From Hyphomicrobiales bacterium (GTDB lineage Bacteria > Pseudomonadota > Alphaproteobacteria > Rhizobiales > UBA4765): a stretch of DNA of 64,000 nucleotides. The stretch lies in NCBI GenBank assembly GCA_019748135.1, contig JAIEPZ010000005.1:23413-87412 (forward strand). Reading direction: 5' to 3'. Below the pieces are notes generated by a model. That model saw only the letters and a list, made by a program, of their open reading frames with translations. It was not told where the DNA came from and did not search any database. Position numbers and translations under genes: made by a program. Positions 1 through 64,000 of the stretch are shown piece after piece (position 1 is the stretch's first letter; each line of letters starts with the position of its first letter).

Positions 1-10
1 CTGGCAGGAA

Positions 11-1579
11 ATGGAGCGATCGACGCTCATGCGACGGCGCGATTTTTTTAAAACGGCCACAATACTCGGCGGTCATGTGATGCTCGCCGGCGGGCTCGCG
101 GCGCAAACGCCGCCTTTTGCCTTTGATACGGTCATCGCCCGGGCGCGGGCGCTGAGCCAGCAAGGTTTCCAGCCGGGTCCGCAGGCACCGGACAATTTGC
201 GTCAGCTTGGTTTTGACGCTTATCGTGACCTGCGTTTTCGCCGCGATCGCGCCTTGCTGGATGAAGAAGGCAGCCGCTATCGCCTGCAGATGTTTCATCT
301 TGGGTTTCTTTATACGCGGCCGGTCAGTGTCTCGATTGTCCGTGACGGCGCTGCCCAGCCGATCACCTATCGTTCCGATCTCTTCGATCTCGGGCGTAAC
401 AAATTCGACCCGCCCCTTCCCGAAACGTTGGGGTTTGCCGGCTTTCGTCTGCATTATCCTCTCAATCAACCGAAGCTCTTCGATGAGTTGGTCTCGTTTC
501 TGGGTGCAAGCTATTTTCGTTTGCTCGGACGCGGCCAGCGCTACGGTCTGTCGGCGCGCGGACTGGCGATTGATACGGCTGTCTCCAGCGGCGAGGAATT
601 TCCGTCCTTCCGCGAATTCTGGATCGTGCCGCCGGCGCCCGGTGGCGAGCAGATTATGATCTATGCGCTGCTCGACAGCCCCTCGGTGACGGGAGCCTAT
701 GCGTTCGCGCTTTACCCGGGTGAAGCATCGCAGCTAACGGTGCAGGTGACGCTTTTTGCCCGCAAGCCGATACGCAAGCTCGGGCTCGCGCCGCTCTCCT
801 CGATGTTCTTTTATGGCGAGAACCAGTTACGACCGGCCACCGATTATCGCCCGAAGGTTCATGATTCGGATGGGCTTTTGATCCATACGGGCGCGGGTGA
901 ATGGATATGGCGACCTTTGCGCAACCCGAACGGCCTCGCCGTCTCAGCCTTCCTCGACGATAATATGAGAGGGTTCGGGCTGGTTCAGCGTGATCGCGCC
1001 TTTGACCATTATCAGGATCTCGATCTGCGCTATGAGGCGCGCCCGACCTACTGGATCGAACCGGTGGGCGCGTGGGGCGAGGGGCATGTCGAGCTGATCG
1101 AAATCCCGACGCCGGATGAGACCAACGACAATATTTCGGCCTTCTGGGTGCCGCGCAGCGAGCTGAAAGTCGGCGAGCCGATCAGTTTTGCCTACCGGTT
1201 GCGTGCCTTGATGTCGGTGAGCAATGTCGATGTCGATCATCCCGGCGGGCGGGTCGTCAACACCTTCAGCAAGCGCCTTCTCAGCCATGAAGCGGCTGAG
1301 CATAACGATCCGACGGTACGGCGCTTCCTCGTCGATTTTGCCGGCGGCGAGCTTGCCTATTTCATGCGCGCGCCGGGCGAGGTCGAGGTGATGCCCTCGG
1401 CGCCGTCGGGGCAGATCCTGCGCAAATTCGTCATCGCCAATCCCGATATAGCAGGTATCCGCGCCGTATTCGACTTCAAGGCGCCGCCCAATTCCACAAC
1501 CGATCTGCGGGCCTATCTGCGGGCAGGCGACAAGACGTTATCGGAAACGTGGATCTATCCATGGCGCCAGGATGGTTGA
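11..1579 (+). CDS. opgG: Periplasmic glucan biosynthesis protein, OpgG/OpgD (MdoG/MdoD) family
   Basis: 522-aa ORF with a twin-arginine-like signal (MRRRDFFKTA). Full-length resemblance to MdoG/MdoD. Overlaps the downstream opgH by 8 nt. Confidence 0.85.
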   Translation: MERSTLMRRRDFFKTATILGGHVMLAGGLAAQTPPFAFDTVIARARALSQQGFQPGPQAPDNLRQLGFDAYRDLRFRRDRALLDEEGSRYRLQMFHLGFLYTRPVSVSIVRDGAAQPITYRSDLFDLGRNKFDPPLPETLGFAGFRLHYPLNQPKLFDELVSFLGASYFRLLGRGQRYGLSARGLAIDTAVSSGEEFPSFREFWIVPPAPGGEQIMIYALLDSPSVTGAYAFALYPGEASQLTVQVTLFARKPIRKLGLAPLSSMFFYGENQLRPATDYRPKVHDSDGLLIHTGAGEWIWRPLRNPNGLAVSAFLDDNMRGFGLVQRDRAFDHYQDLDLRYEARPTYWIEPVGAWGEGHVELIEIPTPDETNDNISAFWVPRSELKVGEPISFAYRLRALMSVSNVDVDHPGGRVVNTFSKRLLSHEAAEHNDPTVRRFLVDFAGGELAYFMRAPGEVEVMPSAPSGQILRKFVIANPDIAGIRAVFDFKAPPNSTTDLRAYLRAGDKTLSETWIYPWRQDG

Positions 1580-3629
1580 TCCTGGGCTGGAGAAGGTGAA
1601 CGACGTTTATCGGTTGCACGGGCCGGCGGCGGGGTTGCGGCGTGTTGTTTTTTTCGGCTCCGTCCTGCTGCTGACGGCGATTGCCTCGATGTCGATGCTG
1701 GATATTCTGGGCAGCGACGGCCTGACATTTTTTGAGGCGATGATCGTCAGCCTCTTTACCGTCAACTTCCTGTGGATCGCGCTTTCGTTCATCAGCGCCA
1801 TCACCGGGCTGGCATTGTGCCTGACGAAGCGCGATCCCATCAGCCTGAGGCGCGCCACCCTGCGGCCTGTGCCCAAAAGCCTGTCATCGCGCACGGCGAT
1901 TGTCGTTCCCGTCTACAATGAGGAGCCGCATGCGGTGTTTGCCCGCATCCGCTCCGTCTACGAATCGCTCGATCGCCTCGCTCTCTCCTGCGCCTTCGAT
2001 TTCTTTGTCCTGTCGGATTCGCGCGATCCCGACATCTGGATTGCCGAGGAACTGGAATGGGGGGCATTGCGGCAGGCTCTGAAACTGCGCGGAAAAGTGT
2101 TCTACCGGCGGCGTGAATTCAATACCGAGCGCAAATCGGGAAATCTCATGGATTTCTGCGAGAAATGGGCAGCCGGCTATGATTTCATGGTGGTGTTTGA
2201 TGCCGATTCGACGATGACGGGCGAAGCGCTCGCCGTCATGGCGGCCGTGATGGAGGCCAACCCCAAGGTTGGCCTCATCCAGGCGCCGCCGCAGCCGACG
2301 GGGCGCTCGACGCTGTTTGCCCGCATTCTGCAATTCATCAGTCACGTCCACGGTCCGACAATGACGGCGGGGCTTGCCTTCTGGCAGCTGGGCTCGGGCA
2401 ATTACTGGGGCCATAACGCCATCATCCGCACCGATGCCTTCATCGAGTGCTGCGGCCTGCCGCATCTGCCCGGCCGGCCGCCGCTTGGCGGGGCGATCCT
2501 CAGTCATGATTTCGTCGAGGCGGCCTTGTTGCGCCGGGCTGGCTGGAAGGTGTGGCTGGTTCCCGATATTGAGGGATCATGGGAGGAACTGCCCTCCAAC
2601 ATCCTCGATTATGCAGCGCGCGACCGGCGCTGGTGTCAGGGTAATCTGCAACATATCCGCGTCGTCTTTGCCACCCGCATCAAGCCATTATCACGGCTTC
2701 ATCTCTTCATGGGGGTGATGGCCTTCGTGTCATCACCGCTGTGGATGGCGCTGCTGATCTTCTCGACGCTGACAGCGTGGGAAACGGCCCAGAAGGGGCA
2801 TCGCTTCTTCACCGGCTCGCTGTCGCTTTTTCCCACCTGGCCGATTGACCGGGCCGGCGACATGCTGACGCTGCTGGCCATTACGCTTGGCATGCTTGTG
2901 ATCCCGAAGCTGCTGTCGATCCTGATGGCTGCCTGTCACCCCAGCCGGGCGCGGCTTTATGGCGGAGCGGCGGGGCTGATCGTTTCTGCCGTGATCGAGC
3001 TCATTTTTTCTGCTTTGCTGGCGCCGATCATGATGTTGTTTCATTCCTATTTCGTTGCCAGCAATCTTTGCGGTTTTGTCGTGCAATGGGACAGCCAGTC
3101 GCGCGATGATCGGGGCGTGGCGCTTGGCGCGGCGGTTCGCGCGCATTGGGTGCATGTGGTGATCGGTCTGGTCTGGAGCGGGGTTGCCTACTGGTTCAAT
3201 CCCGGGTTTTTCTGGTGGATGACACCGGTGCTCGCCGGCATGATCGTGGCGCCGTTGCTCACCCATCTGTCGAGCCGCCTTGATCTGGGGCGGATGGCGG
3301 CGCGCCATCGTCTGTTTCTGACGCCCGACGAGACGGCGCCTGCCCGTGAACTGGCGCGCGCCGAGGCATTACGCCGCGAGCCGGCGGTGGCGGTTGACAG
3401 CGGGCTTCTCAAGATTCTTGAAGACCCTACGGCTAGCGCACTCCATGCCGCACTTATTCCTGACGCCGCACCCTCCGAGCGGGTGCGGGTCGAGGTGGCG
3501 CTTCTTTACGAAAAGCTGGCGCGCATCGGCCCGCACTCATTGACACGCGATGAAAAAATCAAACTTCTGTCGTTCCCCGTCAAACCGCTCGACCAGATCA
3601 TGGCAGGGCGGATGGTGCTGCCAAATTGA
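1572..3629 (+). CDS. opgH: Glucans biosynthesis glucosyltransferase H (GT2 membrane glycosyltransferase)
   Basis: 685 aa with multiple hydrophobic segments. GT2 motifs VVFDADS and RDRRWCQGNLQH. Classic opgG-opgH pairing. Confidence 0.9.
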   Translation: MVDPGLEKVNDVYRLHGPAAGLRRVVFFGSVLLLTAIASMSMLDILGSDGLTFFEAMIVSLFTVNFLWIALSFISAITGLALCLTKRDPISLRRATLRPVPKSLSSRTAIVVPVYNEEPHAVFARIRSVYESLDRLALSCAFDFFVLSDSRDPDIWIAEELEWGALRQALKLRGKVFYRRREFNTERKSGNLMDFCEKWAAGYDFMVVFDADSTMTGEALAVMAAVMEANPKVGLIQAPPQPTGRSTLFARILQFISHVHGPTMTAGLAFWQLGSGNYWGHNAIIRTDAFIECCGLPHLPGRPPLGGAILSHDFVEAALLRRAGWKVWLVPDIEGSWEELPSNILDYAARDRRWCQGNLQHIRVVFATRIKPLSRLHLFMGVMAFVSSPLWMALLIFSTLTAWETAQKGHRFFTGSLSLFPTWPIDRAGDMLTLLAITLGMLVIPKLLSILMAACHPSRARLYGGAAGLIVSAVIELIFSALLAPIMMLFHSYFVASNLCGFVVQWDSQSRDDRGVALGAAVRAHWVHVVIGLVWSGVAYWFNPGFFWWMTPVLAGMIVAPLLTHLSSRLDLGRMAARHRLFLTPDETAPARELARAEALRREPAVAVDSGLLKILEDPTASALHAALIPDAAPSERVRVEVALLYEKLARIGPHSLTRDEKIKLLSFPVKPLDQIMAGRMVLPN

Positions 3630-3772
3630 CTTGGCTTTGCCTTTTTCTTGCGCAAAAGCTGCCGTGCGCATCGGCTTCATCTTTTAATCATCGCATTTAA
3701 GGTTAGGAACCATGGGGCGTCGGCTTCGTTTACCGCTATATCCTGCCGACGGCCCGTGCCAAGGACATACGG

Positions 3773-4249
3773 ATGTTTGACGACAGCCTTACCCGCGAAG
3801 CCCACGCGTTGATGAACAGCCACTCCCTGCAGCGTGCCGCGGCCCTGGCGGCGGCGGTTGATCCGGTGGCACGGCTGTGGTGCCGCTCATTTGGCGTTGT
3901 GAGCGACGTGGCACGGGAGCGGCTGACGGCCTTGCTCAGCGACAGGGCGCTTGCGGCGCTGGCCGGCGGCGTTGGATTTGACCTGATCGTCGAACAGCTC
4001 GATCAAGCGGCCGAAGCGGCGATCCGGCATTGGTTCGCGGTCGTGCTGGGGCGCCCGCTCGAGGCAGGCGCGACACCGCTTGCCATCATCCGGCTCGCCT
4101 ATATCGAGGTCAATCGCGACGGGCGCTGGGGTGATGCGTTTCTTGATCCGCAGGCGGCGTTTGCCGAGTTGGCAAACGATGTGGAAGCGGCGATGATCGA
4201 GCCGACGCCAACGATACACCGGCGACAGATGACACGACAGGTTCTTTGA
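3773..4249 (+). CDS. Hypothetical protein
   Basis: 158-aa ORF with GC-rich third codon positions. No family recognised. Confidence 0.45.
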   Translation: MFDDSLTREAHALMNSHSLQRAAALAAAVDPVARLWCRSFGVVSDVARERLTALLSDRALAALAGGVGFDLIVEQLDQAAEAAIRHWFAVVLGRPLEAGATPLAIIRLAYIEVNRDGRWGDAFLDPQAAFAELANDVEAAMIEPTPTIHRRQMTRQVL

Positions 4250-4253
4250 ATGC

Positions 4254-4523
4254 TTAGCGTTTGCGGCTGCCGAAAACCGGTTCAACGCGCGTCGCCTGGC
4301 GGGCAAAGGCGATAATGGCCATCATGGCGCCGCCTACCATCACCAGTTGCAGCCCCCAGAACAGGATGTCGCCGAGCTTCAACAAGCCGGCGATCGCCCA
4401 GGCGCCGGCAATCGCCGCAGCCAGCACTTCGCTTGCCACAAGGATAATGGCGGCTATGACGGTGATCGCGCTGCGCCGGGGAGAAGGGGCGGTTTTTGAA
4501 CTGGTCATTGGACGGTCCTGCAT
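4254..4523 (-). CDS. Small hypothetical membrane protein (two predicted TM helices)
   Basis: 89 aa with two long hydrophobic stretches (ITVIAAIILVASEVLAAAIAGAWAIAGLL; WGLQLVMVGGAMMAIIAF). Strong GC3 bias in this frame. Confidence 0.5.
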   Translation of the reverse strand: MQDRPMTSSKTAPSPRRSAITVIAAIILVASEVLAAAIAGAWAIAGLLKLGDILFWGLQLVMVGGAMMAIIAFARQATRVEPVFGSRKR

Positions 4524-4575
4524 TGCGCACTCTTAGCGCAGGGCGATGCGATCGCGCAAGGCAAGCCGTATTTTG

Positions 4576-5343
4576 TCATCCGACAGGTGGCTCGACGACG
4601 AAGTCGATGCGCGCGCCGATGAACGCGGTGGTGACGGCATGAATGGGGTCATCAGCCGAGACGCCGTCGATGGCGCGTGACAGGAGCAAGGGCTCGGTGC
4701 TGGAGATGTTCAGCAATTCCTGTTCCTGCGGGGTTGGCAATACCGCGCTGATGCGGGTTGAGAGACGGACGTAATCGCTCAGGCCGTACGAGGTGAGGGC
4801 GCGGGTGAATGACTTGCCGGCGCGCACGAAGTGGCGGTCGAAATCCGGCCAGCGGGCATGCTCAAGACAGTGCGTGCTGGTTGCCAGCGGCGCGCCACCG
4901 GCATGGCGCAGGGTGCGGAAGCGCCACAGAAGGGTGCCAACCGGGAGATTGAGGCGATGGGCGTCCTTGTCGAGCGCCTCCTCAACCTCCATCGCCCCGA
5001 TCAGCGTGTTGTCCGTGCTGCTATCGCCGATGAAGCTGTCAGCGAAGCGGACACGACGCCCGAGGCGGTAATCAAATGTCGGGCGGCGGACAAAGGTGCC
5101 GCGTCCCTGTTCAATCGATACCAGCCCGCGCATCTGCAGGAATTGCAGTGCCTGACGCACGGTGTGGCGATTGACCGCAAACCGGCTTGCAAGTTCAAGC
5201 ACCGTCGGCAACGGGTTGCCGGTCGGCACTACGCCGTTGCGTATATCCTGTTCCAGTTCCTCGGCAATCCGGCGCCAACGCGGGGCGTTGCGCCCGCTGG
5301 CAGGCGCGTCGGCATCCCGCACGATGTTGTCGATGGCGTCCAT
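4576..5343 (-). CDS. phnF: GntR/HutC-family transcriptional regulator, phosphonate regulator PhnF
   Basis: 255 aa. N-terminal winged HTH (LELASRFAVNRHTVRQALQFLQMRGLV) plus a UTRA-like C-terminal half. Divergent from phnG. Confidence 0.85.
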   Translation of the reverse strand: MDAIDNIVRDADAPASGRNAPRWRRIAEELEQDIRNGVVPTGNPLPTVLELASRFAVNRHTVRQALQFLQMRGLVSIEQGRGTFVRRPTFDYRLGRRVRFADSFIGDSSTDNTLIGAMEVEEALDKDAHRLNLPVGTLLWRFRTLRHAGGAPLATSTHCLEHARWPDFDRHFVRAGKSFTRALTSYGLSDYVRLSTRISAVLPTPQEQELLNISSTEPLLLSRAIDGVSADDPIHAVTTAFIGARIDFVVEPPVG

Positions 5344-5348
5344 CGCAA

Positions 5349-5378
5349 TGTCACCTCAGCGTCACGATGCCTGTCTAC
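5349..5378. promoter_or_regulatory. Candidate Pho-box-like direct repeats (TGTCAC / CGTCAC / TGTCTAC at 11-12 bp spacing)
   Basis: TGTCAC at 5349, CGTCAC at 5360 and TGTCTAC at 5372 in the phnF-phnG intergenic region. The spacing matches one helical turn, as in PhoB boxes. Confidence 0.3.
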
Positions 5379-5395
5379 AACAAAACATATGTATT

Positions 5396-5422
5396 GATCT
5401 AGACCTATAAATGGTCTAGACC
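5396..5422. promoter_or_regulatory. Candidate PhnF (HutC-type) operator: GATCTAGACC-N7-GGTCTAGACC
   Basis: GGTCTAGACC (5413-5422) is a perfect 10-bp palindrome matching the GT-N-TA-N-AC core used by HutC-subfamily GntR regulators. A second copy with one mismatch lies at 5396-5405. Confidence 0.45.
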
Positions 5423-5499
5423 TTTTGACGATCCGAAACGCGCACCTATCGTTCGTGAGACAGATGACGCATCAATCCAGCGTGCTTCCGAAGGAATCT

Positions 5500-5946
5500 A
5501 TGGACGTCTCGCCTGGCCGACGCGACTGGCTGGCGGTTCTCGCTCGCGCTTCGCGGCGCGATCTCGAAGCTGTTCTTGCTGAACTGCCGGCGGTGCCCGG
5601 TTACACGCTGCTGCGCCGGCCTGAGAGCGGCGCCATCATGGTGAGAGCGCGTGCCGGTGGCAGCGGACGCCAGTTCAATCTGGGCGAAGCAAGCGTGACA
5701 CGTTGCACGGTGCGGCTGGATGCGGGCATCGCCGGGGTCGCCTATTCCCTGGGGCGCGACCGGCGTCATGCGGAACTGGCGGCGGTCCTTGATGCGTTGC
5801 TGCAGGAGCCTTCACGCGGCGCTGATCTGTATGAACGCCATATTCGCCCGCTGGCTCAGCAACAGCAGGCAGCCCGTGATCTGCGCTCGCGACAGGCCGC
5901 CGCGACCAAGGTTGATTTCTTTACGCTGGTGCGGGGCGAGAGCTGA
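5500..5946 (+). CDS. phnG: C-P lyase core complex subunit PhnG
   Basis: Aligns by eye to E. coli PhnG (RRDWLAVLA..., VDFFTLVRGE C-terminus). The ATG at 5500 has an AAGGAA Shine-Dalgarno. In-frame alternatives exist at 5464 and 5425 (TTG). Confidence 0.85.
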   Translation: MDVSPGRRDWLAVLARASRRDLEAVLAELPAVPGYTLLRRPESGAIMVRARAGGSGRQFNLGEASVTRCTVRLDAGIAGVAYSLGRDRRHAELAAVLDALLQEPSRGADLYERHIRPLAQQQQAARDLRSRQAAATKVDFFTLVRGES

Positions 5947-5949
5947 ACC

Positions 5950-6573
5950 ATGTCACAGATGTCGGGTCTTGATCTTCGCCATGTTGGTCGCGGTTTCGTC
6001 GATCCGGTTGCAGGCGCGCAAGGCGTTTTCAGGGTGGCCATGTCGGCGCTCGCCCGTCCGGGACTGGTACAGGCGATAACCCCGCCTGGCGATGTGCCTG
6101 AGGGTGTGTCACCGGCTCTTGTGGCGCTGCTGCTGACGCTCGCTGATTTCGAAACGCCGCTATGGCTGGCACCCGATCTTGGCGATGAGAGTTTGCGCGC
6201 CTATGTGCGGTTTCATACCGGCGTGCCTCTGGTCGATGATCCGGCGCTCGCCATGTTCGCGGCCAGCGGCGCGGAAGGTGTCGATGCGCTGTTGGCGCAG
6301 CTGTCGATCGGCGAGGATCGCTATCCCGACCGCTCGGCGACCCTTCTTGTCGATGTGCCGGCGCTCACCGGCGGACAGGGCGTGCGCGCGAGCGGTCCCG
6401 GCATCAGGAACACCGTGACACTCTCTCCCGCCGGCCTTTCGACCGCGTTCTGGGAGGCGATGGGTGAAAATCATCGCCTCTACCCGCTTGGTGTTGATTG
6501 TTTCCTGTGCGCTGGACACGAGATGATGGGCTTGCCGCGCTCGAGTGCTTTAGCACTGATGGTGGAGGGCTGA
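5950..6573 (+). CDS. phnH: C-P lyase core complex subunit PhnH
   Basis: 207 aa in the conserved phnG-H-I position, 3 nt after the phnG stop. Confidence 0.85.
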   Translation: MSQMSGLDLRHVGRGFVDPVAGAQGVFRVAMSALARPGLVQAITPPGDVPEGVSPALVALLLTLADFETPLWLAPDLGDESLRAYVRFHTGVPLVDDPALAMFAASGAEGVDALLAQLSIGEDRYPDRSATLLVDVPALTGGQGVRASGPGIRNTVTLSPAGLSTAFWEAMGENHRLYPLGVDCFLCAGHEMMGLPRSSALALMVEG

Positions 6574-6576
6574 GCC

Positions 6577-7686
6577 ATGTATGTCGCAGTCAAGGGCGGC
6601 GAAAAGGCCATTCTCGCCAGCCATGATCTCATCGCGCAAACCAGGCGGGGCGACCCGCTGCTGCCCGAACTCGACGTGGCGCAGATCGCTAGCCAGCTTG
6701 GCATTGCTGTTGACCGGGTGATGAACGAGGGCTCGATCTACGACCGCGAATTGGCGGCGCTTGCCATCAAGCAGGCGCAGGGCGATCTCATCGAAGCGGC
6801 CTTCCTGCTGCGCGCTTATCGTACCACCCTGCCGCGCTTTGGCGCGAGCCTGCCGGTTGATACGGCGCGCATGCTGATCCGCCGGCGTGTCTCAGCCACC
6901 TACAAAGACCTTCCGGGCGGGCAGGTGCTGGGGCCTACCTATGATTACACGCATCGGCTGTTTGATTTTTCGCTGATGGACAGTGAGGGCGAGCGCGGCA
7001 CCGTTCAGCCGGCGCAAGAGGCGCTTGACGAGAACATGCCACGCGTTCCCGATATTCTGGGCGCCGAAGGTCTGATGGAGCCGGAGATGCCGCCTCCTGG
7101 CGATGACGCCCCGTTCGATATCACGCGCCAGCCGCTGGAATTTCCGGCCGAGCGCGATGAGCGCCTGCAGGTGCTGGCGCGTGGTGATGAAGGGTACCTG
7201 CTGGGCCTTGCCTATTCCGTGCAGCGTGGCTTTGGCCATTCCCATCCCTTTGTGGGTGAAATCCGTCTTGGCGAAGTAGCGGTCGAGATTGTTCCCGAAG
7301 AACTCGGCTTTGCCATCGACATCGGCGACATCACGCTTAGCGAATGCCAGATGGTCAACCAGTTTGCCGGCTCAAAGGATCAGCCGCCGCAATTCACCCG
7401 TGGCTACGGTCTCGCCTTCGGCCATGCCGAGCGCAAGGTGATGGCGATGTCGCTGGTCGACCGGGCGCTGAAGGCCGATGAACTTGGCGAAGACGTGCGC
7501 TATCCGGCGCAGGATGCGGAATTTGTCCTCTATCACTGCGACAATGTGGAAGCCTCCGGCTTCGTCGAGCATCTGAAGCTGCCGCATTATGTCGACTTCC
7601 AGGGCGAGCTTGAACTGCTGCGCAGGATGCATCGCGAGATCGCAGAGCGCGAGATGACGACCGAAAAGAGGGAGGCAGCGGAATGA
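6577..7686 (+). CDS. phnI: C-P lyase subunit PhnI (ribosyl-triphosphate phosphonate-forming)
   Basis: 369 aa at the conserved position with full-length PhnI-like sequence. Its stop overlaps the next start (ATGA). Confidence 0.9.
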   Translation: MYVAVKGGEKAILASHDLIAQTRRGDPLLPELDVAQIASQLGIAVDRVMNEGSIYDRELAALAIKQAQGDLIEAAFLLRAYRTTLPRFGASLPVDTARMLIRRRVSATYKDLPGGQVLGPTYDYTHRLFDFSLMDSEGERGTVQPAQEALDENMPRVPDILGAEGLMEPEMPPPGDDAPFDITRQPLEFPAERDERLQVLARGDEGYLLGLAYSVQRGFGHSHPFVGEIRLGEVAVEIVPEELGFAIDIGDITLSECQMVNQFAGSKDQPPQFTRGYGLAFGHAERKVMAMSLVDRALKADELGEDVRYPAQDAEFVLYHCDNVEASGFVEHLKLPHYVDFQGELELLRRMHREIAEREMTTEKREAAE

Positions 7687-8102
7687 TCGAAGGTCTCTCT
7701 CATCTCACGCTCGTTGTTCGTGACCTTGGAGCTATGACGCGCATTTGCGTCGAGGGGCTTGGAGCGGTGGAAGTCTATTCTTCGCTGGACCAGACTTTCT
7801 CCATATCAAAGGAAAAATTCTTTCTCATCGGCGGTATGTGGATTGCTGTCATGGAGGGCGATCCGCTGCCCTCACGTAGTTACAACCATATCGCTTTCAA
7901 AATCTCAGAACATGATTTTGAGGTTTATGAAGAGCGTATCCGTGCCCTTGGCCTGGAGATAAGCGCGGCGCGATCCAGGGTCAGCGGTGAAGGGCGTTCA
8001 ATCTACTTCTATGATCACGATAACCATCTCTTTGAACTGCACACCGGCACGCTTGAAGAGCGGCTGGCGCGCTATGGGTTAGGAAGAGAAGCAGCGGAAT
8101 GA
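7683..8102 (+). CDS. fosX: VOC/glyoxalase-fold protein, FosX-like (fosfomycin epoxide hydrolase family)
   Basis: 139 aa. MIEGLSHLTLVV..., SYNHIAFKI and EGRSIYFYDHDNHLFELHTGTL are typical of FosX/FosA-class VOC enzymes. ATGA overlaps on both sides. A FosX inside a phn operon is documented for Mesorhizobium loti. Confidence 0.8.
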   Translation: MIEGLSHLTLVVRDLGAMTRICVEGLGAVEVYSSLDQTFSISKEKFFLIGGMWIAVMEGDPLPSRSYNHIAFKISEHDFEVYEERIRALGLEISAARSRVSGEGRSIYFYDHDNHLFELHTGTLEERLARYGLGREAAE

Positions 8103-9013
8103 CCTTGGCATCCCCTTCAACGTCGGACATCACCTACAACTTCGCCTATCTCGACGAGCAGACGAAGCGCATGATCCGGCGCGCGCTGCTGAAGGCAATC
8201 GCTGTGCCGGGCTATCAGGTGCCGTTTGGCAGCCGCGAGATGCCGCTGGCGCGCGGCTGGGGAACCGGCGGCATCCAGATCACAGCGGCAATCATCGGCG
8301 TTGACGACGTTTTGAAGGTGATCGATCAGGGTGCGGATGACACGACGAATGCGGTGTCGATCCGCCGCTTCTTTGCGCGCGTTGCCGGTGTGGCGACAAC
8401 GGAGGCAACGGAAGAAGCAACCATCATCCAGACCCGTCATCGCATCCCGGAGGCGCAGCTCAGCGCCGATCAGGTGCTGGTCTATCAGGTGCCGCAGCCC
8501 GAACCCCTGCGCAAGCTTGAGCCGCGGGAAACGGAAACCCGCAAGATGCATGGCTACGGCGAATACGGGTTGATGCAGGTCAGGCTTTACGAAGACATCG
8601 CCCGCTTCGGCCATATCGCCACCACCTATGATTATCCGGCGCTCGTCAATGGCCGCTACGTCATGGCGCCAACGCCCATCCCCAAATTCGACAATCCGAA
8701 GATGGACCACATGCCGGCCTTGCAGCTCTTCGGAGCGGGTCGTGAAAAGCGCATCTACGCGGTGCCGCCCTATACCACCGTCAGGAGCCTCGATTTTGAC
8801 GATCATCCGTTTCAGGTGCAGCGCTGGTCGCGACCTTGCGAATTATGCGGGGCCGGCGACAGCTATCTCGACGAGGTGGTGATCGATGACCAGGGCAGCC
8901 GGATGTTTGTGTGCTCCGACACCCATTATTGCGAGAGCAGGCGGGCCGAGGGCCATGCGGGTACGCAGCTTGAGCAGAGCGCGGGGCAGCGCCTGACGGG
9001 GGGCTCATCATGA
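8099..9013 (+). CDS. phnJ: C-P lyase catalytic subunit PhnJ (radical SAM-type)
   Basis: 304 aa. GWGTGGIQ glycyl-radical region and the C-x2-C-x21-C-x5-C cluster (CELCGAGD...VCSDTHYC). Confidence 0.95.
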   Translation: MTLASPSTSDITYNFAYLDEQTKRMIRRALLKAIAVPGYQVPFGSREMPLARGWGTGGIQITAAIIGVDDVLKVIDQGADDTTNAVSIRRFFARVAGVATTEATEEATIIQTRHRIPEAQLSADQVLVYQVPQPEPLRKLEPRETETRKMHGYGEYGLMQVRLYEDIARFGHIATTYDYPALVNGRYVMAPTPIPKFDNPKMDHMPALQLFGAGREKRIYAVPPYTTVRSLDFDDHPFQVQRWSRPCELCGAGDSYLDEVVIDDQGSRMFVCSDTHYCESRRAEGHAGTQLEQSAGQRLTGGSS

Positions 9014-9819
9014 ATGTGATTGCCGACATGGCGCCAGCGCTTGTCCTCTCCGCGCCGCTGTTGCGGGTCGATGAGCTTACCAAATTCTACGGCGTCCAGC
9101 GCGGATGTCAGGGCATTTCGTTTGAACTCTATCCCGGCGAAATTCTCGGCATTGTCGGTGAATCAGGCTCGGGAAAATCCACCTTGCTGCAGTGCCTCGC
9201 CGGACTTCTGGCGCCGACAAGCGGTGATATCCACTTCCGCAACACGCAAGGCGTCGAGGTTGATGTGTTGGCCCTGCCTGAGCCGGAGCGCCGGCGTCTC
9301 ATGCGCTCCGAATGGGGCATCGTCCACCAGAACCCCCGCGATGGGCTGCGCATGGGGATTTCGGCCGGGGGCAATGTCGGCGAGCGCATGATGGCGGTCG
9401 GCAAACGCCATTACGGGCAGATCAGGGCCACGGCGCTCGACTGGCTGTCGCGGGTCGAGATCGAGGGTGGGCGTATCGATCACAAGCCGTCGCAGTTTTC
9501 AGGCGGCATGCAGCAGCGTTTGCAGATTGCCCGCATTCTCGTCTCCGAGCCGCGCCTTGTGTTCATGGATGAGCCGACCGGCGGGTTGGACGTTTCCGTG
9601 CAGGCAAAGCTCCTTGATCTCTTGCGCGTGCTGGTGCGGGATTTGGGAATTTCAGCAATCGTCGTCACCCATGACCTGGCGGTTGCGCGTCTTCTCACCG
9701 ATCGTCTGATGGTGATGAAGGATGGGCATGTCGTTGAAACCGGCCTCACCGATCAGGTTCTCGATGATCCGCACCATCCCTATACGCAGCTTCTCACCTC
9801 CGCCGTGCTGCAGGCATGA
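9010..9819 (+). CDS. phnK: C-P lyase-associated ABC-type ATPase PhnK
   Basis: Walker A GESGSGKST, signature FSGGMQQR, Walker B VFMDEP. ATGA overlap with phnJ. Confidence 0.9.
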   Translation: MNVIADMAPALVLSAPLLRVDELTKFYGVQRGCQGISFELYPGEILGIVGESGSGKSTLLQCLAGLLAPTSGDIHFRNTQGVEVDVLALPEPERRRLMRSEWGIVHQNPRDGLRMGISAGGNVGERMMAVGKRHYGQIRATALDWLSRVEIEGGRIDHKPSQFSGGMQQRLQIARILVSEPRLVFMDEPTGGLDVSVQAKLLDLLRVLVRDLGISAIVVTHDLAVARLLTDRLMVMKDGHVVETGLTDQVLDDPHHPYTQLLTSAVLQA

Positions 9820-10565
9820 GGGAGGCTGACATGGCGAATTCTTCAAGGCATGGCGGGTGTGATGCGATGAAAGCCATGATCGAGGTTCAGGGCCTGTGCA
9901 AACGCTTCGTCCTGCACAATCAGGGCGGCGCGCAACTGCCGGTATTCGAGGATGTGAGCTTCAGTGTAGCAGCGGGCGAGGCGGTCGTGCTCACGGGCCC
10001 GTCGGGTACCGGGAAATCGACGTTCCTGCGCCTTCTCTACGGCAATTACAAAGCCAGTTCCGGCGCGGTGCGGGTGCGCCATGAGGGGCAGTGGATTGAT
10101 ATCGCTGGCGATGCGCCGCGGCTCGTCATCGAGGTCAGGCGGCGGACCCTTGGCTATGTGTCACAGTTCCTGCGGGTCATCCCCCGCGTCACCACGCTCG
10201 ACATCGTCAAGGATACGATGATCAGCCGCGGCGTCGACGAGAGCGAGGCTGATCAGCGCGCGCGCGCGATCCTGGGGCGTCTCAATCTGCCCGAGACGCT
10301 GTGGAAGCTGGCGCCCGCCACGTTCTCCGGCGGCGAGCAGCAGCGCGTCAACATCGCCCGCACCTTTGTCGATCCGGCGCCGATCCTGCTGCTTGATGAG
10401 CCGACCGCTTCGCTTGACCAGCGCAATCGCGACGTGGTGGTGGACCTCATCGGCGAAGCGCGCCACAAGGGCACGGCGATTGTCGGCATCTTCCATGATG
10501 ACGAGACACGCGAGCGTATCGCCACCCGCAGCTTCGATCTGATACCCTTCAAGCAGGCCGCCTGA
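9816..10565 (+). CDS. phnL: C-P lyase-associated ATPase PhnL
   Basis: Walker A GPSGTGKST, FSGGEQQRVNIAR, LLLDEP. An ATGA-coupled start lies at 9816. Alignment to E. coli PhnL suggests the start could instead be 9867 or 9876. Confidence 0.88.
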   Translation: MREADMANSSRHGGCDAMKAMIEVQGLCKRFVLHNQGGAQLPVFEDVSFSVAAGEAVVLTGPSGTGKSTFLRLLYGNYKASSGAVRVRHEGQWIDIAGDAPRLVIEVRRRTLGYVSQFLRVIPRVTTLDIVKDTMISRGVDESEADQRARAILGRLNLPETLWKLAPATFSGGEQQRVNIARTFVDPAPILLLDEPTASLDQRNRDVVVDLIGEARHKGTAIVGIFHDDETRERIATRSFDLIPFKQAA

Positions 10566-11710
10566 TGACAGAGACGACACTGACCAATGCGATGCTCGTC
10601 CTTGATGATGAGATGATTCACGGAACGTTATGTCTGAAGGACGGCAAGATCGCCGACATGCAGCCGGGCGGGAGCCGGGCTGCGGGCGCTATCGACTGCG
10701 ATGGCGATTTCGTGGCGCCCGGCCTCATCGAGATGCATACCGACAATCTTGAACGTCATTTCATGCCGCGCCCCAAAGTGTTCTGGCCGGATGGGCTGTC
10801 GGCAGCCCTTGCCCATGACGCGCAGATGGCGGCGGCTGGAGTGACGACGGTCTATGACGCGATCTGCGCCGGTGTGCTTGATACCGGCAAGGATTACCGC
10901 AAGCATCTGTTCGGACGCATGATCGAGGCGATCGAAACCGGGCAGTTCGGCGGGCATTTCCGCATCGATCACAAGCTGCATCTGCGCTGTGAGCTGACCA
11001 ATCCCGATCTGATGGAAGAAATCGAGCCGCATGCCGACAGGCCGCTGCTTGAACTGGTTTCCCTCATGGATCATACGCCCGGCACGCGGCAATTCCGTAA
11101 AATCGAACACCTCATCACCTATGCCAAGGGGCAGGGAGATCGCACCGACCAGCAGATTGATCATGATCTCAAGCTGCGCATGGATGAGGGGCCTGCTTAT
11201 GTGAACGCCAATTGGCCGCGCGTGGTCGACCTCTTCGCCAATCGCCAGGTGCCGTTGGCAAGCCATGACGACACGACGGCGGAGCATATCGACATGGCCG
11301 CCGATGCCGGCTGCACGATCTCTGAATTCCCGACCACGGAAGAAGCCGCGCGCGAGGCCAGGGCCCGCGGCATGGCGACGGTTGCGGGCGCTCCCAATGT
11401 GGTGCGCGGCGGGTCGCATTCGGGCAATGTCGCGGCCAGCGATCTGGCAAGGCTTGGTCTGCTTGACGCGCTGTCGTCGGACTATGTCCCGTCCAGCCTT
11501 CTGCAGGCTGTGGGCGAGCTCCATCGGGCGCTCGGGCAATCGATGGTAACAGCGATGAGCTATGTGACGTGGCGGGCTGCTGACATGTTGCGGCTCACTG
11601 ATCGTGGTCGCCTGAAGCCGGGCTTGCGCGCTGACATCGTGCGCTTTCGTTTTGTCGGTACGACGCCGGTGGTGCGCGGGCTTTATTCAGCAGGCGTGCG
11701 CGCTCTGTGA
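10565..11710 (+). CDS. phnM: Amidohydrolase-family RPnTP diphosphatase PhnM
   Basis: 381 aa. EMHTDNLERH metal-binding motif and phnM position. 1-nt overlap with the phnL stop. Confidence 0.9.
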   Translation: MTETTLTNAMLVLDDEMIHGTLCLKDGKIADMQPGGSRAAGAIDCDGDFVAPGLIEMHTDNLERHFMPRPKVFWPDGLSAALAHDAQMAAAGVTTVYDAICAGVLDTGKDYRKHLFGRMIEAIETGQFGGHFRIDHKLHLRCELTNPDLMEEIEPHADRPLLELVSLMDHTPGTRQFRKIEHLITYAKGQGDRTDQQIDHDLKLRMDEGPAYVNANWPRVVDLFANRQVPLASHDDTTAEHIDMAADAGCTISEFPTTEEAAREARARGMATVAGAPNVVRGGSHSGNVAASDLARLGLLDALSSDYVPSSLLQAVGELHRALGQSMVTAMSYVTWRAADMLRLTDRGRLKPGLRADIVRFRFVGTTPVVRGLYSAGVRAL

Positions 11711-12402
11711 GCGAGGCCCGTTACGCAATTTATGCTGCGCCACGCCGTGATGAGGCGTTGTGGCGCTTTGGCTCGGGGCTCCTTGGCTATGATGCAGCAA
11801 AGCCCGGCGATGTGGCCGCGCCCGATCTGGCGGGGATAACGCGAGCCGACTGGCATAGCCTCACGACCGAGCCGCGCCTCTACGGCTTCCATGCGACGTT
11901 GAAGGCGCCGTTTCGTCTGGCTGGTGGACAAAGCGAGAGCGCGTTGCACAACGCGTTGTCTGATTTTTGCCGCCGGCATCAAGCGCTGCCCGCCTTTTCG
12001 CTTCACGTGGCCCGCCTCGGACCGTTTTTCGCTCTCGTCCCCAAGAACGCCAATCCCGGCCTCCAGGCGCTGGCCGGCGATGTGGTCGAGGCGTTTGATC
12101 CCTTCCGCGCCGCCTTGAGCCTGGAGGAGATGGCGCGGCGCAACCCCGCTCAATTGCCGGCCCGTGAACGCGGCTATCTCGAACGCTGGGGCTATCCTTA
12201 CGTGTTCGATGCCTTCCGCTTCCACATGACGCTCACCGGCAGGGTGGGTGAGGAGAAGCGGGAACAGGTCGAGGCAGTGCTCAGGGATGCTTACGCCGCC
12301 TTGCCGCCTGACCCGTTCTTTCTCGCCGAACTCGTCCTTTTTCGCCAGGACACCCAAGGCAGCCGCTTTGTCATCGTGTCGCGCCATGCTTTCACAGGGT
12401 AA
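11707..12402 (+). CDS. DUF1045 'putative phosphonate metabolism protein' with two H-x-T motifs (2H phosphoesterase-like)
   Basis: 231 aa. GTG start overlapping the phnM stop (GTGA). Motifs FHATLKAP (H62) and FHMTLTG (H173). Confidence 0.75.
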   Translation: MSEARYAIYAAPRRDEALWRFGSGLLGYDAAKPGDVAAPDLAGITRADWHSLTTEPRLYGFHATLKAPFRLAGGQSESALHNALSDFCRRHQALPAFSLHVARLGPFFALVPKNANPGLQALAGDVVEAFDPFRAALSLEEMARRNPAQLPARERGYLERWGYPYVFDAFRFHMTLTGRVGEEKREQVEAVLRDAYAALPPDPFFLAELVLFRQDTQGSRFVIVSRHAFTG

Positions 12403-12982
12403 GGCGCTCCACAGCAGCGATGAAAGCGGCTTCGCCCGCAGCAAGGTCAGCGTCATTGGCGATCTCGATCACGGATGCGGTATGGGTCATGAGCGGAGCT
12501 TCCCGCTGCAGGCGCGCGGCGATATCTTCAGCCCTTTCGCGCCCGCGGGCTGCCAGGCGTCGGGCGAGGGTTTCGGGCTGTGCCGTGACATGCAAGACGG
12601 CCACCGGCACACCGAGCGCCTCTGCTTGCGGCACGATCCGGCGCGAGACGTTCACCACAACGCTTTTTCCCAAGCTGATTGCTTCAAGCACCTCTGCGCG
12701 AGGTATGCCATAGCCCAGCCCGTGCGCCTGCCAGGAGAGGCAATAAAAGCCGGCGGCCTGCCTGGCGACAAACTCATCCTCGCTGATGGCCACATGCACT
12801 TCGCCACCCGCATCCGGCGGGCGGGTGATGTGGCGGGCGGGGAAAAGCAATGCCGGATTACAGGCGAAATGGCGGCGGGCGGCGTCAATCAGACTGTCCT
12901 TGCCGACGCCAGACGGCCCGACAACGAGAATGAGTTCGCCGAATGCGGGCGGGGAGGCGGTGCGATCAGCATTCATCGTCAA
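12392..12982 (-). CDS. phnN: Ribose 1,5-bisphosphate phosphokinase PhnN
   Basis: 196 aa. Guanylate-kinase-like P-loop VGPSGVGKDS. Its 3' end overlaps the DUF1045 gene by 11 nt (convergent). Confidence 0.85.
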   Translation of the reverse strand: MTMNADRTASPPAFGELILVVGPSGVGKDSLIDAARRHFACNPALLFPARHITRPPDAGGEVHVAISEDEFVARQAAGFYCLSWQAHGLGYGIPRAEVLEAISLGKSVVVNVSRRIVPQAEALGVPVAVLHVTAQPETLARRLAARGRERAEDIAARLQREAPLMTHTASVIEIANDADLAAGEAAFIAAVERLTL

Positions 12983-13010
12983 GAGCTAGCGCACATGTCA
13001 TGTCAGAAAA

Positions 13011-13694
13011 ATGAAGGAGAGCAAGTTGGACACCAGTCGGCCGGGACCTGAAAAAGGTCAAGCACCTAAAAAACTCGGTATCAAGCCGTTGATCCATGAC
13101 AGCGCCAAAGTCACAGGCGCCACGCTTGGCCGCTATACCGAGATTGGCGAACGGACCAAATTCGTTGAAAGCGCGCTTGGTGATTATTCCTACATCGTCA
13201 ATGATGGCGATGTCATCTACAGCGATATCGGCAAGTTCTGCTCGATCGCCGCCATGGTGCGAATCAATCCCGGCAATCATCCGATGGAGCGGGCGACGCA
13301 GGCCCATTTCACCTATCGCGCCAGCGCCTATTTCGAAGGGGAAGCCGACGAGGCAGAATTCTTCGACTGGCGGCGCGCCAAGCGTGTTACCATCGGCCAT
13401 GATGTATGGATCGGACATGGCGCGATCATCCTGCCGGGGCGCAGCGTCGGGACCGGCGCGGTGATTGCCGCCGGAGCCGTGGTCTCGCGCGATGTCGCTC
13501 CCTACACCATCGTTGCCGGTGCGCCGGCCAAGCTCGTGCGGCGGCGCTTCAGCGAGGAGACAGCCGATCGCCTGATGCGCCTCCAATGGTGGGAGTGGAG
13601 CCATGAGGCTCTGCACAAGGCGCTGCCTGATTTCCGTCGCCTGCCTGTCGAGGCATTTCTGGATCGATTTGAAGCAGTGACCGGCGTCAGCTGA
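13011..13694 (+). CDS. Hexapeptide-repeat (LbH) acyl/acetyltransferase, phn-associated type
   Basis: 227 aa. Left-handed beta-helix repeats (IGHDVWIGHGAIILPGRSVGTGAVIAAGAVV). Divergent from phnN across only 28 bp. Confidence 0.8.
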   Translation: MKESKLDTSRPGPEKGQAPKKLGIKPLIHDSAKVTGATLGRYTEIGERTKFVESALGDYSYIVNDGDVIYSDIGKFCSIAAMVRINPGNHPMERATQAHFTYRASAYFEGEADEAEFFDWRRAKRVTIGHDVWIGHGAIILPGRSVGTGAVIAAGAVVSRDVAPYTIVAGAPAKLVRRRFSEETADRLMRLQWWEWSHEALHKALPDFRRLPVEAFLDRFEAVTGVS

Positions 13695-13796
13695 ATTTGG
13701 CACGGAGTGTGCATGTTCTGTTGCAGATAGTACCGGTCGAAACGCAGACGATGAGCAGGCGGCCGGCTTCCTGAAACTGAAAATGAGGGTTTCCTG

Positions 13797-14357
13797 ATGT
13801 CCACACCCCTTCTGGCGATTGGTCTTTTGTCGAAAATCAGCTCGGTTGCGCGTCAGGGCCTCAATCAGGCGCAAAAGACGAGTGCGGCGACACAAGGCGC
13901 GGAAGCGGCGGCTGATCGGCAAAATGTGCCGGGTAGCCCGGCAAAATTTGACCTGCAAAAATTGTTTCAGAGCCTTGATCAGAACAAGGACAACAATCTG
14001 ACCAAGGACGAGTTCAAGAGCCTGGCGGGCAATCTGCCCGAGGGTAAAAATTCGTCATCGCTTCTGGCGCTTCAGGAGGCGGGCAACGGGTCGAACGATT
14101 TCACCTCCAAGCTGTTCTCCAGCCTCGACAAGGATGGCGATGGGCAGATCAGCAAGGAAGAGTTTGGCGCCATCGGCCAGGGCATCCGCGGCGTCCTGCG
14201 TGGTGTTGGTGCTGCTGGCGAAGGCAATCGCGGTGCCGCGAGCCTTGGCGCCTCTGGCTTGAAACCGGCGAGCAATACGGCTGGCACGGATGTCGACCGC
14301 GATCGTCTCAACCGTGCCGCCAACGCCTATAGCCGGACCAGCGCGCCGACGCTGTGA
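13797..14357 (+). CDS. EF-hand calcium-binding protein, low complexity
   Basis: Two canonical 12-residue EF loops: DQNKDNNLTKDE and DKDGDGQISKEE. Confidence 0.7.
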   Translation: MSTPLLAIGLLSKISSVARQGLNQAQKTSAATQGAEAAADRQNVPGSPAKFDLQKLFQSLDQNKDNNLTKDEFKSLAGNLPEGKNSSSLLALQEAGNGSNDFTSKLFSSLDKDGDGQISKEEFGAIGQGIRGVLRGVGAAGEGNRGAASLGASGLKPASNTAGTDVDRDRLNRAANAYSRTSAPTL

Positions 14358-14440
14358 TAACAAAAGCGACACCGCCCCGTTTTCGCCGCAGTGAAAGCTA
14401 TGGCATAAGCGGTTAGCGCCGGAAGCGTGCGCATGGGGCG

Positions 14441-15124
14441 ATGATGATGCAGAGGCATGATATCTTGCAGCGGCTGCTGATGTGGGGGCTGCTCGTCGTG
14501 GCCGGCGTTGCAGCGCCAACCCATAATGCTGCTGCGCATCCGCATGTGATCGTTGAGGCGCGCGCTGAAATTCTATTCAACGACAAGGGTGAGGTGATGG
14601 CGGTGCGCCATCTGTGGCGCTTTGACGAAGCCTTCTCATCCTTTGCCAAGCAGGGCCTTGACAAGGATGGCAAATATACGCGGGAAACCTTGCAGCCATT
14701 GGCTGAGGTCAATGTCAAATCGCTGAGTGAGTTCAGTTATTTCACGCGCATGAAAACGGGCGGCAAGCGCCTTGAATTCGGTAAGCCGGAAAATTACTGG
14801 ATCGATCACGACGACAAGGATGGGACGCTGGTCCTGCAATTTACCTTGGCGCTCGCCGCTCCCCTCCCGGTGGCGGTCGCGCCATTGATGATCGAAATAG
14901 GTGATCCGGAATATTTTGTTGCCTTCGAGATGGCGAAAGCAAAACCGGTTGCGCTTCTTCAGGCGCGCGCCGGCTGTGAGGCCCGGGTGCGCGAGCCTGC
15001 AAGTCTTGACAGCGCGGCTGCGAGCCAGCTGTCACGCCTGCCATCGTCGGTCAGGCAGTTACCGCCGGAATTGTCGGGGCTGACGCAAAGCCTGTTCAAC
15101 GTCGTGATCGTCACCTGCTCATGA
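14441..15124 (+). CDS. DUF1007 periplasmic protein (partner of NicO-type metal transporters)
   Basis: 227 aa. Signal-like N-terminus followed by the AAHPHVIVEA motif typical of DUF1007. ATGA overlap with the next gene. Confidence 0.7.
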   Translation: MMMQRHDILQRLLMWGLLVVAGVAAPTHNAAAHPHVIVEARAEILFNDKGEVMAVRHLWRFDEAFSSFAKQGLDKDGKYTRETLQPLAEVNVKSLSEFSYFTRMKTGGKRLEFGKPENYWIDHDDKDGTLVLQFTLALAAPLPVAVAPLMIEIGDPEYFVAFEMAKAKPVALLQARAGCEARVREPASLDSAAASQLSRLPSSVRQLPPELSGLTQSLFNVVIVTCS

Positions 15125-16116
15125 AGATGTCCGCGCGAACGCCGATGATCGTTGCGCTTGCGGTGCTGGCCCTGCTGGCGTTCGACGCCGTCGCAGCAGC
15201 ACAGGGCACCACGCCGTTCGGCGTCGGGCGGGCGGAGCCGGCGATCAATCCGTCAAGTTTCGGACCGCTTTCCGGCGTGGCAAGCTATATCGCCGTGAAG
15301 CAGGCGGAAATCTATCGCCTGTTTGCTTCCGCCATGCGCCAGGCAGCCCATGATCCAACGGCGATCGTGACGATCATCGGTCTGTGTCTGGCCTATGGCG
15401 TGCTGCATGCTGCCGGTCCCGGCCATGGCAAGGCGGTGATCTCGTCCTACCTCTTTGCCACCCGTGAGACGCTGCGGCGCGGGATTGTCATCTCGTTTGC
15501 AGCGTCGCTCGTGCAAGGTGCGATGGCGATCGCGCTGGTCGGGGTCTTTGCGCTGTTCTTCAAGGCGACGGCTGCGGCGATGGACCAGGCGAGCCGCTAT
15601 GCCGAGATCGTCAGCTATGGCCTGGTGGCGCTCATCGGCGGCATTCTGCTGGTGCGCAAACTGGCAGGTTTGTGGCCGCGCCACAGGCTTGCGGGCGCGG
15701 GCGGCGTGCGCTTGGGCCATCTGGATGACGGCACGTGTTGTGACGGGCATGTCGCCGATCCGAGAATGCTGCAGGGCAAGCTTGATCTGCGCAGCGCCGC
15801 GCTTGCGGTCTTTGCTGTGGGCGCCCGCCCGTGCACGGGCGCGATCCTGGTGCTGGTCTTTGCCCTCGCCCAGGGGGTCTTTGCCGTTGGAGTTCTCGGC
15901 GTGCTGGCGATATCGCTGGGTACCGGTGCAACAGTCGGCCTTCTGGCAGCACTTGCGGTTGGCGCCCAGGGACTGGCGATGCGGCTGGCGGCCAGGCGAT
16001 CGGGGCTGGCACTGGCATTCCAGCATATATTTGAAATCGGTGGAGCGCTGTTCGTATTGCTCTTCGGGCTGACCTTGCTGTCAGCGGCTTTCATCAGCGG
16101 GCCGGCATCGCTTTAA
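15121..16116 (+). CDS. NicO/RcnA-family nickel/cobalt transporter
   Basis: 331 aa, polytopic. HAAGPGHGKAVISSY signature. Cys/His-containing loop HLDDGTCCDGHVADP. Confidence 0.8.
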   Translation: MKMSARTPMIVALAVLALLAFDAVAAAQGTTPFGVGRAEPAINPSSFGPLSGVASYIAVKQAEIYRLFASAMRQAAHDPTAIVTIIGLCLAYGVLHAAGPGHGKAVISSYLFATRETLRRGIVISFAASLVQGAMAIALVGVFALFFKATAAAMDQASRYAEIVSYGLVALIGGILLVRKLAGLWPRHRLAGAGGVRLGHLDDGTCCDGHVADPRMLQGKLDLRSAALAVFAVGARPCTGAILVLVFALAQGVFAVGVLGVLAISLGTGATVGLLAALAVGAQGLAMRLAARRSGLALAFQHIFEIGGALFVLLFGLTLLSAAFISGPASL

Positions 16117-16125
16117 CAACCCGCA

Positions 16126-16539
16126 TCAATCATGCGCAGGGCTGGTTTCGGCGCCAAGCACTATGGGCTGGCCATGAGGGGTCGCGCGCGCCGCTCGCTC
16201 CCAGGCGGCTTGGCGATCAGCGAGTTCGCTTGAATCCATCGTGCCCTTGTCAATCGCCAACCCTTCGAGGGCTGCCAGCCAGTGGCGATAATAGGTATCA
16301 CCATGATCAGGGTCGCCGCCGGCCTGCGCCTTGGCGATTTCAGCATTGAGGCGTTGGCCCCACTCCTCCCAGGTGAACACACCGCGATCCCTCAGCGCCA
16401 TTGCCATGGCAAAGGCCTGGGCCTGCCAGGGTGCGGTGAAGACCGGCCCGTCCTCATCGCGCGGCAGATGGGGGAGAGGCAGCGCGTCATCAACCTGCCG
16501 GGTCAAGGTAAGGCTCCCAGCAATTAAGATAGACAGCAT
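16126..16539 (-). CDS. Nitrile hydratase accessory (activator) protein
   Basis: Sits downstream of the beta subunit. FTAPWQAQAFAMAMAL...FTWEEW... resembles NHase activators (beta-subunit homologues). Start is uncertain: ATG at 16539 overlaps the beta 3' end, and the ORF is open up to 16689. Confidence 0.7.
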   Translation of the reverse strand: MLSILIAGSLTLTRQVDDALPLPHLPRDEDGPVFTAPWQAQAFAMAMALRDRGVFTWEEWGQRLNAEIAKAQAGGDPDHGDTYYRHWLAALEGLAIDKGTMDSSELADRQAAWERAARATPHGQPIVLGAETSPAHD

Positions 16540-17149
16540 CGGCCGTGGTATCGGGCCCCCACAGCTCACGGGCGGTGAAGTGCACGGTATAGAGAAAATG
16601 CGGCGCCTCGCCATGCCCGTGCGCATGAGCGTCGGGGAAGACATGGGCGCCATGCAGCGCATGAATGGTGCCCCGCCGGCCTCGCGCATAGCGTGGCAGG
16701 CGCGTGTGGGTTGCCGGATTGATGATACGGGTCATCACCGCGTCGCCGATCTGGAAGCGCGGCTGAAAGCCCACCTGCCGTTCGGCGGGAAACCCGCGCA
16801 GCATGACCGCCTCGGCCTCGTCGGCCTTGAGCACGCGCTTGAGCGCGATGGGCGGGTCGATCGCCTTCCCGGCTGTCAGTTCGGTCTGGTTGACCAGGCC
16901 GGTTTCGACCAGCAGGCGTTCAAGCCCGGCAAGCCAGATGCGATAATAGCTCCAGCTGAGATAATCCTGCGCCGGGCGATCCTCGCGGGTGAAGCGCGCC
17001 ATATCGATGTTCCAGGCGCCTGTGCAGGCGCCGGCGACATAAAGCCCGAGCAGGCGCTTTTCCCAGTCCGCGTGGAACACCGGCTCGTCGGGTTCGGGGA
17101 CCACCGGACCAAAGCCGTGAGCGCCGCCAAGATCATGTCCGCCGTTCAT
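16490..17149 (-). CDS. nthB: Nitrile hydratase beta subunit
   Basis: 219 aa. Characteristic [10 protein letters not shown]-terminus. ATGA overlap with the alpha stop. Confidence 0.92.
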
Positions 17150-17844
17150 GTCGCCAGGGCTTTCGGGTCAAGGGCAAGACCGGTGCCGATCATGGAGTTG
17201 CGGGTGACGAGCGCTGCCAGTTCGTCCTCGTTGAGGCCAGCGCTCCCGGCGGGACGCATGGGGAGAACGAGATAGCGCAGCTCGGAATTTGAATCCCAGA
17301 CCCGGATTTTGGTTGCCTCCGGCAGCACGACGCCGAAATCGGCCAATACACCGCGCGGGTCAATGATGGCACGTGAACGGTAGGGCGCTGACTTGTACCA
17401 GACCGGCGGCAGACCAAGAACCGGCCAGGGATAACAGGAGCAAAGCGTGCACACGATGAGGTTGTGGATCTCGGGCGTGTTCTCGACAATGATCATGTGT
17501 TCGCCGCCGCGCCCGCCCATGCCAAGCTCGGCGATGGCCTTTGTGCCATCATTCAGAAGGCGCTGGCGGTAATGCTCATCCACCCAGGCACGAGCGACCA
17601 CGCGGGCGCCATTGCGCGGACCGATTTTGGTTTCGTAAAGTTCGACGAGGGTGTCGACAGTGGCGCTTTCAACATAGCCTTTTTCGACCAGCAGGCTTTC
17701 AAGCGCGCGTACCCTGATGTCGGTTTCGCTCAGTTCGGACATCTCGCCATGATGGTGGTGGCCGTCATGGTGGTGGTGATGATGATCAGGATCGTCATGC
17801 ATAGCGGGATCGTCTCCTTCTCCCATGGCTCCTGTCAATGCCAT
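17146..17844 (-). CDS. nthA: Nitrile hydratase alpha subunit, cobalt type, with a possible His-rich N-terminal extension
   Basis: Metal site [10 protein letters not shown] (the Thr variant marks Co-type enzymes). The ORF stays open upstream through [17 protein letters not shown]. Alternative starts at 17826, 17802 and 17742; the last would exclude the His tract. Confidence 0.9.
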
Positions 17845-17865
17845 CGCGGCGCTAACAGGAACAGT

Positions 17866-18645
17866 TCATTCAGCCGCAGCCGCCGGCAGACCAAGGCGCT
17901 TGCCCTGATGTTGACGTACCGCCACGCCGAAGGCTTCGAATATCCGACGCGAGGGATGGTCGCTTGCCGCCCAATATTCCGGATGCCACTGGATGCCAAG
18001 AACAAAGCCCGGAGCGTTGGCGACCGATACCGCCTCGATGGTGCCATCAGCGGCGGTGGCGTCAATCATCAGGCGATCGGCGAGACGGGCGAGACCCTGG
18101 CGATGGAGCGAATTGACGGCAATCTCGCCCGGCGGAAGGATGCGGCCAAGGCAGCCATTCTTCTCGACATAGACCGGCTGGCGAATGCCATAACGCACGT
18201 CATTGTCGCTTGATTGCGGCGAGCGGTGATCGATGCGACCCGGCAGGGTCTGTATTTCGGTGTGGAGCGAACCGCCAAGGGCGACGTTGAGCTCCTGAAA
18301 GCCGCGGCAGATCGCCAGAAGCGGCACGCCTCTGGCAATTGCCGCGCGGATCAGCGGCAGGGTGGTCTGGTCGCGCAGGCGGTCATAGGGTTCGAATTCC
18401 GCCGCCGGCTCGACGCCATATTCGCCAGGGTAGACGTTGCTGCGTGAGCCGGTGCAGATGATGCCGTCGATTTGGGCCAGCAGGCTGTCAATATCCAGGC
18501 GCTGAGCCAGCGCGGGCAAGAGGAGCGGCGTGACGCTTGCCACGTCGGCGGCCGCATCGACATAGGTGGTTGGCGTCATATGCCAGTCATGGGGGTCGAC
18601 GCGCCGGTGATCGGCGGTGACAGCAACCAGCGGGCGCAACTTCAT
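17866..18645 (-). CDS. Peptidase C26 / class-I glutamine amidotransferase-like hydrolase (gamma-glutamyl-GABA hydrolase PuuD family)
   Basis: Nucleophile elbow LAICRGFQELNVALGG and GIQWHPE His motif. Start taken at MKLRPLVAV (18645). Confidence 0.8.
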   Translation of the reverse strand: MKLRPLVAVTADHRRVDPHDWHMTPTTYVDAAADVASVTPLLLPALAQRLDIDSLLAQIDGIICTGSRSNVYPGEYGVEPAAEFEPYDRLRDQTTLPLIRAAIARGVPLLAICRGFQELNVALGGSLHTEIQTLPGRIDHRSPQSSDNDVRYGIRQPVYVEKNGCLGRILPPGEIAVNSLHRQGLARLADRLMIDATAADGTIEAVSVANAPGFVLGIQWHPEYWAASDHPSRRIFEAFGVAVRQHQGKRLGLPAAAAE

Positions 18646-18759
18646 CAGGAAACCTCGTCGGCAAGCAGGCGGGATGCAAGCAAATGCTTCATACCTGGGC
18701 CAGGACATGATAGGCGGTCGAGAGGGCGAACATCAACCAGGCTCGGTAAGCATCTCACC

Positions 18760-19527
18760 ATGCGTGCGCAAGACGTTTTTTCCCTTGACGGGCGGGTGGC
18801 GTTGGTCACGGGCGCCGGATCGGGCCTTGGCCGGAGGTTTGCCGAGGTGCTGGCAGCCAATGGGGGGCGCGTCATCGTCAGCGATATTGATGGCGCATCG
18901 GCAAAAGAGACCGCCGCCGCCATCCTGTCGCAAGGCGGGCAAGCCATGGCTGTTGCCATCGATGTCACCAATGCGTCATCGATTGCCACCGGCTTGCGGG
19001 CGGGTGAGCGGGCATTTGGCCGGGTTGATGTCCTCGTCAACAATGCCGGTGTGTTGTCGAAGGGGCGGGCGATCACGCTCCCTGAAAGCGAATGGCGCCG
19101 CGTGTTTGATGTCAATCTCGACGGTGCCTGGCGGGTAGCCCAGCAGGTGGCGGCAAGCATGATTGAAGGGGAGGGGGGCGTTATCGTCAACATCGCCTCG
19201 GTGCTGGGGGTTGCGACTGGCAAGGGCGTGCTGCCCTATACGGTGGCCAAGGCCGGGCTGGTGCAGCTCACGCGCGCGCTGGCGCTGGAATGGGCTCCCG
19301 CCGGCATCCGGGTCAATGCGCTGGCGCCAGGATATGTTGCAACGCAACTCAATCGTGATTTCACCCTCGCCAAGGCCGGCGAGGGGTTACGCCGCCGGAT
19401 ACCGCAACGGCGCTTTGGCAAGGAGAGCGACCTGGATGGCGCCCTGCTGTTGCTGGCGTCCTCTGCATCAGCGTTCATGACAGGCAGTATCATCATCGTT
19501 GATGGTGGGCAGATGCTGACGGCGTGA
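18760..19527 (+). CDS. Short-chain dehydrogenase/reductase (SDR)
   Basis: TGAGSGLG cofactor motif and catalytic YTVAK (YxxxK). Start taken at MRAQDVF. The upstream part of the ORF is antisense to the C26 gene. Confidence 0.85.
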   Translation: MRAQDVFSLDGRVALVTGAGSGLGRRFAEVLAANGGRVIVSDIDGASAKETAAAILSQGGQAMAVAIDVTNASSIATGLRAGERAFGRVDVLVNNAGVLSKGRAITLPESEWRRVFDVNLDGAWRVAQQVAASMIEGEGGVIVNIASVLGVATGKGVLPYTVAKAGLVQLTRALALEWAPAGIRVNALAPGYVATQLNRDFTLAKAGEGLRRRIPQRRFGKESDLDGALLLLASSASAFMTGSIIIVDGGQMLTA

Positions 19528-19562
19528 AGCGAGAAAATTGTCGGAATTTCCGGGAGGCGAGA

Positions 19563-20792
19563 ATGGATTTCACGTTGCCGCGCGCGCTCGACGAGGTGCG
19601 CCTGAGAACACGAGCATTCGTTGCTGACCACATCCTGCCGCTGGAAGCGCAGGCGGACGCTTATGATGACCACGAGAACATCCGCCTCGACCTGCTCGCT
19701 CAGTTGCGGGAGAAGGCGAAAGCTGCCGGCCTGTGGGCGCCGCAATCGGCTCGCGAGCTTGGCGGTATGGATTTGCCGATCATCGGCTGGGCAGCCATGT
19801 ATGAGGAAGCCAACCGCTCGATCTTCGGGCCGGCGGTGTTCAACTGCGCCGCACCCGATGACGGCAATATGCGTGTGTTGCGCAAAGTGGCGACACCTGC
19901 CCAGCAGGAGCGCTGGCTGAAGCCTATCGTCGAGGGCAGGGTGCGCTCATCCTTCGTCATGACGGAACCCCATCCGGGTGCGGGCTCGGACCCGTCGATG
20001 ACGCTGACGACCGCCACCCGCAAGGGCAATAATCGCTGGGTCATCAACGGGCACAAATGGTTCATCACCGGGGCCGGCGTCGCACAGCATTTCATCTTGC
20101 TGGCGCGCACTTCCGATGATCCCAGGCGTGGCCTGTCGGCCTTTCTTTTTGATCGCGATCAGCCTGGCTGGTCGATTGTGCGGCGTATTCCCATCATGGG
20201 GCCGGAGGAGCATGGCGGCCATTGCGAAATGGTGTTCGACGGGCTCGAAATCCCCGATGAGGCGATGCTCATGGGTGAAGGGGATGGGCTCAAGCTGGCG
20301 CAGATCCGTCTAGGTCCGGCACGGCTCACGCATTGCATGCGCTGGCTGGGGCTTGCGAAGCGGGCGATGGAAATTGCCTATGCCTATGTCGAGACGCGCG
20401 AAAGCTTTGGTATCAAATTGTCGCAGCGCGAGAGCGTGCAGATCAAGCTGGGCAGAGTGGCAGCAGCCATTGAGATCGGCAGACTTCTGGTGATGAAGGC
20501 AGCGTGGGAGCTTGACCAAGGCGGGCGGGCACGGACGGCGGTGTCGATGGCCAAAATCCAGGTTGCCGATACGCTGCACCTGGCCGCCGACACGGCAATC
20601 CAGCTCAACGGCGCGCGCGGCTATTCCCAGGATACCGTTCTGGAGTGGATCTACCGTTACGCCCGTCAGGCGCGCCTCGTCGATGGCGCCTCGGAAGTTC
20701 ACGAAATGGTTCTGGCGAAGGCCTATGCGTCCGCCGGCGATGATTTCTGGCGCTGGGGCGAAGACGGGGATCGGTCGCATTTTGGCAATTGA
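19563..20792 (+). CDS. Acyl-CoA dehydrogenase family protein
   Basis: About 410 aa with full-length ACAD architecture (KWFITGA..., QLNGARGY...). Start taken at MDFTLPR. Confidence 0.88.
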   Translation: MDFTLPRALDEVRLRTRAFVADHILPLEAQADAYDDHENIRLDLLAQLREKAKAAGLWAPQSARELGGMDLPIIGWAAMYEEANRSIFGPAVFNCAAPDDGNMRVLRKVATPAQQERWLKPIVEGRVRSSFVMTEPHPGAGSDPSMTLTTATRKGNNRWVINGHKWFITGAGVAQHFILLARTSDDPRRGLSAFLFDRDQPGWSIVRRIPIMGPEEHGGHCEMVFDGLEIPDEAMLMGEGDGLKLAQIRLGPARLTHCMRWLGLAKRAMEIAYAYVETRESFGIKLSQRESVQIKLGRVAAAIEIGRLLVMKAAWELDQGGRARTAVSMAKIQVADTLHLAADTAIQLNGARGYSQDTVLEWIYRYARQARLVDGASEVHEMVLAKAYASAGDDFWRWGEDGDRSHFGN

Positions 20793-20875
20793 TTTTATGT
20801 GAAATTAACGGAATTCGCGCACTTAATCCAGCCAGGGCGGCACAATATTGCTTGCTGCTAAACCAGGATGGTTGA

Positions 20876-22204
20876 GTGATGCGTTTTACTCGCGACAGTC
20901 TGTTGTCAAGGTTTGTGCAGCGACAGGATGGCGCTGTCGCCCTGATGTTTGGCCTGGTCGGCCTGGTGCTGCTGATGCTGGTTGGCGGTGCGATTGATTA
21001 TTCCCGCGCGGCCAATGAGCGTACCCGTCTGCAATCGGCCATCGATGCGACGGGCCTTGCGCTCGTACATTTGCCAAGTGACACCAGCGCTGCGGTCATA
21101 AGCCAGCAGGCGCTGGCCTTCTTCAGCAGCGTTTATAAGCCCTCGCCGGGATTTTCAACGCCGCGTCTCACCGCAACGCAGATGGCAAACGGCATCAAGC
21201 TCGAAGCCGTGAACGATGTGCCGCTTTCGGTTCTGGCGCTGACGGGAACCAATAGCTGGCCGGTTGGGGTCAGCTCGCAAACGGTCTATGGCAAGAACAA
21301 GATCGAGATCGCGCTTGTTCTCGACAATTCGGGATCGATGGCGATCGATGGTAAAATCGCGGCGCTTAAAAACGCTGTCGATAATCTGATCACCCAATTG
21401 TCGTCACTTGTGGCCAATCCCGGGGACGTGAAGTTATCGCTGGTGCCGTTCAATACGCAGGTGAATATCGGTACTGGTTATGCCAGCAGCTCAGCGCTGC
21501 GCTTCGACGTGGACGTTTCCAATCCGCATATTCGCAACTACATCAAAAATTTCGGTATTTCCCGCTACGCCCCGATACCTGCCAATTGGCCGGGCTGCGT
21601 CTCGGATCGCGATGATGACTATCAGGATTATGATACCAAGGGTGATGCGCCGACGACCGCGAAGGAATCGAAGTATGTAGCGGCCTACTGCCATTATTAT
21701 GTCGGCGGATATCCCGTTGCGGGTCAGCAGATCACGGCGATGAAGGCGTTGACGACGGATCTGGAAAGCGTGCGGGCTGCGTCCAACAGCATGATCCCCA
21801 CAGGCGCCACCAACATCACCATCGGTCTGGTCACCGGTCTGGCGACATTGCGCGCTGACACACCGTTTGGCGCCCAAAGTGCGACGGATACGTTCACCAA
21901 TAAATTCGTCATCGTCTTCACCGATGGGCACAACACGCAGAACCGTTTCAAGGGCAATGGTTTCGATAAAAATGCCGAGTCGCCGCAGGTTGATGCGCGC
22001 TTTTCGAAAGCCTGCGACAATGCCCGCTCATCTGCCCGCGCCGTGATCTTCACGGTGGGCATCGGCGATGGGGCCAATGACCTCCTGCGGTCCTGCGCGA
22101 CCGATCCCGCCGCCTATTATTTTCCGATCTCCAGCGCATCTCAGATTGGCGCGGCTTTCGAGGCGATTCTCGGCCAGATCACCAAGATCCGTACCAGCCG
22201 GTGA
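20876..22204 (+). CDS. TadE/TadG-like N-terminal domain plus von Willebrand A domain protein
   Basis: N-terminus DGAVALMFGLVGLVLLMLVGGAIDYSRA (Flp pilus TadG-like). MIDAS motif LVLDNSGSM. Confidence 0.75.
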   Translation: MMRFTRDSLLSRFVQRQDGAVALMFGLVGLVLLMLVGGAIDYSRAANERTRLQSAIDATGLALVHLPSDTSAAVISQQALAFFSSVYKPSPGFSTPRLTATQMANGIKLEAVNDVPLSVLALTGTNSWPVGVSSQTVYGKNKIEIALVLDNSGSMAIDGKIAALKNAVDNLITQLSSLVANPGDVKLSLVPFNTQVNIGTGYASSSALRFDVDVSNPHIRNYIKNFGISRYAPIPANWPGCVSDRDDDYQDYDTKGDAPTTAKESKYVAAYCHYYVGGYPVAGQQITAMKALTTDLESVRAASNSMIPTGATNITIGLVTGLATLRADTPFGAQSATDTFTNKFVIVFTDGHNTQNRFKGNGFDKNAESPQVDARFSKACDNARSSARAVIFTVGIGDGANDLLRSCATDPAAYYFPISSASQIGAAFEAILGQITKIRTSR

Positions 22205-22234
22205 GGCGCGATACCTCCCTCACATGAATGTGCG

Positions 22235-22459
22235 TTGCCAAAGACGGGGTATGATAAGCCAGTTCTGCCTGTCCTGAAGCATCTTGCGCTGGGTCTGGTC
22301 ATCGCACCTGGAATCGTCCAATCGGTGAACGCGCTGGAGGCTAACGTCTTCTTCTCGGATGAGGCGCGCGATACCTTCCAGCCTGGCCTCAAGGCCAACA
22401 TCAAGGATGCGCAGTCCAAATGGCCCGAGGTCATCAAGTTGACCAAAGTCATCCGCTGA
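22235..22459 (+). CDS. Possible small exported protein (hypothetical)
   Basis: 74-aa ORF with GC3-rich codons and a signal-like segment (LALGLVIAPGIVQSVNA/LEA). No family recognised. Confidence 0.35.
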   Translation: MPKTGYDKPVLPVLKHLALGLVIAPGIVQSVNALEANVFFSDEARDTFQPGLKANIKDAQSKWPEVIKLTKVIR

Positions 22460-22788
22460 GCGGCGCGAAAATGTTGGGTTGAAACGCGAGCGTCCGGTGG
22501 GAAGGCCGGGCATTTTCGTTCGTCTGAAGCAATGATAATGTAATATTATTGCCATTAAATGTTCTTTTTCAAAATTGCAGGGCCCATTTATTTATGTCAG
22601 CTTTACTGACGTAAATTGACCGTTCGATCCACTCACCCTTATGCCGGATGGCTGCGTCGATAGGGCTTTAACAGCGGATGATTCGGCGTATGCTGATCAT
22701 ATGAAGACCTCGCGGCAAGCGGGGCGCCGGGGACGCGAAACGTGCATAAACGGCGCGCTGGATTTCCCAGCCGTTCAGGGAGGTAATC

Positions 22789-25700
22789 ATGGCTGCTGAT
22801 GGTCTCGATCCTCAGGCGATCGCCCTGCGCAAGGTCAGTCTGGATGACCGCTTCGATCTTTCTCAGCGTGATATCTTTTCGTCCGGGGTCCATGCGCTGA
22901 TCAGGCTGTGCCTGATGCAGAAGGCGCGCGACAAGGCGGCCGGCCTCGATACGGCCGGCTATGTCTCGGGCTATCGCGGCTCACCGCTTGGCGGTGTCGA
23001 CCAGAATTTCATGCGGCAGAAAAAACTGCTGGATGCCAACGATATCCTGTTTCACCCCGCCATCAACGAGGATCTGGCGGCGACTGCGCTGTGGGGCACG
23101 CAGCAGGCACAGTTGCGCGGCGAAGGCCGCAAGGACGGCGTCTTTGGCATCTGGTATGGCAAGGGACCGGGGGTTGATCGCTGCGGCGATGTGTTTCGCC
23201 ACGCCAATCTTGCCGGCACGGCACCGCATGGCGGCGTGCTTGCACTCATGGGGGATGACCATACCGCTGAATCCTCAACCACGGCTCATCAATCGGAATT
23301 CCACCTGCTCGACGCGATGATGCCGATCCTGCATCCAGCGGGTGTGCAGGAATTGCTCGATTACGGCCTTTACGGCTTTGCCCTGTCGCGTTTCGCCGGT
23401 GTCTGGGTTGGTCTCAAATGCATGAAGGATACGGTTGAATCGACGGCTTCCGTCGATGGTTCGCCTGACCGGGTGACGATCGTCACGCCCGATTTTGCCT
23501 TTCCGCCGGGCGGCGTCCACATCCGCATCGTCGATGATTTCCTTGAACAGGAAGCGCGGCTGCATGAGGTCAAGCGGGCGGCAGCCGTTGCCTTTCTCAA
23601 GGCCAACCAGCTCGACCGCACAATTTTTTCGGGCGGGCCGGCAGCGAAGATCGGCATCATCACCGTCGGCAAGCCTTATCTCGATGTGCGCCAGGCGCTC
23701 GATGATCTGGGCATCGACGAAGCAAAGGCTGCCCAGCTGGGACTGCGCCTTTTGAAAATCGCGGCGCCATGGCCGATTGTTCCTGAAACGATTGCCGCAT
23801 TCGCTGAAGGCCTTGACCATATCATCGTGGTCGAGGAAAAACGCTCGCTGATCGAGGTGCAGGTCCGCGAGGAGCTTTATGGCCGCGATCACGCCCCGAT
23901 CCTGGTAGGCAAGCATGATGAAAAAGGCGCTTGGCTGTTCCCGGTCAAGGGGGCGCTTGATCCCAACATGATCGCCTTGGCGGTTGGCGAACGGGTTCTG
24001 CGCTACAGTTTTGATGCGCAGGTGGCAGCCCGGCTCAAGCGGATGCAGGATATCGAAGCGCGGCGTCACGACCAGAAGGATATCGCGGTTCGCACCGCCT
24101 ATTTCTGTTCAGGTTGCCCGCACAATACCTCGACCAAACTGCCTGACGGCGCGCGCGCCTATGCGGGCATTGGCTGCCATTACATGGTGCAGTGGATGGA
24201 CCGCGAGACGAGCGGATTCACGCAGATGGGCGGCGAGGGCGCCAACTGGATCGGCGAGGCGCCGTTTTCAACGCGCGGCCACGTGTTCCAGAATCTGGGC
24301 GATGGCACCTATAACCATTCCGGCGTGCTGGCGCTCAGGGCGGCAGTGGCCGCCAAGGTGAACATTACCTACAAGATCCTGTTCAATGACGCGGTGGCGA
24401 TGACGGGTGGCCAGCGCCATGAAGGCAATCTGAGCGTCGCGGCGATTGCGGCTCAGGTGCGGGCCGAGGGTGTCGAGCGCATCGCCATCATTGCCGATGA
24501 TCCCGCCAAATACCCGCCAGGGACCTCCTTTCCTTCGGGGTCCAGCCTGCATGAGCGTGGCGAGCTTGATGCGGTGCAGCGTGAGCTTGCACAGATCCCC
24601 GGTGTGACGGCTCTCATCTATGACCAGACCTGCGCGTCCGAGAAGCGGCGGCGGCGCAAGCGCGGCGAATACCCCGATCCCGACAAGCGCGTCATCATCA
24701 ACGAACTGGTCTGCGAGGGGTGTGGCGATTGCGGGATCAAGTCGAACTGCGTTTCGGTTGTGCCGCTTGAAACGGAGTTTGGACGCAAGCGAGCGATCGA
24801 TCAGTCAAGCTGCAACAAGGATTTTTCCTGCGTCAACGGGTTCTGTCCGTCATTTGTCACCGTCCATGGCGCCAAGGTGAAAAAAGCTGAGCGGCTCGCC
24901 GAGGGCGCGTCCGGCCTCCTTGCCAATCTGCCCGAGCCTGTGCTGAAGCCGCTCACCGGTTCCTATGGCATTCTGGTCACCGGGGTCGGCGGCACCGGCG
25001 TGGTGACGATTGGTCAGATCATCGGCATGGCCGCCCATGTCGAGCGCAAGGGCTGCGGTGTCATCGACATGGCAGGCCTGGCGCAGAAGGGCGGGGCGGT
25101 TTACGTCCATGTACGGATTGCCGAGAAGCCTGAACAGATTCAAGCGATCCGGGTGCCGGCGGGTGGCGCCGAACTGGTGATCGGGGGTGATCTTCTGGTC
25201 ACCGGTTCGGCCAAGGTGCTGTCGGCGATCAAGCCGGGCGAGACCCTGCTGGTCGTTAACACGCAGGAGACGATGACGGGTGATTTTGCCCGCTCGGCCG
25301 ATTTTTCGCTACCGTTCGAGCGGCTGAAGCGGAAAATTGCAGCAGAAGGCGGAACAAAGGCTGCCTTCGTGCCGGCGAGCGCGTGGGCAACGGCGCTGTT
25401 TGGCAATTCGATTGCCAGCAACATGTTCCTCCTCGGCCATGCCTGGCAGATGGGCGGTATTCCCTTGTCACAAGCCGCGCTCAAGGAAGCGATCCGCCTC
25501 AACGGTGAAGCGGTTGCCATGAACCTGGCTGCCTTCGACTGGGGGCGGCTTGCCGCTGTTGATGCGCCACAGGTCGCCCGGCTGGTCGATGCCGCGCGCC
25601 CGCAAAGCGTTGATCAGCACAAATCGTCGAGCTTTGAGGAAATGGTCGAGCGCCGCCGCGCTTTTCTCATCGGCTACCAGAATGAAGCCTACGCCGAGCG

Positions 25701-26292
25701 CTACAGCGAGCGCGTCAAGCTGATCGCTGCTGCGGAAGAGCGCGTCGCGCCCGGCAGCCGCGATCTCAGAGAGGCGGTTGCGCGTTTTCTCTTCAAGCTC
25801 ATGTCCTACAAGGACGAGTATGAGGTGGCGCGCCTTTATACCGATGGCAGCTTCAAAGCGCAGCTCTCCGCGCAGTTTGGCGAGTTTGACAAGCTTGAAT
25901 TCCACCTGGCGCCGCCCCTCCTGTCGCGGCGTGACCCGCGCACCGGTGAGGCCATCAAGCAGAGCTTTGGCCCGTGGATGATGAAGGCCTTCGGTGCACT
26001 CGCCCGGCTCAAGGGATTGCGCGGCACGGTCTTCGACCTCTTCGGTCACACCGAGGAGCGGCGGATGGAGCGGCGTCTCATCAGCGACTACGAAAGCCTG
26101 CTTGACGACATGGTAACCAGGCTGTCGCCTGACAATCACGTGGCGGCTGTGGCGCTTGCCAGCCTGCCGGATAAAATCCGCGGCTTTGGTCATGTGAAGG
26201 AGCGCAGCGTCAAGATCGCGGAAGGGGAGAAGGCTGCTTTGCTGGACGCCTTCCATAAGGGCAAGCCAATTGTCGCACGAGCGGCGGAGTAG
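22789..26292 (+). CDS. Fused indolepyruvate:ferredoxin oxidoreductase family protein (IorA-IorB fusion)
   Basis: 1167 aa. TPP motif GDGTYNHSG. Ferredoxin-type CEGCGDCGIKSNC...C. C-terminal IorB-like half. GGAGG Shine-Dalgarno before the ATG. Confidence 0.9.
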   Translation: MAADGLDPQAIALRKVSLDDRFDLSQRDIFSSGVHALIRLCLMQKARDKAAGLDTAGYVSGYRGSPLGGVDQNFMRQKKLLDANDILFHPAINEDLAATALWGTQQAQLRGEGRKDGVFGIWYGKGPGVDRCGDVFRHANLAGTAPHGGVLALMGDDHTAESSTTAHQSEFHLLDAMMPILHPAGVQELLDYGLYGFALSRFAGVWVGLKCMKDTVESTASVDGSPDRVTIVTPDFAFPPGGVHIRIVDDFLEQEARLHEVKRAAAVAFLKANQLDRTIFSGGPAAKIGIITVGKPYLDVRQALDDLGIDEAKAAQLGLRLLKIAAPWPIVPETIAAFAEGLDHIIVVEEKRSLIEVQVREELYGRDHAPILVGKHDEKGAWLFPVKGALDPNMIALAVGERVLRYSFDAQVAARLKRMQDIEARRHDQKDIAVRTAYFCSGCPHNTSTKLPDGARAYAGIGCHYMVQWMDRETSGFTQMGGEGANWIGEAPFSTRGHVFQNLGDGTYNHSGVLALRAAVAAKVNITYKILFNDAVAMTGGQRHEGNLSVAAIAAQVRAEGVERIAIIADDPAKYPPGTSFPSGSSLHERGELDAVQRELAQIPGVTALIYDQTCASEKRRRRKRGEYPDPDKRVIINELVCEGCGDCGIKSNCVSVVPLETEFGRKRAIDQSSCNKDFSCVNGFCPSFVTVHGAKVKKAERLAEGASGLLANLPEPVLKPLTGSYGILVTGVGGTGVVTIGQIIGMAAHVERKGCGVIDMAGLAQKGGAVYVHVRIAEKPEQIQAIRVPAGGAELVIGGDLLVTGSAKVLSAIKPGETLLVVNTQETMTGDFARSADFSLPFERLKRKIAAEGGTKAAFVPASAWATALFGNSIASNMFLLGHAWQMGGIPLSQAALKEAIRLNGEAVAMNLAAFDWGRLAAVDAPQVARLVDAARPQSVDQHKSSSFEEMVERRRAFLIGYQNEAYAERYSERVKLIAAAEERVAPGSRDLREAVARFLFKLMSYKDEYEVARLYTDGSFKAQLSAQFGEFDKLEFHLAPPLLSRRDPRTGEAIKQSFGPWMMKAFGALARLKGLRGTVFDLFGHTEERRMERRLISDYESLLDDMVTRLSPDNHVAAVALASLPDKIRGFGHVKERSVKIAEGEKAALLDAFHKGKPIVARAAE

Positions 26293-26440
26293 AGGTTGAT
26301 CGCTTTTTTCCTGCGTTTGGTATGGCGTCAACTTCATACGAAGGTGATAGAAAGAACTCCTTGATTTATGCCTCCCGCGCAGGCTCTATTGCTGTTTGGG
26401 AACTGGCACCGGAAAACCGGGCCGTAGCAAGGAGGCAGCG

Positions 26441-28432
26441 ATGGCTGAAAAAGCCGTCGTGGATCAGGTCGTTGGCGATACGTTCGCCAAGCTGATGCTC
26501 GAACATGTTCGCCTGCGACCACAGCGCATTGCCATGCGCTGGAAGGATCTTGGCATCTGGCAGACATGGACGTGGGCTGAGACGGGCGAAGAGGTGATGA
26601 CCTTCTCGCTGGGGCTCAAGAGCCTGGGGGTTGCTCATGGCGACCGGGTGGCGATCATTGGCGCCAACCGCCCCAGACTTTACTGGGCCATCCTCGCCGC
26701 ACAGGCGCTTGGTGCCGTGCCGGTGCCGGTCTACGCCGATGCCGTTGCCGATGAGATGAGTTACGTGCTCGACCACGCCGAGGTGAAGGTGGCGGTGGTG
26801 CAGGATCAGGAGCAGGTCGACAAGGTCCTGAGCGTTGCTGAGCGCCTGCCAACCCTCAAGCACATCGTTTATGACAATGAACGGGGCTTGCGCGCCTACG
26901 ACCATACCCACCTTCATTCATTCGTTGAGCTGCAGCAGACGATGCGCGCGAGGATCGCTGCTGAGCCGCAGCTTGGCACGGCGTGGAAAAAGGCGATCGC
27001 CGATGGCAAGGGCTCTGACCCGTCAATCGTCCTCTATACGTCCGGCACGACGGGGCGCTCGAAAGGCGTGGTGCTGTCATCCGAGCGCTCGATTGCAGCG
27101 GCGCGTGATACAGTTGCCTTCGACCGGCTGACGGATGCCGACGAGGTGGTGTGCTACCTCCCGCTTGCCTGGGTGGGGGACCACTATCTGTCCTATGCCC
27201 AGGGGCTGGTGGCGGGTTTCTGCATGTCGTGCCCGGAAAGTCAGGCAACCGTTCAGGATGATCTGCGCGAGATCGGTCCGACCTTCTATTTCGCGCCGCC
27301 GCGCACGCTCGAAGCCTTGCTTACCCGCGTCATGATCCGCATGGAGGATGCGGGGGCGCTGAAGCAGGCCATGTTCAAATTCTTTCTGGCCCATGCCCGG
27401 CGCTGGGGCGAGAAGGTGCTGGATGGCGGCGATGTTCCTGCCGGCGCCAGAGTGCTCTACTGGCTTGGCAATCTCCTCATCTATGCGCCGCTGAAGAATG
27501 TTCTGGGCTTCTCGCGCATCCGTACCGCATATACGGCCGGCGAGGCGATCGGCCCTGATCTCTTTGCCTTCTACCGCTCGCTTGGCATCAATCTGAAACA
27601 GCTTTACGGGCAGACGGAAGCGTTTCTCTATGTCACCTGCCAGCCCGACGGGCAGATCCGCTCCGATACGGTCGGGCCGGCGGCGCCGCGTGTCGATATC
27701 CGCATCATTGACAGTGGCGAGGTTTATTTCCGCTCGCCAGGCCAGTTCATCGGCTATCTCAAGGATGACGACAAGACGGCTGAGACGATGACGCCCGATG
27801 GCTATGTGAAGACGGGCGATGCCGGTTTCTTCGATCAGGACGGCCATCTCAAGATCATTGATCGCGCCAAGGATGTTGGTCAGCTGCGCAACGGTTCGCT
27901 CTATGCCCCCAAATATATCGAAAACAAACTGAAATTCTTCCCGAATATCCGCGAAGCGGTCGCCTTCGGGCAGGATCAGGATTTTGTCACCGCGTTCATC
28001 AATATTGATCTCACCGCGGTGGGCAATTGGGCCGAGCGTAACAATCTGGCCTATTCATCCTATCAGGAGCTGGCGGGCCATCCGCGCATCTATGAGATGA
28101 TCGCGGCCAATCTCGACGAGGTGAACCGGGCGCTTGCCGGCGAGCCGCGCATGGCTGGCGCGCAGATCAAGCGCTTCCTGATCCTCCACAAGGAGCTGGA
28201 TGCGGATGATGGCGAGATGACACGCACCCAGAAAGTGCGGCGCTCCTTCGTTGCCGAGCGTTATGATCCGCTGATCAATGCTCTTTATTCCGGCAAGACG
28301 GAGTGTCCGATCGCGACGGAGGTGACGTTCGAGGATGGCCGCAAGGGCATGTTGTCGGCGGTGGTGAAGATCCAGGATCTGACGCTTTATCCGGCTGCCG
28401 GCTCGGCTGCCTACAGGGAAGCAGCCGAATGA
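26441..28432 (+). CDS. AMP-dependent acyl-CoA synthetase/ligase (long-chain-fatty-acid-CoA-ligase-like)
   Basis: AMP-binding motif YTSGTTGRSKGV and GDAGFFDQDGHLKIIDRAKD. AAGGAGG Shine-Dalgarno before the ATG at 26441. Confidence 0.85.
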   Translation: MAEKAVVDQVVGDTFAKLMLEHVRLRPQRIAMRWKDLGIWQTWTWAETGEEVMTFSLGLKSLGVAHGDRVAIIGANRPRLYWAILAAQALGAVPVPVYADAVADEMSYVLDHAEVKVAVVQDQEQVDKVLSVAERLPTLKHIVYDNERGLRAYDHTHLHSFVELQQTMRARIAAEPQLGTAWKKAIADGKGSDPSIVLYTSGTTGRSKGVVLSSERSIAAARDTVAFDRLTDADEVVCYLPLAWVGDHYLSYAQGLVAGFCMSCPESQATVQDDLREIGPTFYFAPPRTLEALLTRVMIRMEDAGALKQAMFKFFLAHARRWGEKVLDGGDVPAGARVLYWLGNLLIYAPLKNVLGFSRIRTAYTAGEAIGPDLFAFYRSLGINLKQLYGQTEAFLYVTCQPDGQIRSDTVGPAAPRVDIRIIDSGEVYFRSPGQFIGYLKDDDKTAETMTPDGYVKTGDAGFFDQDGHLKIIDRAKDVGQLRNGSLYAPKYIENKLKFFPNIREAVAFGQDQDFVTAFINIDLTAVGNWAERNNLAYSSYQELAGHPRIYEMIAANLDEVNRALAGEPRMAGAQIKRFLILHKELDADDGEMTRTQKVRRSFVAERYDPLINALYSGKTECPIATEVTFEDGRKGMLSAVVKIQDLTLYPAAGSAAYREAAE

Positions 28433-29259
28433 GTGAGGTCATGGCGAGAACGGCGTCCGACGAAGCTGTGATGGCAGCGCCAGATCCCGGCGTCGAAGTG
28501 CTGCTCAAGGTCGAGGATGTCAGCCTGTCGTTTGGCGGCGTCAAGGCGATCCAGGGCGTCAGCTTCGACATTCGCAAGGGTGAAATCCGCGCCATCATCG
28601 GCCCCAACGGGGCAGGCAAAACGTCGATGCTCAACGTCATCAACGGCTTTTATCATCCCCAGCAGGGGCGCATCACGTTCAAGGGCAATGTTCGTTCCGC
28701 CATGCGCCCGCATGAGGCGGCGGCCGGCGGTATTGCCCGCACCTTCCAGAATGTCGCGCTGTTTAAGGGCATGTCGACGATCGACAACATCATGGCCGGG
28801 CGCAGCCTGAAGATGAAGCGGGGTTTCGGCTGGCAGTTGTGGCGCGGCGGGCCGGCTTTGGCCGAGGACGTCGCTCATCGTCGATTTGTCGAGGGAATCA
28901 TCGATTTCCTCGAGATTCAGGCGATCCGCAAGCAGCCGGTGGGGCGGCTTCCCTATGGCTTGCAAAAGCGCGTCGAGCTTGGTCGCGCGCTGGCCATGGA
29001 GCCTGATCTGCTGCTGCTTGATGAGCCGATGGCTGGCATGAATGTCGAGGAGAAAGAGGACATGTGCCGTTTCATTCTCGACACGCGCGAACAGTTCGGC
29101 ACGACGATTGCCCTCATCGAGCACGACATGGGCGTGGTGATGGATCTGTCGGACCGGGTGGTCGTCCTCGACTATGGGCGCAAGATCGCCGATGGCACGC
29201 CGGACGAGGTGAAGGCCGACCAGTCGGTTATCGATGCCTATCTGGGCGTGGCGCATTGA
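28429..29259 (+). CDS. ABC transporter ATP-binding protein, LivG-like
   Basis: Walker A GPNGAGKTS, Walker B LLLDEP. ATGA overlap with the ligase stop. Confidence 0.88.
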   Translation: MSEVMARTASDEAVMAAPDPGVEVLLKVEDVSLSFGGVKAIQGVSFDIRKGEIRAIIGPNGAGKTSMLNVINGFYHPQQGRITFKGNVRSAMRPHEAAAGGIARTFQNVALFKGMSTIDNIMAGRSLKMKRGFGWQLWRGGPALAEDVAHRRFVEGIIDFLEIQAIRKQPVGRLPYGLQKRVELGRALAMEPDLLLLDEPMAGMNVEEKEDMCRFILDTREQFGTTIALIEHDMGVVMDLSDRVVVLDYGRKIADGTPDEVKADQSVIDAYLGVAH

Positions 29260-29281
29260 GGGCGGATGTGAGGAGCAGACG

Positions 29282-30394
29282 ATGAGCGATGCGGTCATAG
29301 CGAAGGGCGATGGTGACGCGGCACGCTGGCACAAGGCGCTTCCCGCCCTGGCAACGCTTGGCGCTCTGGCAGCGATCGTCGCGGCTGCCATGACGGGGGT
29401 GATTGCGCGTGGCAATCTTATCTATGATATTTTCATCGACCCCGTCGTCGCCATCGTCTCGCTTCCCGATCTGTTCGTCCAGACAGTTTGGGAAGGGTTT
29501 GTCGCGGGTGTGCTTTATGCCCTGATCGCGCTTGGTTTCGTGCTGATCTACAAGGCATCGGGCGTCTTCAATTTCGCGCAAGGCATCATGGTGGTGTTTG
29601 CCGCCCTGACACTCGTCGGGCTTTACGAGTTCTTGGATAATGCCGGCCTGCCGGCGGGCGGATTGCTGGCACTTCTGGCACTCGTACTGACGCTGGCTGT
29701 CATGTTTGCGCTGGCTGTGACGGTCGAGCGCGTTGTTTTGCGGCCCCTGGTCAATCAGCCTGAAATCATTCTCTTCATGGCGACTTTCGGTCTCACCTAT
29801 GTGCTTATCGGCTTTGGCGAGATGGTGTTTGGCGGCAATCCGAAAGTCATGATCACCCAGGCGCTGGGGCTGCCGACGGGGGTCAGCGACTTTGCCATTC
29901 TGGGCGGGCGTGTGTCGATCCAGCATCTGGATGTCGCGGCCGCGATCATCGCCACCACGATGATTGCTTGCCTTGCCTTCTTCTTCCAGTATACGCGCAT
30001 CGGGCGGGCGCTCAGGGCGGTTGCCGACAGTCACAAGGCGGCCCTTTCAGTTGGCATCACGCTCAACCAGATCTGGATCGTGGTGTGGTTTGCCGCCGGC
30101 ATTGTGGCACTCGTCACCGGCATCATGTGGGGCGCGCGCTCGGATGTGTCGTTTGCCCTCGACATCATTGCGCTCAAAGCGCTGCCGGTGCTGATCCTGG
30201 GTGGTTTCACCTCGATACCCGGCGCCATCATCGGCGGCCTGATCATCGGCATCGGCGAAAAGCTCGGTGAATTCTACTGGGGCCCGCTGTTTGGCAACGG
30301 CATCGAGACCTGGTTTGCCTATATCATCGCCCTCATCTTCCTGCTGTTTCGGCCGCATGGCCTGTTCGGCGAGAAAATCATCGAGCGCATCTGA
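29282..30394 (+). CDS. Branched-chain-amino-acid-type ABC permease, LivH-like
   Basis: Polytopic. AGVLYALIALGFVLIYKASGVFNFAQG is typical of the LivH family. Confidence 0.85.
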   Translation: MSDAVIAKGDGDAARWHKALPALATLGALAAIVAAAMTGVIARGNLIYDIFIDPVVAIVSLPDLFVQTVWEGFVAGVLYALIALGFVLIYKASGVFNFAQGIMVVFAALTLVGLYEFLDNAGLPAGGLLALLALVLTLAVMFALAVTVERVVLRPLVNQPEIILFMATFGLTYVLIGFGEMVFGGNPKVMITQALGLPTGVSDFAILGGRVSIQHLDVAAAIIATTMIACLAFFFQYTRIGRALRAVADSHKAALSVGITLNQIWIVVWFAAGIVALVTGIMWGARSDVSFALDIIALKALPVLILGGFTSIPGAIIGGLIIGIGEKLGEFYWGPLFGNGIETWFAYIIALIFLLFRPHGLFGEKIIERI

Positions 30395-30418
30395 GCCGGG
30401 CGCGGGAGAAAAGACCAC

Positions 30419-31498
30419 ATGTATTATCGTGAAACCGGTCAGTACAAGACGAGCTATATCGGCGATATGGCGGTGTTTCCGATCCGCCAGGACCGCATCG
30501 GCATCGCCCTCATTCTGCTGGCTGCCTATGTTGCAATCCCGGCGCTGTCGAGCGAGTTCGTGCTGAAGACCATCATGATCCCCTCGCTGGTATTTGCGCT
30601 GGCGGCGATCGGCCTCAATATTCTGGTGGGTTATACCGGCCTCATCTCGCTTGGTACGGCGGGCTTCATGGGGGTTGGCGCCTATGCCTGCTACAAGCTG
30701 ACGCTGGCCTTCCCCGAGATCAATATCATCGTCTGGATCATTGCATCGGGCTTTTTTTCCGCAGCAATCGGCGTCCTCTTCGGCCTGCCATCACTGCGCA
30801 TCAAGGGCTTTTATCTGGCGGTCGCGACGCTGGCTGCCCAGTTCTTCCTGCAATGGTCGTTCGTGCGTGTGCCGTGGCTGTTCAATTACAACACCTCGGG
30901 TTCGATCGAAGTGCCAACGCGCACGCTCATGGGTATCGCGATCACCGGTCCAACCGCGTCGCTGGAGGCAAAATATCTGATCTGTCTCACCATCGTCGTG
31001 CTGCTGACCTGGCTTGCGTCAAACCTCGTCCACGGGCGCGTCGGGCGGGCGTGGATGGCGGTGCGCGACATGGATATCGCTGCCGAACTGATGGGCATCA
31101 AACTGTTTGAAGCCAAGCTGCTCGCGTTTGCCGTTTCGTCCTTTTACTGCGGCGTGGCGGGCGCCATGGCGGTCTTCCTGTGGCTGGGAGGGGCGGAGGC
31201 TGGCACCGAATTCTCGATCCAGCGTTCCTTTGTCATTCTCTTCATCGTCATCATTGGCGGGTTAGGCAGCCTCATCGGCTCCTTTCTGGGCGCAGCCCTT
31301 CTGGTGGCGCAGCCGACCATCCTGAAATTCGGCCTGCCTGCCATCGGTATCCCGTTGACGGGTGCCAATGCCGAGCACATCAACTCGATGATCACCGGGG
31401 CGCTGATCATCTTCTTCCTGATCGTCGAGCCGCTTGGCCTTGCGCGTTTGTGGCAGATCACCAAGCAGAAACTGAGGGTATGGCCGTTTCCATATTAA
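30419..31498 (+). CDS. Branched-chain-amino-acid-type ABC permease, LivM-like
   Basis: Polytopic. GYTGLISLGTAGFMGVGAY motif of the LivM family. Confidence 0.85.
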   Translation: MYYRETGQYKTSYIGDMAVFPIRQDRIGIALILLAAYVAIPALSSEFVLKTIMIPSLVFALAAIGLNILVGYTGLISLGTAGFMGVGAYACYKLTLAFPEINIIVWIIASGFFSAAIGVLFGLPSLRIKGFYLAVATLAAQFFLQWSFVRVPWLFNYNTSGSIEVPTRTLMGIAITGPTASLEAKYLICLTIVVLLTWLASNLVHGRVGRAWMAVRDMDIAAELMGIKLFEAKLLAFAVSSFYCGVAGAMAVFLWLGGAEAGTEFSIQRSFVILFIVIIGGLGSLIGSFLGAALLVAQPTILKFGLPAIGIPLTGANAEHINSMITGALIIFFLIVEPLGLARLWQITKQKLRVWPFPY

Positions 31499-31580
31499 AT
31501 GCGTAATCTGACGACAAGCCCGGGGTGCACCGGGAGCAAATTACCGGCAAAACAGCCGTTCGTTCCAAGGGAGGTTATGT

Positions 31581-32906
31581 ATGAAATCGACACGAGTACT
31601 GACAGCGGCCCTCACTCTGGCCGCCGCACTGAGCGCAGGTGGATGGGCGCAAGCCCAGGAGCAGATCACGCTTGTCAGCAACACCTACCGCACCGGAGCG
31701 TTTGCCGGTTCGGGCATCCCGATTGCCGATGGCATGCGTGATTTCATCACCATGATCAACGCGCGGGATGGCGGCGTCAACGGCGTCAGAATCGCTTTCG
31801 AGGAATGCGAGACCGGCTACGACACCAAGAAATCCATCGAATGCTATGAACAGGCGCGCGCCAAGGGATCGGTGATGTATCTGCCGTGGTCGACGGGGGC
31901 AACGCTTGCTGCCATTCCACGCGCTCATATCGACAAGATGCCGGTGATGTCGATGGCCTATGGCCTGTCGGCGTCAGCCAATGGCGAGACGTTTCCATGG
32001 ATTTTCAATCCGCCGCTTACCTATTGGGATGGCGCGTCGATTGCCGTTCGCTATTTTGCCGATCGTGAGGGCGGTTTTGACAAGCTGAAAGGCAAGACGA
32101 TCGGCCTGGTGCATCTTGATGCCCCCTATGGCAAGGAGCCCATCCCGGTGCTTGATGCGCTTGCCAAGGAATATGGCTTCACTCTGAAGCTCTATCCGGT
32201 GGCACCGACCGAAATGCAGAACCAGTCATCATTGTGGCTGTCGATCCGTCGCGACCGCCCGGACTGGATCTATCTTCAGGGCTGGGGAGCGATGAACCCG
32301 ACGGCTGTGCGGGAAGCCGGCCGTGCGGGCTTTCCTGTCGACAAGGTTCTGGGCGTGTGGTGGTCGGGTGGGGATGATGATGCCCGCCCCGCTGGTCCGG
32401 CCGGCAAGGGATACAAATCCCTCTCCTGGCATCAGGTCGGCACCGATTTCCCGCTGTTGCAGGACGTGATCAAACACGTCGTCGACAAGGGACAAAGCCA
32501 GTCACCAAAGGACAAGGTTGGCGACAGCCTTTACAATCGCGGCCTCTATCAGGGCGTGCTGTTTGTCGAAGCCGTCCGCAACGCCCAGAAGCTGACCGGC
32601 AAGAAGGTGATCACGGCCGAGGACATGCGTCGCGGCCTGGAAGCACTCGACATTCCAGCTGAGCGCTGGAAGGCGCTGGGAGCGGACGGGTTTGCCGCTC
32701 CTGTCAAGGTGAGCTGTTCCAATCATAATGGCCACAATGATGCGTTCATTCTCGATTGGGACGGGACCAAGTGGCAGAAGGGCTCGAACTGGCTGAAGCC
32801 GCTGAGCGAAAAGGTTCAACCGCTGATCGATCAGGCGGCCAAGGACTATGCGGCGCAAAACAGCGGCTGGCCGAAGCGCTCGGAGGCTTGCGACCAGCGT
32901 TCGTGA
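31581..32906 (+). CDS. ABC substrate-binding protein, LivK/type-I periplasmic binding fold (large variant)
   Basis: 441 aa. Signal peptide (LTAALTLAAALSAGGWAQA). Lies between the permeases and the second ATPase. Confidence 0.8.
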   Translation: MKSTRVLTAALTLAAALSAGGWAQAQEQITLVSNTYRTGAFAGSGIPIADGMRDFITMINARDGGVNGVRIAFEECETGYDTKKSIECYEQARAKGSVMYLPWSTGATLAAIPRAHIDKMPVMSMAYGLSASANGETFPWIFNPPLTYWDGASIAVRYFADREGGFDKLKGKTIGLVHLDAPYGKEPIPVLDALAKEYGFTLKLYPVAPTEMQNQSSLWLSIRRDRPDWIYLQGWGAMNPTAVREAGRAGFPVDKVLGVWWSGGDDDARPAGPAGKGYKSLSWHQVGTDFPLLQDVIKHVVDKGQSQSPKDKVGDSLYNRGLYQGVLFVEAVRNAQKLTGKKVITAEDMRRGLEALDIPAERWKALGADGFAAPVKVSCSNHNGHNDAFILDWDGTKWQKGSNWLKPLSEKVQPLIDQAAKDYAAQNSGWPKRSEACDQRS

Positions 32907-32974
32907 TATGAACCAGGCTCCCTCTGCATGAGGCGGAGGGAGCCGTTCTTTATCGTAAGCGGAGAAGCATTTCG

Positions 32975-33841
32975 ATGTCGGCAGCATCAGAAGCGGTCAG
33001 CGGGCTTGCCCTGAAATCCGAGACGCCGATGCCGGCGGTGCCGCTCATACTTGACGTCAACAATGTCGAGGTCATCTATGACCGCGTCATCCTGGTGCTC
33101 AAGGGCGTGTCGCTTGCTGTCCCCAGGGGCGGTATCGTTGCCATTCTCGGTGCCAATGGCGCTGGCAAGACGACGACGCTCAAGGCCATTTCCAATCTGC
33201 TGCGTGCCGAGCGTGGGGAGGTGACGAAGGGGTCGATCACCTTCGATGATCACCGTGTCGACAACCTGTCGCCCAATCAGCTGGTGCGCGCTGGCTGCAT
33301 CCAGGTGATGGAGGGGCGGCAATGCTTCGGTCATCTGACGATTGAGGAAAATCTGCTCACCGGCGCCTTCACCCGCAAGGATGGCAAGCGGGCGATCAAT
33401 GATGATCTGGAACGCATCTATACCTATTTCCCGAAGCTCAAGGACCGGCGCAAATCGCAGGCGGGCTATACGTCGGGTGGCGAGCAGCAGATGACGGCGT
33501 TCGGGCGGGCGATGATGTCGCGACCCAAGATGATTTTGCTCGATGAGCCATCCATGGGATTGGCGCCACAGATTGTCGAACAGATTTTCGAGATCGTTCG
33601 TGATGTCAACCAGCGCGAAAATATATCGTTCCTGATTGCCGAGCAGAATACCAATATGGCGCTGCGTTATGCTCATTACGGATACATCATGGAGACGGGC
33701 CGCATCGTCATGGATGGGGCGGCGAGCGCGCTGCGTGAAAACGAGGACGTGAAAGAATTCTATCTCGGTGTTTCGGGGGGCGGGCGCAAGAATTTCAAAG
33801 ATCTCAAATTCTATAAACGCCGGAAGCGCTGGTTGTCATGA
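32975..33841 (+). CDS. ABC transporter ATP-binding protein, LivF-like
   Basis: Walker A GANGAGKTT, signature TSGGEQQM, Walker B ILLDEPS. GGAGAAG Shine-Dalgarno. Confidence 0.88.
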   Translation: MSAASEAVSGLALKSETPMPAVPLILDVNNVEVIYDRVILVLKGVSLAVPRGGIVAILGANGAGKTTTLKAISNLLRAERGEVTKGSITFDDHRVDNLSPNQLVRAGCIQVMEGRQCFGHLTIEENLLTGAFTRKDGKRAINDDLERIYTYFPKLKDRRKSQAGYTSGGEQQMTAFGRAMMSRPKMILLDEPSMGLAPQIVEQIFEIVRDVNQRENISFLIAEQNTNMALRYAHYGYIMETGRIVMDGAASALRENEDVKEFYLGVSGGGRKNFKDLKFYKRRKRWLS

Positions 33842-33936
33842 CTGCTTATTTTATGCGCATTTTTACCAGTGACGCGGTAAATATTTGCGGCGTATAATTG
33901 AGATGGGAACGTTACCTTCGGATAGTCGTAGATATT

Positions 33937-34101
33937 GGTAGAGGTGACTACGCTCTGGCAGTTCCGCTCTTGTGTCGTGGTTATGGGTGATATGACCAAT
34001 CAATACGGATCAGCGCGGCGGTCACGCTGCCTCACCGATACCGGAATGGTGGATAGGTGACTGGAACATTCGTCTCTTGTGTCAGCTGGTATCGATATGG
34101 C
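33937..34101. repeat. Two imperfect ~55-nt direct repeats inside a 334-nt AT-richer gap
   Basis: Copy 1 spans ~33937-33996 and copy 2 ~34047-34101. They share the ordered blocks TGG-A-AGGTGACT, CTCTTGTGTC, GGT(T)AT and GATATG. Each copy is followed by a CAGCG...CGCTG-type short hairpin. Confidence 0.4.
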
Positions 34102-34175
34102 AGCGCTGAAGCCGGCAGCGGCCTGGCGCCTTTGTCCGGCCTGAAACCCTGTAGTCGTGAACGCTGGGATCTGCG

Positions 34176-35411
34176 ATGACGCCCGATCATTTTGATCGTC
34201 AGGAAACGCGAGAGCCGATCCAGCGCGAGCGGGCGCAGTTCAAGACGCTGCGCGCCTTGCTGTCCTACTCCAAAGCCAAGGCTCCGCAACTGCGCCAGCA
34301 GATCAAGGACGTGGATCCACGCGAGATCACGTCGCGCAGCGCGCTGGCGCAATTGCCGGTCTTGCGCAAATCCGACCTGCTCGATTTGCAGACAGGCGCT
34401 GAACCTTTTGGCGGCCTTGCGGCCCGGCGCTGCGGATCGATGAGCCGGCTCTTCCTGTCGCCGGGCCCCATCGCCGAACCCGAGGGGTCGTCATCGGATT
34501 GGTGGGGAGCAGCGCGGGCGCTTTTTGCGGCCGGTTTCCGCAAGAATAATGTCATTCTTAACACGTTCTCCTACCACATGACGCCGGGTGGCTTCATCAT
34601 GGACAGCGGCGCGCGCGCGCTTGGCTGCGCGGTCGTGCCCTCGGGGCCTGGCAATACCGAGCAGCAGATGGCCTGTCTGCGACGGTTTGAGCCCGACGGC
34701 TATGTCGGCGTTCCCGATTTCCTCAAAATATTGATCGAAAAAGCAGCGGAAGAGGGCATCTCACAGCCTTTCGACCGGGCGCTGGTGTCCGGCGCGGCGC
34801 TGACGCCGGCGCTTCAGAAGTTCTTCAAGCAGCACAAGCTTCCTGTCTATCAAGCCTATGCGACGGCTGATCTTGGGGTGGTTGCCTATGAAAGCGACGC
34901 GCGCCAGGGGCTGATTATCAATGAAACAGTGATCGTTGAAATCGTCCGTCCGGGTACAGGGGATATCGTCGAGGATGGCGAGGTTGGCGAAGTTGTGGTG
35001 ACCCGCCTCAACCAGGATTATCCGCTGCTGCGCTTTGCCACCGGCGATCTGTCGAAAATCCTGCCGGGCCGCTCATCCTGCGGGCGCTCCAATCAGCTTC
35101 TGGCGGGATGGCTCGGGCGCGCTGATCAGGCGACGAAAGTCAAGGGCATGTTCGTTCATCCCGGCACCATCGTTGATATCATGAAGCGGCATGCGCAGAT
35201 CACCAAGGTACGGCTGGTCGTCAGTCGCAAGGATGATCAAGATGTGATGACACTGCACGGCGAATGTGCCAATCCCGTCAACGGTCTTGCCGACGGTGTT
35301 GCATCGACGTTGCGTGAGCTCACCAAAATGAGCGGGATTGTCAAAATCGTCGCTGCCGGGTCGCTGCCAAATGACGGGCGCATTATTGCTGACGAGCGCG
35401 CCGACCAATAA
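34176..35411 (+). CDS. Phenylacetate-CoA ligase (PaaK)/coenzyme F390 synthetase-family adenylating enzyme
   Basis: 411 aa. Family-typical length and blocks (AYATADLGVVAYE, LLRFATGDLS). Confidence 0.8.
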   Translation: MTPDHFDRQETREPIQRERAQFKTLRALLSYSKAKAPQLRQQIKDVDPREITSRSALAQLPVLRKSDLLDLQTGAEPFGGLAARRCGSMSRLFLSPGPIAEPEGSSSDWWGAARALFAAGFRKNNVILNTFSYHMTPGGFIMDSGARALGCAVVPSGPGNTEQQMACLRRFEPDGYVGVPDFLKILIEKAAEEGISQPFDRALVSGAALTPALQKFFKQHKLPVYQAYATADLGVVAYESDARQGLIINETVIVEIVRPGTGDIVEDGEVGEVVVTRLNQDYPLLRFATGDLSKILPGRSSCGRSNQLLAGWLGRADQATKVKGMFVHPGTIVDIMKRHAQITKVRLVVSRKDDQDVMTLHGECANPVNGLADGVASTLRELTKMSGIVKIVAAGSLPNDGRIIADERADQ

Positions 35412-36290
35412 TCAACCGTCAATCAGCTTGCGCAATTCCTGACGAAAGGTCGGCGCAAGGTCATGGCGGGCGAGCGCATAGGCGACATTGGCAACCAGAA
35501 AGCCGATCTTCATGCCGCAATCATGGATCTGGCCGTCAAAGGTGATGCCGTAGAAGGGCCGCGTCGCTGCCAGCGTCTTCATTGCATCGGTGAGCTGGAT
35601 CTCGCCGCCAGCGCCGCGCGGCTGGGTCTGCAGGATGTCGAAGATCGCCGGCTCCAGGATATAGCGCCCCGAAATGGCCAGATTTGACGGCGCTTTTCCA
35701 GCTGCCGGTTTTTCAACCATGGCGGTGATTTCGAAGCCATGTCCGACATCCTTGCCGCGTCCGACGATGCCATATTGATGAGTCTGGCTTTCGGGAACCT
35801 CATAGACGGCAACATAATTGCCGGGATTTTTTGCGTATGCCTCCACCATCATCGCCATGCAGGGCCGCGTCTTGGGCTGATGGAGCATGTCGGGAAGGAG
35901 CAGCGCGAAAGGTTCGCGACCGACGATATCGCGGGCGCACCACACCGCGTGGCCAAGGCCGAGCGGGGCCTGCTGGCGGGTGAAACTGGTTTGTCCGGCG
36001 CCCGGAAGGTCGCTGGTCAGCAATTCGAGCTCAGGCTTCTTGCCACGCTCCTGAAGCGTGTCTTCCAATTCGTAGGAGCGGTCGAAATGGTCTTCGATCA
36101 CCTGTTTGTTGCGGCCGGTCACAAAGACAAAATGCTCGATATCCGCCTCGCGCGCCTCGTCAACCACATGCTGGATCACCGGCCGGTCGACGACGGTCAG
36201 CATCTCCTTGGGCATGGCCTTGGTGGCGGGCAGAAAGCGTGTGCCGAGGCCGGCGACAGGAAAAACGGCTTTGCGGATTTTTGAGCTCAT
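35412..36290 (-). CDS. galU: UTP-glucose-1-phosphate uridylyltransferase
   Basis: Signature N-terminus KAVFPVAGLGTRFLPATKAMPKEML. 292 aa. Confidence 0.92.
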   Translation of the reverse strand: MSSKIRKAVFPVAGLGTRFLPATKAMPKEMLTVVDRPVIQHVVDEAREADIEHFVFVTGRNKQVIEDHFDRSYELEDTLQERGKKPELELLTSDLPGAGQTSFTRQQAPLGLGHAVWCARDIVGREPFALLLPDMLHQPKTRPCMAMMVEAYAKNPGNYVAVYEVPESQTHQYGIVGRGKDVGHGFEITAMVEKPAAGKAPSNLAISGRYILEPAIFDILQTQPRGAGGEIQLTDAMKTLAATRPFYGITFDGQIHDCGMKIGFLVANVAYALARHDLAPTFRQELRKLIDG

Positions 36291-36457
36291 GGTGCGATCG
36301 CTGTCTGAAAACTATTCTGCAGGGGGTGAGGCGGGTATGCCAAGCTACATGGGTTGCGTGGCGTGAATGGAGCGTTAACGCAACCGCCTGGGTAAAAACA
36401 AACGGCGACAGCCGAATGGGGCTTGGGTGATAGCGGCGCTCCGGTTAAACTCATCTG

Positions 36458-37720
36458 ATGAGACCGGTTGACCAGAGCATAACGCCGCCACCTCGGGCTG
36501 CACGGCAAGGGCTGCTGCGCCGCGGTTTGTTGCAGGGCGTGTCGCTGCTGGTGGCGCCGAGGCTGGCGCATGCTGACAGTTTCGCCGAATGGCTGTCGCG
36601 GATACGGCCCAAGGCGCTCGCCAAGGGCGTGTCACCTGAGACGTTTGATCGCGAGACGGAAGGGCTGGTGCCTGACCTGTCGGTTCTCGATACGGTCAAC
36701 CGCCAGGCCGAGTTCACCGAGGCGCTGTGGCAATATCTCAATCGCCGTGTGTCGCAATGGCGGATTGACACGGGCAGGGAACGGGCCCGCCAGCATGGTG
36801 ATCTGCTCGCCCGGGTCGAGCGCGTCTACGGTGTCGACCGTTTTGTTGTCCTGTCGATCTGGGGCAATGAATCAGCCTATGGCGAAGTGATGACTAATCC
36901 TCGGGCGATGAAACCGACACTGCCTTCGCTGGGTGCGCTTGCCTGGCGGGAGCCACGACGCCGGGCGTTCTGGGAAAGCGAGTTCATCAACACGCTTGTC
37001 CTGATCGAGAAGGGGTGGGGGACGCAGCAGACACTCGTGGGCTCATGGGCGGGCGCGCTTGGCCAGACCCAGTTCATGCCAAGCTCCTGGCTGCGCAACG
37101 GCGTTGATTTTGATCGGGATGGAAAGATCGACCTCAACACGATTGCCGATGCGCTTGGCTCGGCGGCCCATTATCTGAAAGATCGCGGCGGCTGGCAAAG
37201 CGGTCTGCCCTGGGGGTATGAGGTCAAGGCTGCCGACGGTTTCAATATTGAGTTGGCGGACAACCGGCGCGAGCGGCTCGTCAGCCAATGGGCGCGGCTT
37301 GGCATCAGCCGGGCTGATGGCAAACCCCATCCCGCCCCTGAAGTGCCGGCCAGACTGACCTTTCCCGCAGGCTCAAACGGCCCTGGATTTCTTCTGACGC
37401 AGAATTTCAAAGCGATTCTTGCCTATAATGGCGCGTTTTCCTACGGAATGGCGGTTGGCCTTCTGGCTGATCTGCTGGCGGGCGGGGCAGGGCTGGTGAC
37501 ACCATGGCCCGGTGCCGAACGACAGTTAACGACCGACGAGCTGCAGGAAATCCAGCGGCGGCTGAGCGCTCTGGGGTTTGACACAGGCGGGACGGACGGG
37601 CGGGTTGGCGACATGACGCGCAAGGCCGTTCAGGCTTATCAATTGCGCATGAAATTGACGCCTGCCGACGGCTACCCCAACGAGGCGCTGCTGAAGCAGT
37701 TGCGAGCGGTGCGGCTTTAG
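36458..37720 (+). CDS. Lytic murein transglycosylase (MltB-like) with C-terminal peptidoglycan-binding domain
   Basis: Tat-like signal (RRGLLQGVSLL). IWGNESAYG block. C-terminal PG_binding_1-like LQEIQRRLSALGFDTGGTDGRVGDMTRKAVQAYQ. Confidence 0.85.
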   Translation: MRPVDQSITPPPRAARQGLLRRGLLQGVSLLVAPRLAHADSFAEWLSRIRPKALAKGVSPETFDRETEGLVPDLSVLDTVNRQAEFTEALWQYLNRRVSQWRIDTGRERARQHGDLLARVERVYGVDRFVVLSIWGNESAYGEVMTNPRAMKPTLPSLGALAWREPRRRAFWESEFINTLVLIEKGWGTQQTLVGSWAGALGQTQFMPSSWLRNGVDFDRDGKIDLNTIADALGSAAHYLKDRGGWQSGLPWGYEVKAADGFNIELADNRRERLVSQWARLGISRADGKPHPAPEVPARLTFPAGSNGPGFLLTQNFKAILAYNGAFSYGMAVGLLADLLAGGAGLVTPWPGAERQLTTDELQEIQRRLSALGFDTGGTDGRVGDMTRKAVQAYQLRMKLTPADGYPNEALLKQLRAVRL

Positions 37721-37808
37721 GGCCAGGACGTGGCGCTGGTGAAAGAGGTGACGCTGGCTACTTGGCCATTGGCTGGTGAACCGGTATAAGCCGGCCAATG
37801 GAGGCATA

Positions 37809-39038
37809 ATGCGCAAGACCGCCTACACGCTGTTTTTGGTTGTTGTCATCGGCGTGGGCCTTGGTCGGCATACGGCGCTGGCGGCTGGGCCGGCGGTTGA
37901 ATTTCTGGAGGAAGTATTTCGCCAGGAAGATGCCAGACGTAAACGACAACAGGAAAAACTTGCCCGCCCGGCGCACCCGCCCGTGGCGCGACCGGCGCGA
38001 CCGGTCGCTGACATTTCGGACGTGACCTATGCAGCGCCTGAACTGCCGAAAAACGCGGATGCGGCGACGATTCTCGTGGTTGGCGATGAGATGGCTGGAG
38101 GCCTCGCCGAAGGGCTGCGCCAGACCTACGCCGAAGACCGCAGCGTGAAGATTACGCCGCTCACGCGCCAAGGCGTCGGCATTATCAGCGGCGCGTCAGC
38201 CGATTGGGGCACGCTTGTCCGGGAGGCGATGGCGGAGAAAGCGCCAGCCGCCATCATCGTCATGTTCGGCTTCAATGACCGCCAGGCGCTCATCGACGGG
38301 GAGCGCATCGTTGAATTCCGCGATCCGCGCTGGCGGGATATCTACCAGGCCCGCATCGATCAGTTTCTGGGATATTTCGGGGCCCTTCGCACGCGCCTTT
38401 ACTGGACAGGCCTGCCTATCATGCGGGCGGCTCGTGATAGCGAGGATTCAAGTTTTTTTGGTGAAATATTCAAGAGCCGGATGTTCACCGCCAGCGCCCG
38501 TTTTGTCGATGTCTGGGAAGGCTTTGCTGACGATGAGGGGAAGTATGTGGCGATCGGGCCGGACATCAACGGCAACAAGCGTCGGCTGCGCAAATCGGAT
38601 GGCATAAATTTCACCCCTGCCGGCAATCGCAAGCTGGCGTTTTTTGTCGACAACACATTGAAGCGCGACGGCGCGGTGAGTGCCGCGCCTCTCATTGCCG
38701 GCCTTGAGCTGCCATCGCGACGTGATGAACAAGGAACGATCCGGCTGCCTGGCAGTGTGGCGCCAAGCGTGCCGGCAGCGCCCATTGCCGCGCTTGCGCC
38801 CAATTATGTGGGCGCGGTCGTGCAACTCACGCCGTTGCCCTTCAAGCCTGGCGCTGAACTGGCGACCTCCCCGGTCAACCGCGATGATTTCGCCTCACGT
38901 GTTCTCCAGCGTGGCGATCTTGCGCCCACGCATGTCGGGCGCGCGGATCATGCGCAATGGCCATCGCCTGCCGCGGTCGGCTCCCGTCCGCCGGTCGGCG
39001 ATGAAGAGCGCATGCTCGCCTTGCGCCCGACGCCTTAG
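37809..39038 (+). CDS. DUF459 / SGNH-hydrolase-fold protein (catalytic residues apparently substituted)
   Basis: SGNH-like blocks: LVVGDEMAGG (block I, Glu where Ser is expected), FGFND (block III), DGINFT (block V, Asn where His is expected). GGAGG Shine-Dalgarno before the ATG at 37809. Confidence 0.7.
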   Translation: MRKTAYTLFLVVVIGVGLGRHTALAAGPAVEFLEEVFRQEDARRKRQQEKLARPAHPPVARPARPVADISDVTYAAPELPKNADAATILVVGDEMAGGLAEGLRQTYAEDRSVKITPLTRQGVGIISGASADWGTLVREAMAEKAPAAIIVMFGFNDRQALIDGERIVEFRDPRWRDIYQARIDQFLGYFGALRTRLYWTGLPIMRAARDSEDSSFFGEIFKSRMFTASARFVDVWEGFADDEGKYVAIGPDINGNKRRLRKSDGINFTPAGNRKLAFFVDNTLKRDGAVSAAPLIAGLELPSRRDEQGTIRLPGSVAPSVPAAPIAALAPNYVGAVVQLTPLPFKPGAELATSPVNRDDFASRVLQRGDLAPTHVGRADHAQWPSPAAVGSRPPVGDEERMLALRPTP

Positions 39039-39085
39039 ACGCAAGCGCATTTCTCCGCCATGACCAATCCGTTTCTGGCACTGTC

Positions 39086-39874
39086 TTGGCCGACGATGAT
39101 GGCCCGAATGGCTGGATCGTGACAGACGCTCTTCTGCTGCAGGCGGCCATATTTACAGCCGCGACCGTGTCCGGCCTCACCGGCTTTGCGTTCGCGCTGG
39201 TGGCAGCGGGTATCGTCTTTCATCTGCGCTCTCCGGCTGATGCCACGGCGCTTATCCTCATGGGAAGCTTTCTCGCTCAGGTCATGTCGCTTTTGCGGCT
39301 GCGCCAAAGGGTCGCATGGGCCGATCTGTGGCCCTTTCTCGCCGCCGGCGTGATCGGCGCGCCGGTCGGAAGTCTGGCGCTCGGTCATCTTTATCCCGGT
39401 ACGGTGCGGCTGGGAATTGGTCTGTTCCTGTCGTTCTATGCCCTTTATGCGATGCGCCTGCCGGTCACTTACGTCTCGCCTCTGGCCGGTCGCCTGTCTG
39501 ACGCGATTGTGGGCTTTCTCAGCGGTGTGCTCGGCGGCATTGCCGGTCTGTCCGGGGCGCTCATGACGGCGTGGTGCTTGATGCGGGGCTGGGAGCCGGC
39601 GCGGCAAAGAGCTGTTTTTCAGAGCTTCATTCTCGTCATGCAAGCCTATTCGCTGATGTCGCTGGCGCTGGTGGTTGGTATCAGCCAGCACAGCCTGATT
39701 GATCTGGCAATCACCGGTCCGGTGATGATTGCCGGGGTTGTGATCGGCCTGTGGCTTTTTTCCAAAATCAATGGCGCGCGCTTTCGCTGGCTGGTATTGT
39801 GGCTGCTGCTGGTTCTTGGGGTTGTACTGACGATCAGCGAAATCTCGGCGATGTTGACATCGCATCCGGGTTAG
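39086..39874 (+). CDS. TauE/SafE-family anion (sulfite/organosulfonate) exporter-type membrane protein
   Basis: 262 aa with 7-8 hydrophobic helices and a family-typical internally duplicated architecture (TGFAFALV..., GGIAGLSGALM...). Confidence 0.75.
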   Translation: MADDDGPNGWIVTDALLLQAAIFTAATVSGLTGFAFALVAAGIVFHLRSPADATALILMGSFLAQVMSLLRLRQRVAWADLWPFLAAGVIGAPVGSLALGHLYPGTVRLGIGLFLSFYALYAMRLPVTYVSPLAGRLSDAIVGFLSGVLGGIAGLSGALMTAWCLMRGWEPARQRAVFQSFILVMQAYSLMSLALVVGISQHSLIDLAITGPVMIAGVVIGLWLFSKINGARFRWLVLWLLLVLGVVLTISEISAMLTSHPG

Positions 39875-39916
39875 GGATGCTCACCATTCGGATTGTTCAA
39901 AGGGACAAGCGACGGC

Positions 39917-40633
39917 ATGGCCGAGTTTCTGACAGTCGATATCTGGCGGGGCGGCGCGGAGGGTCAACTCCAGCGCTTCACCGTGCCGCGCAGCGACAAT
40001 CAGACGGTTCTCGATGTCGTTACCCATGTGCAGAAGGTGCTGGAGCCGAGCCTTGCCTATCGCTTTGCCTGCCGGGTCGGGATGTGCGGATCCTGCGCCA
40101 TGATGGTCAATGGCAAGGCGCGCTGGACGTGCCGCACGCATGTGAAGAAGGTGGCGGCTGATGGCCGGCTCATCCTTGAGCCTCTTGCCAATCTGCCGCG
40201 CATCCGCGATCTCGTGGCTGATCTTGCGCCCTTCTTCGACAAATGGCGGGCGGCCGGCGGCCAGTTCAGGCCGCAAGCTGGACTTGGCGATGATTTTGCG
40301 ATTGTGCCGCCGTCGGGCGCCGCGCGCCGCCAGGCTGATGAGGCGATCGAATGCATTGGCTGCGCTGTCTGCTATGCTTCCTGCGATGTGGTTGCGGGGC
40401 AGCCGGATTATCTTGGGCCGGCTGCGCTCAACCGCGCGTGGACGCTGATGAATGATGGGCGCGACGGGGCGCAGGAAGAGCGCCTGAAAGCTGTGAGTGG
40501 CGCGGGCGGTTGCCAGAATTGTCATACCCAGCAGGGGTGCCGGGACGCCTGCCCCAAGGGGCTCAATCCGACACGCTCGATTGCCGGGTTGAAGCGCATG
40601 AGCCTCAAGGCGCTCATCGAGGGGCGGTTGTGA
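39917..40633 (+). CDS. Succinate dehydrogenase/fumarate reductase-type iron-sulfur subunit
   Basis: Cys clusters CRVGMCGSC...C (2Fe-2S), CIGCAVCYASC, and CQNCHTQQGCRDACP. Confidence 0.88.
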   Translation: MAEFLTVDIWRGGAEGQLQRFTVPRSDNQTVLDVVTHVQKVLEPSLAYRFACRVGMCGSCAMMVNGKARWTCRTHVKKVAADGRLILEPLANLPRIRDLVADLAPFFDKWRAAGGQFRPQAGLGDDFAIVPPSGAARRQADEAIECIGCAVCYASCDVVAGQPDYLGPAALNRAWTLMNDGRDGAQEERLKAVSGAGGCQNCHTQQGCRDACPKGLNPTRSIAGLKRMSLKALIEGRL

Positions 40634-40968
40634 GCGGGCGCGGGGAGATGTGGCTCTTTCTGGCGCAGCGGGCAAGCGCGGTGGTGATGGCGCCGCTGGT
40701 GCTGATCCACCTCGCCGTCATCATCTACGCGGTGCGCTCCGGCTTGAGCGCGGAAGCGATTTTTGCACGCACGCGCGGCTCGGTGCTGTGGGCAGGGTTC
40801 TATGGCCTGTTCGTCGTGGCAGTCAGTGTTCATGCAGCCCTTGGGTGCCGGGCGATCAGTGCCGAATGGGCCGGCTGGCGCGGCAAACGCGTTGACGGGG
40901 TGTGGGCCGCCTTCGGCGCCCTCCTTCTGATCGCTGGTTTGCGCGCGGTTGCAGGGGTGATCTGGTGA
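40630..40968 (+). CDS. Small hydrophobic subunit, putative membrane anchor of the SDH/FRD-like complex
   Basis: About 107-112 aa with three hydrophobic helices. GTG at 40630 overlaps the Fe-S gene stop (GTGA). Alternative ATG at 40648. Confidence 0.55.
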   Translation: MSGRGEMWLFLAQRASAVVMAPLVLIHLAVIIYAVRSGLSAEAIFARTRGSVLWAGFYGLFVVAVSVHAALGCRAISAEWAGWRGKRVDGVWAAFGALLLIAGLRAVAGVIW

Positions 40969-40981
40969 GGGGAGCAATGCT

Positions 40982-41350
40982 TTGAGTGTGCAGCAGGCAG
41001 CCGGGCGTATCCGCAGCCGATCGCATGCGGGATATGTCGCTTATCTTGTTCACCGCCTTTCCGGACTGGCACTCGCTGTCTTTCTGCCATTTCACTTTTT
41101 TGTGCTGGGCAATGCGCTCAATGGCGCTGCTGGTCTTGACGATTTTCTGCTATGGGCAGCCAATCCATGGGTCAAGCTGGGCGAATGGCTGCTTGTAAGT
41201 GCGTTGGCGCTGCATATGGCCGGCGGGATCAGGGTGCTGGCTATTGAGTTTCTGCCGTGGAGTGAGCGACAAAAGACGTACACCATGCTTTGTATCGCCT
41301 TCGCGATTGCGGCGGGTCTGCTTTTTCTGCTGGCGGCACGACACGGGTAA
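40982..41350 (+). CDS. Small hydrophobic subunit, putative second membrane anchor (SdhC/FrdC-like)
   Basis: 122 aa with three hydrophobic helices and conserved-looking His residues (LPFHFFVLG, ALHMAGG). TTG start, or GTG at 40988. Confidence 0.55.
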   Translation: MSVQQAAGRIRSRSHAGYVAYLVHRLSGLALAVFLPFHFFVLGNALNGAAGLDDFLLWAANPWVKLGEWLLVSALALHMAGGIRVLAIEFLPWSERQKTYTMLCIAFAIAAGLLFLLAARHG

Positions 41351-41381
41351 AACAAACATCTACGGAAAATGGGAGAGACGC

Positions 41382-42395
41382 ATGACCAATCATCATTCGC
41401 GCCGGCAGGCTCTTGCCGGCATAGCCGCCAGCGCTCTGATGCTGCCAGGCGTCGTGCGCGCGCAGGCGCCAACGCAGGTGCGCATTGCCAAGCAATTCGG
41501 CATTTCCTACATCCCGATGGCGGTGATGGAGAAGCTAGGCCTCATCGAGGCGGAGTTGAAGGCCAATGGCGTGCCGACGTCCGACGTCCAGTGGGTGCAG
41601 TTCACCGGCGGCGCGCCGATCAATGATGCGCTGATTGCCGGCAGTCTTGAATTCGCCTCCGGCGGGATCGGGCCGATGATCACCATCTGGTCGCGCACCC
41701 GCAGCAATATCGATGTGCGTGGCGTGGCGGCGCTCAACTCGATGCCGCTTTATCTCAACACTATCAACCCGGCGGTGAAGACGGTGAAGGATTTCACCGA
41801 CAAGGACCGGATCGGACTGCCGGCGGTAAAAATCGCCATTCAAGCGCTCGTGTTACAAATGGCGGCTGAGCGTGAGCTGGGCAAATTCGATGCGCTTGAC
41901 CATCTGACGGTATCGATGAGCCACCCGGACGCCACAGCGGCACTGCTCTCGGGCAAGAGCGAGATCACGGCGCATTTCGGCTCGGCGCCCTTCCAATATG
42001 TCCAGTTGAAGGATCCGCGTGTTCATCGCGTCCTGAATTCCTTCGACGTGCTCGGTGGCCCGACCATCTTCAACGCGGTCTGGACGACGAAGAAAGTGCG
42101 GGAGGGCAGTCCGGTCGTCTACAAGAGTTTCCTGACAGCGCTTGAGAAGGCGATTGCGATGATCAACGCCGATCCGGTTGAAGCTGGCAAGATCTGGATT
42201 GCTGCGGAAAATTCGAAACTTGATCCAGGCTTCGTCACCGACATTCTGAAGGATCCTGAAAATGTCATGACAACAACGCCGCATCGCTCGATGGTGTTTG
42301 CCAATTTCATGAAGAAGACAGGTGCCATCAAGGATGCGCCGGCGCAGTGGAGCGATCTCTTCTTCCCCGAGCTTCATACCAAACAGGGAAGCTGA
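41382..42395 (+). CDS. ABC substrate-binding protein, NitT/TauT (SsuA/NMT1-like) family
   Basis: Tat/Sec-like signal (HHSRRQALAGIAASALMLPGVVRAQA). The QVRIAKQFGISYIPMAV block is typical of SsuA/TauA-type binding proteins. Confidence 0.8.
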   Translation: MTNHHSRRQALAGIAASALMLPGVVRAQAPTQVRIAKQFGISYIPMAVMEKLGLIEAELKANGVPTSDVQWVQFTGGAPINDALIAGSLEFASGGIGPMITIWSRTRSNIDVRGVAALNSMPLYLNTINPAVKTVKDFTDKDRIGLPAVKIAIQALVLQMAAERELGKFDALDHLTVSMSHPDATAALLSGKSEITAHFGSAPFQYVQLKDPRVHRVLNSFDVLGGPTIFNAVWTTKKVREGSPVVYKSFLTALEKAIAMINADPVEAGKIWIAAENSKLDPGFVTDILKDPENVMTTTPHRSMVFANFMKKTGAIKDAPAQWSDLFFPELHTKQGS

Positions 42396-42397
42396 TT

Positions 42398-43237
42398 GTG
42401 CACGGTCGGGTCGACGATAGCGCTCTGCCGCGCCCGCGCCTTGAGGTTGATGGGGTCACCTTGCAATATCGCACGCGCGATTACGCGGTGCGCGCCACGC
42501 AGCGCGTATCGTTTAACGTGCAGGGGGCTGATCGGTTCGTTCTGCTCGGGCCTTCGGGCTGCGGCAAGTCGAGCCTGCTGAAAGCGATTGCCGGGTTTCT
42601 GTCCCCGGTTGAAGGCGAGATCAGGCTTGATGGCCAGAAGGTCACCGAGCCTGGCCCCGACCGCATGATGGTGTTCCAGGAATTCGATCAGCTCCTGCCG
42701 TGGAAGACGGTTGAACAGAACGTGCTTTTTCCCATGGAACGCACCGGCAAATATAGCGGCAAGGATGCGCGCGAGCGGGCGCGCCGCTTCCTCGACAAGG
42801 TGAAGCTCAGCAAATTTGCCCATGTCTATCCGCATCAGCTTTCAGGCGGCATGAAGCAGCGAGTAGCGATTGCGCGCGCGCTCGCGCTCGAGCCGCGCGT
42901 CCTGCTGATGGACGAGCCCTTCGCAGCGCTCGACGCATTGACGCGGCGCGAGATGCAACAGGAATTGCTGCAATTATGGGATGAGGCGCGCTTTACGGTG
43001 GTGTTTGTCACCCACTCGATCCACGAGGCGATCGTGGTTGGCAATCGTATCCTCGTTCTCTCGCCCCATCCGGGGCGGGTGAAGGCGGAACTCAATTCGG
43101 GTGATTTCGGCGAAGGCGCCGAGGCCGGCATGGCGATCCAGGCGCTCGACACCCGCATCAACGCCATGTTGTTTGGCGAAGCAGCCGGTGCCTCGACGGG
43201 GCAATCTCAGGCAGGAGGCGTCCTTGGCGGTCACTGA
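42398..43237 (+). CDS. ABC ATP-binding protein, NitT/TauT (SsuB/TauB-like) family
   Basis: Walker A GPSGCGKSS, LSGGMKQRVAIARAL, LLMDEPFAALD. GTG start 2 nt after the binding-protein stop. Confidence 0.88.
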   Translation: MHGRVDDSALPRPRLEVDGVTLQYRTRDYAVRATQRVSFNVQGADRFVLLGPSGCGKSSLLKAIAGFLSPVEGEIRLDGQKVTEPGPDRMMVFQEFDQLLPWKTVEQNVLFPMERTGKYSGKDARERARRFLDKVKLSKFAHVYPHQLSGGMKQRVAIARALALEPRVLLMDEPFAALDALTRREMQQELLQLWDEARFTVVFVTHSIHEAIVVGNRILVLSPHPGRVKAELNSGDFGEGAEAGMAIQALDTRINAMLFGEAAGASTGQSQAGGVLGGH

Positions 43238-43247
43238 TACCGGACGC

Positions 43248-44111
43248 ATGGTGCCGCCGCAGCGGCCTGAGATCGTCCACGCTGAAATCGCGGCCGGTGA
43301 TCAGAAGCTGGTTGAAACTCCGCTCGGTTTTTTTGAGCGCATCGCCGCATCAGAAGGTCTGCGCAAACTGTTCATCGTCGCCATGCTGGGGCTTGTCTGG
43401 GAAATCTACGGGCGCCTTCTCGGCAATGACCTTATTTTTCCAACTCTTGGCCAGACGCTTGTAGCGTGGGTGGATGCGGCCGTTTCGGGCACGCTGATCA
43501 ACCGCACGCTGACATCGCTGCGCGTTCTCGGTATCGCCTATGTCATCGGCGTCGTGCTGGCGACGGGGTTGACCATTGTTGCGGTGTCATCGCGCCTTGG
43601 CACTGATCTGCTGTCGACGCTGACCTCGATGTTCAATCCGCTGCCGGCGATCGCGCTTCTGCCGCTGGCGCTGCTGTGGTTTGGCATCGGCATCACGTCG
43701 ATTGTCTTTGTCGTCATTCATTCGGTGCTGTGGGCGGTGGCGCTCAATATGCATACCGGCTTTCTCTCGGTTGCGGAAACACTGCGCATGAGCGGGCGCA
43801 ATGTCGGGCTGAAGGGCCTGCCCTATGTTGTCTACATTCTCATCCCCGCTGCCTTCCCGGCGATCCTTGCCGGCCTCAAGATCGGCTGGGCCTTCGCGTG
43901 GCGGACCTTGATTGCGGCCGAGCTGGTGTTTGGTGTCTCCTCGCGCTCGGGCGGGCTTGGCTGGTTCATTTTTGAAAACCGCAATCAGTTGCAGACCGCC
44001 CATGTCTTTGCCGGACTTCTCACGGTGATCCTGATCGGGCTTGCGGTGGAGAGCGGTATCTTCCGCCTGATAGAGCGTCATACGGTCGCCAGATGGGGCA
44101 TGCAGAGATGA
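43248..44111 (+). CDS. ABC permease, NitT/TauT (SsuC/TauC-like) family
   Basis: Polytopic. The GWAFAWRTLIAAE EAA-loop-like block is typical of SsuC/TauC. Confidence 0.85.
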   Translation: MVPPQRPEIVHAEIAAGDQKLVETPLGFFERIAASEGLRKLFIVAMLGLVWEIYGRLLGNDLIFPTLGQTLVAWVDAAVSGTLINRTLTSLRVLGIAYVIGVVLATGLTIVAVSSRLGTDLLSTLTSMFNPLPAIALLPLALLWFGIGITSIVFVVIHSVLWAVALNMHTGFLSVAETLRMSGRNVGLKGLPYVVYILIPAAFPAILAGLKIGWAFAWRTLIAAELVFGVSSRSGGLGWFIFENRNQLQTAHVFAGLLTVILIGLAVESGIFRLIERHTVARWGMQR

Positions 44112-44989
44112 GTTTCGCGATCGCCCCGGAGGCTATTGAGGACGTTGCCAAGCTTCTCTACATCCGGGCGCTGAAAATCCTGCCAAGCGACATCAAGCAG
44201 GGTTTCGTGCGGTTGAGTGCGGCGGAGACGGACGAGACGGCCCAATCGATTCTGGCAACGATGATCGAGAACATCGCGGTTGCCGAAAAGACCGACAACA
44301 TCCTGTGCCAGGATACCGGCATCCCGATCTACAATGTCGACATCGGGCGCGGCGTCGCGCTCGATGGCTATCTGTTGAAACAGGCGATCCGGCGCGGCGT
44401 CGAGCGGGCGACAAAAGAACATCCGCTGCGCTCTTCCGTCGTCCATCCGCTGACGCGGGTCAACGAGCAGACATCGTGCGGGGCGCATGTGCCGGTGATC
44501 AACATCGATTTTATCGATGAAGCGGAAACGCTGAGAATTGAAATGATCCCCAAGGGCTCGGGCTCGGAGAATGGCTCGTTTCTCAAGATGCTGATCCCGG
44601 CTGACGGCATCGACGGCATCAAGACCTTCGTCATCGACCGGGTGATGGAAGTCGGCGGTCGCGTTTGCCCGCCGACCATCGTGGGCGTTGGTATCGGTGG
44701 CACATCGGATTTGTGCATGCATCTGGCGAAAATGGCGGCGACCCGCCCGCTCGGCACCATGTGCAAGGATCCCGAAGGGGCCAAGCTCGAAAATTTACTG
44801 TCACAAGCTGTCAATATGCTCGATATCGGGCCGCAAGGTCTGGGTGGTTTTGGCACGGCTTTCGCCGTTCATGTCGAGGCGGCGGCCACGCACATCACCA
44901 TGAATCCGGTGGCGGTGAACATCCAGTGCCATTCAGCGAGGCGGGCGAGCGCGGTATTCACCCGCACCGGCGTGGCGATCGGGGAATAG
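44108..44989 (+). CDS. Fe-S hydro-lyase alpha subunit (class I fumarate hydratase / L-tartrate dehydratase TtdA type)
   Basis: 293 aa. CQDTGIPIY cluster-ligand motif, GSGSENGS, VGVGIGGTSD. ATGA overlap with the permease stop. Confidence 0.88.
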   Translation: MSFAIAPEAIEDVAKLLYIRALKILPSDIKQGFVRLSAAETDETAQSILATMIENIAVAEKTDNILCQDTGIPIYNVDIGRGVALDGYLLKQAIRRGVERATKEHPLRSSVVHPLTRVNEQTSCGAHVPVINIDFIDEAETLRIEMIPKGSGSENGSFLKMLIPADGIDGIKTFVIDRVMEVGGRVCPPTIVGVGIGGTSDLCMHLAKMAATRPLGTMCKDPEGAKLENLLSQAVNMLDIGPQGLGGFGTAFAVHVEAAATHITMNPVAVNIQCHSARRASAVFTRTGVAIGE

Positions 44990-45601
44990 ATGGCGGATTA
45001 TCAATTCATCACGCCGGTCAGTGCGGCAGACGTCCGTCAGCTTCGCCTCGGCGACCGGGTGACGCTCAGCGGCGCGCTTTACGGCGTACGTGATGCCAAT
45101 CTGATCGCCATGTTCGACAAGGGACGGAAGACCAAGTTTGATCTCGAAGGAGCGGCTGTCGTCCACACCGCCCCCAATGTGCGTAAAGTGCCGGTGTCAA
45201 ATGAGCACCCCGCCGGCTACGCGGCGATCAATGTCGGCACGACGACAAGCCAGCGCATGGAGCGTTTCACCCGCCCGCTGATGGAGCGCGAGGGGGTTCG
45301 GATCATCATCGGCAAGGGCGGTATGGGCGATGAGACGCTAAAGGCTTTCAGCGAATTTGTCGGCGTTTATCTGGCGATTGTCGGCGGGGCAGCAGCGCTG
45401 CAGACGACGTGGATTGAGAGCATTGATGATGTCGATATGGACGATCTCAACCCTGAATCGATCTGGCGCTTCAGCGTCAGGAATTTCGGCCCCTTGCTGG
45501 TGACGATGGATTCGCATGGCGCCTCGTCGTTTGATGCTGTGAGGGCGCGGGCCGATGCCAGGCGGGCGGCAGCACTCAACTATCTCGGTGTCAAGAGTTG
45601 A
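44990..45601 (+). CDS. Fe-S hydro-lyase beta subunit (TtdB / FumA C-terminal domain type)
   Basis: 203 aa. LSGALYGVRDANL..., IIGKGGMGD. The start abuts the alpha stop (TAG-ATG). Confidence 0.88.
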   Translation: MADYQFITPVSAADVRQLRLGDRVTLSGALYGVRDANLIAMFDKGRKTKFDLEGAAVVHTAPNVRKVPVSNEHPAGYAAINVGTTTSQRMERFTRPLMEREGVRIIIGKGGMGDETLKAFSEFVGVYLAIVGGAAALQTTWIESIDDVDMDDLNPESIWRFSVRNFGPLLVTMDSHGASSFDAVRARADARRAAALNYLGVKS

Positions 45602-47313
45602 GAACGCTTGACACCGATATTCTGGTTCTGGGATCGGGTGGCGCCGGGCTTTTCGGCGTTCTGCATGCATTGGAAGCTGACCCTGATCTTCACGTGACGA
45701 TTGCCGTCAAGGGATTACTTGGTAAGAGCGGCTGCACGCGCATGGTCCAGGGCGGCTACAATGTCGTGCTGTCGCCAGGCGATTCCATCGAACGCCACTT
45801 CATGGACACGATTGAGGGCGGCAAATGGCTTAACGTCCAGGAGCTGGCGTGGAAGCTGGTGTCGGAAGCGCCGATACGCATCCGCGAACTCGAAAACAAA
45901 TATGGTTGTTTCTTTGACCGCAATCCCGATGGCAGCGTGCATCAGAAGGCCTTCGCCGGCCAGACTTTCGACCGCACTGTCCACAAGGGCGATCTGACGG
46001 GGATCGAGATTGTCAGCCGGCTGGCGGAACAGGTCTGGGGAAAAAGCGCCGTACGGCTTGAGGAGCACCGAGCGCTTGCCCTGATACCGGCAAGCGACCG
46101 GACCGGACTTGCCGGCGTGCTGATGGTCGATATGCGCGATGGCGCCTACGTCCTGGTGCGGGCAAAGGCGACGCTGCTTGCCACCGGCGGCGGGCCCACC
46201 ATGTATCGCTACCACACGCCATCGGGTGACAAATCCTGCGACGGCATGGCGATGGCGCTGCGGGCCGGGCTGAGCCTGCGCGATATGGAGATGGTGCAGT
46301 TCCACCCGACCGGGCTTCTCGCCGGCCCGGGTACGCGCATGACGGGCACGGTGCTGGAAGAAGGACTTCGCGGGGCAGGCGGCTATCTTCTCGACGGCAA
46401 TGGCAAGCGCTTCATGTTCGATTATGACGAGCGGGGCGAGCGGGCAACGCGCGATGTGGTGTCACGCGCGGTCGACGACGTTATCCGCGCGGGCCGCGCT
46501 TCCCCGCTTGGCGGGGTTTTCATCGAGATGAAACATCTGGGGCCGGAGAATGTCCGCCGTCAGTTCAAGGGCATGGTGGAGCGCTGCGCCGATTGCGGCT
46601 TTGATCTGGCTGCAGGGCGTGTTGAAGTGGTGCCGACCGCGCATTACATGATGGGCGGCGTGGAGTTTGCCGGAGATTGCTCGACCGCGCTGCCCGGCCT
46701 GTTCGTCGCTGGCGAAGATACGGGCGGGGTTCACGGCGCCAACCGGCTGGGTGGTAACGGGGTTGCCAATTCCACGGTTTTCGGTGGTATCGCAGGCGGG
46801 GCGATGGCGGCCTTCGTGCGCCGCGCCGGACGGCTTTGCGATGAAGATGCGCACGCCGTCGCGGCGGCGATTGCAAGCGCCGAACAGCCGTTCGGCCGGC
46901 CGGCCGGTCAAGTTGAAGAGGTGCGCGAGCGACTTCATCAGGTGATGTGGGATGAGGTCGGCATCATCCGCGATCGCTCGCGCCTGATGGCAGCGCAGGG
47001 CTCCCTGCACGAACTTGCCGCGCATATCGATGCCATGGGCGTTGGCGGCGGCCGGTCCTTCAATCTCACCTGGCATGACTGGCTCAATCTCAAGAACCTC
47101 ATTCTGGTGAGCCAGTCGATTGCCGTTGCGGCGTTGGCGCGGGAGGATTCGCGCGGCGCCCATTACCGCGCCGATCATCCAACCGCCAGCGATCTCATGG
47201 CCTCGACCTATACCCAGGTGCGATTGGAAAAGGATGAGCTGCGTGTGGCCGCGCGGGCGGTTGATTTTACCCATGTGAGACCAGGTGAAAGCCTGCTGCA
47301 GGCGGCGGAATAA
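45598..47313 (+). CDS. Succinate dehydrogenase/fumarate reductase-type flavoprotein subunit (non-canonical FAD-attachment site)
   Basis: 571 aa. VLGSGGAGL dinucleotide fold, QFHPTG, EEGLRGAGG, HYMMGG, NRLGGN. TTG start overlaps the beta stop (TTGA). SGCTRMVQGG stands where RSHTxAAQGG is expected. Confidence 0.9.
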   Translation: MRTLDTDILVLGSGGAGLFGVLHALEADPDLHVTIAVKGLLGKSGCTRMVQGGYNVVLSPGDSIERHFMDTIEGGKWLNVQELAWKLVSEAPIRIRELENKYGCFFDRNPDGSVHQKAFAGQTFDRTVHKGDLTGIEIVSRLAEQVWGKSAVRLEEHRALALIPASDRTGLAGVLMVDMRDGAYVLVRAKATLLATGGGPTMYRYHTPSGDKSCDGMAMALRAGLSLRDMEMVQFHPTGLLAGPGTRMTGTVLEEGLRGAGGYLLDGNGKRFMFDYDERGERATRDVVSRAVDDVIRAGRASPLGGVFIEMKHLGPENVRRQFKGMVERCADCGFDLAAGRVEVVPTAHYMMGGVEFAGDCSTALPGLFVAGEDTGGVHGANRLGGNGVANSTVFGGIAGGAMAAFVRRAGRLCDEDAHAVAAAIASAEQPFGRPAGQVEEVRERLHQVMWDEVGIIRDRSRLMAAQGSLHELAAHIDAMGVGGGRSFNLTWHDWLNLKNLILVSQSIAVAALAREDSRGAHYRADHPTASDLMASTYTQVRLEKDELRVAARAVDFTHVRPGESLLQAAE

Positions 47314-47333
47314 TGTTGTCTGCGCTGTGCTGT

Positions 47334-48377
47334 TTAAGGGGCGCCAAAGCCGTAGCGCCTCAACTCCTCGCCATTGACGAGGCTGCGCAGTTTCCCCCGT
47401 GACAGGCGGTCGGCGACCGCGCGCGCTGATAGCCGACGCATGTCGTCAAGGCTCTGCGGCGTATAGAACGCGGCATGCGGCGTAATCGTCAGGCGCCCCT
47501 CGAGCCAGTGCTCGCGCGCCGTCCACGCCTTGATCAGCGGATGCGAGCGCTCCAGCGGTTCGACCGGCAGTACGTCAAGACCGGCAGCAGCGATACGGTC
47601 CGAGCGTAAGCCCGCTTCCAGCGCATCAAGATCGATGATTGGTCCGCGCGCCGTGTTGATGAGCACGGCGTCCGGTTTCATGGTGGCAACCGCCGCGTGA
47701 TCGATCAGGTTCGTCGTTGCGGTGGTGAGCGGACAATGAAGCGAGACGATATCGCTCGCCGCCAGCAGGCCGTGGAGCGTGTCGTGGCGAAGCAACCCCA
47801 GCGACAATTCAACACCCGGCGGCAGATGAGGGTCGTAAAAGGCGACATCAAGCGAAAAGGCGCGCGCGCGTTGTGCTGCGGCGATGCCGATACGGCCAAG
47901 CCCGACAACCCCAAAGGTGAGGTCGCGCAGGCGGCGAACAGGCCGCATCTCCAGCTGATCGGTCGACCACGCATCATCGCGGGTCAAAAGCCGCGCATTA
48001 TAGGTGCTGATGCCACGGAACAGATTGAGCGTCAGCGCCAGCGCATGGTCGGCAACTTCCATGGTGCCATAATCGGGCGTGTTGCAGACCGCAAGGCCTC
48101 GCCGGGCGCAGGCGTCGATGTCGATATGATTGTAACCAACGCCTGCCTGCACGAGAAGCTGCGCTTTCGTCATGGCGTGCACTTCACGCTCGCCGATCTT
48201 GTGGCGACCGCGGAAATTGATGATCGCATCAGCGCGTGCCAGGGTCGCAGTCGGTACCTGATGGGACGCATTGAGCGACACCAGTTCGATATCGAAACCG
48301 GCGCCGAGTTCAGCCGCCTCAAGATCGGGCAGACGCATCGGTGGCGGATCGAGAATGAGCACCAGCGGCATCGGCAT
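47334..48377 (-). CDS. D-isomer-specific 2-hydroxyacid dehydrogenase family protein
   Basis: NAD motif GVVGLGRIGIAAA, NTARGP, TPHAAF catalytic His block. Start taken at MPMPLVLIL (48377). Confidence 0.85.
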   Translation of the reverse strand: MPMPLVLILDPPPMRLPDLEAAELGAGFDIELVSLNASHQVPTATLARADAIINFRGRHKIGEREVHAMTKAQLLVQAGVGYNHIDIDACARRGLAVCNTPDYGTMEVADHALALTLNLFRGISTYNARLLTRDDAWSTDQLEMRPVRRLRDLTFGVVGLGRIGIAAAQRARAFSLDVAFYDPHLPPGVELSLGLLRHDTLHGLLAASDIVSLHCPLTTATTNLIDHAAVATMKPDAVLINTARGPIIDLDALEAGLRSDRIAAAGLDVLPVEPLERSHPLIKAWTAREHWLEGRLTITPHAAFYTPQSLDDMRRLSARAVADRLSRGKLRSLVNGEELRRYGFGAP

Positions 48378-48471
48378 GTCCTTGGTTGGGGCAGGATGGC
48401 TCTGTTGCAAAACCCCGCATTGACACCGCAGTTGTTGCGCGCGACCACAAACACGGCAAGTGGGAGTTGAG

Positions 48472-50139
48472 ATGGCGATGAACAAAAAAGTCAACACGCC
48501 GCGCCTGATGAGCGGTGGTGAAGCGATTGTCGATAGCCTCAAGGCCAACGGGGTTGACACCGTATTCGGCCTTCCCGGTGTCCAGATGTATCCGCTGTTT
48601 GACGCACTGCATCAGGCGTCCAACACCATTCAGACCATCGGTGCGCGTCATGAGCAGGCCTGTGCCTACATGGCTTTCGGCTATGCGCGCTCGACGGGAC
48701 GGCCCGGTGTCTTTTCAGTCGTGCCTGGGCCTGGCGTCCTCAATGCTTCGGCGGCAATCGCGACGGCCCTTGGCGCCAGCGCGCCCGTTCTGTGTCTGAC
48801 AGGACAGATACCGTCCGATTTCATCGGGCGCGGGCGCGGCCATCTCCATGAATTGCCGGATCAGCTGGCGACCATTCGATCCTTTACCAAGGCAGCAGCG
48901 CGGATTGAGCGCGGCGCCGAAGCGCCGCGCCAGGTCAACTGGGCGTTTCGCCAACTCTGCGAGGGGCGCCCGGGGCCGGTATCGCTGGAGATGGCGTGGG
49001 ATGTGATGGCGCGCACGGAACGCGTTCAAGGGCTTGGCGCTGCCGGGATCGAAGCCGCCTTGGCTCCCGACCCCGATCAGATTGCCAACGCCGCCAGGTT
49101 GATTGCGAGCGCCAAACGGCCGATCATATTTCTTGGCAGCGGCGCCCAGCATGCGAGCGAGGCGATCACGGCGCTCGCTGAAGCCATCGACGCGCCGGTT
49201 GCGGCATTCCGCAGCGGGCGCGGCATCGTTGCCGAAGACCATCCGCTTGGTGTGTCGAGCTATCAGGCAAAGCTCCTGTGGGAAAAAAGCGATCTGGTGA
49301 TCGGCATCGGAACGCGGCTCGAAATGCCGCTGATGCGCTGGCAGGGGATGAGTGGCCTTGTCGATCGCTTTGACCGCTTGATGATCCGCATCGATATCGA
49401 TCCGGTCGAGATGGTGCGGGTGAAGGCGGATGTGGGCATTGTCGCTGATTCTGCGCACGGCGCGCGGGCGCTCTATGAGGCGGTCACGCGGCTGCCATTG
49501 TCGAAGGCAGGTGATGCGACAGAACGCGTGGCAGCGGCGCGTGCGCAGGCTGCCAGGGATATCGCTGAGATCGAACCGCAGATGTCCTATCTCAAGCTCA
49601 TCCGCGACGTCATGCCGCGCGATGGAATTCTGGTGGAGGAGCTGTGCCAAACGGGATTTACGTCCTATTTCGGATATCCCGTTCTGGCACCGCGCTCCTA
49701 TATCTCCTCAGGTTTTTCCGGAACGCTCGGTTACGGCTTCCAGACGGCGCTCGGCGTCAAGATCGGCAATCCCCGCAAGGCCGTGGTGTCGATCACGGGC
49801 GATGGCGGCTTCATGTTTGGCGTCCAGGAGCTTGCGACCGCCGTCCATCACGGCATCGGGCTCGTCACCATCGTCTTCAACAACGCAAGCTACGGCAATG
49901 TGCGGCGTGATCAGCAGGAGCGTTATGGCGGGCGGGTGCTGGGGTCTGATCTCACCAATCCCGATTTCGTCAAGCTTGGCGAAGCGTTTGGCGTCATGGC
50001 ACGCCGCGTCACAACGCCGGCAGAGCTGAAAGGTGTTCTTGAGGCAGCGCTTGGCGCTGATCGCCCGGCCCTCATCGAAGTGGTTCTCAAGCCGGACAGC
50101 GAAACCTCGCCGTGGAAATTCATCCATTTCGCGAAGTAG
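48472..50139 (+). CDS. Thiamine-pyrophosphate-dependent enzyme, acetolactate-synthase-like
   Basis: GGEAIVDSLKANGVDTVFGLPG N-terminus. TPP motif GDGGFMF...NNASYGNV. GGAG Shine-Dalgarno before the ATG at 48472 (an in-frame GTG lies at 48460). Confidence 0.85.
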   Translation: MAMNKKVNTPRLMSGGEAIVDSLKANGVDTVFGLPGVQMYPLFDALHQASNTIQTIGARHEQACAYMAFGYARSTGRPGVFSVVPGPGVLNASAAIATALGASAPVLCLTGQIPSDFIGRGRGHLHELPDQLATIRSFTKAAARIERGAEAPRQVNWAFRQLCEGRPGPVSLEMAWDVMARTERVQGLGAAGIEAALAPDPDQIANAARLIASAKRPIIFLGSGAQHASEAITALAEAIDAPVAAFRSGRGIVAEDHPLGVSSYQAKLLWEKSDLVIGIGTRLEMPLMRWQGMSGLVDRFDRLMIRIDIDPVEMVRVKADVGIVADSAHGARALYEAVTRLPLSKAGDATERVAAARAQAARDIAEIEPQMSYLKLIRDVMPRDGILVEELCQTGFTSYFGYPVLAPRSYISSGFSGTLGYGFQTALGVKIGNPRKAVVSITGDGGFMFGVQELATAVHHGIGLVTIVFNNASYGNVRRDQQERYGGRVLGSDLTNPDFVKLGEAFGVMARRVTTPAELKGVLEAALGADRPALIEVVLKPDSETSPWKFIHFAK

Positions 50140-50256
50140 ATCATTATGTCACGACATAGCTTGCGTGTCGCATAAACAGGTGGGTTTCGTCACGTGGAAG
50201 TGAATCGTCTGCTGGATGCTCGATGGTAGGTTAGATGCCTGCAAGCGGAGAACGCC

Positions 50257-51018
50257 ATGATTTCCAGTCGTCACCTATTGTCGTCATCTCTCGTGTTCTG
50301 CCTCATGTTGTTCATGACCGGCTTTGCCTCGCCGGCTTTTGCCCAGCCGGTCACGCTCACAGCCAAGGACGGGGTGAAGGTATTCGGCACCTATTACGGC
50401 ACAGGCGACAAGTCGAAACCGGTTGTCCTGTTGTTCCATATGGCCGGCTCCAACGCGGCCGAGTACGCGCCGACCGCTCCGCGTCTGGTGGCACTTGGAT
50501 ATAACGCGCTGGCGATTGATCAGCGCTCAGGCGGATTTGCCTTTGGCGCTGGCAATCAAACGGTGAAGGAACTCGGGCGCAGTGCCGGCTTCCTGCAGGC
50601 CTTGCCTGATCTTGAGGCGGCGCTTGCCTGGGTCGCCAGCAGCGGGCATGGCGGCAAGGTGATCATTGTCGGCTCCAGCTATTCGGCCTCGCTGGTGTTT
50701 TTGCTGGCTGCGCAGAACCCGGGCAAGGTTGCCGGGCTGGCTGCCTTTTCGCCGGGCGAATATTTCGGCGCGGGCGCAAGCGTCAAGGGTGCAGCCCAAA
50801 AGCTGCAGGGCGTCCAGGTCTTTGTGTCCTCAGCCAGTGATTCCGGTGAGGTTGCGGAAGCGCGCTCCATCCTTGAAGCCGTACCGGGAAGTGCCAAGAC
50901 GCAGCTTGCGGCCAAGCGGGCTCCGCATGGCGCGTCCTCCCTGCGTCAGGATGCGAATGGTGGCGGACAGGCCGAGGTGTGGGAAGGTTTCACCCGCTTC
51001 CTTGCCTCGGTGCGCTAG
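50257..51018 (+). CDS. Secreted alpha/beta-hydrolase-fold protein
   Basis: Signal peptide ([20 protein letters not shown]). Nucleophile-elbow-like [11 protein letters not shown]. Confidence 0.6.
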
Positions 51019-51038
51019 ATCGTTCTACTCATCCGTCC

Positions 51039-52154
51039 ATGATCGCCCGGACGGATACGGACGTCGTCATTATCGGGGCAGGGGTCGTCGGGCTCGCGGT
51101 TGCGCGCGCGCTTGCCCTGGCTGGCCGCGACGTGATCGTGCTGGAAGCCGAAGATCACATCGGCGAGCATCAATCCTCACGCAATAGCGAGGTGATCCAT
51201 GCCGGGCTTTATTACACCCCGGGCAGCCTGAAGGCACGTGCCTGTGTCGCGGGCAAAGAGCGGCTCTACGCCTATTGCGCACAGCACGGTATCGCCCATC
51301 GGCGTATCGGCAAATTCATTGTCGCGGCAAATGCTGAACAAGTGACACGTCTTGAAGCCATCTGCGCCAATGCGCGGGCCTGTGGCGTTGATGATCTGGT
51401 GATGATCGATGGGCCGGAAGTGCGCCGCTGCGAGCCGGCGCTCACCGCTCATGCGGCGCTCATATCGCCGTCGACAGGCATTATCGACAGTCACGCCTAC
51501 ATGCTGGCGCTCCAGGGTGAAGCGGAAGCACATGGGGCGAGCGTCGTGTTCAAAGCTCCTTTTGAGCGTGCCGTTGTCGAAACAGGGCGGGTGCGCCTGT
51601 GGACCGGCGGCGTCGAGCCGTTCGAGATGACCTGTCGGCTCCTCGTCAACTGCGCGGGGATGGCCGCGCCCGCCTTGGCGCGACGTATCGACGCGTATCC
51701 TCCAACGCGCATTCCGCAGGAAAGTCTGGCCAAGGGAAATTATTTCACGCTTGCTGGTCGCTCGCCCTTCTCAAGGCTTATCTATCCCATCCCGGAACCG
51801 GGCGGACTCGGGGTCCATCTGACGCTTGATCTGGGCGGGCAGGCGCGTTTTGGCCCCGATGTCGAATGGATCGAGACGATGGATTATGCCGTCGATGCGC
51901 GGCGTGGCGAGCGCTTCTATGCCGCAATCCGTCGCTATTGGCCGGGTCTCAAGGATGGTGCGCTGGCGCCTGCCTATGCCGGCATCCGGGCCAAGATCGG
52001 CCCGCGCGACCAGACACAGGATTTTATCATCGACGGCCCGGACGACCATGGCTGTCCAGGCGTCCTGTCGCTGTTTGGCATTGAAAGCCCGGGCCTGACC
52101 TCATCGCTTGCGCTTGCTGGCATGGTGGCTGACAAAGCGGTCCGTTCAGCCTGA
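51039..52154 (+). CDS. FAD-dependent oxidoreductase, L-2-hydroxyglutarate oxidase (LhgO/YgaF)-like
   Basis: [15 protein letters not shown] Rossmann motif. [21 protein letters not shown] block closely resembles LhgO. Confidence 0.8.
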
Positions 52155-52160
52155 CGCCAG

Positions 52161-53330
52161 CTATCTGGCGGGCAGTGCCATCTCGACAAGCCGGGCCCAG
52201 AAGCTGGCGCCATAGAGCGCCGCGTTGTCGTCGAAATCATAGGCCGGGTGATGGCAGACCGGCGTATCGCCATTGCCCACGAAAATATAGGCGCCGGGGC
52301 GCTCTTCCAGCAAATAGGCGAAATCTTCCGCCCCCATCAGCGGCGGGTGATCGGTCGTCACCTTGTCAGCGCCCACGACGTCCATGGCGACCTTGGCAGC
52401 GAAAATCGTCTGATCGGCGTGATTGACGGTTGGCGGATAGCCGCGCTCATAGTCAAGCGATGCCGTGGCGCCCATGGAGCTGGCGATGCCGGTGATGATC
52501 TCACCCATGCGTTTTTCAATCAGATCCTGCACGTCTTTCTTGAACGTGCGCACGGTGCCGGTGATGCGGGCGGTCTGCGGAATGACGTTGAAGGCGTCTC
52601 CTGCATGGAAGGTGGTGATCGACAGGACGGCGCTTTCGACGGGATCGACATTACGTGCAACGATCGATTGCAGGGCCTGGCCGATGGTCATGGCAACGAT
52701 GATGGTGTCGATGGTCTGGTTTGGCATCGCCGCATGGCCGCCACGCCCCTCGATATCGATCACAAAGCGGTCCGCTGCCGCCATTGTCGGGCCGGTGCGC
52801 ATGGCGAAGGTGCCGACCGGCACGCCCGGCATGTTATGCATGCCGTAGACCTCGTCGATCTTCCAGCGGGTCATCAACCCGTCCTCGATCATCGCCTTGC
52901 CGCCGCCGCCGCCTTCTTCGGCCGGCTGGAAGATGACGATGGCCGTTCCATCGAAATTGCGGGTCTCGGTGAGATAGCGCGCCGCGCCCAGCAGCATGGC
53001 GGTGTGACCATCATGCCCGCAGGCATGCATCTTGCCGGGTGTTTTCGATTTGTAGGGGCGCTCGACAATTTCCTGGATCGGCAGCGCATCCATGTCAGCC
53101 CGCAAGCCGATGACCTTTCCCGAACCAGACTGCCGGCCCTTGATCACGCCTACAACGCCGGTCTTGCCGATGCCGGTCACCACCTCGTCGACGCCGAAAG
53201 CTTTGAGCTTGTCGGCAACGATGGCGGCGGTACGATGAACCTCGTAGAGGAGCTCGGGGTTTTCGTGAAAGTCCCGGCGCCAGGCGGTGATATCATCGGC
53301 GAAGGCGGAAACACGATTGACGATGGGCAT
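52161..53330 (-). CDS. M20-family amidohydrolase (hippurate hydrolase / N-acyl-L-amino acid amidohydrolase type)
   Basis: FHENPEL, MHACGHDGH metal motif, FQPAEEGGGG. Confidence 0.88.
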   Translation of the reverse strand: MPIVNRVSAFADDITAWRRDFHENPELLYEVHRTAAIVADKLKAFGVDEVVTGIGKTGVVGVIKGRQSGSGKVIGLRADMDALPIQEIVERPYKSKTPGKMHACGHDGHTAMLLGAARYLTETRNFDGTAIVIFQPAEEGGGGGKAMIEDGLMTRWKIDEVYGMHNMPGVPVGTFAMRTGPTMAAADRFVIDIEGRGGHAAMPNQTIDTIIVAMTIGQALQSIVARNVDPVESAVLSITTFHAGDAFNVIPQTARITGTVRTFKKDVQDLIEKRMGEIITGIASSMGATASLDYERGYPPTVNHADQTIFAAKVAMDVVGADKVTTDHPPLMGAEDFAYLLEERPGAYIFVGNGDTPVCHHPAYDFDDNAALYGASFWARLVEMALPAR

Positions 53331-53419
53331 GGGAACTCTTCGATTTTTGCGGGCGGACAGGGAGGCCGGCAGGTGCCAACCGTTCAGGAGCAAAGGCTAA
53401 CGTGTCGGCCGGGTGAGCG

Positions 53420-54523
53420 CTAGATGATATCGAGGGTGGCTGACATCGCCTGCCACAGGGGCTCGACGGGTTCGCACCCCACCGACAGCCTGACGAAACC
53501 GTCGGCGACCTTGTCGCCCCAGCGACTGCGGCGCTCGGCTGAGGTGTGCAGGCCACCAAAGCTGGTTGCCTGGCGGATGAGCGGGCAATGGCCCATGAAG
53601 CGTTCAGCCTCGCTTGCGTCGGCAAAGGTCACAGCGATGAGCGAGCCAAAGCGCGTCATCTGGCGGGCGGCAAGATTGTGGGCCGGGTGGCTCGGCAGAC
53701 CGGGATAGACAACGCGCTTCAACCGTGGATGGGCCGAAAGACGCGGCGCCAGTTTTTCGGCATTGTCACACATGCGGGTGAAGCGCAATTCCAATGTCTC
53801 AAGGCCGCGATGGACAAGAAATGCGTCGAAGGGCGAGGGAATGATACCCACCATCTTGCGCCAGTCGCGCATGCGGGCGGCGAGCGCGGCGTCCCGTGTT
53901 GCGACATGGCCAAACAATACATCGGAATGGCCGTTGAGCGCCTTGGTGTCGGATGCCAGAGTGATGTCAGCGCCAAGATCGAGCGGGCGCTGGCCAAGCG
54001 GCGTCATCGTCGTATTGTCGGCCACGAGCAGGGCGCCGGCTGCTTTGGCCTTGGCGGCAATCGCCGCGATATCGCAGATGTCGAGACCGGGATTGGAAGG
54101 TGTTTCGATGAAAATCATGCGATAACCGGCAAAGTCATGATCGCCCACCATGCCGGTCGCGGCCAGGTCAAATGTGATGCCAAGCGGCTTCAGATAGGTT
54201 TCGGCCAGACCGCGCGTCGCGCCGTAGCCATCGGCGTGCAGAAGTACCTTATCGCCCGGCTGCAGCAGGGGATAGAAAACAGAAGCGACGGCAGCGAGCC
54301 CGGCGGGAAAAATGATCGTCTCGGCGTCCTCAAGATGACCTAGTGCTTCTTCCAGCGCCGTCCATGTCGGGTTTGACCAGCGGCCATACTGATAGGGTCC
54401 TGAAGGGTCGCCCGCCTGATGATAGACAGAGGCTGGCACGATGACGGGCTGCAGTGTTTCACCCTGCGCCGGCTTGGAGCGGGCATGCAGCATGCGGGCG
54501 AAGCGGGTGTTGATGTCGCTCAT
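53420..54523 (-). CDS. PLP-dependent Cys/Met-metabolism enzyme (cystathionine gamma-synthase/beta-lyase family)
   Basis: PLP-lysine block ASDTKALNGHSD. 367 aa. ATGA overlap with the epmB stop. Confidence 0.85.
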   Translation of the reverse strand: MSDINTRFARMLHARSKPAQGETLQPVIVPASVYHQAGDPSGPYQYGRWSNPTWTALEEALGHLEDAETIIFPAGLAAVASVFYPLLQPGDKVLLHADGYGATRGLAETYLKPLGITFDLAATGMVGDHDFAGYRMIFIETPSNPGLDICDIAAIAAKAKAAGALLVADNTTMTPLGQRPLDLGADITLASDTKALNGHSDVLFGHVATRDAALAARMRDWRKMVGIIPSPFDAFLVHRGLETLELRFTRMCDNAEKLAPRLSAHPRLKRVVYPGLPSHPAHNLAARQMTRFGSLIAVTFADASEAERFMGHCPLIRQATSFGGLHTSAERRSRWGDKVADGFVRLSVGCEPVEPLWQAMSATLDII

Positions 54524-55587
54524 GTTGAGGTCCTTGAAGTGTTGCGGCGCGGCGGGTAGGCACGCTTTTTGCCGCCAAGCGTGGTGAGGAGAAATGAACC
54601 GCCGGCGGCTTTGATGTAACTTGGTCCGACGGGTATTTTGCCGGCCCCATCCGGAACATCAATGACGTAGCTCGGCATCGCCAGGCCCGACAGGCGCCGG
54701 CGAAGCTCGCTCATCAAGCGCTGCCCGCGGGCAATCGACAGGCGGAAATGGCCGGTGCCCGGCGCCAGATCAGGGTGATGCAGGTAATAGGGTTTGACGC
54801 CTGATTCAACGAAGGCACGCATCAGCGCCTCAAGCGTCTCGACATTGTCGTTGACGCCCTTGAGGAGCACGCTCTGGCTCACGAGCGTGATGCCGGCCTC
54901 GGCGAGACGGGCGAGCGAAGCGCGCACAGGGGCTGTCAATTCACTCGCGTGGTTGGCGTGAACGCCGACGCAGGTGGCGATACCGGGTGATTTCAGGGCG
55001 CGAACAACCGCAGGTGTAATGCGCTCGGGATCGGCGATCGGCATGCGGGTGTGCCAGCGCAGGACCTTGACGTGGGAAATTGCCGCCAGCGCCCTTGTGA
55101 TCTCTTGGATGCGGCGCGCTGACAGCATCAGCGGATCACCGCCGGTGAGGATCACCTCCCAGATGGCAGGATGCGCTGCGACGTAGGTGAGAATGGCGGC
55201 GAAGGCAGTGTCGCTCAGCGTTCCGTCGCCTTCCGGCCCCACCATCTCGCGGCGAAAACAAAAGCGGCAATAGACCGGGCAGACATGAATGAGCTTGATC
55301 AGTACGCGGTCTGGATAGCGATGGACGAGGCCAGGCAGAGGGGAAAATCTGTGGTCAGCAATCGGATCGGCGCGTTCCAGCACATCGCTTTTCAGTTCGG
55401 CCCTGTCGGGAATGAACTGGCGGGCCAGCGCCTGATTGTTGGCGATGGTGAGGAGGCTGGCAAGATGGCTGGTGATGGCTACCGGATAGCGCTGGCTCAC
55501 CTCTTCCAGTCCTGCCTGCTGGCGCTGCTCGACCAGGTTGTGCGTGATCAGATCGGTGACCGTTCGCAAGGTGCGTGGGCTCTTCAT
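54520..55587 (-). CDS. epmB: Lysine 2,3-aminomutase-like radical SAM enzyme (EF-P beta-lysylation protein EpmB)
   Basis: Radical SAM CPVYCRFCFRR. KamA-family length. ATGA overlap with the epmA stop (start at 55587). Confidence 0.85.
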   Translation of the reverse strand: MKSPRTLRTVTDLITHNLVEQRQQAGLEEVSQRYPVAITSHLASLLTIANNQALARQFIPDRAELKSDVLERADPIADHRFSPLPGLVHRYPDRVLIKLIHVCPVYCRFCFRREMVGPEGDGTLSDTAFAAILTYVAAHPAIWEVILTGGDPLMLSARRIQEITRALAAISHVKVLRWHTRMPIADPERITPAVVRALKSPGIATCVGVHANHASELTAPVRASLARLAEAGITLVSQSVLLKGVNDNVETLEALMRAFVESGVKPYYLHHPDLAPGTGHFRLSIARGQRLMSELRRRLSGLAMPSYVIDVPDGAGKIPVGPSYIKAAGGSFLLTTLGGKKRAYPPRRNTSRTST

Positions 55588-56645
55588 CGCTCTTCCCTGC
55601 CCGGATCGCTGAAGGGTGTCCACATCACCTCGTCAAGGCGGCTTGCACCCGTCATCAGCATCACCAATCGGTCAAAGCCCAGTGCGGCTCCGCAGGCGGC
55701 AGGCATATGCGCAAGGGAGTTCAGAAAATCCTCGTCCAGCGGATAAGAATGGCCATAGATGCGCTGTTTTTCGGCCATGTCGGCAACAAAACGTCGGCGC
55801 TGCTCGCCCGGGTCGGTCAGCTCGCCGAAGGCATTGGCGAGTTCAACGCCGCACATATAAAGCTCGAAGCGCTCGGCAAGGCGCGAATCGCGCGGCAGAG
55901 GGCGGGCAAGGGCTGCCTCGGGCAGGGGGTATTCGGTCAGACATGTTGGCCGGCCGATACCAAGTTTCGGCTCGATGCGGTCGACGAGGATGCGGCTGAA
56001 GAGGTCCGACCAGCTATCGTCATCCGCCACGCGCAGGCCGAGGCTGGCGGTGGCGGCCGCAAGCCTGTCGCGGTCGATGGCGCCATCCGGGCCGAGGGTT
56101 GCCAGAAGATCAATGCCGGCAAAGCGCGAGAAGGCGTCCGCCACTGTGAGGCGTTCTGGTTCGGCGCATGGGTCGCAGATGCGCTCGCGGTAATTGACGA
56201 GCCGGACCCCGGTACAGGCGGCGCATTCTCGCAACAGCGCCGCGCAATCAGCCATGATCGCCGAAATATCCTCCTCCACCCGGTACCATTCAAGCATGGT
56301 GAATTCGGGCTGGTGGAGGGCGCCGAGTTCGCGATTGCGCATGACATGGGCAAAGGAAAATATCCGTTGCTCGCCGGCTGCCAGGATTTTCTTGCAGGCA
56401 AATTCCGGCGAAGTATGGAGGTAGAGCGGTTGCGTGGTGCCGGTGATACTCGTCCACTGCGTTGCGAAGGCATGAAGGTGCGTTTCGTTTCCTGGCGAGG
56501 CCTGCAGGGCGCTGGTGTCAACCTCGATAAAATCCTGAGCGCTGAAATAGGCGCGCAACCGCGTCGCCATTGCCTGTCGGGCGAGGAGGCGCGGGCGGCG
56601 GTCGGCATGAATGTCGCGGCGCCACCATGGGCTGCCTGAAAGCAT
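55584..56645 (-). CDS. epmA: EF-P-(R)-beta-lysine ligase (class II LysRS paralogue EpmA/PoxA/GenX)
   Basis: Class II aaRS core blocks (FIEVDTSALQ, FELYMCGVELANAFGEL, GAALGFDRLVML). Divergent from efp. Confidence 0.85.
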   Translation of the reverse strand: MLSGSPWWRRDIHADRRPRLLARQAMATRLRAYFSAQDFIEVDTSALQASPGNETHLHAFATQWTSITGTTQPLYLHTSPEFACKKILAAGEQRIFSFAHVMRNRELGALHQPEFTMLEWYRVEEDISAIMADCAALLRECAACTGVRLVNYRERICDPCAEPERLTVADAFSRFAGIDLLATLGPDGAIDRDRLAAATASLGLRVADDDSWSDLFSRILVDRIEPKLGIGRPTCLTEYPLPEAALARPLPRDSRLAERFELYMCGVELANAFGELTDPGEQRRRFVADMAEKQRIYGHSYPLDEDFLNSLAHMPAACGAALGFDRLVMLMTGASRLDEVMWTPFSDPGREER

Positions 56646-56714
56646 GGGGGACTTCCCTTTGGGCCGCGAACCTGTCAGTAGAAACGCCACATTGCAAGGC
56701 TAAGGAATAAAGAC

Positions 56715-57284
56715 GTGGTCAAAGTCATCGCCAGTTCGGTCCGCAAGGGCAATATCCTCGATCTCGACGGCAGGCTCTGTGTCGTCATGTCGGCTGAAAG
56801 CTTTTTTCCCGGCAAAGGCACGCCTACGACGCAGATTGATATGCGCCGCATCAGTGATGGGGTAAAGGTCTCGGAGCGCTACAAGACGACCGAACAGGTC
56901 GAGCGTGCTTTTGTCGAGGATTTTGACTACAGCTATCTTTATCTGGACGGTGACAATTACGTCTTCATGAACCCTGAAAACTATGAACAATTGCCGGTAT
57001 CATCGGACGTGCTGGGCGATCAGGCGGTTTATCTCCAGGAAGGTATGGTGTGCAAGCTGTCGATCTTCGAGGGCAATGCGGTTGCCATCGAAATTCCCGC
57101 CCGGGTGACACTTGAAATTTCGGAAACGGAACCGACGATGAAGGGGCAGACGGCGTCGTCGAGCTACAAGCCGGCGATCATGTCGAATGGTGTGCGCGTC
57201 ATGGTTCCGCCGCATATTTCGGCAGGCACCCGCATCGTGGTGTCGACGGCCGACAACACCTATGTCGAACGGGCCAAGGATTGA
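56715..57284 (+). CDS. efp: Translation elongation factor P
   Basis: 189 aa. GTG start with AAGGAA Shine-Dalgarno. Modification loop FFPGKGTP with Lys at the tip. C-terminal YVERAKD. Confidence 0.95.
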
Positions 57285-57460
57285 ATAATCACTTTACATC
57301 GAGTTGCTATGTAACACCAAATAACGTGTACTGAAAAACCATTATATGTGCGACGTTTATATATAGAATCATTTTTTCTACTTACTTTATGTTAACGTGA
57401 TGTGATCAAGGTAGCGGGGTTCAATTCTCGCGCCACGTGCGCTGTTACCGGTGATCTCCT

Positions 57461-59146
57461 ATGCGCTTTTTTTCCCGTCTGTCGATTGGCCAACGTTTGA
57501 ATTCCATCTTCGTGGTGCTGGGAGCGGTGACGATCCTGCTGTCGGCGGTCGCGGGATGGAGCATCTACACGCTCGGCCAGTTGAGCTTGCGGGTTGAATC
57601 GGCCGAAAACGGGCGCTTTGCCCTCAAAGCCATTGATGGCCTCATCTACCGGACGGTGATGGAATCGCGCGGCATCTATATGTCGTCCAAGCCGGACGTG
57701 CTGGAGCGTTTTGCCAAGGGGCAGGATGCGGCACTGAAAGATATTGACGGCGTTATCGAACGCTGGCGCAAAACCGTCACGGATGATGTGCGCGAGGATT
57801 TCGAGCGCGTCGCCAAGGGCGTCAAGGTCTTCAATGATTTTCGCTACGAATTATCGCGTATCGGGCGGGAGAAGGGCAATGAGGCCGCGCGTGTCGTCGG
57901 CGATGCCGAGCCCACGCGCATCGCCCGCCAGGCGTTGAACAAGGAAATGGACGCGCTCGCCAAGCGTTACGACCAGCTGCGCGGCGATCTTGGAGAAGCG
58001 GTCGAAGCCGTCTATGCTCGCATGTTGTTTTTCATTGTCTTCGGTGTCGTCTCGACGCTGGCAACCATTGCGGTTGGCATGCTTATTGTTGCCCGCACCG
58101 TCGTGCGCCCGCTCGAGCGGCTGTCGGGGGTTATGGGGCGGGTGGTCGATGGCGAGACCGCTGTTGAGGTTGCCTACACTGATCGCGGCGATGAGGTCGG
58201 CCGCATGGCGCGCTCGCTGGATGTGTTCCGCAGCGCCATGGCCGAGCGCGCGGCCTTTGCCGACAAGGATAATCGCCAGCGCCAGGAGCGTGAAGCGCGC
58301 CAGGCGTCGATCGACGAGCAGATCTCTCGCTTTCGCGAGGCTGTGGGCGGCGATTTCAGCCAGATGTCCCTTGCCATCGACGGCATGGTGACCACGGCAG
58401 GACAACTCAACCAGGTGTCGCTGCGCGCCTCCAGCCATGCGAGTTCCATGGCTGGTTCGACACGTGATACGTCGTCGAATGTGTCGACGGTCGCCGCAGC
58501 GGCTGAGGAATTATCTGTATCGGTTCAGACCATTTCCGAGCGTGTCAAACATTCAAATTCGGTTGTATCGCGCGCGAGCGTGGTGGCAGGCGACACGACC
58601 GGCAAGATCGGTGAACTGGCGGCTGCCGCCGACAAGATCGGCAATGTCGTCAATCTCATTCAGGCGATTGCCGCGCAGACCAATCTTCTGGCGCTTAACG
58701 CCACGATTGAAGCAGCGCGGGCGGGCGAAGCGGGCAAAGGCTTTGCGGTTGTGGCCTCGGAAGTGAAGAGCCTTGCCTCGCAGACCGCCAAGGCGACGGA
58801 GGAAATCGCGGCGCAGATTGCGGGCATTCAATCGTCGACCAATGATGTGGTCAGCGCCATCGACAGCATTGTCGCGACCCTGAGCGAGATTGATCAGGTA
58901 TCGCGCGAAATCGGCGCCTCGGTTGAGGAGCAGGGCGCGGCGACGTCGGAAATTTCACGCAATGCGCAGAGTGCGGCTGCGGGCACGGTGTCGTTGGCAA
59001 GCGATGTTGATGAGGTCACGACGACTGTGGGCGAGACGGAAAGTGCCGCGCGCTCGGTGCGGGTTGCCTCGGAAGCCCTTGCCGGACAGGCGCAGCGGCT
59101 GAAATCGGCGATTGATGGCTTCCTCAATGGCGTTGCCGCTGCCTGA
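57461..59146 (+). CDS. Methyl-accepting chemotaxis protein (4-helix-bundle-type periplasmic sensor, HAMP, signalling domain)
   Basis: Two TM segments flank a ~170-aa helical sensor. Hairpin-tip motif [34 protein letters not shown]. Confidence 0.9.
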
Positions 59147-59333
59147 GGCAGTCCTGTTTCAGCCAATCGATGATAACGGCTTCAGCAAAACGGTCGTCAT
59201 GAGCGGGACAACTATGTCCTTCCACAGGAAGGCGCATGCGAAACGCATCTGAAAATAACGGCTCATTAAACTTAATGGATTAACGCTGAACACGTGAAGC
59301 ATGTGCAGAATGCGCGCGCGTGGGGAAGTACTG

Positions 59334-61019
59334 ATGTCCATCCTGTCTCGCCTGTCGATTGGGCAGCGCCTCAATTTCATCTTTATCCTGCTGGGCGTGG
59401 TGACCGTGGTATTGGCGATCGCCATCACCGGCTCGATCAACGCCGTGCTTTCTTACAAGGCGCTGGAGGATAGCGCGGAGAGGGGACGCTCTGCGCTGCA
59501 GAGGATTGACGGGCTCGTTTACAAGACCGTGATGGATTCGCGCGGCGTTTATATGTCGGCAGATCGTGCCAAGCTGACGAATTTCGCCAAGGCGCAGAAC
59601 GCCACGCTGAAGCAGCTCGAAGGGGTGATCGATCAATGGCGCGGAAGCGTCACGGACGGGTTGCGGCGTGATTTTGATCGTGTGGTTGCCGCTACCAAGG
59701 TGTTCATCGATTTTCGTATCGAGCTGGCGCGCGTCGGTGTGGAGCAGGGCAATGAGGCTGCGCGTGTCGTTGGCGACAATGACCAGAACCGCAGTGCACG
59801 CCAGGCGCTCAACAAGGAAATGGAAACGCTTGCCAAAAAGTACGATGTGCTGACGCAAGAAGCAGCCGAGATGTCCGAGATGACCTTTCGCTGGCTCAAT
59901 ATTCTTGGTGTCGGCGTCACCGTGATGTCGTTTCTGACTATTGTCTTTGGCATGTGGATGGTGCGCCGCAAGGTCGTCCGGCCGCTGCGCTACATCACCC
60001 AGACGATGAGCGATGTGGCCAAGGGTGAAGTTGATGTGACGATTGAACATGTCGGGCGCAAAGATGAAATCGGTGCCATCGCGCGAGCGCTCGAAGTGTT
60101 CAGGTCAACAATGGCCGAGCGCAGTCGCTTTGCTTCCCAGGAACAGCAGGTGCGGGCGGAGCGCGAGACGCGACAGAAAGCGATCGAGCAGGAAATCGAA
60201 CGCTTTCGCGATGCTTCAGGTGATGGGTTCGCGGCGATGGCCCGTGTCGTTGATACGATGGTTGAGACATCGAAAAATCTTGCCGTTTCGTCCGAGCGTG
60301 CCGCATCCCGGTCAAGCCATATGTCATCGTCGATGATTGAGACATCGTCCAATGTCGCAACTGTCGCCGCCGCAGCGGAAGAATTGTCGGTGTCGGTCAA
60401 TCAGATCAACGAGCGTGTCAGCCGATCACGTGAGGTGGTCGAGCGCGCCAGTGTTGCCGCTGCCACGACAGCCGACAAGATTGCGCAGCTGACCACCGCT
60501 GCGAGCAAGATCGGCGAAGTGGTGACGCTCATCCAGGCGATTGCCGCGCAGACCAACCTGCTGGCGCTCAACGCCACGATTGAGGCGGCACGAGCCGGCG
60601 AGGCGGGCAAGGGCTTCGCAGTCGTCGCCTCCGAGGTAAAAACGCTGGCCTCGCAAACGGCGAAAGCCACCGAAGACATCTCGGGTCATATCGGGCGTAT
60701 CCAGGATTCGACCGGCGAGGTGGTCACTGCCATCGAAGGCATCACGATGACGTTGGGTGAAATCCGCGAAGTATCGCAATCGATCAGCATATCGGTGGAA
60801 GAGCAGGGGGTGGCGACGGCAGAGATTTCGCGCAACGCCCAGGGCGCCGCCGAAGGCACATCCGCATTGACGGGCGACGTTGACGATGTTGCCGTCACCG
60901 TCCGCGAGGCTGAAGGCGCGGCGCGCTCGGTGCGCAGCGTGTCCGACGAATTGTCGCGCGAGGCGGGCACGTTGCGCAGCGCGGTTGAAGATTTCCTCAA
61001 GCGCGTTCGCGTTGCTTGA
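59334..61019 (+). CDS. Methyl-accepting chemotaxis protein (4HB-type sensor, paralogue of the upstream MCP)
   Basis: Same architecture. The N-terminal half is clearly homologous to the 57461 MCP ([10 protein letters not shown]..., [19 protein letters not shown]). Confidence 0.9.
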
Positions 61020-61059
61020 AACGTTTTAGACCGCAGTCAACCAGCAGGAACGATAGAAA

Positions 61060-62796
61060 ATGGCAATGATTCATCCGCTCCGTCTTGTCGCGCAACTCGG
61101 CGAGAGGATGGGATTGGTTGCCCGCATCTCGCTGGTGGCGGTTGTCATCAGCGCCGTCGGGGCTGGTGTTCTGTGCTATTTTGCGATCAGCACGATTGCG
61201 GATTTTGCCGAGAACAGGGCAGCGTTGGGGCAGAAATTTCTGATGGGCGAGTTTCGTGCCCATCTTCTGCCGGATGGTGGCGAGTTCATCGTGCGCGATG
61301 GGAAGATGTATGCCGTGCGCGCGGGCGTCAATGGCGGTCCGCCTACCGAGCTCCTGTTGAATGATTACACCTACGGCGTGGACGCTATCCGGAAAAAGCA
61401 TGGTTCGGTTGCGACCGTGTTCCAGGGCAATGTGCGCATTGCCACCAATATTCTGGATGCACAGGGTCAGCGCGCCATCGGCACGAAGATTGATCCCGGC
61501 CTCATCTATGACACCGTCTATACGCGCAAGGACACGTTTGTTGGTTCCATGATGGTCGCGGGTAATCCGCTCCAGGCGAGGATCGAACCGTTGCTGGACA
61601 AATCAGGCAGTGTCATCGGGGCGCTCGCCGCCGCCTATCCGCGCGCCGACTATCTGATGCTGCGCGAGAAGGCGATTGAATTTCTGACGATGGTCGCAGC
61701 GATCATCACCGGCTTGTTGGCGTTGATTGTTTTCTTCGTGGTCCGCCGGCAGTTGCGCCCGTTGTCGCGCGTCGGACAGTCAATCGAGGCGCTGGCCAAT
61801 GGCGATCTTGAACAGTCGAGCAATCTTGGCGGGCGCAAGGACGAGATTGGCGCCATGGCGCGCTCTGTCGATGTTTTCCGCCAGGCGCTTGTTGAACGCG
61901 AGGCCCTCTCGGCGCGCGATGGCGAGGCGCAGACCCTGCGCGAAGCGCGCCAGCAGGGCATTGATCGCGAGATCGCCTCGTTCCGCAACACCGTCAATTC
62001 AGCTTTCGGCGAGATGACGCAAGCGATCAACGGCATGATGACAACGTCAGGTCGGCTCAACGATGTTGCCCATCGTGCGGCCGGCCATTCGAGCGCCATG
62101 ACCAACTCGACGCGTGATACCTCATCCAACGTCTCCACGGTGGCGGCGGCTGCAGAAGAGCTTTCAGTGTCGGTGCAGACCATCAGCGATCGCGTCCAGC
62201 ATTCGAACGCCGTGGTGGCGCGGGCGAGCGCCGTTGCCGGTGATACAACAACCAAGATCAGCGAACTTGCAGGTGCGGCCGACAAGATCGGTAATGTCGT
62301 CAATCTCATCCAGGCGATCGCCGCGCAGACCAATCTGCTGGCGCTTAACGCGACCATCGAGGCGGCGCGCGCCGGCGAAGCCGGCAAGGGTTTTGCGGTT
62401 GTGGCCACCGAGGTCAAGGGGCTGGCGGCGCAAACCGCCAAGGCGACTGAAGAAATCGCGGCGCAGATTTCCGGCATTCAATCCTCCACCAATGACGTTG
62501 TTGGCGCCATCGACAGTATCGTCGCCACGCTGGGAGAAATCGATCAGGTCTCGCGCGAGATTGGCGTTTCGGTCGAGGAACAGGGCGCCGCCACATCGGA
62601 AATTTCCCGCAACGCCCAGAGTGCCGCGTCGGGCACCGTGGCGCTTGCGAGCGATGTCAAGGATGTGACGGCAACGGTCAGCGAAACCGAAGACGCCGCG
62701 CGTTCGGTGCGGGTGGCAGCCGACGCGCTCGCTGGTCAGGCGACGTCTCTCAAATCATCGATTGACGGTTTCCTGGGACGGGTGGCGGCTGCCTGA
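61060..62796 (+). CDS. Methyl-accepting chemotaxis protein with a Cache-like periplasmic sensor
   Basis: The sensor region ([28 protein letters not shown]...) resembles single-Cache domains. The signalling domain is nearly identical in protein sequence to the 57461 MCP. Confidence 0.9.
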
Positions 62797-62808
62797 GCTT
62801 GAGGGCTT

Positions 62809-62848
62809 AAGGGCAGTTGGCGTTCAGAGGGAAACGCAATTTGCCCTT
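62809..62848 (+). terminator. Candidate intrinsic terminator hairpin between convergent genes
   Basis: AAGGGCAGTTGGCGTT-loop-AACGCAATTTGCCCTT: 16 paired positions with 13 Watson-Crick pairs, one G-T wobble and two mismatches, followed by ATCTTGTTGTTG. Lies 13 nt after the MCP stop. Confidence 0.4.
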
Positions 62849-62907
62849 ATCTTGTTGTTGCCGCAGGCTGCTAGTGAAAAACCGGCTCCCGGCATTCGCA
62901 GCATCCT

Positions 62908-63765
62908 TTAATTCTCGCGCTTGATGGCACTTTCGTGCCAGCGATGGAGAAGGCGATGAGCGATGATGCTTGTCGCCAGGAAGATGGCGACGCCGGCGAG
63001 CGAGATGAGGGTCAGGGCAGCAAACATACGCGGGATCTTCAGCTGGTATTGCGCTTCCAGTATGCGGTAGGCGAGGCCGGAGGCAGTGCCGCCAGTGCCG
63101 GCGACAAACTCGGCAACCACGGCACCGATCAGCGCCAGACCACCTGATATCTTCAGCCCGGCCAAAAAATAGGGCAGGGCGGCTGGCAGGCGCAGATAGC
63201 GAAGGGTCTGCCAGCGCGTGGCGCCGTAGAGTTCGAACAGGTTGCGCAGATTATGGTCGGCTGAATTGAGGCCAAGGATCGTGTTCGACAGGATCGGAAA
63301 GAAGGCGACGATCCAGGCGCAGATGAGCAGCGACAGATTGGTATCGTTGACCCAGATGATGATGAGCGGCGCGATGGCGACGATGGGCGTCACCTGGAGA
63401 ATGACCGCATAGGGGAAGAGCGCCAGTTCCACCCATTTGAACTGCGTGAAGAGAATAGCAAGCGCGCCACCAACGACGACGGCTGCCGCAAGCGCGGAGA
63501 ACGTAATCGCCAGCGTGATGCGCAGCGATGCGGCGAGGGTTGGCCAGTCGCTGATGAGTGTCTCGATGATACGGCTTGGTGTCGGCAGGATGTAGGGCGG
63601 AATAGCCATGATCCGCACCGCCGCCTCCCAGCCGCCAAGAAAAATGATGCCAACCAGGAATGGCGCGGCAAGCTTCAGCCAGCGATCATTGGACCTCACT
63701 GAGGAGGCGGGCGGCAACGGGCCAAGGTCGCTTGTGGTGGTTTTCGCCGTTCGAGGAATGCTCAT
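62908..63765 (-). CDS. ABC permease, NitT/TauT family
   Basis: 285 aa, polytopic. SsuC/TauC-like EAA region (LRLPAALPYFLAGLKISGGLALIGAVVAE). Confidence 0.85.
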   Translation of the reverse strand: MSIPRTAKTTTSDLGPLPPASSVRSNDRWLKLAAPFLVGIIFLGGWEAAVRIMAIPPYILPTPSRIIETLISDWPTLAASLRITLAITFSALAAAVVVGGALAILFTQFKWVELALFPYAVILQVTPIVAIAPLIIIWVNDTNLSLLICAWIVAFFPILSNTILGLNSADHNLRNLFELYGATRWQTLRYLRLPAALPYFLAGLKISGGLALIGAVVAEFVAGTGGTASGLAYRILEAQYQLKIPRMFAALTLISLAGVAIFLATSIIAHRLLHRWHESAIKREN

Positions 63766-63770
63766 CTTGT

Positions 63771-64000
63771 TCAGCTTTCCATCGCCAATTTCAACTGGTC
63801 GGAGGCTTGACGGCAGAGGCTTGCATAGGCGGAGGAGGTGCGGAACATCTCGTCGCGCGGGTAGGGCGCGGCAACATCAAGCGTGCTGACGATGCGCCCG
63901 GGCCGCGCTGCCATGACGACGATACGCTGCGACAGGAAGACGCTTTCGAAGACCGAATGGGTGACGAAGACTGCGGTGAAGCCGACATCGCGCCACACAT
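63771..64000 (-). CDS. ABC ATP-binding protein, NitT/TauT family (C-terminal part only; 5' end lies beyond the window)
   Basis: H-loop region AVFVTHSVFESVFLS and a family-typical C-terminus. The ORF runs off the window edge. Confidence 0.7.
   Translation of the reverse strand, partial: VWRDVGFTAVFVTHSVFESVFLSQRIVVMAARPGRIVSTLDVAAPYPRDEMFRTSSAYASLCRQASDQLKLAMES

Follow-up and report, generated by a model that had tools for sequence, protein, structure and literature searches.

Gene content and organization of the locus

The window, a 64-kb stretch of DNA from a Hyphomicrobiales bacterium, carries a run of ten forward-strand genes whose order, as given in a first-pass annotation that counted 11 proteins, was confirmed by Pfam and NCBIfam profile searches. 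The first gene encodes a TauE/SafE-family anion exporter (39086..39874; 262 aa; PF01925, 85 bits, cut-off 32.6), and 42 nt beyond its end begins a complex-II-type, SdhB-like Fe-S subunit (39917..40633; 238 aa; Fer2_3 and Fer4). Two membrane anchors follow, one SdhD-like with a GTG start (40630..40968; 112 aa; Sdh_cyt, PF01127, 38.5 bits) and the other resembling SdhC/cytochrome b556 (40982..41350; 122 aa; Sdh_cyt, with TIGR02970 at 56.4 bits, cut-off 52.3). Next come the genes of an ABC importer of the NitT/TauT family, encoding a periplasmic binding protein (41382..42395; 337 aa; NMT1, 26 bits), an ABC ATPase (42398..43237; 279 aa; ABC_tran) and an ABC permease (43224..44111; 295 aa; BPD_transp_1). 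An Fe-S hydro-lyase of the class I fumarase type is encoded as alpha (44108..44989; 293 aa; Fumerase, PF05681, 293 bits) and beta (44990..45601; 203 aa; Fumerase_C, PF05683, 113 bits) subunits, and the unit ends with a complex-II-type flavoprotein having a TTG start (45598..47313; 571 aa; FAD_binding_2 and Succ_DH_flav_C).

The tight junctions quoted earlier were all found by direct reading. The Fe-S stop and anchor 1 start share a 4-nt overlap (GTGA at 40630), the binding protein and ATPase genes are separated by 2 nt (42395/42398), the permease end and hydro-lyase alpha start share ATGA at 44108, the two hydro-lyase genes abut as TAG-ATG (44989/44990), and the hydro-lyase beta end and flavoprotein start share TTGA at 45598. 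For the permease the most likely start is TTG 43224, which is preceded at 5 nt by AGGAGG and gives a 14-nt overlap with the ATPase gene, rather than the alternative ATG 43248; in two relatives (L090 and L091) the permease is called at the same length with the same overlap geometry. A terminator scan returned 14 sites against 10.8 +/- 3.5 expected, all 14 within coding sequence and none in any intergenic gap of the unit. The earlier proposal that the genes constitute a single, tightly coupled unit is supported.

Features of the encoded proteins

No SdhA, FrdA or SdhB equivalog cut-off of NCBIfam was reached by the genes of the unit, which supports the view that the complex is not a housekeeping succinate dehydrogenase. 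The Fe-S subunit exceeds the TIGR00384 cut-off (180 bits against 88) and falls below every equivalog cut-off. Across 69 loci its three-cluster Cys motifs are invariant, as are two His of anchor 1 and the R..SG, two His and G.R of anchor 2. For the flavoprotein the best model was TfrA (504 bits, cut-off 718). The sequence blocks previously taken to indicate a succinate- or fumarate-like substrate are indeed retained (QFHPTG, RG.GG, HYMMGG, NRLGGN), but the FAD-linking His and an active-site Thr are replaced, Cys46 standing at the position of FrdA His44 and Glu254 at that of FrdA Thr244; both exchanges are invariant from proteobacteria to haloarchaea. His236, Arg258, Arg285, His349 and Arg383 are retained, so that one carboxylate site still has its His/Arg pair (His349, Arg383) and the arginines of the proton relay are present, whereas the second carboxylate site is altered, with the invariant Glu254 lying beside a 6-residue loop insertion having conserved Arg/Lys. 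By these features the flavoprotein defines a distinct subfamily.

Hydro-lyase alpha matches NF004885 (304 bits, cut-off 276) and retains the three cluster Cys (in CQDTG, CPP and QCHS) and a KGSGSEN motif. The beta subunit is below all NCBIfam equivalog cut-offs, and its RD, TTT, QRM and GKGG motifs align with the M. jannaschii and Leishmania fumarases. Both tartrate dehydratase models were missed widely (TtdA 187 against 365, TtdB 145 against 264). Every residue by which fumarase holds the carboxylate and hydroxyl groups at the cluster is retained, which favors OH addition beside the carboxylate.

The importer had been described as Ssu-type, a view that stands at the level of family only, since all three parts score far below the Ssu and Tau cut-offs: the binding protein has 60 bits to SsuA_fam (cut-off 163.5), the top NCBIfam match of the ATPase is TauB at 219 bits (cut-off 357), and the permease reaches 93, 78 and 76 bits with SaoP, SsuC and TauC, each below cut-off. 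A TctC-type binding protein takes the binding-protein slot in other loci. TauE lies within the core in 14 related loci and at most 400 bp away in 5 more.

Conservation and variants

At least 600 matches to the module were found in a genome scan. The core, SdhB-anchor-anchor-[transporter]-FumA-FumB-flavoprotein, is present in 47 of the 48 full-length loci (those with at least 8 kb on each side) from other species, counts that are not phylogenetically independent, and a recurrence of this extent argues that the arrangement did not arise by chance; the earlier reading, which a lack of conserved synteny in other genomes was to refute, withstood that check. Three variants were distinguished: type I, to which the window belongs, a sister type II, and a haloarchaeal form. 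In type II the SdhB (55-62% identity) and the flavoprotein (61-68%) are orthologous to those of type I, but the hydro-lyase is a different Fe-S paralogue, only 32-37% and 26-35% identical to that of type I, whereas the window's hydro-lyase is 68-82% identical to type I enzymes co-encoded with SuyAB and ComC. Type II never has SuyAB nearby and is paired with malonate-semialdehyde dehydrogenase: in two loci (L089 and L096) the type II hydro-lyase directly adjoins a bona fide (methyl)malonate-semialdehyde dehydrogenase of the CoA-acylating kind (TIGR01722, 695 bits), which is close by in 3 further type II loci, and MmsA was found in none of 98 type I loci. In haloarchaea an ArgH/XcbC-like lyase, adjoining SuyAB-like genes and TauE, is present instead of the hydro-lyase; XcbC is a sulfoacrylate-making enzyme (PMC9457059). 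Retention of the dehydrogenase while the lyase is swapped fits, and seems to point to, an enoate intermediate common to the variants.

Sulfonate gene context

The earlier inference of a link to sulfonates was strengthened by the neighbors of the module, as genes for SuyAB-like, ComC/SlcC-like, TauE, SuyZ/YeiH-like and sulfite-dehydrogenase proteins adjoin or interrupt it in most relatives. By annotation and sub-threshold model scores, on which the SuyAB and ComC assignments are based, 25 of 37 type I loci have SuyB-like genes and 29 have Ldh_2 (ComC-like) genes; a thiamine-diphosphate (TPP) enzyme is beside type I in 18 of the 37, often with TauE directly after it. In six loci SuyB, for which the JGI name is (2R)-sulfolactate sulfo-lyase subunit beta, is encoded on the strand of SdhB and 6-207 nt upstream of it. 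In Paracoccus versutus the type II module lies within a C3-sulfonate island with hpsNOP-like genes and SuyAB-SuyZ. A combination of 2Hacid, Ldh_2, SuyAB, TctC and GntR genes is what we take to be the sulfolactate cluster of Chromohalobacter salexigens. Feeder genes for homotaurine or 3-hydroxypropanesulfonate were not found recurring beside the module.

A SlcC/ComC-SuyAB route has been described, and a Paracoccus "fumarate and tartrate metabolism" protein cluster, together with a TauE homologue, was induced during growth on sulfosugar (PMC12421959). Conversion of 3-sulfopropionate to sulfoacrylate and then sulfolactate was reported for an aerobic Roseobacter, in an account whose sole source is a thesis and which names no genes (PMC11489063). 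In the literature search no paper assigned genes to a 3-sulfopropionate route, and no characterized system of this architecture was described, as the first-pass annotation had supposed.

Downstream of the unit are two genes of uncertain membership in it. A D-2-hydroxyacid dehydrogenase-family gene on the reverse strand (47334..48560), having NCBIfam matches at the family level only, probably has a later true start (345 aa in relatives) and adjoins the module only in close relatives; as its product is 32-37% identical to those of cluster-associated SlcC-like genes, it is not an orthologue of these. A thiamine-diphosphate enzyme of the PRK08266 family on the forward strand (48460..50139; NF006122, 782 bits, cut-off 571) shares only 26-31% identity with the TPP enzyme recurring beside the module elsewhere. 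Judged by identity, the two are not orthologues of the recurring genes. Neither SuyAB nor Ldh_2 was found anywhere in the 64-kb window.

Proposed function in 3-sulfopropionate catabolism

3-Sulfopropionate is the sulfonate isostere of succinate, and we consider the chances about even that the unit serves to catabolize this compound, mimicking the path from succinate through fumarate to malate in the Krebs cycle. The NitT/TauT system would import the substrate, and the complex-II-like enzyme, with its flavoprotein (the proposed catalytic subunit of a 3-sulfopropionate dehydrogenase), Fe-S subunit and two haem-type anchors, would remove two hydrogens to give 3-sulfoacrylate and pass the electrons to quinone. 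The two-subunit hydro-lyase, proposed as a sulfoacrylate hydratase, would then add water in the manner of fumarase, and by analogy with L-malate we infer that the product is (2R)-3-sulfolactate. Desulfonation could proceed through SuyAB to pyruvate and sulfite, or through a ComC-like dehydrogenase and TPP enzyme, and TauE would export the sulfite; most relatives encode enzymes for desulfonation next to the module, and neither set is in the window. The C3 compound is preferred because its dehydrogenation and hydration would yield (2R)-3-sulfolactate, the substrate of co-encoded SuyAB and ComC, and a C3 skeleton is supported by type II, which is linked to an enzyme acting on a C3 product, (methyl)malonate-semialdehyde dehydrogenase.

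Several points are less favorable to 3-sulfopropionate, among them the lack of SuyAB and Ldh_2 in the window, the dehydrogenase and TPP neighbors that are not orthologues of the recurring ones, and the failure to find recurring feeder genes for homotaurine or 3-hydroxypropanesulfonate. It is not obvious how Glu in place of Thr244 would bind a sulfonate. Loss of the FAD-linking His usually accompanies reductase or low-potential chemistry, and E. coli FrdA His44 mutants reportedly lose succinate oxidation; it is thus not assured that the enzyme would oxidize a succinate-like C-C bond. The Paracoccus cluster induced by sulfofucose is probably homologous to the module, and no 3-sulfopropionate would be expected there. 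To our knowledge, the compound is not known to be abundant enough for so widely distributed a module.

Alternative interpretations

The earlier scheme of import, membrane-linked dehydrogenation and hydration of a substituted succinate holds in its logic, but its sulfosuccinate is less likely than 3-sulfopropionate. Sulfosuccinate would be oxidized to sulfofumarate, and hydration would give oxaloacetate and sulfite directly, or sulfomalate leading to sulfopyruvate or sulfolactate. C4 dicarboxylates are the normal substrates of the enzyme family, the dicarboxylate-binding His and Arg of the flavoprotein are retained, TctC-type proteins (typical di-/tricarboxylate binders) fill the transporter slot of many loci, and sulfosuccinate also agrees with the sulfonate context. 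Nonetheless we consider it unlikely, as extra steps would be required to reach the substrate of co-encoded SuyAB, the type II dehydrogenase link indicates a C3 product rather than oxaloacetate, and all members have the Thr-to-Glu change in one of the two carboxylate sites. We know of no natural source of sulfosuccinate explaining a spread from soil proteobacteria to haloarchaea, and the literature search returned no mention of sulfosuccinate desulfonation, sulfofumarate or sulfomalate. The spontaneous desulfonation first proposed for sulfosuccinate can be transferred to the C3 skeleton: with the same substrate and dehydrogenase, water added by the window's hydro-lyase at the sulfonated carbon would give 3-hydroxy-3-sulfopropanoate, which would collapse to malonate semialdehyde and sulfite. 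In that case the ten genes would be a self-contained desulfonation unit with TauE exporting the sulfite released, consistent with its first position here, its place within the core elsewhere and the lack of SuyAB and Ldh_2 in the window. Such chemistry is compatible with type II, where malonate-semialdehyde dehydrogenase directly follows the hydro-lyase and SuyAB is never nearby, but it seems rather unlikely for the window, whose hydro-lyase is the type I paralogue associated with SuyAB and ComC and not with MmsA, and retains the residues favoring hydroxyl addition beside the carboxylate.

A different role for the complex, as a quinone-linked sulfolactate dehydrogenase forming enol-sulfopyruvate, with sulfopyruvate passing to the TPP enzyme and the Fe-S protein serving as an enol-keto tautomerase or sulfolactate/sulfoacrylate isomerase, is likewise improbable. 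Precedents exist in the slow oxidation of malate by succinate dehydrogenase and the oxaloacetate tautomerase activity of class I fumarase; the missing FAD-linking His would suit a low-potential hydroxy-acid couple, sulfolactate is far commoner in nature than 3-sulfopropionate and is an intermediate where the probable Paracoccus homologue was induced, and the recurring TPP enzyme, often followed by TauE, would be accounted for. However, the same loci encode NAD(P)-linked SlcC/ComC-like dehydrogenases that the complex would duplicate, no malonate semialdehyde would arise for type II MmsA, and the haloarchaeal lyase, of a family acting on C=C enoates, would be left unexplained. An ordinary non-sulfonated dicarboxylate, for example tartrate, methylsuccinate/mesaconate or D-malate, with generic anion permeases and UxaA-type dehydratases as the sulfonate-like neighbors, appears very unlikely. 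It is true that automatic annotation labels the parts as L(+)-tartrate dehydratase and fumarate reductase, that TauE and the NitT/TauT importer are placed at the family level only, and that SuyAB and ComC were assigned as stated above. The tartrate and methylsuccinate alternatives raised earlier are nevertheless disfavored by the context: in addition to the wide TtdA and TtdB misses and the P. versutus island, five independent kinds of gene recur (split SuyAB-like, Ldh_2, TauE, SuyZ/YeiH and sulfite dehydrogenase), and the sulfonate link also holds in archaea.

Organization of the operon

The module occupies 39086-47313, where ten genes lie in succession on the plus strand. A TauE/SafE-family exporter (39086-39874; PF01925) is followed by a complex II-type Fe-S subunit (39917-40633; Fer2_3 and Fer4) and two Sdh_cyt anchors (anchor 1, 40630-40968; anchor 2, 40982-41350; both PF01127), then by an ABC binding protein of the NitT/TauT family (41382-42395; NMT1), an ABC ATPase (42398-43237; ABC_tran) and an ABC permease (from 43224 or 43248 to 44111; BPD_transp_1), and finally by the alpha (44108-44989; Fumerase) and beta (44990-45601; Fumerase_C) subunits of an Fe-S hydro-lyase and an SdhA/FrdA-family flavoprotein (45598-47313; FAD_binding_2 and Succ_DH_flav_C). 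Successive intergenic distances are 42, -4, 13, 31, 2, 10 (or -14), -4, 0 and -4 nt. A promoter and terminator scan of the operon gave no usable signal; terminator-like sites were absent from its intergenic gaps, and their overall count was that of shuffled sequence. The gene order and positions proposed in the first-pass annotation proved correct at every coordinate checked, with ten genes present in place of the eleven proteins it had counted.

The TauE protein scores 85.4 bits on PF01925, against a gathering score of 32.6, which places it in the TauE/SafE family of putative anion exporters. The importer had been called Ssu-type, a description that is valid at the level of the NitT/TauT family only, since all three ABC parts fall far below the Ssu and Tau cut-offs: the binding protein scores 60 on SsuA_fam (cut-off 163.5), the ATPase 219 on TauB (357), and the permease 78 on SsuC (347) and 76 on TauC (342). 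Judged from sequence, the three are members of the wider family and of nothing narrower.

Antisense ORFs of 264-276 aa at 39035-39865, 39881-40675 and 46462-47274 (all minus strand) overlap the real genes, have no family support, and are shadow ORFs of the kind expected at 61% G+C. Clustering of genes by naive longest ORF was dropped because real genes lost their place to such high-GC shadow ORFs and families were chained together by single linkage; the genes of related loci were labelled by reference-based tblastn instead.

Conservation of the module

Alpha-, beta- and gammaproteobacteria are rich in flavoprotein homologues of at least 70% identity. Scanning a single genome for each species gave at least 600 matches, and the best 80 of these loci come from Methylobacterium, Xanthobacteraceae, Polynucleobacter, Paraburkholderia, Curvibacter, Massilia, Afifella, Nisaea and many metagenome-assembled genomes. 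The module is also found on plasmid records of Cupriavidus necator N-1, Paracoccus, Sulfitobacter, Pseudomonas sp. MPC6, Rhodococcus jostii RHA1 and two haloarchaea. In loci with at least 8 kb on either side, the core (Fe-S subunit, anchors, hydro-lyase and flavoprotein) is present in 47 of 48, and the slot between anchor 2 and the hydro-lyase holds a NitT/TauT ABC system, a TctC-type binding protein, TauE, or nothing. A failure of synteny in other genomes, which had been named beforehand as grounds for abandoning the first-pass interpretation, is therefore not what is seen. The module, a variation on enzymes of known kinds, is very widespread and has no description in the searchable literature.

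A complex II homologue with a changed flavin site

Like complex II of E. coli (SdhCDAB, FrdABCD) and M. smegmatis (Sdh2, PDB 7D6V), the module has a flavoprotein, an Fe-S subunit and two small anchors, and in the window the first two carry the complex II Pfam domains; the Cys motifs for the three clusters of the Fe-S subunit are invariant in 69 loci. It differs from complex II in that the flavoprotein gene is split from the Fe-S gene by transporter and hydro-lyase genes, and in a gene context of sulfonate catabolism, not of the TCA cycle. The best solved relative of the window flavoprotein is the SdhA of Sdh2 (312 bits), and the protein lies under every curated SdhA, FrdA, NadB and TfrA cut-off, with 400 against 567 on sdhA_frdA_Gneg. 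The Fe-S subunit scores 185 against an equivalog cut-off of 228 and passes only the broad TIGR00384 subfamily model. These scores, under all SdhA, FrdA and SdhB equivalog cut-offs, argue against a complex that duplicates housekeeping SDH; such a duplication is what the first-pass annotation would have counted against its reading.

Alignment to E. coli FrdA and M. smegmatis Sdh2 showed that His236, Glu255, Arg258, Arg285, His349 and Arg383 are kept (FrdA His232, Glu245, Arg248, Arg287, His355 and Arg390), among them the substrate-site His/Arg and the proton-relay Arg. Cys46, in an invariant GCTRMVQGG motif, stands at the position of FrdA His44 and SdhA His45, which form the 8-alpha-N3-histidyl FAD bond, and Glu254, in an invariant EEG motif, stands at that of the active-site loop Thr that binds a substrate carboxylate (FrdA Thr244, SdhA Thr254). 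Both changes are shared by all 121 homologues with 70% identity or higher, as well as by Rhodococcus (actinobacterial) and haloarchaeal members at 48-53% identity. The loop ahead of Glu254 is six residues longer than that of FrdA and includes a conserved Arg/Lys (TRMTG). Two His are invariant in each of the anchors, and anchor 2 retains the SdhC motifs R..SG and H...G.R, which would fit a quinone-reactive and possibly dihaem membrane domain.

Loss of the histidyl-FAD bond, as in FrdA His44 mutants, normally disables succinate oxidation, so the flavoprotein may rely on a cysteinyl link, on tuning by the protein, or on a lower-potential substrate such as sulfolactate. FrdA-family flavoproteins have elsewhere been recruited to a non-succinate substrate or a non-quinone partner, as in the tricarballylate dehydrogenase TcuAB, whose substrate is not succinate, and in thiol:fumarate reductase TfrAB, and the window flavoprotein would resemble them in this respect. 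It nevertheless falls under the TfrA cut-off (504 against 718) though TfrA is its top NCBIfam model; TcuB and TfrB also differ from the partner proteins of the module, and neither system is known to have SdhC/D-type anchors or a coupled hydro-lyase. The module would be a rare example of complex II with a new substrate and a changed flavin attachment site, which is relevant to an old problem, the dependence of succinate oxidation on covalent FAD.

The Fe-S hydro-lyase

As in class I (Fe-S) two-subunit fumarate hydratase, TtdAB and mesaconase, the hydro-lyase has alpha and beta subunits, cluster Cys residues and catalytic motifs. Aligned to 7XKY, 5DNI and 5L2R, alpha keeps the three cluster Cys (CQDTG, CPP, QCHS) and beta keeps RD, TTT, QRM and GKGG; the best solved relative is the M. 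jannaschii FH (7XKY). Alpha passes the fumarate hydratase model NF004885 (304 against 276), beta stays under every cut-off, with 134 against 269 on NF004708 and, by a narrow margin, 143.1 against 145.15 on TIGR00723, and the L(+)-tartrate dehydratase models are well missed by both (TtdA, 187 against 365; TtdB, 145.5 against 264). Since all fumarase catalytic and binding residues are kept, comparison of active sites cannot separate fumarate from sulfoacrylate or another close analogue. Unlike the genes of these known hydro-lyases, those of the window are translationally coupled to a complex II-type flavoprotein gene, and the proposed substrate would be sulfoacrylate and not fumarate.

Sulfonate genes beside the module

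Of the 48 loci with at least 8 kb on either side, 32 carry SuyA- plus SuyB-like genes, 37 an Ldh_2 dehydrogenase, 21 a PGDH-like 2-hydroxyacid dehydrogenase, 33 TauE, 27 a GntR regulator and about 22 one particular TPP enzyme. TauE stands within the core in 14 loci. In the SuyA- and SuyB-like genes the small and large subunits of the UxaA family are split, and in six loci SuyB precedes the Fe-S gene by 6-207 nt on the same strand; the JGI name of the SuyB-like protein is (2R)-sulfolactate sulfo-lyase subunit beta. SuyAB is the sole heteromeric member of its superfamily (PMC6336799). The Ldh_2 proteins have the L-sulfolactate dehydrogenase model as their top or near-top score, yet below its cut-off. 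YeiH/SuyZ-like "putative sulfate exporters" and sulfite dehydrogenases were also found near the module in relatives, and the recurrence of all these genes upholds the connection to sulfonates drawn from the window alone.

Conversion of sulfolactate to pyruvate and sulfite is established via SlcC/ComC plus SuyAB (PMC12421959). In most type I relatives (the subtype of the window), a gene set like the SuyAB-SlcC-ComC cluster of Chromohalobacter salexigens and Paracoccus, with its TTT transporter and GntR, adjoins or sits inside the module, and it would consume the proposed product, (2R)-sulfolactate (PMC12421959); the known cluster itself has no SDH-like or fumarase-like genes. Proteins of a probably homologous cluster in PMC12421959 bear the names that the Paracoccus module receives from automatic annotation, and the P. 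wurundjeri accessions were not returned by a cluster look-up of the P. versutus module proteins. On P. versutus pTAV3 (loci L086 and L094, 652-682 kb), a type II module lies in a large C3-sulfonate island with Ldh, 2-hydroxyacid dehydrogenase, TctCBA, SuyAB, a SuyZ-like gene and hpsNOP-like genes, a resemblance that consists of ADH/SDR/HisD-like genes. The island also holds TauE, LysR, GntR and a second ABC system, and about 9 kb upstream there is a further sdhC/sdhD pair, accompanied by a CBS-domain gene.

The recurrent TPP enzyme, at 12862-15260 in the related locus L001 and beside the module in many type I loci, is 54-70% identical among about 26 loci; it reaches the cut-off of neither of its top models, acetolactate synthase and 2-hydroxyacyl-CoA lyase. 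Often TauE comes immediately after it (overlapping by 4 nt in L001), an arrangement suggesting that sulfite is released by the TPP enzyme itself. No recurrent aminotransferase or aldehyde dehydrogenase that could feed homotaurine into the pathway was found among the unlabelled neighbours of the module.

Several neighbours are confined to a few loci. A link of the module to a trio of acyl-CoA dehydrogenase, CoA-transferase and hydratase and to 3-sulfinopropanoyl-CoA desulfinase was dropped; it occurs in 4 of 48 loci, and the protein of locus L003, with 199 against 600 bits, was rejected as an orthologue of the desulfinase. A true enzyme of this kind (635 bits, cut-off 600) is encoded at 24478-25650 in L087, a Sulfitobacter sp. 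THAF37 plasmid locus, about 11 kb from a type II module and behind unrelated TonB/ExbBD genes; upstream in that locus come the recurrent TPP enzyme and a gene resembling aspartate aminotransferase. A nitroreductase-family gene stands directly upstream of the module or its transporter in L087 and three other loci (L032, L050 and L085; 44-46% identical). Large and small subunits of aconitase-X type, scoring under the cis-3-hydroxy-L-proline dehydratase cut-off, lie in or beside the core in L005, L062 and L083. In L005 and L083 the anchors stand on one side of them and TauE on the other; in L062, for which the search picked up no anchor genes, they come ahead of TauE. A metallo-beta-lactamase-fold gene separates FumA and FumB in L005, where the features concerned occupy 2535-4207 and 8571-9380, and an enolase-superfamily gene precedes FumA in L003.

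Subtypes with exchanged lyases

The genome loci and a metagenome scan seeded with the Pseudomonas MPC6 protein together comprise 98 loci of type I and 42 of type II. In type I, FumA-FumB stand ahead of the flavoprotein, which is the order of the window, and in type II the flavoprotein directly follows the anchors and the hydro-lyase comes after. Methylobacterium radiotolerans JCM 2831 and Cupriavidus necator N-1 are type I carriers that also have SuyAB. Identity to the window proteins is similar for the Fe-S subunit (58-62% in type I, 55-62% in type II) and the flavoprotein (67-72% and 61-68%), and differs for hydro-lyase alpha (68-82% against 32-37%) and beta (61-65% against 26-35%). The flavoprotein has no fixed differences between the types at consensus positions; type II alpha retains the three Cys and has no KGSGSEN motif.

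Neighbours were compared in loci with at least 4 kb past the core on both sides. SuyB-like genes accompany 25 of 37 type I and 0 of 15 type II loci (Fisher p 5e-6), Ldh_2 genes 29 of 37 and 1 of 15 (p 2e-6), and GntR genes 25 of 37 and 1 of 15 (p 1e-4), all p values ignoring the kinship of loci. Only type II is accompanied by a genuine CoA-acylating (methyl)malonate-semialdehyde dehydrogenase (TIGR01722, 695 against 448 bits; 5/42 loci, against 0/98 of type I), which abuts the hydro-lyase in two. This link argues for a C3 skeleton, and it keeps alive, for type II, a spontaneous release of sulfite by hydration at the sulfonated carbon. The five loci are L089, on the Pseudomonas sp. MPC6 plasmid (dehydrogenase at 13409-14899), L096, L120, L140 and L164. 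Besides this dehydrogenase, the MPC6 locus encodes TctCBA, TauE, an OprD porin, NIPSNAP, a YeiH-type exporter and a sulfite oxidase with cytochrome c, has no SuyAB, and looks like a self-contained plasmid pathway.

In the two haloarchaea, the flavoprotein and Fe-S subunit occur without anchors and without a class I hydro-lyase. Divergent from their genes is a lyase annotated as ArgH, with a score of 260 bits on the XcbC model as well (8290-9792 in L088 and 8362-9864 in L092, both plasmid loci), with SuyAB-like genes and TauE alongside and, in the Haloarcula locus, an Ldh_2 gene in addition. XcbC forms sulfoacrylate in bacterial coenzyme M synthesis, and sulfoacrylate is a real metabolite on which lyases of the aspartase/fumarase superfamily, XcbC and XcbD, act (PMC9457059). 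Their pathway is biosynthetic, with class II-type lyases and no dehydrogenase step; the window has a class I Fe-S hydro-lyase. One fixed dehydrogenase with three interchangeable lyases is what would be expected if the product of the dehydrogenase were a common enoate, and the exchange of hydratases is a natural experiment on the final breakage of the C-S bond.

Proposed substrate and pathway

3-Sulfopropionate arises from sulfoquinovose-derived DHPS via gut and other anaerobes, and from homotaurine. Roseovarius nubinhibens ISM and Paracoccus pantotrophus NKNCYSA reportedly use the carbon of homotaurine, and Cupriavidus necator H16 excretes 3-sulfopropionate. In the proposed pathway it would be dehydrogenated to 3-sulfoacrylate, and a fumarase-type hydration would then give 3-sulfolactate, with L-malate-like stereochemistry leading, by a CIP-priority argument, to the 2R isomer that SuyAB and ComC use. 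Each step would mirror, on a sulfonate, one of the Krebs cycle, with a homologue of the corresponding Krebs enzyme as its catalyst, and desulfonation probably takes place outside the operon of the window. Degradation of 3-sulfopropionate has left a single trace in the searchable literature, a Roseovarius nubinhibens thesis to which PMC11489063 refers. Its series of homotaurine, 3-sulfopropionate, sulfoacrylate and sulfolactate has, as cited there, the intermediates of the present proposal in the same reaction order; genes and enzymes are not assigned to that pathway in the searchable literature. Apart from that thesis, the degradation has been called unknown (PMC11489063; PMC12890257), and a 2026 review still calls its mechanism unclear. 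Three points weigh on the 3-sulfopropionate model: Glu254 would be an odd partner for a sulfonate, the histidyl-FAD bond is lost, and a probable Paracoccus homologue, recognized by annotation names, is induced without an obvious source of 3-sulfopropionate. With these in mind, we regard the chances for and against this specific model as evenly balanced. The module is a concrete and very widespread genetic candidate for the missing aerobic route, and it makes the question of how aerobes degrade 3-sulfopropionate a testable one; if the model is true, a gap in the organosulfur cycle would be closed.

The first-pass annotation had proposed sulfosuccinate, desulfonated spontaneously on hydration. 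Its pathway logic and link to sulfonates stand, but sulfosuccinate would require further steps before sulfolactate, and searches for sulfosuccinate desulfonation, sulfofumarate, sulfomalate or "sulfopropionate dehydrogenase" returned nothing relevant in the literature, so that this substrate now appears very unlikely. Direct desulfonation by the type I hydro-lyase of the window's own subtype would share that chemistry and seems improbable beside the recurrent SuyAB-like genes of type I loci. That the complex is instead a sulfolactate:quinone oxidoreductase is given little chance, even though a substrate of lower potential could suit an enzyme that has lost its histidyl-FAD bond. A non-sulfonated dicarboxylate is highly improbable in the sulfonate setting of the relatives.

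A further reading, the most novel one, is doubtful. A complex II homologue without the histidyl-FAD bond would oxidize an organosulfonate, and its partner Fe-S hydro-lyases would decide the fate of sulfoacrylate: type I would lead to sulfolactate, and type II, possibly with that of the window, would hydrate the sulfonated carbon so that the C-S bond breaks spontaneously into malonate semialdehyde and sulfite. The hydro-lyase could even act in an aconitase-like manner and shuttle sulfolactate to the same exit. If true, this would be an oxygen-independent, radical-free desulfonation.

The module in its chromosomal setting

The window, a type I locus, has no SuyAB or Ldh_2 gene within its 64 kb by tblastn, and no regulator gene adjoins the operon, where relatives usually have a divergent LysR or a GntR. 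Close relatives (83-94% identity) share its chromosomal setting between galU-like and EF-P genes. A four-gene block after the module (47334-52154), kept in these relatives at 83-94% identity, consists of a divergent 2-hydroxyacid dehydrogenase, a PRK08266-family TPP enzyme, a DLH/Hydrolase_4-type hydrolase (50257-51018) and an L-2-hydroxyglutarate-oxidase-like FAD enzyme (50979-52154). The 2-hydroxyacid dehydrogenase and TPP enzyme are kept only among the close relatives and, at 26-37% identity, were rejected as orthologues of the cluster-associated enzymes; speculatively, they might replace ComC and the recurrent TPP enzyme in function. Further downstream, at 54520-57284, an EpmB/lysine-2,3-aminomutase-like radical SAM gene (54520-55623), EpmA (55584-56690) and EF-P (56715-57284) form a complete EF-P beta-lysylation set on an apparently alphaproteobacterial chromosome.
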